The notes under the pieces are model-generated. The model was not told the DNA's origin. It made no database searches and saw nothing but the letters and a program-made list of their open reading frames with translations. 64,000 nt of DNA from NCBI GenBank assembly GCA_000708835.1, contig DF237039.1, positions 124,001-188,000 of the forward strand, given 5' to 3'. Shown one piece after another: positions 1-64,000 of the stretch (position 1 is the first letter of the stretch; each line of letters opens with the position of its first letter). Position numbers and translations under genes: made by a program. Origin of the DNA: Klebsormidium nitens (taxonomy: Eukaryota > Plantae > Klebsormidiophyceae).

Positions 1-2123
1 AGCGGATGCAAGCTCGTTTCCGGTCTTCGGTGACTTTGAGATGGCTGGAACCTAGTCAGGGCGAGAAATAAATAAGGAAGATCATCAGGCTTTAGCATAT
101 CTGAGAAGTTCAATCTGGGGCTTGCCTGGACTCCAGCAAGTGGAAAATCTGGACCAAGCCGAAGACACCACAGCTGCGGAGGTCAGTCGCCGGGTCCGTG
201 CCTGAGATAGGAGTCAGGAAGTAGGCTGATTGCTTCGACTTGGTCCAGAGCTACGACGAGAGCGATTGATATTGATGCCCTTGTCCCGCTCAAATACACT
301 TGAAAAGCTGCAACTTGCAACTGTTCAGAAGAGGCTTCTACATCAGATTCCATCCGCTCGTGGAAAATCATAGCGTCGCCCCTTGCGATGACAGATTTGT
401 TTTCATTCCTAAGACCTACAAGGCACGTGTAGCTTTTTCGCTCAGTGTCCTCAATGATTGCTTCAAAGGCATCCGCTATACTCTCACCTTGGAAACCAAT
501 AACTTCCCAATGGGGCCCAAACCGTGTTGCTGTCTGGACACCTGTCAACTTCGTGTAGATTGACTCAAGCAGGCGGATATCCAGTGGCTCGTCCTCCTGC
601 AGCGGCAGCTTGGCCATCCGCAGCACCTGCTTCGTCTGTTCGTCCTGCTGCACGGCAGGTGTTGACCTAAAGCAGCAGTTGGCCGACGCGAGCAACGCGC
701 TCGAACCTCTGGAAACAGGTTGGAGACGATGATTAAGCCAAAGCAACAGTTCCATGTCTCTGGCGATGCCTTTCAAGAGCGCTTCGTGGCACGCGCGTGA
801 AAGGTCGGCAAGCGGACTGCACAGAGAGCATCATCAGCATGTGTCTGCAGGCAAAGGACGCTTGATCTTGCATTGGCTAAAGTGGCGGCTGTCAAGTGGA
901 GTGGATCAGTATCTAAAACCTTCCTTTGCGGATTTGAAGTGCATGTATCAGTTGCAGATTCCGTCGTGTACTTCGGTATGGTTATCACTGTGCCAAACCC
1001 TTCTCTCCTCTATCACGAAGGCAAATCTGAGCTGAGAGTCGTGGAGCTTGGACTTCCAAACGGCCACTTAACGGCTGCAGCTTACGAAAGACGTCTCAGA
1101 AGAAAGCTTCATGATCAAATGGTGCTGAGATGTACCTCGTCTTTGAAGCCGGAGCTGGTGCAGAAGTATCACGTATGCGGGAAGTATAATTTCCGCTTAT
1201 GTAGTGCTCGACCTCCTTCCAGGTGAGAAGATTTGATTGTCCATTCTCGGTACAGCTTTCTGCAGTTTGAAGAATACTGTTACGGACACTCCTTACATCC
1301 AGCTACAAAGAGTCTCTCAATCATGCTGGGGCCTGATCGTAGATATTCTATGTGATCTTCTTCGATCTTAGAACCTTGTTGTGCTTATGACGAGGAGCTC
1401 TTTGTCAGCAAGACCACACCTTTTAACAATTTCTGGCGTTCTGCTTGATTGAATTTTATAAAAGCTGTAATCATCAAGATGCACCTTCAGCATCTTTTTA
1501 ATCAAGGGATTTGCATCATTACCTCTTTCTAAGTGCTGAAAACCTGCAACGCTGGGCGTTTGACTTGAGAGCTGCTCCGGTGTACGCCACGTATCCTCTT
1601 GCCAGTGGGAGAGAGTAAGCTCCGATGAAATCTGCTCACTTCCATCAGAGAGGTCAACTGATGACACTTTCTCACTTTCAGTGCCCCGTTGCAAATCAAT
1701 CACTTGAGGGATGCTGAGAATACCATCTGTATGTACAATGTGCTCTGACTCTGCTTGCACAATTTTAGTGCTCGCTGTACTGGGAATAGAGGGAGCGCTC
1801 TCCTCGAGTAACTTCACCATTGGTCGAGCTCCCCAAGGCACCTCTTGCAAGGTACTGTTTAGGCAAGTGGGTGTGACACATAGACTCTTGGAAACGTTAG
1901 GCACGTGCGTGACCTCCTCAACCACTGGCAAGTCGGCTGCAGATGTTATATCAGCAATGATGGCTGCTGCGGAATCCTCTCTTGGTTGGCTCACGACAGC
2001 TTCCTCATCCGCATTGTGATATGCAACACATTCCAGCACATCTGGAACGACTCTAGCCACAGCAATTGATTCCATGATTTGGTCAAAGGTCCCTTTGCTC
2101 TTGCTTACGTTGATAGTTTCCAT
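1..2123 (-). CDS. ELMO/CED-12 domain protein (ELMOD3-like Arf/Arl GAP), multi-exon, 3' end outside window
   Basis: Exon 816..488 reads ...IRLLESIYTKLTGVQTATRFGPHWEVIGFQ. It splices (GTGAG donor at 487, AG acceptor at 203-202) to an exon starting at 201 that reads GTDPATDLRSCGVFGLVQIFHLL. This gives the ELMO-domain signature HWxxIGFQGxDPATDLR. Probable upstream exons are 1259..1136 and part of ORF 1368..2123 (low-complexity). The 5' end is not resolved. Confidence 0.8.
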
Positions 2124-2929
2124 ATTCAGGTCAGCAACATCTAGGTCTATAGCAGAAATAGCAGAGGCAGGACAAAGCCCAGCTCAGTCTGAATTTATAG
2201 TTGGCATGCTGCATCCAGCTCCATCTTGCACAGAAGTTGTCAAGGCGCTAGTACAACGAAGATCATTTCTTGAAATGCTGTCATGTGGTAGTATTGAGAA
2301 CCGCTCATCAAAAGCTTAAAGAAGCCATTGTGTGCTATGCAAGCTCTCTGAAGAGGCTCTCAGGAGTCGCATGGCCTTCCTTCAAGAATGGCTGGACTTT
2401 AAGCTGGCTCTCTCTGGCCCCCTATCTAGTAGCTGGCCGTTTGCTCCCATTTGGGCAGGTAGCTCTTGCTTTCTCATGATCGTTGATTTGAGATCACGGA
2501 TGCGATGACTATAAGACAGTAAGAGTCTGCTGTACTGCTGGTCTCGAGCCTGAGGCAGTCTAATCGTTTGTTATAAGGTACCTAAGAATTAAAACATTGA
2601 CTTAGGTGGATAAGCTAGAGATAAGCTTTAGGTAAACTTACAAAGGTGAATACAAGCAGCCGCGCCTGCAGGGCCGACGGGTCAGTGGGGTTAGTATGGA
2701 GCTTATCTAGGGTGGTTACGGGTGCGGAGCGGATAATCACATAGTTGCTGAATTTTAGTGTCGAAAGCTTCGTTCTTTCTAGGACCTATATCTTGTGCTA
2801 TGACTTGCTATGACTAGGTATTCTAGAAAAATATGTCCTTATGCTCAGGGCCGTCGATCCGATCCTGCCAACTTCTAACGAACCCTGCGTGCTCGCGCAC
2901 TTTATTTATCGACGACTCTGAATTGAGTC

Positions 2930-3060
2930 TTGACGTGTCGTGACGCCTGCCAGGTCACACTTTATTGATCATCATTACGATTTTAATGGGGCTGACGTCT
3001 TCATCTGTGGTGATGTCATTTTTGCGAATTCATGGTCACGCGCAAACACGTCACCGTACC
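2930..3060. promoter_or_regulatory. Cluster of TGACG/ACGT (bZIP C-box/as-1-like) motifs in divergent intergenic region
   Basis: TGACGTG, GTGACG, TGACGTC, TGATGTCA and CACGTCAC lie within about 130 bp, upstream of the minus-strand ELMOD gene. Function is not demonstrated. Confidence 0.3.
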
Positions 3061-5279
3061 TACTGGCAATTCCTTGTCTCCTAAGGGGCTTGTCGCCTAA
3101 CAATCAGAAGCCCCGGGCACCACAACCATAAATCCTAACCCAGATCTTTACGCGCTTCGCACCCAAAGCCTCCCTAACCACCAAACCAAACCTACCCGTC
3201 CCCCGGCCTATGACGATATGAGACAAGCCCCTTACGAGACAAGGGAGTTGCCACACGTACCGCACTGGCACGTGGAGCGTTTGAACGGCGGTCGATGAAA
3301 GTCGAGAATTATAGATCGAAAGTTAGAAATGTGAGGACATTTATATACCGTCCCGGCAAAGAAATTCATCTTTTATCAATTATTTGGAGCCAACGAGAAA
3401 AGTTGGGAAGTTATTCGGGCGGAATTCACTAACCAAACAACGTTAACCTGCGGATAAACCTGTAGGTTAAGGTCTGGGGAGAAATGTAAAAAGAAACGAA
3501 ACTATTCATTCGCGGCGCGAGCCTCAGTATGGGGTGAATTGCTTTGGGGGTTTTAAGGGTGCGTGTGTACGAGTTCTTTCAGCAGGTAATTTTCAGGTTA
3601 GGGACCAGGGTTTCTTTTTCCAATTCTTGTTTACTTTGAGAAGTTAATATGTAATCGTTATTCCTAAATTTTAGACCGTTACATACATAGCACGCTCTGC
3701 TCGGGCCGCAGCATATAGCCTGACGTCATGGTAGTACTTGCGTGAGCTGAAAAGCATGAGCGAGATATTCTGCGCATATGGGTCTTGACTCAGGCCAGAT
3801 GTTGTCCACTTGTCACCATTGCAGGAGCTCTCTAGACTCTGCGCGCAGTCAGTGCGATATTCAATCATTGATTCAATGGACCGGTCCACGGGCCAGGGAA
3901 CGCACATACGCTATAGAGCTAGGTACCTGTTCCCAAGGGGCGGGCCGCGACCCTCACGGACCGTGTCTTCAAGTTGGTACCTAGGACCGGGCCACCTACT
4001 CTACCTCTAGAGGAATGTTACATGTACCTACATTGTACGGCGGCGGTACAGTAGGACCACTGGGCCACTGGCACATGATGCTCTTGTAGAGCTCCAGGGA
4101 CCAGGCTGTGATTGTTGCAAGTTGCAACGTCCAAGTCCGGACCTGCATGCAGCGGGCCATGACTCTGAGCTTCCATCAAGGAGTCGACTTGGAAGTTGGA
4201 AGAGGACGACACCTGGAGTCCTGGACGACACAATGCAATGGCCGCCTCAGCTGTTTGCCGAGGTGCTTTGAAGGCATGGAATTGAAACCTGTTTGACAAC
4301 CAGGACTAGCGGTTCAGGTGGCTCCTAGGCTGCCCCTATCCCCTGATGCAATCACTGTCAATGTGATCAGCTGTCTCTGCCCATAATGTGAATGCTGTGC
4401 AAGTGGACAAACTAGATGATGAGCGCTGCAGTGAATAGGAGTGCATCGATGTTGCACTTGTAAGCAGTGCAACGAGCTCCTTGGAGTCTTTGCATAGCAG
4501 ACTCCCGGAAGTCTGGCACTGTCATTGGCAACAGACAAAGGTACAGACAGCTTTTCCAGGTAAGGGCTGACAGAGCTATTATCAGCAATTCTTGCAGCCC
4601 ATCACACAAAGCGACTAGGTGATGTGCCACTAAGTCACGATGTACGTCAAATCTGGTTTAGATATTTTGCACTTTTAGAATGGTTCCAGTACCGCTGGGA
4701 GAGTTTGGGTAACCCCTGGAGACAGAATACTTCAGGACAGCATGTCAATGTCAGACCCTTTCAGCAGAGTTGAATCTGCTTGATGTCAATCTGCTTAAGC
4801 TACCTTTGGTTCGCGCTCCTGGAATCCAAGAAGCTTTGCAAACTATTTCCCCTTCCTACGAAAAGCAATGCATTTTCAAGTGCACGAGGCTTGATTAGGG
4901 TCACTCTTCTGTTCCTCTCAGCAAGGCTATGCATCTCTTCTGTTTACCAATTATCATTTATCAGGCTAACAGGCCTCAATTCAGTCCCTTCTCTGATGGA
5001 AGATAGAAAGTTATGCAGTTGCTTTGGCTTTAAAACCAGGTTGGACCCCACAAAGACTCGGTCATTTATACTCGGTCTAAGTGTACAGTCGTCATTGACT
5101 GAGTGCACCAGACACCGTAGTCCAAGGAGCAAACCTTGATCTGGCAAAGCTTTAATTAGCCTTTCAATTAGCCCTTTTAATTAGCTCGTTGTGCATTGCG
5201 GCTGCACTTCCATGAGGACCACTCAGCGGAACACGACACATTGCAGATGCTTGCTTTCTCCTTCGTCAGGACGTGAATC

Positions 5280-8200
5280 ATGGGAGATACAGTTCTCGAG
5301 CTGGGGCCGAGCAGCGGAGGGAACCAGATTCAGGTGGGTGCTATCGCAGATTTGTGAGACATATGCCTCTGAATATAGACAGCAACGCACCCGGTGAATT
5401 AATCAATTAAGAGCCTGATTGACACAATCTCCAGGAAACAGAAAGTATACAGATATAGAACAAAATAATACCAACATTCCAATATGGTCAGAGGTACTCA
5501 GGTTATGGTGATTAGGAAGCTGCAGTGAGGGCACCGGCTCATGTCAGGAACTTGCAGAGATATTCCTCGTGTGATTTCACCTGGATTACCATCTTTTGGA
5601 AGAAGATGCCCTCCTGTAATGGATTGAGATCTACTTTTCTGCTCTCAAAGTGCAGCAATTGGGGAAAGACGCCATCCACTTCTATGCAAGCTCTTAAAAG
5701 ACACTAAGAGATTTGAGGAACCTTATAGTAGACGCTGCCCCCCAGCACTTAAAGCTGATTTGTTTCTGCCCTTCTGACAAGCGGTCACATACTGTTTCCT
5801 AAAGGTTCACATTTATGCTGTGAGAAGAATCTCAAAGATGCTGGACGCGTACTATCTGATTGCATGTTTTCGAAATGCTGGACTGTTCCTGTACGCTCTC
5901 AGGAGGCAAAGACTGTGCGATCTTTGGGCATCAAGACTCCTGAACCTGGAAGTATAAAGCGGGCGCTCACCAGAGGACGCAGCGCGAAGAAATTGGCATC
6001 AAGGAAGCAGGCAAGTGGATTGATGAGTGTTGGCATCAGGCTCCATAGCCACTTGTTCAGGCTTCCAAAAGTGGAAGGTGCACGGGATGATAGAGAATCT
6101 GACCAAGCTTCAAGAAAGCTTCAATGGTTGAGCGTCAGTACGTGCCCCGTCCATCTTCAGAGTGGATCGTTTATCCATCTCTTCCTGGACGAGGGCCAGT
6201 ATCCAATAGGATTCACCTTCTCAGTAGATCTTACATGTTAATATACTGATCTGACATGTCATAACCACCCTAGATGGAACCAGCTCAGAACTCGGTTGTG
6301 ACTACTGTCCATTACTCAAACTGACTCTGCCGCGCTTTGTCACAGCCCCTTCCTGGTGATGGCTTCTGGAAGTATGCGCCTGGGTCAGAAGAAGCAGAGG
6401 CCAACCTGCCGTTCAAGGTATGCAATGACACTCAATGGTTCAATGCTTTTCAACGCTGAATGGAATCGCATTCTGATGGATTACCAGCAGACTTAACTCT
6501 CATACCTTACTGAAATTCTCACATAAAGTATCATCTTTTGCAGCCCCTCCCAGGCGACGGCTTCTTCAAGTACCTCGATACATTTGACAGTACGGAGCAC
6601 AATCCGACCTTCCAGGTGTGTGTACTTCGGTGGGAAGTTGAAGTCTGTGCACACATGCAAAAACCTTGCCTCGGCAAGCTATACTAGTCAGCTGAAGGAA
6701 AGACCTCCGTAGCCAAGGACATGCCAGTGCTTCCACCATCTTTGCAATTACTTTTCAGGTGCAAGTCCTATCATCCGCCTTCTGCCTCAGCGTCTGACTG
6801 TTCGATGTTGAACGCAGGTCCCGCAACGGCATCTTCCTAAGAGCCGGGACTCAAGTCCTCCGCTGGGCTGCTTTGGCCAGCAGCGGAAAGCTCGTAAGAG
6901 CGTGACCTTGAAGCCTAAGCAGGTGGGTATCTTTAGACGGTGGCTCTCAGCATTGTATGTGAGGGCGCTTACTCTGAAGCACAGCAGGCCATTGTTTATT
7001 CTTTCATGACTGTCGACTTTGAGGTTCCTGTCTCTGACATCTGACATCCTCGCTTTGGCGGTTATGCGAATACGAAGAGTAAGATTGTTAAGGACTCTTC
7101 ATGGCACGGACCTCCCTTTCTTCCCTTCTGTACATCTTGGCAGAATTTACTCTCCCATTGTATTCAAAGGTCGAAGGGAAGGTTCAGAAGATGGTTGCTT
7201 CTCAGAGGATCATTTCGACGTCAGAAATTGAGTTGTGGAACTCCAACTCAAAAAAATCGAGGAAAGACTTGAACACGCCAGTGACGATTACTGTTATGAC
7301 GCAGGCGACCAAGAGGTCTAAGACCCAGGGTAGAAAGGCTGAACCTTGGACTACAAAGGACGTCAAACTACCTGACCCGAAACCGCTGCATCCGACTCAC
7401 CACCCTGCATTGAGGACTTACAGCAGGAAGCCTGCAGACTTGGCTCCAAAGAAACGGGTAAGCGACACGAAGCAGCTTTTGATGCAAGATCTCAATGAAA
7501 GGAAGTGGTTGCATGCAGGTATCATCAAATGGATTGAGTCGGACTCCCAATCGCCTTTGCAAGAGCTACTTGATTCGGTACTTCGATACTGCTGCTGCAA
7601 AAGACAGTACCTTTAGGCGCCAGATGGCATGGGAAGAGTCGAGTCTGACGTGCTTACAGAGTCAGTAACTAGACTGAAGCATCTTCTTATATCCTACTGT
7701 GTTGCTTCAATGCAGCCGATCCCTGGGGATGGCTACTGGCAGTATTCCGACGAGGCAGCGGTAGCAGTGCCGACCCTGCCGTTCAAGGTATAAGAGGCAT
7801 CTTTGAATCCATCCCAAGCCATTCCAAGATTGCTGCAATCATTTAAGGTTGATGAGTTGGATTGTGGGAACCCCTGGACGTCAGAAACTGCAACTTAAGA
7901 CAACATGACTTCTTTACAGGCTCTCCCTGGCGACGGCTTTTGGCTGTATCCGGCGGGGTCCGAAGAAGCCCGGCACAATCCGGCGTTTCAGGTGCGGCCT
8001 TTCGCCACCAATCCTCTTGACTTCGACAGTTTCTTGTCCTTATTCTGCTTGAGCAGCACGTGTTTGTTCATGCGGTGCAGACTGGTGACGTATCACATCA
8101 TGCAATCCGTTCGTTCATGTCTCGACTTGCGCATGTAGGCCCTTATTGGAGTATGCTCACTATGTGAAGCCGCGATAAGGAAGGCCAGCTAAACTGTCTT

Positions 8201-11200
8201 CTCCTTTTCCACACAGGTTCCACGGCGCGTTCTCGTGAGGCCCACAGAGTCGAGCTCCCCGCTCAAGCGCTTGGCAAAGCGCGCGCCGGGTCTGAAAGAG
8301 ATTGCGCGGAAACAGGTGAGAGGACATTCCTGTTGCTTTTGGAAAAGTACACTGGAGAAGCGGCCGAACTGCGGCTCCTGAGCTATCGCTCACAAACGAA
8401 GCCGGCTTTCGCCCATCGCTTTTCTTGCTCTTCACCAAGAAGACAAATCGTTCAACGTCATTTTGAACCGCCTCTACGTTTTGTGCAGTCTCGTCCAAGC
8501 ACGAAACTTCAAGACACTGCCGCTGTTATCTCAGCAGGGCAGACCAGGGCCACATCATTAGAGGAGAGCGCGGCAGTGCCGATTGAGGTCAGCTCCGACG
8601 CCAAACAGAGCTCAAGACAGCGTACACGTCCGTCAAAGTCGTTCTGAGCGGTATTCTTGCTTTGCTGTGACCTCCAAGCGGAGCTCAATTTTGCCAAAGC
8701 TTTTCCGGGTTGAGAGCGGCATGTGAAAGAGATTGCTGTCACGCGTGAAAAAGTAGAATCGATTGTCATTGCGTTCCTTTCTTTAGATGAGCAGGACGTA
8801 TGGATCACTCTTAGATCGTTCAGCCAATATCATTTTCTTGGAAGCTGAGGGGAGCGTTCCTGTTTTATAGGTTTCTCGACAAAAGTCCCGCGGAAGCAAG
8901 GACTCGAGCTTCGCTTTCAAGGCCTCTCCACGACGCAGGCTGATCCGAAACGTCTCTTCCCAGAAGTCCAGAAAGGTGAGTACCATACTGGGCGCTGAGA
9001 AACGGAACTGCTAGGAGTGAGCTTACGGAGCAGCCAGTTGACACGTCTTGAAGACCAAACCAAGAGCACGGGATTGGGGACGTTAGCCAAGATTGACAGC
9101 CAGCTTGCTACTCTTTCCACCGTGCCGATGCTACGGAAGAACACAATTGCATTGCTGACAAGAGAAAAGGATGAAGAGTCTGTCATTGTTTTGACTTCTT
9201 TTGGGCGGCTGCGCAGAAGAGGGCTTTTACCCGTCTGCTTCACGGTTGTGGTGATATAAACTGGTTCTGAGGAGCGCCCTTTTTAGAAGACTGGATGTGG
9301 AACCCTTGGGGCAGAATTTGGTGCACCGTTTACCGAGCTGACTAATCACTCATCTCCGTGTCTGCAGCCCCTCCCTGGCGACGGCTACTGGCATTATCCA
9401 CTCGGGTCAGAGACCACAGAGGCCAACTTGCCGTTCAAGGTAGGCTCGTGAATGATGAGAAGCACGCTCACACCGAACGTTATCGTCGTCTGCTTCATGA
9501 AATGTTGCTTGATGAGTTGGTTTCGGACGTCGCGGAGATGTACGAGGGCTGACTTGCTCTTGCAATTGGTTTTCCAGGCACTCCCAGGGGACGGGGTGTG
9601 GGTGTACCCGTTTGGGTCAAACGAAGCGCAGCTCAACGCGGCATTTCAGGTACAACACCCCTCCGCTGGTCTGGACCTTCCACGTCAACCTGATGCCTAT
9701 CGAGGCCCATGTTTGAAGCTTCTCTTTTGTTGCTACAGCTTCTTATAGCAGCTGTTCACAACACAAATAGACCGACTTTACACCCTCCGATCGGCTCTAA
9801 TCCCCCTCGTTCAGGCCTTGAAACCCGTGCTCATGCTAGATCAGCTTGAAGTCAACTCTTGTCGGTGCCTGAGTCCTCAACTCGTGCTGAAGACGTGATG
9901 AGCCTCCATGCCAATTGCTGACACCTTTGAATTCCAATTGGAGCAGGTCCCCAGCCGGCTCCTTTCGAAGAGCAGATCCTCGAGTCCTTCGTTCAAGCGC
10001 TTTGCGAACCGCAAGCAGGCCTCCAAGGATACTGAGCCGACGGCGAAGGTGAGGAGACGTTACGAACTGCAGCTAAAGCTCTAATCAGGGACTTTCAACC
10101 TGTGGAAAAAAGGATTCGTTCCGCGCGTTTCATATTGTGCAAGTGAGCACGGTATGCATCACTTTCTCTAGCAGATGACGTTTGTGAAACAGACACGATA
10201 CACAGAATATACCGTTGTTTGAGCTGGTTGTCCTCAGCCCCTCAGGCTTGCCCTGGATCCTTTGACGGCAGAGTAGTCGTGTACTGGCCATCCGCCCTAC
10301 TGCGTTCCGTCAGTGTTTGGGCACCTGATGAACGCAAGACCAGAAACTCGATCCGCTTTTTCGTTTCACAGCAGGAGCCTTCGAGGGAGGCCCTCCAGCA
10401 AACACCGGCAGCGGCCGCTGCGGTGAGCGAAGACGAGCTGATGGAAGAGTCGGCGAGCCCTGTCGAGGTATTTTCAAACACTCATAAAGCCCTAGAAAAG
10501 AATCGGCGTTCAAATCACATAACCGACATTACTCAATCATCAGTCACCTCGGGGAATCCTACGAGCAAACGGAGGGGTGCTTGTAATCATGTATGTGCCC
10601 TCAATGTGCGAACACTTCGCTCCAAAGGAGAGTCGAACGTATTTTCTTCTAGAACCGTTTGATCCAGTGTCTACGCTTGTGAACCATCCGGTTCAGCTGG
10701 AATGCAAGCCGTCATCTTTCTTGTCGCGGTTCCCGTTTGCACGGTCGAAAGCACCAACTTTACGAAGCTATACCTACAGGAAACTGAACGGGGCAGCGTA
10801 CAGGCCATCTTGTCATGGAAGCGCTTTGAGTTGTTTTTCCAGTGCCACTTTGGCAACTTCCCGTCCATGGTATACTGCGTTTTATTAGCCTTCACCCTAT
10901 TTGGCTTACGTTAGGAATGCTCTCATCGTTAAGCTCTGTTTCGATTCTTACTAAAAGATCACATTTGCAGGTCGAAAGCGCGCCTCCGGTCCTCACAGAG
11001 CCTCCCGTTTTGGCCACCAAGAGACCACGGAGCGCTTTGGGAGTCATATCGCCGTCAGAGGGAGGGATGCGGAGCGTGAAGCTGGTCAAACGCGAGGTAA
11101 CTGCCTCGAATGCCGCTCGAGTTCTCTTTTCCCGATCTCCGTCTCTTCTGATCGGTCTTCAATCATTCTGTTTGGCGCCTTCATCTGAGCAGCGGCTGTT

Positions 11201-14200
11201 CGCAATGTCGAGGATGCTGGTGAAAACGAGAGCAGAACCGCAGAAAGAAGCATTCTCTCCGGGGATCCGAGAGAAAAATTTGCGGATTGAGTGCTCGTGT
11301 TGCTTTCGTTGCTTTGTTTCAAAAGTTGTGGATTCCTGCAACAACCTCTGTTCTGCAACAAGGCCAGGTGATAAACATGGTTGTCCGTGACTATCCGAGG
11401 ACTTTCTTCTCTGCGATACCAGCCTGTGGTGGAATTGGGTCTCGCGTGCTCCGATGTTTTCCATCGCCGTTTGCTGACTAGCCTCAAAATCGGGTTTCGA
11501 AGCGGCGCAACCAGCCGTTGGTTCTGTCGTCATCTCTCATCGCCACTGCGCCCTCTTAATACCCAGATTTCGGAGGTGGGCAGCAAGTGGCTGCGCATCA
11601 TGACCGACATGGACAATCTGCACGCGAAGCTGAAGGCCGGGGGCGCAACGGACCCCTCACAGGCCGGGCGGGTTGTCCGCCCGATGAAGAGGACGGTCGC
11701 AGCATCTACAGCTTCGGCGGATCAACAGGATATGAAGGTGAGAGCTTTCTGCCGTTCTGCCTGGCCTTTCTAAATTGCCTGCCAGATTTTGCTAATCTGC
11801 TCTCATCTTTATTTTGGCCGTCTTGTCTGGTATACTGCTGCCTTGCACGAAAGCTTATCTTCTTCAGGGGTCTAGGGCAGAGTCTCAGTAAACACAGCCG
11901 GGTGACAACCACTCTTCTCGTGATTCGTAAATGCGACTCTATCAACCAAGTCCGGCTAGAACAGCGAACGGCCCTCGAGCTCCCAAGCGTGCTGTATGAT
12001 ATCGGCGCTTCTGCATGTTTGTCATTTGCCGCCGTTATCTTTTCTCGTTGATGTCCTTGATGCTGGAAGGCTTAGCCTGTGCTCTTGAAGCCAAACAAGG
12101 CCCCGCTTCACTTGTCCCCTCGACAATTCAGAGTCCCCTCAAGAATTCAGCATCCTGCCCGTTCTGTCTTTGCAACCATCCCCGCCCGCCCATCGCTTCT
12201 CACTGCATCTATCCAATGCAATGTTCGTGCAGGAGATCGAGGCTCAGTCAACTTCAGACACGCAAGATTTCTTGCTACCTAGAGGCGAGGCCCCGGCGCC
12301 TTCCACCACGCCGACATTGGCACGAGGGAAGATGCCCAGTGCCAGCCCCACGTCAGTTCTCCAGGCTGTCTCGTCGCCGTACGGGACAGAAGGGGCACTT
12401 GGCAGCAGCGATGAGGTGCGACTGTATTCTCGAGAAAGCTTGCTGGGCGTTTTGCATAGCACCTCGATTCAATAAAGATGAAAAGCTAAAGAGTCTGGAC
12501 TTATTATTACTCTATTAATGGGGGCCTTGTGTCTGCTTCTGAACCGCTCGTGAAGGTCGCCCAGGCGAAGGTGTGTCAGACGCATAGCTTTTGGCAGATA
12601 TAATGCTTTACCAATGCGGCACGGTGGTCAATCTGTCCCTTACGTCCCCGCTACTAGCACCGCCACTGAGGTCTGCTGACAGGTCTCCACTTTGCGAACC
12701 TTGAGACTGCTTTAACGGCCTGAAAATCCTCGCCCGAACAAAGTCAGCGCTCGTTAGATCGTCAGTTTGCAGACGAAACTGCTATTTCGGAAGCCGTAGG
12801 TGTGAAGAAACGGTAAATCCGCCAGAAAGCATTGGAGCTAGATCGTCAAAGTGTTCAAAAGTTCTCACTTTCCACCTCCGGGCTCACTTATTACGAGCAT
12901 TCCTTGCAGGAGCCAAGTATTCTCACGAGGAGTGCGAAGACTGCGCTGGTGCTCCCCGCCCGCCCTGTGGATTCGGCGACCAAGACATGGGAGTTCCCCT
13001 CTATCCGGGAGCAGTCACCCTTGACGGTTTATCGCACTACAAAGCTGAGCGGAGCCGATGTGGAAGGGGCAGACGGCAAGACTTTCGAGGCAAGACTGCA
13101 AAGCTTTTCCGCGTTTGTTTTTGAGTGGTGCTCTGCTTCAAAAAGACCGCGCTTCAGTGCAATTATCCGTGCTTTGAGCTCTCTCTGCCACAAAGTGTCC
13201 GTTGGAAGGCGAGCTTGGTAAGTAAAGGCCGAAGCAAGCAACTGAGGCGGTAAGAGGGACGGAGGGGTGTCAGGGACGCCACGCACTCATGCAGACTATG
13301 TCAGAAGGCATTTGTTCATCCAGCCGACCGCAATGAGAAGGTGGTCCCAGCACCCTGCATGTCAAAGGTGTCCTCAGTTCTGCTTGTCAAAACTTCAGTG
13401 TTTATAATCCTCGAACTCGTTGGAGCGGGTGCCACAATTCTGTGGAGAAGTACTTCAAGCAGATAGATTGAGTTAGAGCCGAGCACGTTGGAGTTCCACT
13501 TTCAAAAAGCTCTCTCCGACAACACAGAAGGTGCGAGTGTGCTCTGAACCCTCTCCTCTGCTACACAGAAATATACTTCCAAGGCTGCTTCCGAGATCGA
13601 GGAGGAAGTGCCCTCTTTCATGGGCTTCGCAACTCTCTCCAAGAACGGAAACGAAGGGACAACGGTTTTGGAGGGGCCAAAAAGCACCGGAACGCTTTCC
13701 CCACCTCTGGAAAAGCAGTCGATGAAGGCTGTCGCCTCCACCGACCGCGTTATCGGCGATGCCACGGTTCCGGCCGCGGATCCAACGGAAGCGACCGGAA
13801 TTACTCCGGAAGCCGCCCCAGCTGCGCTGCCTGCGCGCGCGTCGTCCCGGCAGAAGGCGACCAAGACGAAGGAAGACGGGCGGGCGAAAAAAACCTCCCA
13901 GAAGGCGCTTTTCAAGGATACCTTTGCCTGGACCAAAAGCCCAGCTGACAAGACGTCGTCGACTGGTGCGAAGGAGAAGGGCCCCGCTGCCGTCAAGCAG
14001 ACTCGGGCCGGAACGGTGAAAGAGAGCCCTGCGATTGGAGACGGGAAACTCGGCCGCCCTAAGCGCCCGGCCTTGGCGCCCTTGACGGTGAGGCTTCGCA
14101 CTTAAGGCGATATTATTTTTACCTATGCTTTTGTTGATTTTTGGGGAGAAAGCGATTGGCTCCGGTTCTCGCTGACTCCCAAGATTTTGGGAAGTTCGTT

Positions 14201-17200
14201 GGTGCAAATCACGGCGGCTGATCGATGGCTCATTTTCATACCCGAACAAAGGTAGGCACTTTCGAGAACCCGAGCTTTTCTGGACAGAAACTTGTGAAAA
14301 TGACGGTTATCGACGCACTGGGGAGCATCTGCAGCCGGTTGCATTGTAGGGCGGATATGGAAGTCTCTCCGTAGTCAAAGCGACTTGGAGATTGCTGGCA
14401 GTCAGCCTGGGTGCTTTGCGCTTCACTTCGTGATACTCTAGAGCACTCGGTTTACTGCTCTTCTCCATCAGAATTGCTTGCTTCTCTTATTAAGGTAGCC
14501 ACAAGTCAGTATCTCCTCCAATCAAGGCGGTCTCTTTCCTAAGCCCTCCCGCGTTTGTGCAGATTCCGGAGCCTCCCACGGACGTTGACGATCGTCCGGT
14601 TCGTCCGCTGAAGGCGTCCGCCCCGGTCACGTCTCCAGACAGGCCGAAGACGGCCGAGGTGCGTGGTGTTGATTGCATTGGATTTTCGAGTGCTGTCGAT
14701 GTGGTATACGGCATTAAAAGTCGGTCGGCCCTTCCGAACTCTGTCCTCGGACGAAATCCTCGATCCAAGAAAACATTCTATTAGCAAGTCTGTAACTTCC
14801 GAGGTCAGGCTTGCTTCTGGTCAGGCTTCCTTCGATGGGTGGGCCACTTGAACTAGAGCAGAATCGCTGAGTAATGAATCAGATTAAGCAGATCTACTCC
14901 TCCGCAAACAGGACTCCCAAAAGAGGGTCAAAACGTGAGCGACTTCTATACGGGTTGCCCTTGGAACGGTTGAATGTAGCCCCTTGGATCGAGATGGAAT
15001 CTGTTGAAACTGCTTCAGGCTTCAAATGTTACCCTAAGCTCTCTGTCTTCTCCAACTGTGCACCATCTTTATATTGCTTTTTTACTCGTGGAGGTTGTCC
15101 GTTGTTTGGTCAGCTTCAGCCGAAAGTGCCGCTCCGTAATTCGTGATTCGCCGGAATCTAGCGAGCCGTTTGCTTGAGGTTCTATCTGTAAGCGACTGTC
15201 TACTTTCTGACAAATGTTCATCGTCTGCAGGAGATGATTGCCAACTACATGTCCCTCGAGCACAACAGCACCCTGAAGCGCGTCAAGGCCAAAGCCCGGG
15301 CGGCCCTCGCATCCAAGGACGAGGAGATCCGCTCGCTGCGCGCGCGCCTTCTCGAAATGGAAAGCACGTCAACCAAATCGGAGCTCGTTCTCACTGGTGC
15401 GGACGGCTCAGAGTTCCTCGGCGAAATCGAAAAGCTGGGGGATGACTTGACAAAGAGCCGTGCCGCCGAAGTAAAGGCGGGCGACTCGGAAGACGCGCTA
15501 GTGGCGGCGGAGGGGCGCATCGCGGAGCTCGAGGAGCGCCTGATCACCGCACAGGAAGACACGCACATCATCGCCACCCGGCTGGGCGCCAAGATGCGAC
15601 AGCAAGACGAGGACCTCCAGAGCGCGGAATCCGAGCGGAACGAGCTCGAGCGGCAGATCGCGGAGCTGAAAACTCAGGTCGGCCGCGCCCAGAAAGACGG
15701 CGACGACGTGGCGGCCCGCGGCGCGCGGCTCGTGGAGGAGAACGCGAAGCTGCGCGACGCGGCCGCGGCGCTGGAGCGCCAGCTGGACGAGGTCGCGCGT
15801 GGGCGTGCGCGCGCGCGCGCCGAGCGCGACGAAATCGCAGCCGAGCTGGAGGCGTTGGGCGCGATCGCGGACGTGCTGCAGCGGCAGCTCGCGAGCACGG
15901 GCGCACGCGCGCGCGACTTTGAGGCGGAGCTGATGGCGACCCAGGACGAGAGCGGCCGGATGCGCGCAGAGGTGCTTGCGCTGCGGGCGAAGCTGGAAGG
16001 GAAGAGCGGAGAGCTGGCAGCGGTGCGGGCGGAAGTGGCGAAGGAGAGGGAGGCCGCGGCAGATCTCCAGGCCAAGGTCGAGGTAAGGCGCCAGTGTTGC
16101 GTGCGGATGATCGATTCTTGCTTTTGTCGAGGAGGTGGAAATATGCGTTTGTGGTGCCAGTCCTTGCTCTTTTGTACTTATCCGTCTCACCGGTTTTCTT
16201 TTCGCTGGTTAACGAAAAGTGGCCATGACTGGGTAAGGGTGACGTTGTCTGAGAGTTTGCTGAAATGCAGCAGTGTTTCCTTTCTTGAGACGCTCTCTGA
16301 AATCCGTTCTAAAACGACAAGCTCGCATGACCTGTTTAGAACATTGATCGAACGAGACCATCATGAAACTCCGTACCACGTGCCATCGGAAATCGGATCC
16401 TAGACTTTTTGCGCTGAGATCTGTTTTCGAATTTTACACGGCGCAGCGACCTTATGTGGATCTTTTCCTTTTTGAGGAACGCCAGGATTTCAGTCAGCGC
16501 TCAACTGTGCGCACCTTCACCAGAAAATGGCCTTTCGTGATCATCTCTCGAAGGACGAGGGCGTGTCAAGCAGTGTTTTGGACGAGCGGGCTTGTCTCTG
16601 GCTTTGTGTAGCGCACTTTTGCGTTGGTCACTTTCTTTCGCAGGACGAGAAAAATAGCCAAGCTCTATTGGGTACCCAGAGCCGTATGTAGTTGCGTATG
16701 AGGCTTTTCTTGGACCTCACTCTGGTCGTTTCGTTGCACTTCTCCAGGAAGCTGAGGCCGCACTCAAGGAGGAGCTCCGTCGTCGCGACCAGTTCGAGAC
16801 CGCGGAAGCGGAGCGGCTCAAGCAAACGCTCGCGCACTCAGTGACGGCGCTCGCGCAGACGCAACAGGAGGTGACGGTGCTCAAGAAGATCACCGAAGAG
16901 GTCAGCGGCGCGACCAAGGAGAAGGAGACCGAGGCGGAGCAGCTGGCGGGCGAACTAGGCGCGGCGCGCGCTGAGCTGGCGCGACTGCAGCAGGAGCTGG
17001 ACGCAGCGCGGGGGCTGACGTCAGAGCTCACGGAGGCGCGCGCGAAGCTCCTGAGAGCGGAAGGGGACCTCGCGGCGGAGCGGAAGGAGGCGGCCGCGCT
17101 GGCGACCGAACGGGAGAAGGAGATTAAACGGCTGTCGGTCGAGCTAGTGCAGAGCCTGGAGGCGCTTCAGCGGCTCGCGGAAGAGCGCCGCGCGCTGCGC

Positions 17201-19720
17201 GCCGCCAGTGAAGCGGCCGCGGCAAAGGGCCTAGACACCGAGCGCCTCGCGGCAGAACTGGAGGGGGCGCAGCGGGCGCTCGAGAAAGCGGAGGCTGACG
17301 TCAGCGTGCAGGAGCGCGCGGCCGCGCAGTCAGCGGAGGAGCTCGCGGAGCTGCGCGCCGCGATGGAGGCGCTGGCGGTCAAGGTGGCGACGCTGGAGGA
17401 AGAGAGAACTAGGATGGGCGCACTTATCGAGGAGAAGGAAGCCGCGGCGCTGCGATTGCTGGACGAGGTGGCGGGGTCCGGGGCGGCACTCCTGAAGACG
17501 CAGCAAGAGCTGAACGCGGCGCGCGTGGTGAACCGGGATCTTTCCGCCGCAGTGCCGGAGAAGGACCGGGACATCGCCAAGCTGAGGGCCGAACTGGCGG
17601 CGATGAGCGCGGCCCTGCTGACGTCACAGCGGGCGCTGGAATCCGCGGAGAAGCGGAGCGGCGAGGCGGCCCGGGAGAAAGAGCGCGAGCTCGCGCGCCT
17701 TGAGGAGGAGCTCGCGCACTCGCAGGCAGCGCTGGTGGGGGCGCAGAGCGAAGTGAAGGGTCTGCGCGCGAGCGAGAAAGCGGTCGGGGAGGCCGCCCGG
17801 GGAAAGAGACAGGTGGCGGGACAGCTGGCGGCGGACTTGGCGGAGGCGCAGGCGGCCCTTGGAGAAGCCGGCCGCGAGTTGGGCGTTTTACGGGGAGCAA
17901 ACCAGAAGCTGGTGGAAACCGGGAAAGAGAAGGAGGGGACGGTCGCACAGCTGAAAACTGAGATCGAGGAGCTACGGGCAGCATTGGCGAAGTCAAGCCA
18001 GGATTTGAAAGCGCTCGAGGAGGCGCACTCGAGGGCCGGGGAGACGATCCTGGCGAAGAGTGCGGAGGCGGCGCGCGCCTCGGACGAGCTCGCGCGCGTT
18101 TCGGCGGAGCTCGCGCGCGTGCGTGCGGTCCTGGCCGCAGCCGAGCAGGAGGCCGCGGCGTTGCGCGAGGTGCGCGACGGGATGCGCGAGGCGGAGCGCG
18201 GGGCCGAGCAGAAGCTCGCGCGAGAGGCGGACGAGTTTGCGGCGACTCTGGCGGCGAAACTGCGCGAGGTGGAGACGCTGGAGTTGGAGAAACGCGCGCT
18301 GCGCAAGGAAGCGGCCGCGCGCGAGAACCGGGTGCACGAACTAGAGGCGGCGGTGGAGGCGGCCGCCGATGAGAAGGCGGCTCACACGGAATCCTCCGAG
18401 CTGGCTGACTTCTACGATGCGCGTTCGGGCGAGGTGAGATTAGCTGTCGGTTGAGTGCGGCCGACTGAGAGACGTGTCCACAAAATGGGGCAAAAGAGAC
18501 CAAGGAAGCGCTGAAAGGTTAACAGGCTTCGCAGAGGAAGCAAGCGAGACGAGATCACAGCAGACATGTCAGATCGAGGCCATCCGCTCATCAATGACGT
18601 AAGGCGCCTTGAATTTTGGGTGGGCCTCCAACCATCCTTTGTCGGACTCCGTGAGAGAGAAATTGCCTCGGTAGAAGGAGACTCACATTATGTGTCTCCC
18701 TAAGAGTTTACAAACTTCCCTGCAGTCTCCAAAGGCTTGAATTCACCGGTAATAATAGTGGCTTTCCGTCGTTCAAGGTGTTCGCCTTCCCGTTGTGCTT
18801 ATTGTTGTAAGCGTCTTATTCTCAGCCGGCCTCGAATCTCGCTCACCAAGTAAACGTTGAACGTACAAAGACACAAGTGCGTACGAGCGAGGCCGCCCTT
18901 GAGACGGTCCCAAGTACAACCATTCGGAACTCAGATCACGACATCGATCCTGTGGACATTCACCTTGTCGAGAATTTGCGGCAACTCAGCCCTTATCTTC
19001 TGCCTTTTTGACGTTGCAGGCAACGCACGAGAACGAGAAGCGTAATCTAAGCACAGTTCTTTCCCTGAAACTCCTTTGTGACTGAATATATCTTTTCTAC
19101 TTTTTACCTTTTTGCAGGCAACGCCCGAGTGCAAGCAGGGGTGATGGTTTATGGTTGTCCTCCTGAACCGGTACTTACCTTTCACTAATACTTCTGCAGG
19201 CCACGCCCGAGAGCAAGAACCGCGGCGCGAGTCCGGTTGTCCTCCCCAGTAGCTTCCCCTCGGGGCAAGCCACCATTCTGGTGGACAGCGACGAGGAGCC
19301 GGTGCTAGAGACGGACTTGCCTGCGGCAGAAACCGCAGTGGGGAGCCCTCAGGCGTGGTCCAAGGTTCGCAGATTCCCGGCAATCTTTCGTACTGGAAAT
19401 GAATTGGTCTCTTTGTTCGCTGGGCAGCACTTGGGAGTGTGCCCTCTCTTGCGGACAGCTCGAGGAGAGTACTTTCGCGTTGCTTTCAACTTGATATTGG
19501 ACATGGGTCTGGCGCTTGTGAGAGCAGATTTTTGGTTCTTCTTGCAATCCCTGTTCTGGTTGTGTGGAGATGTTCGGTGCGCACTAGAGTCTCCGAAAGG
19601 AAGCTGCCGGGTCCCGTATAGCAAGCGCTGACGGAACTTGTGACGTTTCTGCGACCTTTTGTGAGAGCTTGGTATCTGGTATATTTGTAGGAGCGCCCTC
19701 AGGCGTTTGAGGCGCTCTGA
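5280..19720 (+). CDS. Giant multi-exon protein of unknown function (~1,800 aa): N-terminal PLPGDG repeats, S/P/K-rich low-complexity middle, long C-terminal coiled coil
   Basis: Modelled in-frame exons with canonical splice sites: 5280-5333 (start uncertain), 5903-6010, 6346-6417, 6544-6615, 6818-6922, 7170-7457, 7716-7787, 7920-7991, 8217-8315, 8489-8587, 8871-8975, 9368-9439, 9578-9649, 9947-10048, 10372-10467, 10971-11096, 11567-11737, 12233-12415, 12910-13089, 13569-14087, 14563-14658, 15231-16082, 16748-18433, 19200-19364, 19691-19720 (TGA). It could be split into two genes; the frame is continuous in this model. Confidence 0.7.
6346..9649 (+). repeat. Six paralogous 72-nt exons each encoding a 24-aa repeat (consensus PLPGDGxWxYxxGSxEAxxNxxF[KQ])
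   Basis: 6346-6417 PLPGDGFWKYAPGSEEAEANLPFK; 6544-6615 PLPGDGFFKYLDTFDSTEHNPTFQ; 7716-7787 PIPGDGYWQYSDEAAVAVPTLPFK; 7920-7991 ALPGDGFWLYPAGSEEARHNPAFQ; 9368-9439 PLPGDGYWHYPLGSETTEANLPFK; 9578-9649 ALPGDGVWVYPFGSNEAQLNAAFQ. Each is flanked by CAG and GT. Confidence 0.92.
16841..18150 (+). repeat. ~42-aa (6-heptad) periodic repeat within coiled-coil exon
   Basis: Successive units start TALAQTQQEV, AAMEALAVKV, AALLKTQQEL, AALLTSQRAL, AALVGAQSEV, AALGEAGREL, AALAKSSQDL. Spacings among the last six are 42, 42, 39, 42, 42 aa, and an EK[ED]-like motif recurs about 26 aa into most units. Confidence 0.75.
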
Positions 19721-21206
19721 GGTGGGCTTCTGCAAGGGATACTTTTTCATTGACAGACACTAGCAGGAACCATTGCTCAACCAGCGCTGACGGCCCCGTT
19801 CCCCGTGCAATTCCTGCAGATGTGGACTGGTTGGTATGGTGAGACGACGCCTCCTGGGGGAAAGAGCAGGAAGGGCCGACTCTCGTCGTGATGGCGACGT
19901 CCACTAGGGGCGTTTAGGTGTTCTATATACGTGTTGTTTCGTTGTGAAGGTTTTGTGATATGTCCGCACGCAGCAACGCTTACAAGGGCGGATTGTCCGA
20001 TAATTCGCATAGATGTGAGCGATGCTTTCTACCGCGACAAAAGACGGTTATGATTTTAAAAGTGCAGCTTCTGGGTCTCTTTGCAATCTCGTGCTGACGT
20101 GAGGGCCCTCGAGTTACTAGGTTAAGGAGGATCAAACTCCCAAAGGAGAAAACTTATTGTTGCGGTATTGCTGGTACACTTAGAGCCTCAAAACAAGTCT
20201 AGTTCTAAGCATACATATTTGCGGCATTCTCCGAGGCTTACGTTTTGTGAGCCAGAACCTACTTGTCTAAATAACAGTCATTTCAAATAGCAGACTCTAT
20301 TTTTGGATATACAGAATAGCATTGAACTCGTAGCAAAATGCTGAAACTTAAAAGTATAACCTCTCATAACGTGACTTCTTGCTTGTTTTCTTTGTTGCGC
20401 CTCTATCAACGTATTTGTCTGAACCTGCGCCATAACGGCACTGATTCACGTGTCAACTCAACGTTGACATTGAATTGAGGTGCCCAAGGCCGCCTGCAGC
20501 GTGTAACACGCATGCCTGTAAATGCAATTCCACTCCCGAAATTATGGCGTACTTGTTCATGTAGAACTTAACAGGCCAGCCGTGACGACGATATAAGTAT
20601 ACCAAATCTGGAAGTCACCACGCGTGAGAGCGTTCGTTCCGGATTAGATCGATCCGACATGTATACATGATTACTCACACCTTATCGCCCTTCGACACGG
20701 CGGCTGAGCGCAGGCTGCATATATATCCGCGAACGTCGAACATGGACAGCTAGGTACAGATGAACGATGTATGCTCAGCATGCAGATTGCGCATCCAAGC
20801 ATGCATGCGCCTGCGTGGGCAATTGACTCACCAACTTATCTAGTTACATAGAGTCAGCCGATCATGCAATGCAGGTACGAATAGTTGATATAACATCGTA
20901 CAAATCTGTGTGGCGTCACTTTGTGGTGCCACTGTCTGCAGCATGACGCCACATGCATGTGCTGGTGCGCGGCCGGAAGCACGTGAGCAATACACCGAGG
21001 GTTTATGAATCCCAAGGCATGCAAATCGCACAAACCAGCTTGCGACACTACGTCCCCCTTTCGTCTCACTTCTGCGGATTCGAGTGCTTTACACACTATT
21101 CTGCCCGCAGACAGTTTCTATTGAGGAAAAACTCTATGCACTAGTTCGAGATAACCCAAAGCTGGGTGACAGCGTAGAAACGCTGTCACCCGGCCGACTT
21201 TACGCC

Positions 21207-24200
21207 CTATGCAACGCCCTCCTGGGCCTCCGGCAGTGCCGCCGCCTCTTCTTCCGGCTCCTCGTAAGGGACGTACGGAGTGATCGTCGCAAGCGGCATC
21301 GTTTTGAAGTCGACTTCCTCGTTCTCGAGCGCGATAAAATCCTCCATGTCTGAGTACTCGTCGCTGTCCCACTCCGACTCCGAGTCGAGCATCTGCTCCT
21401 CGAGCGCGTACGCGACGAACTTGTTCCCACTCGGGCCGCGCGCCGCCGCTTTGCGCTTCTTGACCGCGAGCATCTTCCGCCGCCGTTTGGAGCGCCGGTC
21501 GTTCCTGTCAAGGGTTTCAAGCTGGATTCAGATGGGGGGAGGAAGCTGCAGGAGACGCTTTGCTGACCATTGCACTTTGCCAGGGGCCAGTACAACAACA
21601 GCGTGAAGAGAATGCTGCTTTACCGCAAAATCCACTTTCTTACACCTTCGAGCGCTAGCTGAAAAGAGAGGGACCGGGAAACAAGGGATCCGCTCCTGTT
21701 GCAGGCTCAACCATCTAGAATTGCTGCTTCAGTTCAACAAGGGTGTGGCATCGGCGACTCCCATCTCCAAACGATCAGAAATGACAGCGACGACGAAAAC
21801 TCGGCTTCAAAAGGGAGCACCTATAGACGTAAGTCTGTCCTGCCCAAAACGGGCCTTGATTGGATCAACAAAGTCCAGAAACGACCTAGTCAGATCGCCT
21901 CCGAAGGACCTGGATGAGAAGAAAGGGGCTTCTATGTGCTCGAACCAAACGATCACCACCATTACCAACAATACTACAGGTCAACCAGAACAGCTCTGGT
22001 TTTCCTTCGTGTGCAATGTCCACCTGAAGAACGACCGTCTTTGATGTTTCTCAAGATCTCGCAGACCTTATACCCTGCGGTGTCGAGTGCTGGTCAGAAA
22101 GGGTCCTCATACTGAATCGAACAAGTGCTTTGCCGAAAACATAACCCAGGCAACTCTGCTTTCGGACTGTTGGCTTAAAACACTGGAAAACTAGAAGAAG
22201 CAGAATCGAAGCAGAGATACTGACAGCTGTTCCTCACCGTCGCTCCTCCTCTTCCAGATCAATCTCCGCCATCTCGCCGCCCTGCTCCACCAGCGTTACC
22301 TCCACGCCCGGGGCCACTTTCGGACGCTTTTCGGACGCGCTCTCCCGTTTTCGGACGCTCTCGGACGCCTTCCTCTTGGCGCCCCTCTCCTCCTTGCCCT
22401 TCTCCTGGTCGACAACCGCCCACCACGCCGACGGTGCCGCGCTCTTCCGTCCGGAACGCGTCCGCGGAACGGATTCCGTAGGGGCTTCGGCACCGTTCGA
22501 ATCCGAGTCCACACCTTTTGCGTCCGAACCCCGTTCCTCAACCTCCGAACCCACTTCGTCTGAGTCCGGTTCCTTTCTCGCTGCGTCCAAACCCTTTTTC
22601 TCCGCGTCCGAACAGAGACGTGCATCCAAAGCCCCATCTCCGGACAATGTTCGCTCGTCTTCGTCAACACCTTCGAGCCCACCGGCGCACGTCAAGTCGG
22701 CCGCTTCTTCCCGACCGCTTTCGTAGGCGTCCGTAGTCGGAAAGACTGTCCGAACGTCCGTCGTTAGCACGCGGCAGTTATCGGAAACCCTAAACCCTGC
22801 TTGCCGCAAGTCCTCGCACAACGGGGCTAAGCAGTCAAGCAGACCGGTAGGTGCACAGGTTTCTCGGCAGGCCTCGTAGGCGGCCATCAAACCTTCCAAC
22901 TGATGTCGGAACCGCACTAAAGTTGCTTGTAGCACCTTGTCTTGTGCCACCTGGGCGCAACAGAACGAAAGCTTCAAGGAGCTTCGCCTTTTCCGGCAAA
23001 GGGAATCGTGGGTAGGGAAAGAGACTTCGTTTGAGACTAGAAGTTCGCAAGCGTGGTCCCCCTTCACGATTGAATTTTGCCACCACTGCGCTTCCGAGCC
23101 CGTAGAAAAGAAACTCGGAACAACCTCCCACACTCCAGCCTCTTGGTAAAGGTGGCCCAGCTTTAAAGAGAAAGAACGAATTTGCATCCTTCCGCGTTGT
23201 GGTGCCCTTGACCAGCCTCTCAGTTAAGGTATCCTGCATAAGCACAAACATACTCTTCAGCAGCCCTCTCCTTCTTGCCATTCGCCCATACTATCCCGAA
23301 CGGAGGTTCAGGCCCAACTTTGAGGCCTCCTTGCGCACACACACCGGACCGCAGTGTCCCCTCCTCTCGACCAGCCTCTCGGTCGAAACATTCGGAAAAA
23401 GCATCAACATTGATGGCACACTTTTGGCAGCTCTTTCTACTCGTCCGTTTCGATCGGCTTTTCGCAGTATGTCCAGATCCTAGTGAAAGACGCGGTTGCA
23501 CGCTCACCGCACTCCACTGTCCCCGTTTCCTTTCCACCAGCCTCTCTGCAGCGCAGTGCATCGCGGCCCCCAACCGCACGAGCTCCGCCGCCGCCTCGAC
23601 TTGCGAAGCGTCCGGCTTTTCCGCCCCCGTGCCGTCTCCGTGCGCCGTCTTCGCTGCCACCATAGCCGCTGGCTCTTCTCCCGCAACCTCCGCGTCAGGG
23701 TTGCTCCGTTCGCTCCCGTCGATCGAAGTACTTCCTGCCGTTCCTGTTCTGTTGGAGGGACTTTCTCCCAGACCCCCTTCTGAGACGCACATAAGCATCT
23801 CAACTTCAGCGGGCTTCTGTGCAAGGGGGGGATTCTTCTCACTCCCGTCTGACCCCCCCGAAGCAGGCTTCTCCCTGCTGCGCAGTTCCGACGACCACAA
23901 GCCGGTCCCTTTCGAACCATCCACTTCTTCTGCCCTGCCGACCTCCGAAAGCGCATTCTCACACAGATCCGAGAGCCACAGAACGCCTTCCTCGACGGGA
24001 CTCAATGCCGCGCACAACCCACGCAGAACCCGCAGACCCTGCCGCTCATCTAGGAGGCCCCCGGCCCCCGTTTCTCGCAGCTCGACTGCCACGTCAGCAT
24101 CGCAGACCGCCGTAAACGCGCCAATGATCTGCGTGAGCGGCTCCAGGCCCAGCTCCACGTATCCCCCTTCGTCCTCTGCCAAGTGTCCTTTCCCCATGTG

Positions 24201-26952
24201 CCCACTGCCATCTCTGTTAGAACCGGCCCCCCTTTCTACGGTCCGAACTAGGAACTCGAGCGCCAAGTCTAAAATCTGATCCCTACATCCGTTCGACGCC
24301 AAATGCACAACCGGGGGGGCAGAATCACTCCCATCCATCACCCCCCCCGCCTCTTCTTCCAGTTCCGGCACCTCGGTTTTCAGCCCGCCATTCTCGACCC
24401 AGCTCAGCATCGCCTCCTCACAGTCAGGGCTCTTCTGAGGGGGTAACTCCTCTGGCTTCGTGCCCCCCCCAACCGGAACCGCCGTTACCCCCTCAAGCCC
24501 CCCTTCCCCTGCACCCATGGGCAATCCCGCTGATTCCGTTTCACAGTAACCCCGCTCTTCTCTTTCCAAAGACTCCAGCCCGCTAATGTTACGATCCTCT
24601 ACGAGTCGGGTCGCCGTTTCCAGGCAGTCGCTGACTGCGCTCGCGGCCCATGACACCGCGACCTCCAGAGGACTGTACTCGAGGCCGAGCGTTACGAGGG
24701 ACTGCAGCGGGGCACCTGCCGGGACGTCGAAGCTCGCAACCAATCCACGTGCGACACCTGTCGCCAGGCGGACGGCCCCATCCGAAGGGTGACTCGTGGA
24801 GTACAGACGAACCAGGGACGTGAGGAGCCCACAGAAAGCTGCCAGGAGCAGCGTCTGCAAAAGATGCACCTCTAGTTAGTGCGAAGGTCTGTTGATGGAC
24901 GTTGAGACCCGTGCTGAGAAGTCTGGGGTTCAAGAGGCGAACTGACATGGCGCAGGTGATGTGCCGGATACCTTCGATAAGTCAGGAGTAATGAAAAGCA
25001 ATCTAGTCCTGTCCTTCGAAACAGGTAAGCCAATTATTCAAATTAGAGTCAAGCGCCCGCAAAGTATCCACCTTCTCAAGGAGCTGGTGCACTTGCGAGG
25101 ACTGAGATCCCTCAACCGAACGACGTTTGCCACATGAAGAATCACGCAGATTCAGTCAAATTGCGATCAAGCCAAAAGTGATTCAAAGACAAAAGGGAAC
25201 ACTCAGGAAAGGAAAAATCACAATTGAAAGAAGACACCGACCTACCTCCAGTCCGGCTTCCATCTCCAACCGCAGGATCACAGTTATGTAAACCAGCAGC
25301 TGACCCAGCGGGTTAGGGACCCCCTCGAGCCCCAGATCCTCAACTGCAGCGTCCACTCCAACCAGTTCCCGAGCGACTAGAAACGCCGCAGCGCTCTCAT
25401 CTGGGGTAAGACAGCCGGCCACCAAACCGTCCACTTCTGCCGCACTCTGAGCGCCCTGCTTGTCTGGAGCCAGACTGTCTGACAGATTCTCAGATTCGTC
25501 TTCTGTCACGCCATCGGGGCCCCTTCTCTCGGTTGACTCGACTTGGGTTCTGGAACTTTCGGAGTGGCTTGCGAGCCACTGACACACATCAGAGAGGGCG
25601 GTCAGCGCCGCCAGCTGCAGGCTCGACCTCCAAAAAGTGACACCCTTCACCCCTTCCTCCCCGGCTGGGGCCTTACCCATTTTCACCCCCTCTAACTCCT
25701 CCAAACTTGCCTCAGGCGTTCCAATATTTACCGGTCCGGCCACAACAGCTGCAAGGTCCGCTGAAGTTACGCTCAGAGCCCTAGCTAGCGCCAAGGCTGC
25801 AGGCATTGAGTGCAAGAGCTCCCCTTCCTCCGCCGACTTTGCTTCGCCGTCAGTAGTCGGTGTGTGAAACCCGGCCAATTCGAGCGCAGACAAACAACTG
25901 CCCTTGAACAGCCCCACCGCTCTCTGCGCAAGCCCACCCACATCCTGCAACGCCGCCCCCTGTACTTCAGCCGCCTCTGCACTTCTTGATGGGACCTCTA
26001 AGTATCCTCTTGCCAGACTCAAGGCGTGAATCATAGCCAATTGCGCACCGGCATTGAGCTGAACAGGGCGAACAAACGACGGTGCACCACAGCTTGGCTC
26101 TACGTAGTCCAAGACACCAAGAAGCGTAGTCAGCCCGAAACCGATGTCGGAACTGGCGCCCGAGTGGGATGCACCTTCCCCCCCTCTTTCGGCCTTCGCT
26201 TTCTTCCCCGACCCAGAATCAGCTCGTCGCAGAAATGAAACGAGCACACAATGAACACACACAAGCTCGAGCAACTGCTCACAACTCAGCACAGGCCCCC
26301 TGGACTTTCCCAGGGTGTCTAGCACGTCCCCTGTCCGAATCTGCCCACCGTCCAAAACAAGTCTGCTGACCATCCGAACTCCCCCCCCCTCCAAATTGCC
26401 CAATTCCGAAGGCCCCGTCGGTGGCTCCCGCCAGTCTGGCGAAACCGCCTCTACCAGAAGCCTCTCCACAAGTCGCAGCGCAAGAGCAGCGCCCCCCTGA
26501 CAGCTGGCAGTCCGCATCCGCAAGCTGTCAACATTTTCTTCGTCCCTGGCTTCATTAGCCCCCTTTGGAGACTGGCCACTTCCGTTGCTCCGTTCGCTTG
26601 AGCCGGCACCCAAGTCTTCCTCCCTCTCCCCTGACTTTACCATAGAGGCACTGTCGAAGAGTTCCGCTCCCGGGTGCCCCTCCCTGCTTGCTTCTTCCGG
26701 AGAACCAGCTGAGCAGCCATTCTGCAACAGACCACTTCCTTTCCCAACGCCTTCTCCCGTGGCCGTCTGTTCGCCTCCGGGCTCCTCGGAACAACCCACT
26801 AGCTCGCAGAGGTTCTTTGCGTCCAGAAGAAGGGTGACGGACGCTAGAGTGGCAGAGCGGAGCACCGAGGAGTGAGCGGTGGGGGCTTCAGAAGGGGCGT
26901 CCATACTGAGTTCAGAAGGGCTACTAGGAAAATTTTGAACGTGGCTGACCAA
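21207..26952 (-). CDS. Large acidic protein of unknown function, multi-exon (helical segments separated by G/E/S-rich linkers)
   Basis: Long codon-biased ORFs 25183..26952 (donor at 25245), 23220..24869 and 22234..23187 (exon 22950..22238 with AG/GT). Probable small exons at 25101..25072 and starting at 21909. The terminal exon reads LETLDRNDRRSKRRRKMLAVKKRK...GNKFVAYALEE...DEYSDMEDFI...stop at 21207. The 5' end is unresolved (possibly ~27450). Confidence 0.65.
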
Positions 26953-27944
26953 AAGGCTGGGGCGCCGTTTTGCTTACAAAATCAGGGGCCGTGCCTGCAG
27001 TACAAAAACAAATGTACTCGTTTGTTCTGCCAGCCTCCTAAGGATGTTGAACCATTGACCTCTACAGACAATCGACTTAAAAGGACTGGGGCGAATTGAC
27101 TAAGAGCATTGCTTCTTTCGACCATAGAAGTATCCTCTTTCCAAACAATGCAGGCAAGTGGGCGCAATGATAGGCAACTTCCTCCAAAGGGGTATCAACA
27201 TTTCTATCCAATACCAAACGAAAGAGCCTTTGTCTGGGCTGTCAAGTGAGTATCTAAACAGCATACTACCAGCACTGAGACACTGGTTTGGATACTAAGA
27301 GCAGACGCTTTCACGCTCAACACCTCCTTCGAGCTGAGCAATTGACATACGCTCACCTCAAGAAGGACTCCGAAGCAAAACAATGTACGAATGCCTGCTT
27401 TCCACGGATGTCTTCCAGTACATATGTCCTTCGGCAGCTCCCCTCAGCCCCCATAAATAACCAATTCGAGTCCCCTTGAAGGACACACAAGAAATCACGC
27501 AATCAGACGCTCATGTGGCTGCAGTCCACCCTTCTTTTGCGCTCAATCCCTGGTTCTTCAATGGCTTTTCTCTCCTCTCAAACTGTCATGGAAAATGCAG
27601 CAGTATTTCCTGTAAAATGGTCAAAATGCCGAAGGTCCGGTCGGGCGACTATCGCGGGTACTTCCAGATTATTGCGAATATGAGGGTAGGACTGTGCATC
27701 CAACAAGATTGAGTTTGCCGCTCGATTTGGGACGCGACTCGTGAGTCGTGAATTCTTCATTTTGAGTTCTTGTGGTCGCGTATGGTAGAGACACATCACC
27801 GGGTACGGTAATAATCTCTTCAAATATACTGCGCAATGTCATAATGGCGTGCCAGCTTGAGCAGGACGAAGGGGCATTCAATTCCAATGGCAAGATCTTC
27901 CACATGTTCACTTCAAGTTCTACTTCAAGGAAGGTGACGGTCAG

Positions 27945-29914
27945 GTGATGGCAGCCCCCTTCTCTTCAGCCGGGCAACACAGCACGGGCAGCATTGCTGC
28001 GAGGCTTTCTGCACCTTCTGTGCTCACTCTTGGTCAGGCAGGACTCGAACTCGTGCTGGAGAAACTTGAAGCGGACGCTGACAAAAACTCTTCTGCCCTC
28101 GTCTGCAAAGACTTCCGAGATGCGGAGCGCCAGACCCGGAAGCACTTGCGGTTGCGGTGCATCAGGAGGCAGATTGAGCTGGCTCCGCCCTGCTTCGAAG
28201 CTGTGACTGATCTTGACCTTTCCAGCATCTTCCCCCCGCGCTTTTCCAGGTTTGACCTCTCTGACCGCCAGCTGGCGCACTTGGCACGGTGCTTCCCTAA
28301 TGTGCGGAGCCTGACGCTGCTCGCTGATGGGTGCCAAGAGTGGCTGAGCAATGGGAGATTGCCGTTTCAAGGCACTTGGCCGAGCCTTGATATGGTGACT
28401 GTGATGCAACCGGGGGCGCACCGATCGAAAAGGTTCAAAGCCTTGGTTAACAACACGATTAGCGGGCGCCCTTTGGTGCTTGCAAATTTGAGGGAAACCA
28501 GGCAGGCTGCTGTGGGTCTGCCGTTGAACAAAGTGCGCCTCTTCTTTCCAAAGGACAAAGATCTGGAGGAGTTGGCGAAGACGAATGTAGCGCACCTAGC
28601 CAGTCTGGAGTTTGAGCTGTTAGGGTCTGATCCTTTCTCCCTAGACCTCTCAGTATTGAATTCCGTCAACTTCCCTGAGTTGACAAGTTTGAGCGCTCTT
28701 GGAGCCTGGCTTGACACTGGCGATGACAGGATCTTCAAATTCACCGAGGAGAAAGTGCGGGGCCTGCTGGAAGAGTTCCCTTACCTCACCAGCTTCACGC
28801 TCCGTGCAATGACTGGGTCTCGGTTCACCACACTCCCTCTCAGTCAGGCGCAAAAATGCAGGTTACCACTTTGCGTCTGGATTTGCGAGAGGAGTTTCGC
28901 TCTCCGGAAATCAGTTTCGACCTGTCGCCACTTCGAGACTGTATCTCGCTGGAGCAATTGGAGTTGGTGGGGGAGAAGATCCTTACATTCAGCAAGCATG
29001 GAGGGATCACAGTTGAGCTTGTTAAGAAGTGTCGGAATCTAAAGAGCTTAAAGCTAGGACTCTGGGAGCGGTACGAATGCCCATCGTCGCACGAGCTTGT
29101 TGCCTTCTTTCAGCAGATAGCAGCAGCAAGTCCCAGGTTTCTCACGCAGATTGGCATCTTGTCCCAAATCGAGGGCAAGAGTTTCAGTAGGGATTTGTTA
29201 GCCCCATTCACGCCATTTTGCAAGAGCTTAGTGACCCTCACCTGCAGGATATGCCCTCTATGCCCTCCAAGAGTTGCGAGCTTCGTCATTGGTGGACTGC
29301 CGCTTTTGCGCGACTTGGACCTTGGGCTTGACGCACCCTACCCTGGTGCAGAGCTCCTGATAGAGTGTCCGAGTCTTGAGAGTGTCAAATTGAAAGCCTC
29401 CCGTCTCGTAAGGTTGACCTTCACGGGTGCCCACTCTGCCCTAGAATCACTTGACCTCTGCTTCGAGAATGAGTGGGTGGTGGAGGAGAGAGGCGAAAAG
29501 AGCAGGCAACTTTCCTGGTTCATAAGGTCCCTGCAATGCTTGGAAAAGCTGACCAGCCTTGCTCTCGACTACCGCAACTCGTCTGGCATGCCGTGGTCGG
29601 ATCCAGAAGTACTACAGGCAATCGCTGAATTGCCTGTCCTCAGAAGGCTGGTTCTAGCTACACCCTATCCAATCTCAGATGCATCTGCAAAGCTTATCGC
29701 ATAAGAGTTCCATTGGCTCTTGGGGTCCACTTCTCTCAAAGAGGTCCGGGTGTCGAACTGGCGCGACATGAAGGGCCCACTCGCTGGCTTTTACTCCACA
29801 CTGTACGGGCATGAGGGCACCGCACATCAGGTAGGCTTAATTTCGTCCTTGAAAACACGGTCCTACCAGATCGAGAAGGGCATCAGAGAAGCTGGGAATC
29901 TTCTGCAGGTATAA
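27945..29914 (+). pseudogene. MAX2/D3-like F-box/LRR gene, nearly intronless, probably disrupted
   Basis: The N-terminus DKNSSALVCKDFRDAERQTRKHLRLR...APPCFEAVTDLDLS resembles the F-box/first LRR of the MAX2-TIR1-COI1 group. LRR-like segments follow (SLEQLELVG, NLKSLKLGL, LRDLDLGL, LEKLTSLALD). The frame changes between ORFs 27945..29042 and 28856..29704. TAA at 29702-29704 is followed in the same frame by EFHWLLGSTSLKEVRVSNW to 29914. Confidence 0.65.
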
Positions 29915-31259
29915 CATCTGGTTCGTCATCAGTTGGTTATCAGTTGGCTAGTAGGCTTCTAGGCACCGTGTGTTTGTTGTATGCACAGAACTTGGGCCTT
30001 TCAGATGCTTGTTAGTCCTTACAGTGCTTGACTGCATCCATCAGGGAATGCCTTCCTTGTCGTCTGCTTTGCCAGACATTTCCTTGACTCTACACTACGG
30101 TGGTGTGCAGCATGATGGTGAGCGTTCGGAGCCTTCAATAGAATCATCGGTCTATGAAGCTTCGTCTGATGAAGAATTTGGTGGCGAAGAGATTTCTAGC
30201 GCTGAAGACTAGGCTCTGGGCTTGGTAAAGTCCACCTTTCGCTAGCCGTTGCAAGGGCCTGGGGTGCAGATAATGTAACAGAAAAGTGCAGTTGGTTGGC
30301 CTGGATATTCGCACACTGCATGGATTGCTAAGAAAGCATGAAGCATCAGTGTACTTTTTGGGAAGAAAGCCATAACTAATCTGTTCAGCGGGCTGCACTG
30401 CACTTCAGTTGCATGCGGCCCGTTTGCATAGTATTGCGCGGAGTCAACGTCTGTCTATAATCGGAGCCAGCCAGTCATGATCAGCGGCCGAATGTACTAG
30501 TACATATGCATACCGTCCGCAAAGCTGCCGATTGACGCACCTTGCTGGTGCGATGCGCTCTAAGGTAGCCTAGCTCAGGTCCGGATCCTAGCTTGTCGAA
30601 TGCAGGTGATCTCGAATCATGAGTAAGCTTGCCGCCATGGGCCGCAAACATGCTGATGGTTCAGCAAACGATGCCGCAGAGCTATGAGCTTGTATCGCCG
30701 TTAGTGACCATCCATGTGCATAGGACCATGCCGCAGGCAAAATCTCCTGACAAGAGCGGGCCCGACTGCACCTGTTACCCCGGTTTAAAGGGAGCCAATT
30801 GCTACTAATGCGGAGATGCATTAGTCGAATGTACTCACTCTCAAGGTGCAGTATACTTCCTCTACATGCAGTGGCAATGATCAGGCAACCCTCTAACCTG
30901 TCTGGGAAAGATAGACAGATCCTCGTGTAAACAACTAGTCGATCACAGCCGTGACTTCAGAGCGCCTCATTTAATTGGGATCTGGACAGCTCGCGTTGTG
31001 CCAACAATGCCATCATCTCCACAACGATCACAAGGGTGGCAAGACTGCTGCTCGAATGCTGAAGTAGAGCATCCGAGTCAATGAGCTGAACAAGCCGAGC
31101 TTCAACCTCAAAAGGCTTGAAGCAAACGCAAACTGTTTCTACTCTATTTGTCAATCTCAACAAAGAATGTGTACTATCCAGGCAACAAAGCCTGGTTCTG
31201 GGCCTCGTGCTTAAAGCGAATAACCGTGCAGCTAACCTGCTCGCCTCACAAACGCCAAA

Positions 31260-34200
31260 TCAAGCGGGCGTCAGCTTTCGCCGCTTATAGCGCACACGGC
31301 ACTCCCCTTTGGGTCCCACGACCATCGATTCGAGGTCCGGTTCCGGGAAAGGGCTCACGTTCTCCAACTCGAAGTTCCTCAGGAGGATGCTCCAGATTGT
31401 CTTGATTTGCATGTAGGCAAACGTCTCCCCCATGCACCCGTGCCTGCCTCCGCCAAAGCCGATGTAGGAGAAGGCGCCATATGCCTGCGAATGAGTGTTA
31501 GATGGGCTCCGTCAAAGCTTTGATCCTGTCAGTCAGTCCTTACAAATCTCTTGCGAATTTTGATCAAGGTAACTGATGCGACGCGATGCACGTTAAAGCA
31601 AGGCTCCGACTCCTGGCGTGTCGTTGAAATGGTACAGACTTGCAGACGCTCCCTATAAAAGGTGGCACTGACTGTGTCGAACTCTACTTCCGATGCTTGC
31701 CCGTTCGTCGCCGCTTGCCCGACCGGGACGAACAACCTCGTCTCTCTTAAAAACAGACATATCTCGAGAGCAGCAACACCCTGGCTGGCTGCCGAAGTTG
31801 CCTTGAGTTAACTCGTTAAGAACGGGGTTTAGACACCTCAATGAGTTCCTTACACAAGTCGCCACATTTGTAACAACGTTTTCGAAGAGTAACCATTTGC
31901 CGAGCAGGCTAACTTTCCGTGTTCTGAAGCGGTGTCATTCCTGATCAGCGAAGAAGGGACGCTGATCTTTCTTGGCGGACGACCCTCTACACAGCTCACT
32001 ATTTGGGTCCCAGTCCATCAACAGAGAACCGTCGTGATAAAACTCCGCAAAGGCTAAAACAGTCCTCGACTGACGGCTCTGCAGACACTTTGCAATGTGT
32101 ACTCAGCAGTACTCTGGAACCTTGTGCACAGGCCCGCACCAAAGCCACTGACAAATCCGGTGAGCCCAATTGTCCGTCGCCGAATGCCACGTGGCATGCA
32201 CCCACCTTGTCCTCCTCGCGGCCTGGCCCGAAGCGGTCCGGGTCAAACTCGTCGACGCGCTTGTAGACGTGCGGCAGGCGGTGCGCGAAGCTGGGGGAGG
32301 TAGCGACGATATGGCCCTTGGGCACCACGTGGCTCTCGCCCTTGCGGTTGGTGACGGAGAAGTCCTTGTGCACGTAGCGTAGCAGCATGATCAGGGGGGG
32401 CTGCAGGCGTAGCACCTGGGGGGGGGGTGGAGGAGGACGCGTTACAGCATGATCGAGAGGGGTGTAAAACAAGGCGAAAGTAGGAGGGACACCAAAACAG
32501 CTACAACGAGATGGTAAGAAATGTCCGGAAGACTTTGTTGTGCGGGGCGAAGGGGTAGCGAGAGGCAACGAAGCCTGATTTGGAGGAGAGTGTAACCGCA
32601 GCCCCGGCGGCGCCAGATCAAAATGCGAATCTACTTCGCTGCCCTGGTCTGCGCTAGACCAAGAGAGGGAACTCTTGAGCTGAGCACTCCAACTTGAGCT
32701 GAGCACTCCAAGGAAACGAAGTAGTGATGACCGTCATGAAGACAGCAGGCAAAGTGAGTTGAGACGCTGCTCTCAAAGCTTGGAGAGGGAGATGATCCAG
32801 TTGCCAATAGCCCACAGCTGTACGTCGTAATGGGGGAGGAATCAATCGGGTTGGCCCATACCGTCATTCCTCTTCTGGAAAGCCGACGGCCGGATCTAAA
32901 TGGCTAAGTTTTTCCCACGGCACTTTCTACGCTGCACTGATTCCTACATGGAATGAGGGAGAACGGGCAGCAGCCGTTTAAAAGACTGGCGCCGTTCCAC
33001 CGCTCCTTAACAACCCGCTCGTTTAGGTCACCCGGTGACAAACACGCGAGCGACAGAGAGGCTGCCGGGGACCCCCTGTCGAACCAGTAAAGGAGTGGTA
33101 TACTTTACAGAATCGATGGACGGAGCGAGCACTTGGTGAGACGTTACCTCCTTGATGGCGCGGTGCAGGTAGTCCATCTCCTGCAGGATGTCGTAGTCGA
33201 GCTTCTCCCCGTGCTTGGCCAGCACGCGCTGCTGCTCGCGCACCACGTTCGGCAAAAACTTCTTCTCGCCCCTGCACTCCACACCCGTCAACGGAGAACA
33301 TTATGAGACCCCAAAGTGTGCAAAGTATCCGGCTACGGTGATCCTGAGTTAACGGACTTGTAGCAGATTTGAAGAGACGCAGATTACGACGAAGCTCAGA
33401 CTGGTCCTTTTGCCAGCCACTCACAAAATGAGGACAAGAAGCTGCCGCTGCCTCTGACATAGGCAGTGGGGCAAAGGGTGGAATATCGGTAGAGTCAGGA
33501 TTTGAAAAGCTGTTTGAGCCACATTCCGCCTATATTCTTGACCCACACGGTTCTTCGCACTGCAGTAGGATTGAATACCATTCTGGTCATTAGGATCGCC
33601 TGGGTCCTGTCAGACCGAGGCGGCTGAGTGAGAGCTGGGCCTAATCAACTTTTGGATCAAGCTAACCTGGGCTTAAAGCAGCGCTTCTCCGAAAGCACGA
33701 CTTGCCTCCAAATCGTTCCGACACACTTCGGACAGAGCTTGGTTCGTCTGACGTCCCTTCCAAGATTCAAAGTGCGGTAGATGCTTTCTGATCTGCCTTG
33801 CTTCAACACGAACGGGTTTCCAGTAAGACACACGTGCGATGCAAAGATCGATCGATGTAGAGGAATCTCGGAAAAATTGTAGGGCCATCCAAGGAGATTG
33901 CTTACGCATGGAGATAAAAGCCGGTCCATGTGGAGGTGATCGAGCTCGTGTGCTGGCCAGCAAACAGGGCGGCAATCAATAGGCCCGTGATCTCGTCGTC
34001 GGTCGTGGGACGATCCGGGTTCTTGTAGCGAGCGTCTATGAAGGCCTGTAGGAAGGCAACGGGCTTTTGAATACGGTAAACGCCGGACGTGGCAGAATTG
34101 ATGTAAACCTTTCCGGCTAGGAACGAGTCACAGTTCCAACTCCGAGGTGCGCAATCAAAGATGGCACTAGCGAGACAGAAACACAGGACGTTCCTGAAAA

Positions 34201-36267
34201 GCTGCATAAACGAACTGACTAACACATTATATCAAGGGTCGGGAGTCCGTTTTCGGATGGGCACAGAAGGAACGAACTGAGATGAACATGCGGCAGACTC
34301 CAGAGGCTCGTAGAGGCAGTCCTGTGCGAGAAAACCTCCCTTCGGGACAGAACAGCTCGATCTCTTAGCCTTGTACATCTGGAAACAAAGCGCCCACATC
34401 TATACATCTGAGAGAAGACACAGGAGGCCGCACCTGCAGGGCGTCATTCTCGCGCACGCCGGTGGCGCGCCGGTTATTGATGATGGAGCGGAACACGTCG
34501 CGCAGCTGCTTGCGGGCCTGGTCGCGGCGCAGGTGGGCGGGGATCGGGAGGCGGGGCATGATGACGCTGATGGGGAGCATGCCCAAATCCAACACATGGA
34601 ACAGGTCCGACACCTGCGGTCAAAGAACGGAATCAGGTCAGAAGAAGGATAATCGTCATGACTAGAAACAGTACACTGGCCCCTGCTGTTCGTGCAGAGT
34701 GGGCCAATGGAGCCACAGGTCCATATGAAAGAGCGGGAAAATGACGAAACAGAGCCAAACCAACAAGCCTTTCGCTCCTGCCAGGTCAAGGTCTGCCTAT
34801 TCTTGGTCTCCAGTTCCTGTAATGTCCACCGCTGCAGACAAGAGACTCGAGAATAGAAACTATTGGGCATCTTTCACCCCCAATTCATCAGCTCAGCCAA
34901 GCTTTACTACCACCTGATCAACTATTGCTTGACCAACTTTTGATGGGTACCTCACCTGCTCAAACATTTGCTCGCGCACCTCCCTCCCGAGCAGCGTCCT
35001 ACTGGCCGTCATGATGATCAGCTTGGACAGCTCCTCCTTGAGATCCACCTCGCCCTCATCTCCCCACTTGCCAAAGAACGTCTGTGCACAGCACAGGATA
35101 AGCCTTCAAACACTACTGCACTTGGATGCAAGCCACAAAAGTGTAGCTCTGGTTGGGCTTCCTTTCCTTCACTCGTGCTGCTCCTCGCACAGAGTCTGGT
35201 CAGAAAAGTCTTCTCTTACACATACGCAGAAAAGAATGTTTCTGACAGCTCGCTCCATGACACAGTGTCAGAAGATCCTTTTGTTCTCAAACAGTCTGGC
35301 GGAAAGCCACTGTGTACATATGACCACTCCACTGGTTTGCATAAAAGTGGAGAAAGAGAGAGTGGCGCCCAAGACACGCATTTGACCTCTCCTCACCTCT
35401 GCCTCCATCACCATCATTTTGACATAGTCCCGCAGCCTGCTGCTGCGGAGGCTCTCCGCAAACATGCGGAACTGCTCCTGCCTGACGCTGTAGTCAACAT
35501 CAAAGACGACGCCTTTCCCGAAAGTAGGCACCGAGTACTGGTACACCTCCTGCTGACTCAACTCCGCCTCAGCGGCCTGCGATTACAAACGTGCATTGAA
35601 TGACCGTCTGTTCGGCAGCGCCTGCAGCGTAAGCTGCTGGTGTACAGACGAATGTGCTCAGTGCTATATCCAACCAACCGAGAAGATGACAGAATGCAAA
35701 AATGAAAGATGGAGCGAACCAGTGTAGATATCTGGTCTGCAATTCGCCCTGCCAGGCATCCCTTCTTTAAGAAATGCAAGGTGCTCAAGATTTAAGGTGA
35801 GTTTCCTCAACTGCTTCCACAGCAGCAGCAAGCTGTGACTTTGACCTCCGCTTTCATCAGACGGCAACTAGCTCTTGAGCTCGACGACATACGAGTCCAC
35901 AAGCAAACCAGGGAGATGAGGCACAGCGGCAATAACCACAATCATTGGATCTTACCTTGAAAAAGTGATTGGACACCTCTGGTCCAATAAGGAATGTGAT
36001 CCTCTTGTGGAACACATTGACGGTGAATACATCCCCATGCTTCTCATACCCTTCCTTTATGAGTTTGAGCGGGCCATCCATGAACTTCAACACACCACCA
36101 ATTATTGGAATTGTACTAAGGGTGGGGGGAGCTTTTCCATTCCTCTTCGTAGCCAATGACACCACCACCAGCACAGACAGGAGGACGACAATGACTGATG
36201 CGAGCACAAAAGCGCTACCAGGAATCTGCCCTAGCAGGCCCTCCAGACTTGCCCTGACATCCGCCAT
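31260..36267 (-). CDS. CYP51: Sterol 14-alpha-demethylase (cytochrome P450 CYP51), 8 exons, 498 aa
   Basis: Exons 36267-35956, 35576-35397, 35081-34956, 34613-34434, 34045-33906, 33271-33148, 32415-32206, 31484-31260. Motifs: N-terminal TM anchor, [15 protein letters not shown]-helix [18 protein letters not shown] (ExxR), FDPDRF and heme motif [10 protein letters not shown]. Confidence 0.98.
32682..32720. repeat. Short tandem duplication in CYP51 intron
   Basis: CTTGAGCTGAGCACTCCAA occurs twice in tandem. Confidence 0.75.
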
Positions 36268-37141
36268 CTTCCTGATATCCAAGCGCCCAGATCTACTTTC
36301 TCAGATGTCCTAGACCATGATCTTCAGCAACAAGCTGAATTTCCAATCGTCCAGCTTTGTCACAAAGTTTGTGCCGCTGCGCCTAATGCAAATTCTGCAG
36401 ATCTAGATTGACCACCTTCCTGCAGAACACCGCTTGCATTGACAATGAAACGTTGGTTGAACTGCAGTGAAGGAACCGCAGTGCAGAAAACATTGCAATT
36501 TGCAGTGGAACGCACTGCGTCCTTTGTTCCTGAGCCGCTGTCCCTAAATGTGGCAGGGCCGCTTATACCGCAGAATTAGAACCAAAAGGGTTAAAATACA
36601 AATCTGTCAGGATTTCGCAAACGGTTTTGTCTCCAACCCGCAGAACCATGGTTTTCAATCGCTTGTAACCGGATCAAAGTTAAGCAACCACCCAGCTTCT
36701 GACCAGACCCCTCTGTTCACGTTTTTGAGGACGCTAAATCACGCTCTCAAACCAATCGCAGCCATCCAACAGTACAACTGTAAGATCCGACGGTGGGATA
36801 AATGAGGTCCTTGCACTGCGCCCTCGCCATCATGACAACAGTGGCGCGAAAGCTCGACAGTTTTCAATAGCTTTTCAAGCAACATCTGCAATTTGAAGAA
36901 GCGCTCGAGGGGACAGCTGCTGCAATGTCGTGATGCTGAAGGGGCTTTGGCAGTTCGTTCTTACACTTTACAATCAGATGAGTACCAGCACAAGGTCGTC
37001 GGCAAGTTTCCGCTTCATTTGTATTGCAGATTAATATCTGAACAAGGTGATTTGGGTAAAGCTAAGGATAAGCCACCCGCCAACTTGTTTTAAGCAATGA
37101 TCCTCACGGAGCGGCCTTTTGAACACGTTGCACTATCTGTT

Positions 37142-39930
37142 ATGAATGGTTATGAGTCCTACGAGCAGCGTCCAGATACTTCTGGCGCTGCTGCAAGCCA
37201 AGAGCTTTCGCAGTTTGATGCCGCCTCGCGTCTCGAGGCAGAGGACACTGGTAGAGGCGTTGGGAGATCGAGGTTCAGGTTTGCAATGGTTTGTGCTTCA
37301 AACCAGAACCGCAGCATGGCGGCACATGCACTCCTCCAGAAAAGCGGCCTTCTGGTCAACTCCTATGGCACAGGCTCTCAGGTGAAGCTATTAAAGTGAT
37401 TTGTTCAGCTGAAATTCTAGTGCTTACCCTGCAGTTATTTTCTGCCTGCATCTTCTCTTTATGGTTGCCACTTGTTTGCCTTCGGTATAGGGGTTCCACA
37501 TTGTCGGACTGGTCCAGATTGTTTGCCTAATGCATTTAATCATACTGGCACTTAATCTTATGTACCTTCGCCATATTCGTGGAAGGCACTTTGTGCGCTG
37601 ATTGGGTGTTACATTGCTGTGGTGGTTGTGTTCTCAGGTGAAGCTTCCAGGGCCCAGCCAGAAGGAGCCAAATATCTACAGCTTTGGCACTACATACCAG
37701 AAGATGCATGACGAGCTAGCCGCACAGAACCCAAGCCTGTATCCTCCTCAAAAGAGCGGCCATCAAGTAGCGCTTATCCATATGTTGTTTTGCCTGAACT
37801 TATGTTGTGAATAACCTACTGCACCAGTCTGGTTGTGATGAAACATTTGCTGCTCTTTGCTTTCCACGAAGAAGCTGCGGTACGTCGACCTGTCCAGCTG
37901 TTGATGTTTTCTGCCGATGATTTGTCCGGGGATATCTGATAATTGCAAGCACTTCATAGGTCCCGAAAATACAGCTCATTAGTACTGTCAGCAGAGTCGT
38001 ATTGCAAGAAATGTTTTGACAGCACCCCCCTCTTTCAGATTGTTTCTTGAGTATCTATCTTTTCTATTTGATTGTACGTGTCAATTTCCTTTATCGTCTG
38101 TCCCTTGACAACAAGCAGATACCGCAAAAATGGGATTCTGGAGATGCTACAACGAAACATGGCGGTAAAAGGAGCTCCTCAGCGGTGGCAGGACAACCAT
38201 GAAGATGGATTTTTTGACATTGTCCTAACCTTTGAGGAGCGGGTATTTGATGCTGTCCTAGAAGGTGAGCTCACCTTAGGATCACTTTTGTGATTCAAAT
38301 GTTGATTCCTGCTGCTCATGCCCAGAAATTCAATTCTGCCAGTCAGGGCAACACTTCATCCTCTTGTGCAAGTCCAGAGTAGCAGTTCTGAGCCCCTGAT
38401 GTTATCATCACCTCCTAGTGATTACAGAGATGTACGGGGAAGGATCGCCAGCAGTCTGCCTATCATACCGTGGACCAATCTGGATAATCACCTATGCTTT
38501 TCGTTAGAAAGTCTGCACCTATGTTTTAGGACTATGCTCAATATGCAGTCGTTGTTAGGTATTCGAATGTTTCAACAATTGAGGGCCAGTCCCAACTTTT
38601 GTGTTTCCTCACTTGATTGCGTATTGTGATTGTTCTTGTTTCTTGCTTCCTTCTGAAGAGCGTTATGCATTACTGTCAGGGCCTGTACAAATGTGCAGGA
38701 GGGGATACTCGCAGGGAACTGCCGGTGTTTCATATTGTGCAGCTTTTGGTTGCATTTTGGAATCTGGCCAGGGTTCCGTTGTCCGTGACAAATGGCCCTG
38801 CTGAGGATCTACTCGCTGTGTGTGCAGATATGCAGAGTAGGCAAAGCAAGGGACAGAGTGCTCTTGTGGTCCATCTGGAAATCAGAGATAGCCATGAGGA
38901 GGCAGCCTCAGGAGCCAAACTGGCTCTTGAGCTTTGTCAAATGGTGAGGAATGGGACTTTGAACAACGCTTGTACGGTGGTTTTGTCTGTTTTTGCCAAT
39001 CTGAAGCTTTGCCTTGATCGGAGTGAGCAGTCTCCTTGCAGAGATGGATGTACAGAATCTTTGTCTTTCTCATGTCCAACGCGTGTACACCAACGTGTGA
39101 CTACACACACCGCCACAATATACGAGGCCAACTCAGTTTATACTAGCCTTGCACGGTCAACTCAAGCAGTTCTCCATAGTCTCCGAGTCTTGGAGTATTC
39201 CTTTCGGACGGGAGAAAGTATCAACACTGGACGATTAGCAGACATGACGCCGCGCATGCCGATGAAGGCTGTAAGCAATCTACCGTAGCAGGGTGCGATG
39301 ATCCTCATAATTGGATATGGGAGGATCGATGTTGCTATAGGAGGGTTGTGCAATTCAGTCCTTCTTCTCCGCTGTGCGCTCCTAAGCGGATATAGGCCCA
39401 TCAAAAGTTGGTCAATGCAAGTCGGAGCTTTGCAGCCGCTGGACACTAAATTGACAATCCATTTGCCCAAGTGGGGCTCTGAATCCGCAGTGCACATGTT
39501 GGCTCACTCTGGGTAGCACAACCAGTAACTTTGTATATATTCGGATGCCTGCAAGCATAGTGATATCAAGCTTGTCAGGTACAGGTTTGCTTCTTTTGTG
39601 TTCGGCAAAGGCTGGCCAGGTGTCCACCTTTTGACACTTGGCCGGCACCAAAGCACTTCACATTCATGCCCAACCCTGTAAGATGGGTAAGACTTGCCTC
39701 GGATTCATGAATATCGAATATCGACTGAAGTCAGGGCGCTATCCGGTTGTCTAATCGATGCAATCTGTTAGCTAGCCTTCGTCATGGAAGTTTCAACTGA
39801 CTCCCAAATTTCCTGCTTGTGCTTGCAGTTTGAGGAAGTAGAAGCTTGGGAAGACGGAGTAGATCTAGTTTTAGAGAGATTTGAAAAGCGCTACAAACGA
39901 AGACCAATATACGAAGTATGTTTCTTCTAG
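37142..39930 (+). CDS. SSU72: RNA polymerase II CTD phosphatase Ssu72, 5 exons
   Basis: Exons 37142-37381, 37638-37738, 38119-38264, 38828-38943, 39829-39930. Catalytic CX5R motif VCASNQNRSM; SYGTGSQVKLPGPS; PQRWQD; FDIVLTFEERVFD; DSHEEA; C-terminus RRPIYEVCFF*. Confidence 0.97.
37739..38118 (+). other. U12-type (minor spliceosome) GT-AG intron in SSU72
   Basis: The 5' site GTATCCTCC is close to the U12 consensus RTATCCTT. A branch-like TCCCTTGAC at 38101-38109 ends 9 nt from the intron end, with no polypyrimidine tract. Splicing restores ..PSL|YRKNG... Confidence 0.8.
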
Positions 39931-42900
39931 CTTCAACAATCTACAACGAATGGTCCACTGCATGTGCATGAATCTCGTCGACCATGTGGCACTAAGTGAT
40001 ATATAACACAGGTTGAAATCATTCTTAGTGACCACGCTTCGATGCACTGGAAACAAAAGCAGGCTGGCAACCAACAGACCGCGTCACGGGCGGCTAAAGC
40101 TTTCAATGTCAGAAGCGTAGAACCATACAACTCGACAAAGGTTCAGTCTTAGTACCGGTAATACACGATAATGAGATTCACGTCCGTGTTGGTCGATAGT
40201 ATCTTGAAATATCCTCGGATTTGAAGCCTCGCTGCGAAAGTTGACTTCTTGATGGGCTTCCGGATGCTCGTCTGGAATGTGTTTCGTTGCACTCCAGGCA
40301 GAAAACTCGATCATACCGTTCGTCATAGCTGCAAGATTACAAAGAACAGTGTTTATTGCGCCCTTTATTCTTGGTGCATAAATGAGTGTCCTGAAGCTGC
40401 GCATGCCATCAGATTGCCTTTGTCGAAGGCCGGCGGCCAAAAAGGCGGCGGCTCAAACACTGATTGCGTAATCAGCCAGGAGCATCAAGTCGGTGGCCGA
40501 GTTCGGCCACGTGACGAACGTCCCTGAGGCAAATTCAGCCGCTTCCCGTGTTACTACCCCTCACTAAACTTCGTATGAAGCCTGCAGTGCTAATAATAAA
40601 GATGTACTCTGGACTCGCCATTCAGTCCACCCAAGATTCATATGTCCTTCTCTATTCCCTGGTTCGTCCCGATGAGCGGACCCGGAGCAAGGCTAACTAT
40701 TTGCAGGCTTCGCAAGATGCCTTTAAAGGCTTCGGCTTTTTTGTAAAACGACATAAAACGACGCTCAGACATGCTGAGACGAGCGAAGTCGATTGGAAGA
40801 GCTGCCAAGGTCGTGATGCGAGGTGGGGTGCTCCTTAACAAAAGACAAGAACCTTTTAGCTCCTTTTTTGGCTTTTCGCTTTATTCATTGTACTTTAGGT
40901 CCTGATGCAAAGCGCTTTGAAGCTTGCTAGATCAACCGGCCGTTGTGTTTCTTACATCGGTTTGATTCCCTTGGAATTGTACCTTTGAAGAATGTACTGT
41001 TGGGCACAATCGACCCCGCTTTAGTTGGGAACCGATGTTCTCCGACGATCCTCAGCGAAACTTTGCTCTAGCGGTCTCTCAAAAAAGACAGGTGCCAGCG
41101 TTCTTGCAGCGAACCTGGGTCGCACTTCGAGAGGTTTGTACTGCCACAGGAGGCCACATAAGCGGACGATCCCGCAAGGGGTAAGGAACGGGCTCACTTA
41201 CTTTGTAACGGAGCACTGTTCACAGAAGGGCTCTTGACAACTCTCGCAAGTGCGTTCGCGCCCACAGCAAAGCCGTTGCCTGCAACGCAACCAGATAGCG
41301 GGAAGCTAAGTATCGTCGCCTAACGTTTGGTGGTACCTCTACGAATCCGTCTCTCAAATTTTGGTGCAGAAGTTTCGAATCTGAGGCTTTCTTTGAGGCC
41401 TCCGTGAAGCAGACTTTCCCCTTTTTGCTGCTTGAAGAATAGACTCTTCCTATTCCTTGAGACAGCCGGGTACAAGTCGTTTCCCGCCCTCAAGGAAACA
41501 CACATTGAAATACGAGGACTTCCAAGCAGATCGACCTTCCGCCACTCCCACAAGTGTGAAAAATGGGACTACTCACTCGCAGTGCGTGCAAAACGTCTCG
41601 CCTGGGTCCCCGCACTCTCCACATCTCCAATCCGATACGTCGATGTCCATAGCCCCTGTTTCGCTGACTGCAGTCCCGGCGCCGTTTGGGCCGTGAGACA
41701 GGGCGGGGGTGCCCATACTACCAACACCTTGAAAGAAATGCATAAGAAATCACTTTCTGATATCGGTCCAGGTGTGGTTGGGGAGTCTAGCCGAAAAAGG
41801 TATGACAGCTGTTCCGGGCCAACTTACGCCCCCTTTGTTGTGGTCGGGTACTGCAGTACCCTGGATCCGTGTATTCAAACAGAAAGTTTCCGTGGGAGAA
41901 GGTATTGGGTTTTTGGCCTTGAATGGCTCCTGGAAGAAACTGTAATTGTGCGGAAAAGCTGTGCTCGCTTTCAAGATTGCAGGAAGTCCGATTGGCCTCT
42001 GACATTGAGACAAGGAATCAATGGACTGGGATGTCTTCCAATTTGACCCCTGGAAAGGAAACTCAAAGCGACAAGATGGTTGAGTATGGGTTAAAGAAAA
42101 CCACAGATTAAGAATCAAAGGTGCATCACTCTAACGGGTAGGTAAGGAACGCTGAAACTATAGTAGATGTCCGTTCGCACTTTGGCACAACCTGACCTCA
42201 CACCAACACAAAGTCAAGAGACTCCAGGGGAAAGTAAGGGCCGCATTGGTAATCTGTTACGCGTTGCCCCTTCCTAGATAACAGAAGTAGGTACTTTGGC
42301 TTCCTTACTGATATTGTCACCAAAGGAGGGTTCCTGGCAATAGGATGAATCAAAAGCCACATTCGCCGAAAATGAACCATCTGAAGTTGCCAGACTTACT
42401 AGGGTCTCGAGATCCTGACGCTATATTCTGGTGGTGAGTGCCCGTGCTTCCATTGGGAGCCCCGTTAGAATGGTCTGAGGCGGCGCTTGCCCTGGCGCCG
42501 GCTCTAAGTAACCTCAGAGTGTGTTCTGTAGGAAAGAAGCGCCATGACTGTTACATAGATTTGAGGGAAAAGGGCAGCAGCAGTCAACGAAAGGCCACAG
42601 GCTTGTCCAATGGACGTTCGACTTTCTGGTGGCATGATCTGACCATTCTGATTTGTGCATCTGGAATGCTCATGATCACCACTAAAAGACCTTCTTGGCG
42701 GAGAGGAATGTTTGAGACATCATAAACCGCACTTAAGCATCAGGGAATGTCAAGAGTACTTGAGAGGTGTGTCCACAACAAGTACGTACAGCACTTGCCC
42801 AACATCCAAGAGGGAATGAAGCATTAAAAAGCTGGTATCTTAAGTTCTTGGGGGGTCACATTGGCCAATCTACGTCGCCAACCGCCAGTTATAAGAGATG

Positions 42901-43995
42901 TGTCCAATGTGAGACTCAGTTCCGCAGTCACCCCAGCCGCGATTGCCCAGAGGATGAAAGGAGCACAATGGAGAAGTCTGTTGAACATCCGCAGGGTAAT
43001 GTGAAGTGCGTGGACCTTGTATGCTGGCAGTATCTTCTTTCAAACGCGTGCCCTGGCCCCTCTCCTGTCGGCCCCCGGTTGGCTCCCTTCGCTTCACCAT
43101 ACCAGCAAATAATCCAGCAGCTTCTTCGAGAAACTTCGTCCCACCTGACTACTGGCGAGGTACTTTTTCTGGCCGTACAGATGCCGCAAGAGGAGCCTAG
43201 CTCAGCTTCAAGTAAGTGCCTCTATCGTTTTGTACACTTCATGCAAGCACCGAGACCAACCCACTCTTCGGGCTTTTCTGATTCGTATCAAAGATGCCAG
43301 GATTGAATAGCTGGCCAATGCACGCAGGGCGACGGATCTAGAGATAAGTGCAAAACCTAAGGCTAGGACCTTCTAATGAGTTTCTGAAGTGGACGATGAT
43401 GATGGAGGTCAGCATTGGGCGCCTTTAACCACCTTCATAGCTTGGCAGCTTGCACTCTGAACAAATTGAATCAGTCCCACGGTGCAATTGCAGCGGCAGC
43501 CTTGGCGGCTGGTCCAGCCTCAGGCCCAGGGACGAGTTCGAAGACTCGAGCAGAGACGTAGAACAGCGTCCAGTATCCGAAAACGTGGTGGTTCGACGCC
43601 GAAGATACAATCGGTATTGTAGCCCTCTGCGAAATGCACAGGGTCGAATCACTCAAAGTTGGCTAGGACGCCTTCGTCGTACCGTGACCAGCGCGGGGCC
43701 TTTCCCAGCCTTCGGTTTTATTGGCGAAACAGTGCCGCTGCCACTGGCGCCATGCAAGCTTCAGAATCACAAGCTTGCGACTTTTCTCTGTTTCTCCTGT
43801 GGATCAAACGCTTGATGACAGCGTCAAGACACAAGCGTACGATCCCGCACCTTTATTGAAGTTTCACTTGTTGCTAGCTCCCTATCCTCACTTCAATGTT
43901 CCTCCAGCTCAATGTGCTCTGAACCCTAATCTCCGGCCCGCTGAATGGCTTAGCTCTAAACACTCCGGATACTGATGTCTTGAGAAGCATCTGGA

Positions 43996-46900
43996 ATGGC
44001 GACCTCTTTGCGGCGGAGCATATCCAGTATGCCGAGCCAAAGGGGCTCCTTTGCAAACCCATTGCCAGCTGACAGCAGCTTTGCAAGCATGTCTGGATTT
44101 CTTGAGCTTGAAGCGACTCAGCAGCTAGCGCCACCAGCGGACCGTTTTAGCGTTGTTGGCACCTCTAGCTTTGTTGGGGGCACAGGTGAAGAGTGCGCAG
44201 ACCTTCGAGGGCGGGGATTGGTGGCCCTGCCTGCGCTTGGGAGACAGTCAGGGTTGACCGCAGTGGACCTTTCAAACAATAGCATAGCAGGCCTGGAGTC
44301 AGCTCCGGAAGAGTTGCCGGACGATCTGCAGGTGAGCTGACAAAATTCTATCTTCGTTTGGCATTGAAGGCATTGCGGATGGTAGCTGGAGGTGCTTGAC
44401 TTTGGCAGATTGGGTTTAATGGTTTTACCGGCTGTTGTTGATAGACAATGTTGACCAGCCAGCATGATGCAGACGGTGATTCGCAAGCTGTTTTGAGTAC
44501 TCAGATCTGCTGTCCTTTTTCGAGGACAATATGGCCTGCAATCAAAGTCAAGCGAGTCAGTCAGGTCAGATCAGTCAGGAGATCTTAAGAGCATCATCTT
44601 CTCTTCAGGCCTCCCCTCGCATCTTCCTTCTTATTGGCCACAACTTGAAGCTATTCAACTCAAAGCACCCCCAGTCGATCTGCAAATTTGGCTGAAACTC
44701 TTTCCTGCCATGAGCAATGCTTCTGGAATGGTACGTCAGTCTTCAGTTGCTCCAGTCGCCGCCGGCATTGTGCAAGTCACCGCAGCATTCCACCTAGCAG
44801 GCTGCTTAAGAACAGCTCACTTGCGTAAAGCCAGCTTACACGGTCAGCAACCAGATCTCCCCTCATGATCAGCAATCAGCTCTCAACCCCTCCTCTTTCT
44901 CACCTCAGACCAGTCTCGTTTCAAACTCTCAGTGTCTCCCTCTACTACTTCCAGATGCTCTCCCTGGCTGGTAACAAGCTCTCGGACCTCTGCCACCTAA
45001 AGTACCTGACTGCGTGCACCTCCCTCATCGACCTCGACATCTCAGGCAACCCTGTAACCGATGGTGCCGCCAGGATTGGCTTCGACCTTCGACCGTTCCT
45101 GCTCTTCCTTCTGCCACGGTTGCAGAGGTGAGGGTGATTATCCTGGCTTTTACCCTTTCTGGACTTGACCCGTTGCTTATGGAAGGCCGGGACTTTGTGA
45201 ACCACTGCCCTATGAATTCAGTGGCATAGGCAGATTGAACAATCCTCAGCTCTTGTCTGTCACAGTAAGGGACTATCCTATAATTCGCGGTCTGGCAGAG
45301 ACTTGCACGTTGGATAAAGCCCACATACTACGTGGGGAAGCGAATTTCTGACCTGAGCGACAACCTATTGGAAGCATTGACTGCAGTGAACAGCTGAGAC
45401 TTATTTCCTCGTATCCACTTGATTGGCGGGAAGAGCAAGGGCGCTCGAAGACGACTCGCTTGGTTCATAGCGAACTTTCTGGGGCACTTTACATTCTTAT
45501 CCACTTCGCTCTTTTTGTTCTCCGTTTTTCCGTCTCTTCGACCCCGTGATATCGAAGCGACGGTCCTTCGTTCATAACGTATCTTCCCATTCCGTCTGAA
45601 GGGATCTCCCGCAAACACCGGCTTGCAAACAACCTGCTGCTTTCACGTGGATCCGGAAACCTCACTTTTTCGACGGCGCTGAGTGCCGAAACTCGGAAGT
45701 GAATGACGACTGGGCTCGGACCTACGTATAGCTAGCTGCATCAAGGCCTTGAAACTGACTCTTCACCACAAGCGCAAGAACACGATGCATTGCTTTCAAA
45801 AAATGCTTCCACACAATGTTGCTTGAGTACCAACAATTGTCTTATGAGGGCGACGGGCTGTTTCGACCCAACTTTCGGAGAAGCTAGAGTGTCGAAGGTT
45901 GTTTTCTCAATCAAATCTGTACTCAGACTTGATTCCTATTTCCTTGATTCCAGCCCAATCCCGGACATGGAGAAGGTGGAAAGAAGCTGTATCCAGATCC
46001 TTTCCAGCCGTTCGAAGAATTGTTGAGGAATCGTCGTACAAATACGGAATACTTTAAGAATCGAACCAAGGGATATACAGAAACAGCTGCTATGGAAACC
46101 CTCAAATCCCGAAACCGTGAATATGTTCTGACGCTTCTCCCAGGCTGAACGGGCAGGACGTCCGGCAGGCGCGGCTGCTGGAGGCGTCGCGCACGCTATT
46201 CACGGACGCCCGAGGGCGGCTGTCGGACCGGCTACTGGAGATGCTGGACGACGGACGGCAGGTCGAGCTGACGCACTACCTGTCGCAGCAGGTCAGCCTG
46301 ACGTCAGCTGAAAGACAGCGGTCCTATCCTCCATGAAACGGGCGTCTAGCTTCGCTTAGAGGGACAATTGACTGTCGCGAAACCGCACATGTAAGACTTT
46401 TAAAGCCAACGGTAGAGACCCCGAAATGTGGAACGTTTCTCTGACGAAACGTTTGCAATTCCCCTACACGTGTTTGGCCTGTTGGGACGTTGTGAAGATC
46501 GACAGTCCCTTCGACTGTCCCTTGCGCCTCTGCGGCAGTCCTTTCACCTGTGTACGTTGTGGACATCGGTACCAGAATGCAGCAAAACTTGCCAAATCTG
46601 CAAAACACTACAATCACAGGACCTAAAGCCTTTCAGGGAATGTTGTTGGGTTGTATCAAAGCCCTGAGAATTTGTCCACGGAATGCTTGCTGGGAGTGGC
46701 AACAACCGCCAGTTCTGGTCTGTGCTTCTCCAACAAGCTAGTAGCTGCAATCCCCTCCGCTCTCTTCCTCCTCTACCAAGCCTCTTGGCCTCTCTTTTTT
46801 TCCTCTCCTCTCTTCAGACGTTTACTTCCACAATCTGCTTCGTTTTCCCTTGGTATCATCTTAGACTACTTGTTCTGAGCTTCTCATCTTTGAGCTTTCT

Positions 46901-48924
46901 CCCGTCAACTTTTGCGCTGCCCACACTTTCTACAACTTTGATTCTCGCCGCCGTGCAGTGCCCTCTTGTCAAGCGGCCTCGCCACGTCGACTCCGTTCCC
47001 AGCAGCCCCCGCGCTGCGCACAGACCCGAAACCTCCCAACCCCTAAAGAACCCCGAAACCTTCCCAAGCTCGCCGATCGATGAAGTGCCCGTCGGCTCGG
47101 GGGCGCGGCGCGGCCTTTCCTATAATGGCGTCGCTTCCAGACATGTAAGGGGACGGAGGACTCCGGAGAGGGCCCTGGGCGACACGAGAGCGCCGGAGAG
47201 CGCTCCTGTGTCGCCCAGAATGCGAGTGTCGGAAAACGCAATCATGGGGTTCGAGGGCTCCGGCGGACGGAGCCCCACGGAAAAAAAGCCTACCAGCCCG
47301 CGGTCGCCTTTCAACCGGGCGCCGAACCGTAAGGCCAGGGCGACCAAGAGCAGGCCCCAAGAGACCGGGGCCAATCACCGGGAGGGGACGAGTAGAGTCA
47401 GAGCTGATGTTGGTGAAACCAAGACCCCGGAGAATCATTTCTCCTTGACTCGAGAAGCCGAGACTACAGCCCGAGCGGAGAGTGTTAATACTCCCAGGAG
47501 TCCCCAGAAAGCACTAGCGAAGAGGTCCTTCAAAGATATGGATCCGTCTCGAAAAGCTCTCGAAGCGATTGGGGAGTCACCTGAGCGGCCAGTGGATGAC
47601 GGACACGTGGCACTCCCGCAGAGCCCCGACGCAGAGGTAGAAACGGAGATGGTCAAGCGGCTGGTCACGGCGGAGTTGGTCGCGAGCCCTTCGCATTCGC
47701 AGCTCGAGACCCTGGCCGGCGATGTGAAGGGGCAGAGCCGCGACCTTTCGGACGTCCGCCGGGAGCTGTCCGGCGTCAGGAAGGAGCTCCGGCACTCGCG
47801 CACGCAGGGCAACCAAGAGCTGGCGGACGTTTGGGCGGAACTGACGGAAGTCCGGACGGACCTTCGGAATTCCGGCGCGGAACTGGGCCTGGCTCGTGCG
47901 GACGTCAACAGGGCTCGGACGGAGCTCGCGGACGTCCGGGCCGAGCTGGGCACGTGCCGCAAGGAGTCTCGGACGGCGTGCGCGGAGCTGGGGGCTTCGA
48001 GGGCGGAACTGGGCACCGTTCGGAGGGAATTGGACGCTGTTCGGACGGAGCTTTCCGGCGCTAGGGCGGAACTGCAGGGGCTCCACTCGCGGGTTCGGGC
48101 GGAATCGGACGCGCGCGCGCTCCTCGAGGAGGCGCTGAGGCGCATGTGGGCGGAGTGCGTTCAGCTGCGCGCGTGGCAGGAGGCGCAGATGGCGCAAGAG
48201 CGGGCTCGGGCGGCCGCTAAGGTGCAGAGGGTTTGGAGAGTTTGGCGAGCGCGACGGGAGCGGGAGGCGAGAGTAAAAGAGCGGCAGTGGCTAGAAGAGG
48301 TCTGTACTCTGCCTATCCTGGTTGAATTTCTTTTTAAGATTTGGAAGGGTACCCTGAAGGTAATACCAGGGTCTGCTGACGTGCTCGATTGGGCCTTATC
48401 TGCCTTGAGTGGCCTTATTCTGAGAAGGGGACCAAGGGGCAGCGTCTGCCCTTCTGGTCGAGTGTGAAATCTGTCGGGTCATGGCGCGCGAGGTCTGTTG
48501 CGCCCTCTTAGGACCACTTGTCGAATTTGAAGTTCAGTTTCAATCTCCGAAGTGCGCAAATTTCAACCTAAGTTCCTAGGAAATCGCTTCTTATCTGCAG
48601 GCCCTACGGCCGCACGTCGTCAAAGTACAAGCCCTGATCCGAGGGTTTCTTCAAAGGCGTCGGACGTATGAGCTGAGAGTGAGAACGGCAGCGGCCGTCC
48701 GCATTCAAGCGATGGTCCGGGGATACATTCAACGGAAGAGGATCAAAGGAGCAATGTGTCAGCTGCAGAAAGACCAGTGGGCCAGGCACGAAGTCGAGGC
48801 TCTGCGAGGGCAGTTGTACCATATGCAGCTTTGGATGCATCAAATGGCAACGTCTATAGCCAGTGCACCGGGTACACGCATACCCTGTCTAGGTCAGTCA
48901 GGTCCCGACAAGCGAGGAACTTGA
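43996..48924 (+). CDS. CEP97: CEP97-like leucine-rich-repeat / IQ-motif / coiled-coil centriolar protein
   Basis: Exons ~43996-44331 (LRR: LTAVDLSNNSIAGLE), 44955-45127 (LSLAGNKLSDL, LIDLDISGNPV), 46144-46291, 46959-48299, 48601-48924. The junction GRQVELTHYLSQQ|CPL and EEALRRMWAECVQLRAWQ match my recollection of CEP97 (GQHIQLVQYLATVCPL; EEAFRFLWNQVRSLQVWQ). Three IQ motifs are present. A possible upstream exon lies at ~43477-43613, and middle LRR exons may be missed. Confidence 0.75.
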
Positions 48925-50586
48925 ATCTGATTCATTACAGAGTGAAAGTGACGCTTTGCCTGCCTGTGCTTGAAAGTTTTGAGAACTGCGCGCTAATCAA
49001 AGTTGGTAAGTGAACCTTGATCGACGTCTCTGCGTAACACTCACTTGCACATGCTGCCTGTCAAGATAATTATGCCTGCAGTTTTGAACTTGATGCGGCA
49101 TCTTTGCGATGTCACCCCGAAACCCACCTCGCTTTGGGTGTGTCGTTGTTTGTCGGATGGCTCTCCGCGATTTGTTGAGGCGATGTTCGGAGCAAAGATG
49201 GTTAATACAACGTACCTTTTTGCTGAGCTGTCACATTTTGGTGTAGGCGCTAACTAGTAGACCATGCAGGCACAAAGCTAGCCGAACTAGATCCGTTGGA
49301 GAGGCGCGCAATGCATGGATACATGTGCAAGGACACTTTTATATGCGGGATGATCTGTTCTTACACGATAAAAGCACGTACCGGACAAGTAGATGATCGC
49401 GCTATCTCATCGGATGATCATATACCAGCATCATGAGCTGCCTCGATCACGGCTAGGCTGAGGACAGGCATATCTTGCAGGCGCCGGGCGGCCCGGTTAC
49501 CTACATCATACATATCCAGAGCACCTTCATTGATTTAAGTTCGCGGATCTAGAAGTGGTGGTCGACTTGCCAACTCCACCCTTTCCATACACTGCAATCT
49601 TCATGCGCCTCTTTCCTTTCATTAGTGGGGCCTATACCCCACAGTTTCGCCAAGTACACAAACGACTGGTTGTGTGCCATGCAGCTGCTCAATTGAACGA
49701 TGCAATTGTACTTTAGCTTCACGCTTTCTCTTTGCACTATAGCTTGCAAGCACGACGTAGCTCTTGAGATTTCCGCACTGCCGCATGCTAGTAAATGTGT
49801 AAGACAGTGGCATCGCACTGAGATTATAGCATGCTACGATGTACACTGAATGCTTGACACCAAGTCATCATGCGCTTCTTTTTTTGCTGGTGCTCATGGC
49901 CACGGGACCAAATCCGACTCGGACACATGATTTGTACATGGTCACCCTGCATATGTGGAGAGTTCGCTTGAATGTGAGCCACCATATCACGCTCTAGCTT
50001 TGTGCACCTGTATGCTCACAGACATATGCGATCGCACGCCACTATCATTAGGGCCCATAATGGCAGGATCCTGGCAACTATATGTCAAGTCAGTGTTGTC
50101 TTCATAGGATTAGCCTAGCCTGCATATTCATTTGAAACCTTGCGGGGAGTGCTTCAATCTGATCCAAGTGAACAGCAATTGAAGATATTACAAACTCGAG
50201 TCTCGAGGAGCAGGTAAGGACGAGCAGTTGCATGGTCAGCTTCATTTCAGCAGACGGCAACGGGTAGAACTTTATGTGTGCATCTGCTTCCAAAGTTTGA
50301 GCGTATTTGCCAAAGAGTTTAGCCAAACCGGTCAAAAGACAATCACTGCAGTTGCAAGAGAGCCTAAGAGGTTCAGAGCGTACGACCTTATCATGAAAGT
50401 GCATGTGCAGACTGTGAGTGCTACGGTACCGTTGTTGCTTTCCAGTTCTGTTGGACAGAAGGCAGCCAAGCAATGTACCTAGCGCCCTCTTCAATAGATT
50501 ACATACAAGCTCCAATAAACATTCACCCCTAGAATAAACATTTCTAATGAGGAAAACGCCGTCTGCATACGGAAAGTCCTCGAAGA

Positions 50587-52591
50587 CTAGTTCGTGAGGT
50601 ACAGAAAGATATTCCCTGTGGTGTCAAGAAGCGCGGATGCGCTTGTTTCCGTGAGAGAACCATCATCCCCACTCACTGAATACATTTTCTTGAACTTTCG
50701 TTGGAGATCTTCGTAGAACTTCTTGGAGTCAACTCCATTGCCTTTGTCCCGTCGGCTGTTAATCTGTGCAGGATTGTAAGGCAGAGTCAGCAACGCGCTC
50801 AAAGGCAACACTTGGGTGGATACTGCAGGCATGGTGAAATCTGCTCTGTTGAATTGATTCAAGGCAGTATGCAGCAACGACCTTCGCTTCCATTGAAGCA
50901 AGACGAGTTTCAAGAATAAAATGTTTTTTTTGGTCATTTAAAGAATGCTGTTTGACTTACACACACGTGTCAATGACTGGTCTAAGAACTGGTCCCTTCA
51001 AGAATTTCATCTGAAAGCATTTGCTTTCTTGGAATTGCGGCACTAGCAGATTTGCCGCACCTAGACGCTCCTACATAGTGCGGACGTCATGCAAGTGAAC
51101 CGTGCTGCAACCTGCTCGAAGGATGTGACGAGCTCAGGTGGCGAAAAGGCCCACTGGTCACATCATCCACCTTCTGTAGAGCGGCAACCAGACAACCTTG
51201 TATTCTCCCACGCATCTCAAAGCTTTCTGGACGAGAAGTGGCAAGTTTACAAGCGCCGCACCTCGATGAAAAGCTCCAAGCCGGGGTTGTCCGCCACGGT
51301 CATCTGCATTCCCTGCCACACCTGCCACTCGTGCCCCTCTACGTCCACTTTCACGACATCCACCTTGTGCCACGCCTCATCATGAAGCAATGTATCCAAC
51401 TTCATATAATCCACCGGCACCCTGCCCTCTGCCGCCTCTTTCTCGACCTTGTTCCCGGGGCTCCAGGACATGTCATTCCCGATAAACACCTGCTTGTCGT
51501 CCGCATTCCCCAGTGCTTTATTCACCACTTCCACCTGTTGATACTCCACGAGCGTGCGGGTCAGCAACTCTCCCAGCCGAGGGTTTGCCTCCACCGCCAA
51601 AACCCGCCCCGTGTGCCCTACGGCGCGTGCAAAAACGTTGGTGTACCAGCCGACAGAGGCGCCGACATCCACCACATTCCGCCCGGGTTTGACCAGCTTT
51701 GCCACCGCTTCCGTCAGCTTTGTTTCCCACACGGTGCCCTGGCAGAGATGCGGCGTGACGCCGCGGTCGCGGGAGTCGAGGAAGAAGTACTTGTGGAAGT
51801 ACTCGATCCAGCACATTACGATGCTGCCCCCCATGTACAGGTTGACAGGCCGCTCGGACTTGAGCGCCTTGATCTCCTTGGCCACTCCATCGATGACTTG
51901 CTCGAGGTTGCTGTGCTGGCCCAGCTGCGCAGTCACAACCTGCACCGTCATAGAGGGTCAAAGGCTTGACAGATACTCGACAGCAGATCTAAACAACGAC
52001 TGATGACCTTCTGCTCGCCAACGTCCACTAAAAGCCGCAAAACTCAGAAGGACCAGGACTGCAAGATAGAGATTGACAAATTTAATGGTACTCCGGAAAT
52101 AGACGACCCTCAGCATCTAAGACAAACTATGCATTCAAGGAACTTCAGTGCAATTAGCGCCAGATCATGCCTCTAATGCACAGAAAACCACTCCTCTAGC
52201 ACTTCAGATGTTGTCTGTGAAACTAGTTTGCAAGATCTGCATTGTAGTAGTGCCCGCAACTCACCTTTGTTTCGCTCTGCAACGTTAACAGCATACCCTT
52301 TAGCTTCTCGACCTGCTCCGTCACTTTAAGCAGAGCAGTCGACAGCTCCTCCAAGCGGACCTTTGCACCAGTCTCCTCGCGGCCGCCCATAAGTAGCCGG
52401 CCATCATCATGTCTAGCAAAGACAGTTTGATGCGAGGAGATTACAAATATCTGGAGCGTGAGGAAGATGAAAAGAGCGGTTACGATAGAGCCAGCAAGGA
52501 CCACAAAAACTAGCCTCGGGCAGTCTGGCCCTCTCCCAGAGCGTTTCATGGCTGGCTTCCTCAGTAGGGGAACTCTTTGACGAGATGGCAT
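50587..52591 (-). CDS. FkbM-family SAM-dependent methyltransferase with N-terminal type II membrane anchor and coiled-coil stem, 3 exons
   Basis: Exons 52591-52265, 51939-51262, 50763-50587. Motifs VVDVGASVGWY, VLAVEANP, KLD, VDVVKVDVEGHE. Hydrophobic segment LVFVVLAGSIVTALFIFLTLQIFVI. Confidence 0.88.
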
Positions 52592-53149
52592 ACACACATT
52601 GTCATGGCGCTATCGTATCTCAAGTACCATGACCTTACTCTCCCAACAATTATAACTGAGCCTGTACTTTGACATCCGGCGCTCCTTCACATTCTACAGG
52701 CCACAAGGACAACCCTCCCAAAGCGTAAGTTACCGAGCGTCTCTTGCTTCTTGTGAGCACTTCTTTGATGAAAAGGGCCAACTCTAGACGCTAATATGCT
52801 GGCACTGCCTTGTAAGATTGAGGGATCCTCGCTTTACGCTTTCACCGCTTCTCAACAGCGCTACAATGTGGAAAGACAAAAGGCTTCCAGGAAGCAGATT
52901 GCCTGTACAATAATGCAGCGACTGGCGTCTCGGTGCTCTGACAACTCCTAAGATGGACCGCCTTTTCTGGAATTCAAGTACTTGCCTCACAAGGCTCAAT
53001 ATTATGCTTGAATGCCATGTCTGGGACGAACAAGGTCGCAGTTGAGTGGCCAGGTAATACCGCACTTCGTTGCAATTACGTAGGGAAAGTTGGAACAACC
53101 CTCGTGGCCCCTCGGGGCTGCGGGCAGGTTTCCTCCAAACCCAGGTGGC

Positions 53150-53232
53150 AGGTACCTACCGGTATACCGTGAACGCCGCTGTACGGGGTACCGTATACGG
53201 TATACCTACCGTATACCACGGGCTACCGTAGC
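53150..53232. repeat. TACCGTAT/ATACGGTA inverted micro-repeat cluster
   Basis: Several TACCG(T/G)ATAC-like units in both orientations, including the perfect palindrome TACCGTATACGGTA at 53189-53202. Confidence 0.75.
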
Positions 53233-53728
53233 AATTGCCAAGCCTAACTTTCTTGAGTTTCATATTCCGTGCTAGCCGTCCCGTCAAGAACCTACGTTTA
53301 TCGGACGGCGCACAGCGTCTCTGAAGCGTCCGCAAGCAGGCTGCCAAGCAGGGGGCTACCGTAAATGTAGTCTGCCCAGTGGCGCAGTTCATGAATGAAC
53401 CCAGTGCATGAATTATGACATTGAAAGCTTTTCTTCCTTCGTCCACCCACGTCCACCACCCTGGTTCCTGTCCTAGCAATTGCACAGCACGAGCAGGTGT
53501 TGCAGGTTAGCGCGATCAGTATGCAAATAGTGCTCGGTATATGATCTACAAGTGGCTAGTGGCACATCTTCATCTGAGGAGTTAGGCAGATTCATCTGTG
53601 AAGAGCTGTCACGTGTGTGTTTCGATTGTGGTCTTCTTGGGGTGTTGGTCTTGTTGACAAGATTTCGCCTCTCCCGAAGTTGGTGGTAGATCGTTCTCAA
53701 GTTTACAAATCACAACGTGCCTGGACAA

Positions 53729-56700
53729 ATGGGCATCCCTGAGACGGTGGTTGTGCACCCATTGGTCCTGCTCAGCATCGTGGACAATTACAACAGGGTA
53801 GCAAAGGATACCAGGAAACGGGTTCTTGGAGTGCTACTAGGGGAAACCTTCAAGGGACGTGTAGACATCACAAATAGCTATGCAGGTGAACTGCTTCAAC
53901 CACTTACCTGGTGGCAATAAGCTTGGCTTTCTGTGAATCTATCAGCTCATCTTGCAGTTTCGACCGTCCAGGGGATTTTTCTTGTGATTGTTATAAATCC
54001 GCAGAGAAGGCTCTTGTAGTTGCTGACACCAGCTGCCCTCAGTCAAATTGCAGTCCGGTTGAGGAGACTGATAACCTGTAAAACCTCTAAGAAAGCTGTT
54101 GTAGTTGCTGACACCAGCTGCCTCGGTCATTTTTGCAGTCCCCTTTGAGGAGGATGACAAGGATACAGCGATCTGGTTTTTAGACCACAACTATCATGAG
54201 CAGATGTTCTCCATGTTTAAGAAGATCAACGGTAAGGTTTCTCAATTTTCAAGTATTTTCTGCTTGCATGACGAGCTTCTGGTACTTGGAATTCATGCTT
54301 GATTGTGCAATGGAATCAACTGCAAGGGTTTGTCGATTGAGCTACTCCTGGTTGCCAATTAGCTGCTAGAAACCCTAATAAGCAGACACTGGCAAGCAGC
54401 AAGTTGGACTGGCTTGCATAGACCACAAATCAAGGTTTCTTTGTTGAAGCCAGTCTAGAAGCTGTTCACAGTCAGTCTGTTCAGGAGGCACCAGTGGTCA
54501 GCATCTTCAATTGTGCAGCAAGCGCCCTTCAAAAGAAGTGATGTTGGTGGACATCAAGCCCATGGTGCCTCGCGGTTCTGAGTTAAACAGCTTCAGTATC
54601 TTGCAAAGGTGGCATCTTGCTGAATTCCAGCTGACGAGCACGTGGTGGGGCTATGTGTCTGGTGGTTGTGAGTATCATATGCCTCGTCATCCGATGAGGT
54701 GGCCTCTTGTCTTGTTTTCAGCTAAGGAACATGTGGTGGGGTGGTATAGCACTGGGCCAAAGATCAAGGAGAACGACCTTGAGATCAACGAGCTGTTCCG
54801 GAAGTATGCCGCAAACCCGCTGCTGGTGATCATCGACGTGCAACCAAAAGAACTGGGGATTCCAACGCAAGCTTACTGCGCAATTGAGGATGTCAAGGAG
54901 GTGCGGTTTTGACCTTTCGAAGCTATAAGGATGTTGTTGTGCTTTGCCTTCAACATTCGTGGAACATGTGGCTGAAAGCCAATGCCCTTTCCGAAAACAA
55001 GCTTCCTTTTGCTGCAAGCAACTATTTTTTGGAGCCGTAGTTTGTTGATGAAGCAGGTGGTTGCTTTTGTGTACCGGGTCTAGTTTCTCCGTGCTATGCA
55101 GGGTATGCCTGATAAGAAGGTGGTAGATGTGGAGTTGGGTCTGGAAAAAGGTCGACCTGATGTGGTGACCATCTTGTCCTCGACAAAGGGCTTGTGCGGA
55201 ACGTGTCCAACAGCAGTGCACATCAGGCTCAAAGCAGCTCAGCCAACAAGTTAATGATCTGTTTGGTCTTACAGGGGGATGCAAGAGCTGACTACCCCTC
55301 TGCTTCAGCAATAACCTCACCGTCACGAAATTCGTTCACTGCTTGACGATTCTGAGGCCCACGGTTGTTGAGCAGTATCTAGGCCTGTGTTCACTAATGG
55401 TGACTGAGTCTCAACGTTTGGACCTTTGCTCTCAGGATGGGACGCAGAAGAATCAGAAGACGTTTGTCCACGTACAATCGGAAATTGGGGCATACGAAGC
55501 GGAGGAGATTGGTGTTGAGCACCTTCTGCGGGATGTCAAAGATTCAACAGTCAGCACTCTCGCCACCGAGGTAGGTGCTTTGGTTTTTTGCCTATTTTAA
55601 GGTTAGCGCCTCTTGGAAAGTCAGAAAGCCATATCTGCTGCTCTTGGACAACAATAACTTGCTCAGATAGCTTGCACAAGAATTTAAACGTTTCTTGGGT
55701 AGTATGACAGTGTGGATGTCAGTAGATTAGCTTTCTGGTACGAATGACAGTCTGGACACGTCAGGACCAACGTCCTTTCTGAATTCTTCAACCCTTTTCG
55801 AAGTTTGTCAAGGGCTTGGTCTCCTCGAGGTGACCACCTTACATCGGGTGAGTCCTGTCTTCGAAAAGAATTATTTTTCATTATGCAAAATCGTTGTATT
55901 CCTCTACCCTTGTTATTTTGCCACATGATAGATCTATGACTGAGCTTCCTCACTTCTGTCCTGCTGTGCTCCTTCTCTTGGCTGGCTGGCCCTATACATT
56001 ACTCATTGAAGGCGAGGTCAAAAATTTCCATGTGCTACCCTCGTTGTGGCTTTGATAGATACAAACATGATCTTTCTGGTGCGTGTGGTATCATCAAACA
56101 CCTTACCTTTGTCTGGTCGAAGTACGCCATCTCAAAAGAGGCAGAAGCTGTTGAGCTTCAGCCGGACTTCCTTACTGTCCGCATCAGTGGATAATATGTT
56201 GCTTGCAGAATCTGTTCCAGAAGACATATAACAACAAAGTCTCAAGTCAACAGAGCCGCTCAGCCGAACTCGAGAACTGCATCGCAAATCGATGTTCGAT
56301 GCTGCTTGCTTCTTTGCTTCTTCCCGAGCAACAGGAAAGCGTTGCCCGACAGGTTCTAGGTTCGAAGCTCAGTAGGCAGGATTTACTCTCGTCAGTAGTT
56401 GCTTTTCGGAGTCCCTCAGAAGTTCCAATGTGGAATGGAGGAAAGTGCTCACATCTGGAAGCGCGAAGTGATTTTCCTCTCCTTAGCTCAGGTAACTCGG
56501 CACGTTGTCACCCGTCGTCCTCCCCTTCCTGCGCAGGTGGGCAGCAAGCTGAGCGCGCTGCGGAGCCTCGAGTCGCGGCTGAAGGAGATCCAGGCGTACA
56601 TGACGCTCGTGTCGGAGGGGAAGCTGCCCATCAACCACGAGATTATGTACCAACTGCAAGACGTGTTCAACCTCCTCCCCAACCTCAACATCCACGAGCT

Positions 56701-57947
56701 AGTCAAGGCGTTCTCTGGTGAGCGCATCCTCGCACATTTTACCGCAGGAGCTTTGTCTACACTGGATGCTGAAGCACGAGCAGCGCTGGTTGTGGCTTAC
56801 TGACTGAGGAACACGGCAAGGGAATGAGGAACACAGCAAGGGAAAGTCGCGTTGGTCAGCGGTTTTCAGATGCTCTGCAAACGGGCCTCAGGATCCTTTA
56901 ATCATTGACAGATCTGCTCGGGTGTGTAGAGCCGTAGACAAGGCACCATAGAGGCACCTTGCCTACGGCTACTGCATTCAGTGTCTCTCTCTTCTTCTTT
57001 GAACTACGTTATGTCTCGTCTATCGCGCGCCTGATGCTTTGTTCTATTCCGTCTCGTTGATCCCGGTTTGTCGGCCACTGCCCTTTCCCCTAAGATGGGT
57101 CGCTTTCATGGCCATGCTGGCAGCTCGTTAGCATGAGGCGCCATCGAATCTTCGCCAGCCGTCGTTTTGAAGTGTTAAATGATCTTTTTGGCAGCGTTTG
57201 TACGAGTGTGTGTTAGCTCGTAGGAGGCCACTCTTCCATACTGTCAAGCACCAATGCAATACCTTGGCAGACAGGTCGCACTTACTCGGCGGGTTTGATC
57301 ATGCCACCGTCTGGTCAAAACTTGCTCGAGATGTTTTTGGGAACGTACGGCTATGGTTTTGAATGATTTCCGCTTGCTTCACCCAGTAGCTCTGCCCGGA
57401 AGGGACTCCTTGTTCATCGCGCTTGAGGTCTGCCGATAGCAGGTGCCATTTCTTCTCACTAGTTATTCGTTTGCGTTCTGGAAAACTGCTTTGAGTCTTT
57501 ACTTCCGCTCAGCAACACCGCCCTTGATAATTGCAACTGAACGGTTGGCTCTTCGGATACAGTCAAAACGAACGACATGATGCTCGTTATCTACCTGTCA
57601 TCCCTCATCCGGAGTATACTGGCTTTGCACAACCTGATCAACAACAAGGTAGGCGTTCGCAAAAGTCTGCTGTAGCTAAGAAGTCAGTACTTCTGTACTT
57701 CAAAGTACTTCTGTACGGCGCCTGTCTCTGCTTATTGGAAGGATTGTGTTTCTTGGATTGCAACCTGATCCTTATACCCGTCCTGCATATGGTTTGGGTA
57801 CAAATGTCCTCCTGAGCCAGTGTACTTCGGGTCACTGATTCATATCATATATGGTATCTACAGGTTTTGAATAAAGAAAGAGAACGGATGGCAGACTCCC
57901 ACAGTAAGGGCGACAAGCTAAAACGGGAGGCAACAGTAGCAAGCTAG
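53729..57947 (+). CDS. RPN8: 26S proteasome regulatory subunit RPN8 (PSMD7), 7 exons
   Basis: Exons 53729-53885, 54139-54231, 54722-54900, 55436-55570, 56537-56717, 57563-57648, 57864-57947. Motifs [81 protein letters not shown]. Confidence 0.98.
54014..54160 (+). repeat. Tandem duplication of RPN8 intron-1 acceptor plus start of exon 2
   Basis: TTGTAGTTGCTGACACCAGCTGCC...TTGCAG|TCC...TTGAGGAG occurs at ~54014-54067 and again at ~54099-54153. Confidence 0.85.
56805..56844. repeat. 20-bp tandem duplication in RPN8 intron
   Basis: TGAGGAACAC(G/A)GCAAGGGAA occurs twice in tandem. Confidence 0.8.
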
Positions 57948-60636
57948 CCGTCAAGCTTGATATCCAAATTGCTGGCCCTTGTGCATTGCCCCAAGCTGAG
58001 GTCATTCGCAAAGCATTCAAGAGGTGTGGACACAATCAAGCAATGTTTCCCAGCCTAGACATAAGACTTTTTTGAAAGGCAAGCCTCATATCGGCAAGCC
58101 ATATTCTGATGTCTGATGCCGGAATGGTGCATACGCGGGGGCCTGACAGTTCAAGGAAGTTGAGCTTCAGACAGTCCTTATCAAAGTCAGCCCTGATTGC
58201 GCGGGCGGTTGAAGTTGCATTTTCCTTGAAGCCCCACAATCACAAGCTCACAGTGCCAGTCTCAATCTCCCCTTTTACGATTGACATTTCTCCTGTTTTC
58301 ATCGAGTTCAGCTTATGCTGCTTGATAGTACAGGTAGTCATACGTAGGATGGTTCCTTGTTTCATGAGAGCTACGGCAGTCAGGGTTTGCGATTTTATAT
58401 CAAGATCGAATTTGGGATATTGCCCTACTGCTTACACTGCTCATGGTCATGGCAGCTTCCGGATTTGTCACTTTCATTCGCATGGGCCCAGTACTGACGT
58501 TTGGTTGTGTAACGTTGTTGCTGCGCGGTTTGTAAACCGCCCAAATTGTACTCCGGGCATCACGAGTCACGTGCAATTGCAATGCAACCATGGACCGTAC
58601 ACCCAGTCAATATAATCATGTTTAGGGGCATTGGTGAATCGTAAATTTCTTAAATCAAGGGGACTACGTGGTTGAGCCCGTGCACGCTATGGTGTTTGAT
58701 TAAATGCATGGGTTTTGGGACTACCCTCAGTAACGTATACCCGCGCACTGAGTAAGTCTAACCTGATCGGTTCGGTTGGAACAGATCTTACCGCGGAGAG
58801 GCGGGCCAGGTGAGTTCATGGCCACGGGCCCGGGATAGAATTTGTCCTTTGCACATAGCTCATAATATAGGCGCAATGATGCATTATAATAACCCCATTA
58901 TAATCTTCGGTGTATCCGCAATGAGCGCATGCAACCGACACGGTCCGGCTTCAACTTGTTAGGCACGACATACATAAACATTTTTCGAAGTTTGGGGAAC
59001 ACTTTGTTCATGAAGTTCTCAGAGCCCGACCGAAAAGCTTCAATGTTTGTTCGGTATTCTTGCAGTATTATAGTATTATGGGGGACGGCAGTGGTGCGCA
59101 CCTTAGGGATGCGGCGGACACACAATGTTTGATTCCACTAGGACAGCCAAATGGGCCCGCTCCCGGGCCCGCTTGGCGCGCTCAGTCTTCTAGTAACGTG
59201 CCTCAGTCTAACGGGCCTCTAAAAGTCTGCTAGCAGGTCCACCACAGGTTTGCCAGCCTTTCATGATAATAGCGCGCCAGTTCGGGGATTCAATTTGTTC
59301 GCCGTGAATGATGGCATCTTGAAGGACTCGGCTACATATGACCGCTAAATTAGATTCTTATAGAGCTTGTGCACGCCTGCCCCTGAGGAACACGTGCTAC
59401 CTTGAGTTCCTAACCTTATGACTTTATGATTATCTGACTGCCGTGAGTTCCCCGTACTTGGAAGATTAGTGAGCCGCGCTCGCGGCGCCGCGTGGCCGAT
59501 CTGCGCGGCCGGTTCGCGACCTCCCCAGCACGAGGTTTGAAAGATTTCAGATCCGATCTGGAGACGTAAGCTGATCATCGTCAGTTCCAACTTCCTCCAA
59601 CTAAAGTGTGACAGGTCACAGGGCCCGCGGCTCTGACAACATAATAACGACTGCAACAAATTCTACCTGACCAAATATCTGGGCACGGCCATGTGATCGT
59701 GACCTGGCTGAAGGAAGCTCATTAATTGGATCGCGAAACCTGGAGCACGTGAACCTATCTTGCCGGATCCACCTGACTGCTTCATCATGACGAAAGCAAT
59801 CATGAGGAATGCCCCAAGCTCCAAGTCCTTTGGACATATGGCAGGATTCAGAGCCGTTGATGTGCAGTATATCTGGAACCAGATAAGGGCGCCAGCTCAC
59901 TTTCACCTGAAATGCAATGAGAGGTCGACACCTGGCGCGAACCGGAAGGTTTTGGACAAAAGCGGAGAGCTTTTTGCTCGCCTGTCAACATCTTTCGACT
60001 GCCACCCTGTCATGCACAGTGGAAAGGAAGGCGGCGCCTGCCTGGCTAGTAGGTATTGAATTTGCAGTGCGGCTCAACCGAGCTCACTACTGTGTTCTCG
60101 GCCAGCTCCGGCATTGAGCCTGTGTTTAATGTTGCAACTAACTAATGGCTGGCCGTTGAGTGCTCGGTAGGTAGAACATCCGCATGCGCAAGCGTCAAGC
60201 TGGGCGGAGGGACCGATAGCTAAAGATTTGCGGGGCGGTTAGTTTAGATTTGCTTGTCAGTCAGCCCATCTGAACCGGTCAATCCAATGATGGCGGAAGC
60301 TTCCACCGGGGTATTGTGACCCAAACCTTGGGAAGTGAAGAGCAGAGTGCAGGGCAAAGTTGTTGGGAGCAGCGCTTTTAATCTTGGTCCAGTTTACGGC
60401 AATTCGTCTTTCAAAAGCGACGAGGCAAGGGCGCAGAACTTCAAACCTCGTTTTGCAGCATTGTAGGTCGAAAGACCTTAGCCACTTTCCGCCCTTGAAC
60501 GTTACCGCCTTCTCGGATGAGAGCCTTACGCTGAGGGCTTCCCAAGCTGACTATAGGAGCCTCACGCTGTGGACTCCCAAGCTCACCATCAACCTAATTG
60601 ATATCGTTGAGAAGGCCTGTCGAAGCGACTTCCACA

Positions 60637-63600
60637 ATGGCGGGCGGGATGATCGTTGCTGGCTCGGAAGTGCACGACTTCCCTGCCAAGATCACCTTTT
60701 ATGTCGTTATGGTGGCTCTGCTGGCAGCGTGCGGAGGTGACTATCTGACTCCGAATTCTGTTATAGAGTCTTGAGACATGCACCATGCACTGCTTGATGG
60801 AAGATGCACTACTTCATACTGGATGTACTGCAGGTTGAATGTGATATTGATGCTTTGCAAATCTCACCATGATGTCTGACTCCAAATTTCGTTCTACAGG
60901 TCTGCTGTTTGGTTATGACAATGGAGTCACTGGTAAGTTCAGAGGGCAAGATGATGTAGCTGAAGTTTTGATCATTTCTACCACCCCCGCATGCAAAGTT
61001 CCAGTAGCTCTTGCCAGTGGTTTAATCAGTGCTTGTTGCAATATCATGCTTGTACAAACCAGTACTTTATTACTGTATTGCTGCTTGTTTTTCTGCTTTA
61101 GCTCAGCCAGCTTGTGAGAAGCATCGTTTGCATCTTTGAAGAGCAGAGGCTCAGGACCTTTCTATGTCTGAAATTGGCAGGCTTCATTTCTCCCCATCTT
61201 GTGTGATTGTGACTGTCTCTTGTCTCTGCTTTTTCATTCACACTTGGTGTATGTGCAGGTGGTGTTACATCATTTCTACCATTCCTGGAAAAGTTTTTCC
61301 CAGCTGTTGCGAGGGCCACAGAGGTTGGTTACTACTCAAACCATTATACTTTATCTGGCTTTTATGTATACTTCTCAGATATGCCTTGTGGGACCTGCTC
61401 TTGGATCCCTCTTTGTGTCTTTATGATACCCTTGCAGGTGAAATGCGGGTTACCTTGCACTTTCCTTCAGTTGAACATGCGGGGGTCCGATTCCTCAAGG
61501 TCCTTATTTCCTCAGATGTTTCAGGACAACATTCAGTTCTTGACATTGCAATATTGCAGGTGAATTGACTTTATTTATTGAAGCAAGTTCTCAAAATCTG
61601 ATTGGTAAAGAAGTTATCTGTGGACAGAAGAGTCAATCTGGTTCTGTTTGGACACTTTTTGTCTCTTTTCATTGGTGCAACGGAGTCACCCTCAGTAGAA
61701 GGTGAGTCTGAAGACACCTATGCGGGTTGCAGGCGGCTATGTTGGAATTATTTTGTTCTAGGGCATGCAGAAAGGGTGGTACATCAACACTAGGACACTA
61801 GGATTTTTATTCTGGGCCCCTTGAACAAATCTGTGTCGTTAAGCATTGGAACTCGAATGTCTTGGTCTTCGGGCTCCACGCTTACCACCCACCATTGCAT
61901 TTTTTTCGCAATTGCCAGGGAGAAGAATTTAGGATACAACTGAACAATTTTAGCACGGTTCTGAACTGAATGATTAGGTCCTGTTCACCCACTTCTTGTT
62001 TCTCCCAAGAACCTCGAAATAACTCTTGTCTGTTGTTACCTCTTTTGCAGGCGGGTGTTGACGCAAACAGCGCCTACTGCAAGTACGACAATCAGGGGCT
62101 GCAGCTCTTCACGTCGTCGCTGTTTCTAGCTGGCGCGTTTGCCTCCTTGATTGCATCCTACACCACCAGGGCATGGGGCCGCAAGCGCACCATGCTCATT
62201 GGCGGCCTCTTCTTCTGCGTGGGGGCCACCCTCGTTGCTGCTGCTCAAGACTTGGCGATGCTCATCATTGGTCGCATCTGCCTTGGTATTGGAGTTGGTT
62301 TTGCCAATCAGGTACATGCCCAAGGGCTTGCCAGAAAATCTCGTCCGTGAATTCAATTGCGAAAATTGAAGCTCAAATTAGTCGTGTCATTTGTAAATAG
62401 CACAAGTCTCGTTGTTCTTCTGGCTTCGGCAAAAGATAGTAGTTCTAATCAAAACTAGATTGGTTCAATCTAGTTGACATTCGCACTGTAGCTGGGAAGA
62501 TATTGGATCAATCAGGCATTTCTGTGTGTTTTGTGGATCACTCCTCTCTGCCGCTTCAGGTGCGGCAGGTCATGTTCTTGCTGAAAGACGTTGTGATTGA
62601 CTCCTGCCTCCTCTGCTGTTACAGGCTGTTCCCCTGTACCTGTCTGAGATGGCTCCTCCCAAAGTCAGAGGTGCTCTCAACATCATGTTCCAGTTGGCAG
62701 TGACCATTGGCATCTTGGCCGCTCAGTTGATCAACTATGGTACCCAGTACATTGACCCTTGGGGCTGGAGGCTTTCTCTTGGTAAGCCACCAGGTTAACT
62801 CCCTGATCAGTTTCCCTTGACATAGTCAGGGGTTTTGTTGGCTTAATTGAAAGCGTTAGTGTGCAATCAGAAGCCAGCCCAGGTTTCAATCCTCACTTGT
62901 TCGAAGTCGGTTCGATTACTCATTATTCGCCTCCAGTCTTTCAAGGGCTCTCTGCGTTTTGAATGCTACTGAACACTCTGGTCTCTGCTGCAAGTCATGT
63001 GTGCTCTCCAATCGTGGATCTTCGCTGGTGGCCGATTCCTTGTGATCGGATTTTGAGTTTTTCTTTGTTGGATGTAACAAAGCGTTCCTACACGATTCAA
63101 TGCAAACACTTCCCTCAGTGTCTCGCATAATCTCTGTGCAGGCCTCGCCGGTGTTCCTGCCGCGCTGGTAACCCTGGGCGGTCTCATTCTGCCCGAGACT
63201 CCCAACAGTCTGATTGAGCGTGGCCAAATAGAGAAGGCGCGCCACGTCCTGCGCAAAGTGCGGGGTGTGGACAACGTTGAGGAGGAGTTTCTGGACATCA
63301 AGAGTGCCTGCGAGGTCGCGGCGCGCGTGAAGCACCCGTGGAGGAATATCATCAAGCCGCGCTACCGCCCGCAACTCGTCTTCTGCATTGTCCTCGAGTT
63401 CTTCCAGCAGGTGAGGGGTGATGTCATGCTGTCGTCATGCATGCGGCCGAGGTTGCATGTGAGGGTGGATAGCATGCATTGTAGGCAAGTTCGTGCGCAA
63501 TGGTCGAATCCTTTTGACAGGTCAATAGTGTGTTAAAATTAAGAACATGTCCTAGTTCTCTTAGGTTCGCTAGTTACGCTGTCGCACAGGAATCCGCTGG

Positions 63601-63971
63601 ACCCTTCAAGGACGCTTAGGCTGGCCCCTTCTCTGACATATCTCTCCTCAAAGCTTCGACCTGAAAATAGTCGAGGACTTGGGAGTAGTGTTTTATTATC
63701 ATCGCTTCGATACACGATCAAGTTGTGTGTCAAACGCGGCGCTCATTTACACTTGTCGTCCCCACTGCAGTTCACGGGTATCAACGCCATCATCTTCTAT
63801 GCCCCCGTCCTTTTCAATTCGCTCGGCAGCGGCAAGACGGCGTCGCTTTTGTCGACCGTTATCATTGGCGTGGTGAACGTGCTGTCAACGCTAGTGGCCG
63901 TCTTCACGGTCGACAAATTCGGCAGGCGCGCGCTCCTGCTCGAGGCCGGCGTTCAGATGACACTCGCACAG
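60637..63971 (+). CDS. STP: Sugar transport protein / hexose-H+ symporter (STP/HUP family, MFS), partial, 3' end outside window
   Basis: Exons 60637-60736, 60900-60932, 61259-61323, 62051-62311, 62625-62781, 63142-63410, 63771-63971. Motifs [103 protein letters not shown]. Confidence 0.97.
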
Positions 63972-64000
63972 GTGAGGCGGCGGTACCTTGCCCCTAAGCA

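Follow-up and report, generated by a model that had tools for sequence, protein, structure and literature searches.

The question raised by this locus of Klebsormidium nitens is whether a set of very short exons encodes a repeat outside the named protein families and, if so, what kind of protein would carry it. The region analysed, a stretch of 64,000 nt referred to here as the window, was examined for the repeat itself, for the gene around it and for relatives in protein, structure and metagenome collections.

Six 72-nt exons and their A1-A2-B cassettes

A six-frame scan of the whole window for the full motif, PGDG.[WF].Y(12)F, returned six occurrences, all of them on the + strand and within 6346-9649, which is exactly the range given by the original prediction. 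The same motif was found in none of 200 first-order Markov simulations of the window. As had been predicted, every copy is exactly 72 nt long (6/6), with cAG just before it, GT just after it and phase 0 at both ends; all 12 splice sites are intact, and no stop codon appears inside the exons. Each exon encodes one 24-residue, aromatic-rich copy with the consensus [PA][LI]PGDGx[WF]xY…F[KQ]. Alignment of the six copies agrees with the expected conservation of PGDG, W/F, Y and the final F[KQ]: P3, G4, D5, G6, Y10 and F23 are fixed, five copies have W and one has F at position 8, and the final residue tells the two exons of a pair apart, K marking the first and Q the second. When a profile built from the six copies was compared with all six frames of the window, the copies scored 52-59 bits and the next best stretch 7.5 bits. 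The window holds exactly six copies, with no degenerate ones.

The exons follow the order A1-A2-B three times, which bears out the unit described earlier:

6346-6417, + strand: unit 1 repeat A1, 72 nt, ending in NLPFK, 58.9 bits
6544-6615, + strand: unit 1 repeat A2, 72 nt, ending in NPTFQ, 54.2 bits; the most divergent copy, with F for W at position 8
6818-6922, + strand: unit 1 exon B, 35 codons, net charge +8, VP.R.L start and SSP cluster
7716-7787, + strand: unit 2 repeat A1, 72 nt, ending in TLPFK, 52.4 bits
7920-7991, + strand: unit 2 repeat A2, 72 nt, ending in NPAFQ, 57.3 bits
8217-8315, + strand: unit 2 exon B, 33 codons, net charge +8, with S-P-L-K, a full [ST]-P-x-[KR] site
9368-9439, + strand: unit 3 repeat A1, 72 nt, ending in NLPFK, 58.9 bits
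9578-9649, + strand: unit 3 repeat A2, 72 nt, ending in NAAFQ, 52.4 bits
9947-10048, + strand: unit 3 exon B, 34 codons, net charge +7

A1 is a 24-residue acidic, aromatic-rich module that ends in [NT]LPFK, and A2 is a similar module of the same length that ends in N[PA]xFQ. Exon B encodes about 34 strongly basic, Ser/Pro-rich residues, with a VP.R.L start and an SSP cluster. The A exons carry a net charge of -2 to -3 and four or five aromatic residues per 24, and the exons flanking them a net charge of +7 to +13. The introns between A1 and A2 (126, 132 and 138 nt) are the three shortest in the gene model. Among the A1 copies dN is 0.17-0.31, lower than for most A1-A2 pairs, and the repeat exons arose through triplication of a three-exon cassette.

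The DNA of the copies is 60-79% similar, and this similarity starts and stops at the splice sites, the intron flanks differing at 0.74-0.77 per site, which is the random level. Within the exons, the differences between copies amount to 0.35 at the first, 0.29 at the second and 0.48 at the third codon position; dN/dS is 0.18-0.53, with dS near saturation, and the six invariant residues (P, G, D, G, Y, F) persist despite synonymous codon changes. The restriction of similarity to the exons, the variable third positions and the dN/dS values together argue for old, selected coding sequence, and the six exons are genuine coding exons, under selection, in a gene of K. nitens.

The exons had been described as invisible in the list of open reading frames (ORFs), which holds for four of them; the other two lie inside listed ORFs of at least 70 aa (7905..8138 and 9452..9748). 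They are also absent from the deposited K. nitens protein set. Residues 92-539 of one ORF of the window are 100% identical to K. nitens KFL_000900260, so the K. nitens proteome is present in the protein collection used here, and the repeat profile matched no K. nitens protein in it. In an exact look-up in the collection, none of nine ORF translations of the window was present. K. nitens is a key species for understanding how land plants arose. If the exons are expressed, its reference annotation misses a portion, conserved and under selection, of a large gene, and a re-annotation aware of micro-exons might recover further hidden repeat proteins.

The surrounding gene model and the coiled coil

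The gene model was drawn by eye from the sequence, and tentative exons were picked as open, bounded by AG and GT (or GC) and in phase 0. Besides the cassettes, it comprises the following features:

5280-5333, + strand: putative first coding exon, ATG, 18 codons, donor gtgggt; modelled by eye
5903-6010, + strand: basic exon ahead of unit 1, 36 codons, net charge +9, B-like R-x-L ... S motif, GC donor (gcaagt)
7170-7457, + strand: linker exon, 96 codons, net charge +13, Ser/Thr/Pro-rich, no above-threshold Pfam family
8489-8587, + strand: linker exon, 33 codons, near neutral
8871-8975, + strand: basic exon ahead of unit 3, 35 codons, net charge +11, B-like R-x-L ... SS motif
10372-10467, 10971-11096, 11567-11737, 12233-12415, 12910-13089, 13569-14087 and 14563-14658, + strand: seven tentative linker exons, placed by eye, that connect the repeats with the coiled coil in one reading frame
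15231-16082, + strand: coiled-coil exon, 284 codons, heptad z = 10.7, A+E+L+R 55% of residues
16748-18433, + strand: coiled-coil exon, 562 codons, heptad z = 17.6, A+E+L+R 64% of residues

According to this model, the cassettes would sit in an N-terminal part, basic and disordered, that is about 900 residues long, and the repeats would run in frame, through the seven hand-picked phase-0 exons, into about 850 residues of heptad-periodic coiled coil. The all-phase-0 pattern of the linkers is partly a product of selection, because exons were chosen for being open and in phase 0. Alternative boundaries exist for the tentative linkers, such as a strong donor near 13218, and an ATG at 15234, right behind the modelled acceptor, could be the start of a separate coiled-coil gene. 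At the 3' end of the gene model, stacked duplicate copies of an acceptor plus exon start are observed.

The long coiled-coil stretch that had been proposed to accompany the repeats is recovered downstream of them. In the heptad test, which compares the power at period 3.5 with that of shuffles, the two coiled-coil exons reach the values listed above, against about -0.5 for control exons, and their Pro+Gly content is about 5%; both therefore display the sustained heptad periodicity and low Pro/Gly content of the coiled-coil class. Pfam, run on ten exons besides the repeats, returned only sub-threshold coiled-coil matches, those of these two exons among them, and no family in the four tentative linkers scanned (11567-11737, 12233-12415, 12910-13089 and 13569-14087). 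A word search among proteins of 309-983 aa gave no relative of the 562-residue exon at E <= 1e-10.

Searches for relatives

The motif had not been recognised as part of any named family, and the database searches, which were done exon by exon, agree. Pfam-A hmmscan of each repeat exon singly found no family at E up to 10, a setting in which scores could not sum across repeats. The repeat profile met no chain among the PDB sequences at E < 0.4; two matches at E ~0.5 to a 13-residue stretch of TADA1 were judged to be chance. One repeat submitted to the ESM Atlas reached a best score of 0.88, to unnamed clusters and below the meaningful level, and a literature search gave no match for the repeat.

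Building a profile from the six repeats and searching proteins with it had been suggested as the way to check the prediction, and it led to no credible relative among 1.84 billion representative proteins. Four matches were obtained, all of them judged spurious and rejected as relatives: three have sequences that resemble translated CRISPR-type repeat arrays, and the fourth, which comes from a soil read set, repeats the 16 residues SLPGDGYWVETT in tandem. In this library 35.8 bits correspond to E 5.7e-4 and the copies of the window score 52-59 bits, so that a single well-kept copy would have been listed. The metagenome scan yielded 11 loci with a single-copy match to PLPGDGFWDY, of which 10 fall in similar propeller-like bacterial ORFs (the one checked, against PDB 1L0Q, is a YVTN-type beta-propeller) and one, L007, stands without propeller-like context. 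These matches were dismissed as chance, since the pattern used for the search favours just such sequences.

The repeat thus has no detectable relative in any collection searched, and as things stand it is a lineage-restricted orphan repeat, a kind common in disordered regions of eukaryotic proteins. As for short linear motifs, NPF, FFAT, LIR/AIM, W-acidic, PPxY, GYF ligand and SxIP were compared by eye and did not fit.

In overall layout, KNL1/Spc105-type scaffolds offer a comparison, since their N-terminal half is disordered and bears fast-evolving arrays of short motifs, while their C-terminus forms a coiled coil. The K. nitens model likewise has a short motif, repeated and lineage-specific, in a long disordered stretch, with a coiled coil at its C-terminal end; however, no MELT-like motif or RWD domain was detected in it, its coiled coil is far longer (about 850 residues), and the comparison is one of layout, not of sequence.

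Proposed function and competing readings

The A module is weakly predicted to form a small beta-hairpin. AlphaFold2, given one repeat padded with six intron-derived residues, paired FWKY with AEAN in a hairpin, with a mean pLDDT of only 63.5, so the beta-hairpin analogy drawn earlier is weakly supported. Our best guess, a tentative one with somewhat less than an even chance, is that the A1-A2 pairs are multivalent docking elements on a dimeric coiled-coil scaffold. Each A module would place four or five of the few aromatics of the region beside a PGDG turn, and the pairs might act as sticky docking elements, three per chain and six per dimer, that bind a repeated or polymeric partner or, through cation-pi contacts, the neighbouring basic segments. 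The R-x-L and S-P(-x-K) patterns of the basic flanking exons resemble cyclin-docking and CDK sites, and phosphorylation there could switch binding. Such R-x-L and S-P patterns are frequent by chance in Arg/Ser/Pro-rich sequence. None of the results points to a binding partner for the A modules.

A more specific version of the docking proposal is possible but rather unlikely as a whole. It holds that PGDGxWxY…F is an unrecognised small beta-hairpin binding repeat, perhaps confined to Klebsormidium or to the early streptophyte algae, and overlooked because predictors skip 72-nt exons, and that six copies per chain on a dimeric coiled coil, flanked by phospho-switchable basic spacers, form a multivalent tether of a new type, with the cytoskeleton or an organelle as partner. 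Provided that the exons are expressed, they may represent a new sequence family in which acidic aromatic modules alternate, along a coiled-coil scaffold, with basic spacers that are possibly phosphorylated.

A different use of the same architecture would be that of a microtubule-associated protein (MAP), whose basic Ser/Pro exons would lie on the acidic tubulin surface while the A modules added specific contacts, as the PGGG repeats of tau/MAP2/MAP4 do, and whose release in the cell cycle would follow SP phosphorylation. The tubulin-binding repeats of those proteins measure 31-32 residues, contain a Pro-Gly-x-Gly turn, are encoded one per exon and belong to a basic, phosphorylated disordered region. 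The K. nitens repeats are likewise short, tandem (24 residues here), built on a Pro-Gly-x-Gly turn, confined to single exons and set among basic disordered segments; S-P-L-K and SSP clusters in the B exons and a long coiled coil for dimerisation complete the general architecture of a structural MAP, a resemblance by analogy only. In contrast, neither the Pfam tubulin-binding repeat nor any other MAP family matched, no PDB chain did so (axoneme and microtubule complexes included), and the period of 24 and core PGDG depart from repeats of 31-32 residues with a PGGG end. The A modules, with PGDG and three aromatics, are moreover acidic, which is unusual among tubulin-binding repeats, and occur as pairs split by basic exons ahead of the long coiled coil. 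We consider the MAP reading improbable. Still less probable is that the repeat belongs, in strongly diverged form, to one of the known short-repeat families, namely the sperm-tail PG-rich (PGPGxY), cell-wall/choline-binding, MORN or YVTN blade repeats, a reading that the loose P-G-x-G and aromatic likeness and the weak hairpin prediction would favour. The sperm-tail repeat (Shippo-rpt, which we take to be Pfam PF07004) shows a P-G-x-G core, then an aromatic and later a P-x-F-like end, but the K. nitens repeat differs in period and in core (PGDGxWxY) and is without a relative among the axoneme proteins of solved structure, and 0/6 exons, scanned singly, gave the profile matches that mark this family, or any other Pfam match, at E up to 10. 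The Gly/aromatic hairpin repeats of about 20 residues in CW_binding_1 were likewise recovered neither in Pfam nor in the PDB at the threshold given above. YVTN blades, as in the Methanosarcina surface-layer protein (PDB 1L0Q), come closest through PLPGDGFWDY, found once each in the ten bacterial propeller-like ORFs, and its presence there indicates that the core can sit in a strand-turn-strand context. Nevertheless, these matches consist of search-pattern residues only, are single-copy and span 10-17 residues; a propeller would show similarity over whole blades, each about 40 residues long and six to eight in number, whereas the K. nitens period is 24 residues and its pairs are split by basic exons. 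The YVTN likeness was judged a chance match without homology.

The remaining readings concern how the exons are used. A1 and A2 might be mutually exclusive alternative exons, one of each pair entering each mRNA, with up to eight isoforms instead of six tandem repeats, which we regard as doubtful. Adjacent similar exons of equal length and phase with a short intron between them are the classic signature of such a pair, and A1 and A2 fit it, down to the three shortest introns. The reading frame cannot decide between tandem and exclusive use, as the exon length is divisible by three. However, the introns are long enough for splicing and nothing enforces exclusivity, and the type-specific ends, LPFK versus N[PA]xFQ, are held in all three units, which fits joint use. 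Finally, it is highly improbable that the exons are non-functional, as leftover local duplications (exon echoes) or as exons of a decaying gene. The stacked duplicate acceptor and exon-start copies at the 3' end of the same gene model would suit that reading, and so would the lack of the exons in the deposited proteome. Against it, the flanks are fully randomised, and neutral echoes would not be expected to combine near-saturated dS with six invariant residues at the dN/dS values given above, 12 intact splice sites and uninterrupted reading frames.

Six repeat exons under constraint

The original prediction had proposed six 72-nt exons encoding a repeat of 24 residues, and these have been confirmed by a reading of positions 6000-10000 together with a six-frame scan, which revealed six stretches, all on the + strand, encoding the motif [PA][LI]PGDGx[WF]xY…F[KQ]. 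They are arranged in three pairs, with A1 and A2 being the first and second exon of each pair (A exons).

Repeat exons, identified by motif and splice borders
6346-6417, + strand, A1 of unit 1
6544-6615, + strand, A2 of unit 1
7716-7787, + strand, A1 of unit 2
7920-7991, + strand, A2 of unit 2
9368-9439, + strand, A1 of unit 3
9578-9649, + strand, A2 of unit 3

All six are exactly 72 nt long and in phase 0 at either end, with cAG before them and GT after them. In 200 Markov simulations the full motif never arose, against six occurrences in the window, and alignment of the six copies shows that P3, G4, D5, G6, Y10, and F23 are invariant. A profile built from these copies scores them at 52-59 bits, while the next best stretch of the window reaches only 7.5 bits; therefore, the copy number in the window is exactly six.

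The A exons are 60-79% alike at the DNA level, and this likeness ends at the splice sites, as the 60 bases of flanking intron show 0.74-0.77 differences per site between copies, which is the random level. Within the exons, differences at codon positions 1, 2, and 3 amount to 0.35, 0.29, and 0.48, and synonymous changes preserve the invariant residues (e.g., GGT/GGC/GGG, GAT/GAC, and TAT/TAC). According to the Nei-Gojobori method, dN/dS between copies is 0.18-0.53, with dS ranging from 0.6 to saturation. Judged by these substitution patterns, the A exons are old duplicates under purifying selection. An origin as recent echo copies was rejected given this dS and the random flanks, and the proposal that they are non-functional echoes is very improbable.

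A triplicated cassette and its putative gene

Each A1-A2 pair is followed by a basic Ser/Pro-rich exon (B), forming three A1-A2-B cassettes (units 1-3) in which A1 ends in [NT]LPFK and A2 in N[PA]xFQ. The B exons, with a net charge of +7 to +8, start with VP.R.L and hold an SSP cluster, and other basic exons precede the units.

Basic exons around the repeat pairs
5903-6010, + strand, exon ahead of unit 1, R-x-L…S pattern as in B, charge +9
6818-6922, + strand, exon B of unit 1
7170-7457, + strand, linker exon ahead of unit 2, charge +13
8217-8315, + strand, exon B of unit 2
8871-8975, + strand, exon ahead of unit 3, R-x-L…S pattern as in B, charge +11
9947-10048, + strand, exon B of unit 3

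The A exons have an acidic net charge (-2 to -3) and contain four to five aromatic residues each, versus three or fewer in each neighbouring exon of the first third of the gene model. The A1-A2 introns (126, 132, and 138 nt) are the shortest of the model. Since A1 copies are nearer to one another than most A1-A2 pairs are, the duplication unit is the cassette and not the single exon. The sequence thus shows a cassette that was triplicated and is under selection, made up of two acidic modules rich in aromatic residues and a basic exon rich in Ser and Pro.

The putative gene model has its start codon at 5280 and joins, in phase 0, 23 open exons with AG/GT(GC) borders as far as 18433. Two introns need GC donors to hold the frame, at 6011-6016 (gcaagt, the classic GC-AG donor consensus) and 13090-13095 (gcaaga), both on the + strand. 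The last two exons of the model, whose 3' end is provisional, are rich in A, E, L, and R.

Coiled-coil exons
15231-16082, + strand, heptad z = 10.7
16748-18433, + strand, heptad z = 17.6

Control exons give a heptad z of about -0.5, and this strong periodicity therefore indicates that a long coiled coil is encoded, as had been anticipated. Pfam returned only coiled-coil matches below threshold for these exons and no significant match for the other scanned exons of the model. The presence of repeats and coiled coil in one gene is only plausible, because the linker exons (10372-14658) were picked for being open and in phase 0, alternative borders are possible among them (e.g., a strong donor near 13218), and a separate gene could start at the ATG at 15234.

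After the coiled coil, 19010-19370 (+) holds three stacked paralogous copies of an acceptor and exon start (at 19020, about 19110, and 19200). Copy 1 runs into a stop after 21 codons and copy 2 after 8. Copy 3 is open; a candidate donor lies about 56 codons in, and its ILVDSDEE stretch resembles a SUMO-interaction motif combined with a CK2-type site. Just downstream, a large gene occupies 22234-26952 (-); its open exons measure 317, 549, and 589 codons, and it combines high GC with strong negative GC skew.

Relatives, fold and possible function

Relatives were sought in protein, structure, and metagenome collections, and other algae may carry unannotated copies. Pfam gave no family for any of the six A exons, scanned singly at E up to 10; a PDB profile search returned only two matches (E about 0.5), judged to be chance; and neither the ESM Atlas nor the paper library yielded anything on the repeat. 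Among 1.84 billion representative proteins, the profile found four matches. Three of them (P0001, P0002, and P0004) were rejected, as they read like translated CRISPR-type repeat arrays, in which variable spacers separate copies of a fixed unit of roughly 10 residues, read in three frames; such translations can turn up as false matches to short-repeat profiles. The fourth, also rejected, comes from a set of soil reads and is a tandem repeat of 16 residues. One metagenome scan yielded 11 GC-rich loci, each with one PLPGDGFWDY in a long ORF and 10 of them in one common context. Their likeness is confined to the residues demanded by the search pattern, and L002, the sole locus checked, matches the YVTN beta-propeller in PDB 1L0Q. 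The repeat, claimed to be undescribed, has thus proved so in these collections, and membership of a known repeat family is highly unlikely. As far as its sequence tells, it is a new family of a familiar kind, that of exon-duplicated short repeats within a disordered region of a (modelled) coiled-coil protein.

AlphaFold2 was given one repeat, flanked at both ends by three intron-derived residues, in an alignment with the remaining five copies; at low confidence (mean pLDDT 63.5), it paired FWKY with AEAN around a PGSEE turn, which is only a hint of a beta-hairpin.

Any functional reading of the repeat is a guess. The A1-A2 pairs may be specific sticky elements within an otherwise basic disordered region, docking to a partner; provided that the in-frame model holds, dimerisation through the coiled coil would give twice as many of them, and the R-x-L and S-P(-x-K) patterns of the flanking exons could put binding under phospho-regulation. 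This multivalent docking, taken as a whole, is tentative, with a probability somewhat short of even. A protein that binds microtubules is considered unlikely, and it is equally doubtful that A1 and A2 are mutually exclusive alternatives.

Deposited K. nitens proteins

Residues 92-539 of the ORF at 46683-48464 are 100% identical to K. nitens KFL_000900260, which sits on a 214-kb scaffold; thus, the K. nitens proteome is present in the searched collection. Nevertheless, the repeat profile matched no K. nitens protein among the 1.84 billion representatives. A score of 35.8 bits already corresponds to E = 5.7e-4 in this search and a window copy alone exceeds 50 bits, so one retained copy would be listed. 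By this search, the A exons are missing from the deposited K. nitens proteins. Among proteins of 309-983 aa, nothing matched the 562-residue coiled-coil exon; hence, the gene either lacks annotation or has an annotated product that exceeds this range and is devoid of the A exons.

An intact ORF of the FkbM methyltransferase family (234 codons, 51247-51951, -) is probably an unannotated gene, as the collection holds no exact K. nitens protein for it, the best K. nitens matches being paralogues (58-63% identical). A 14.9-kb Logan contig, probably a syntenic one from a related alga, encodes a protein 92% identical to it, and KFL_000900260 may have a 75% relative on this contig too.
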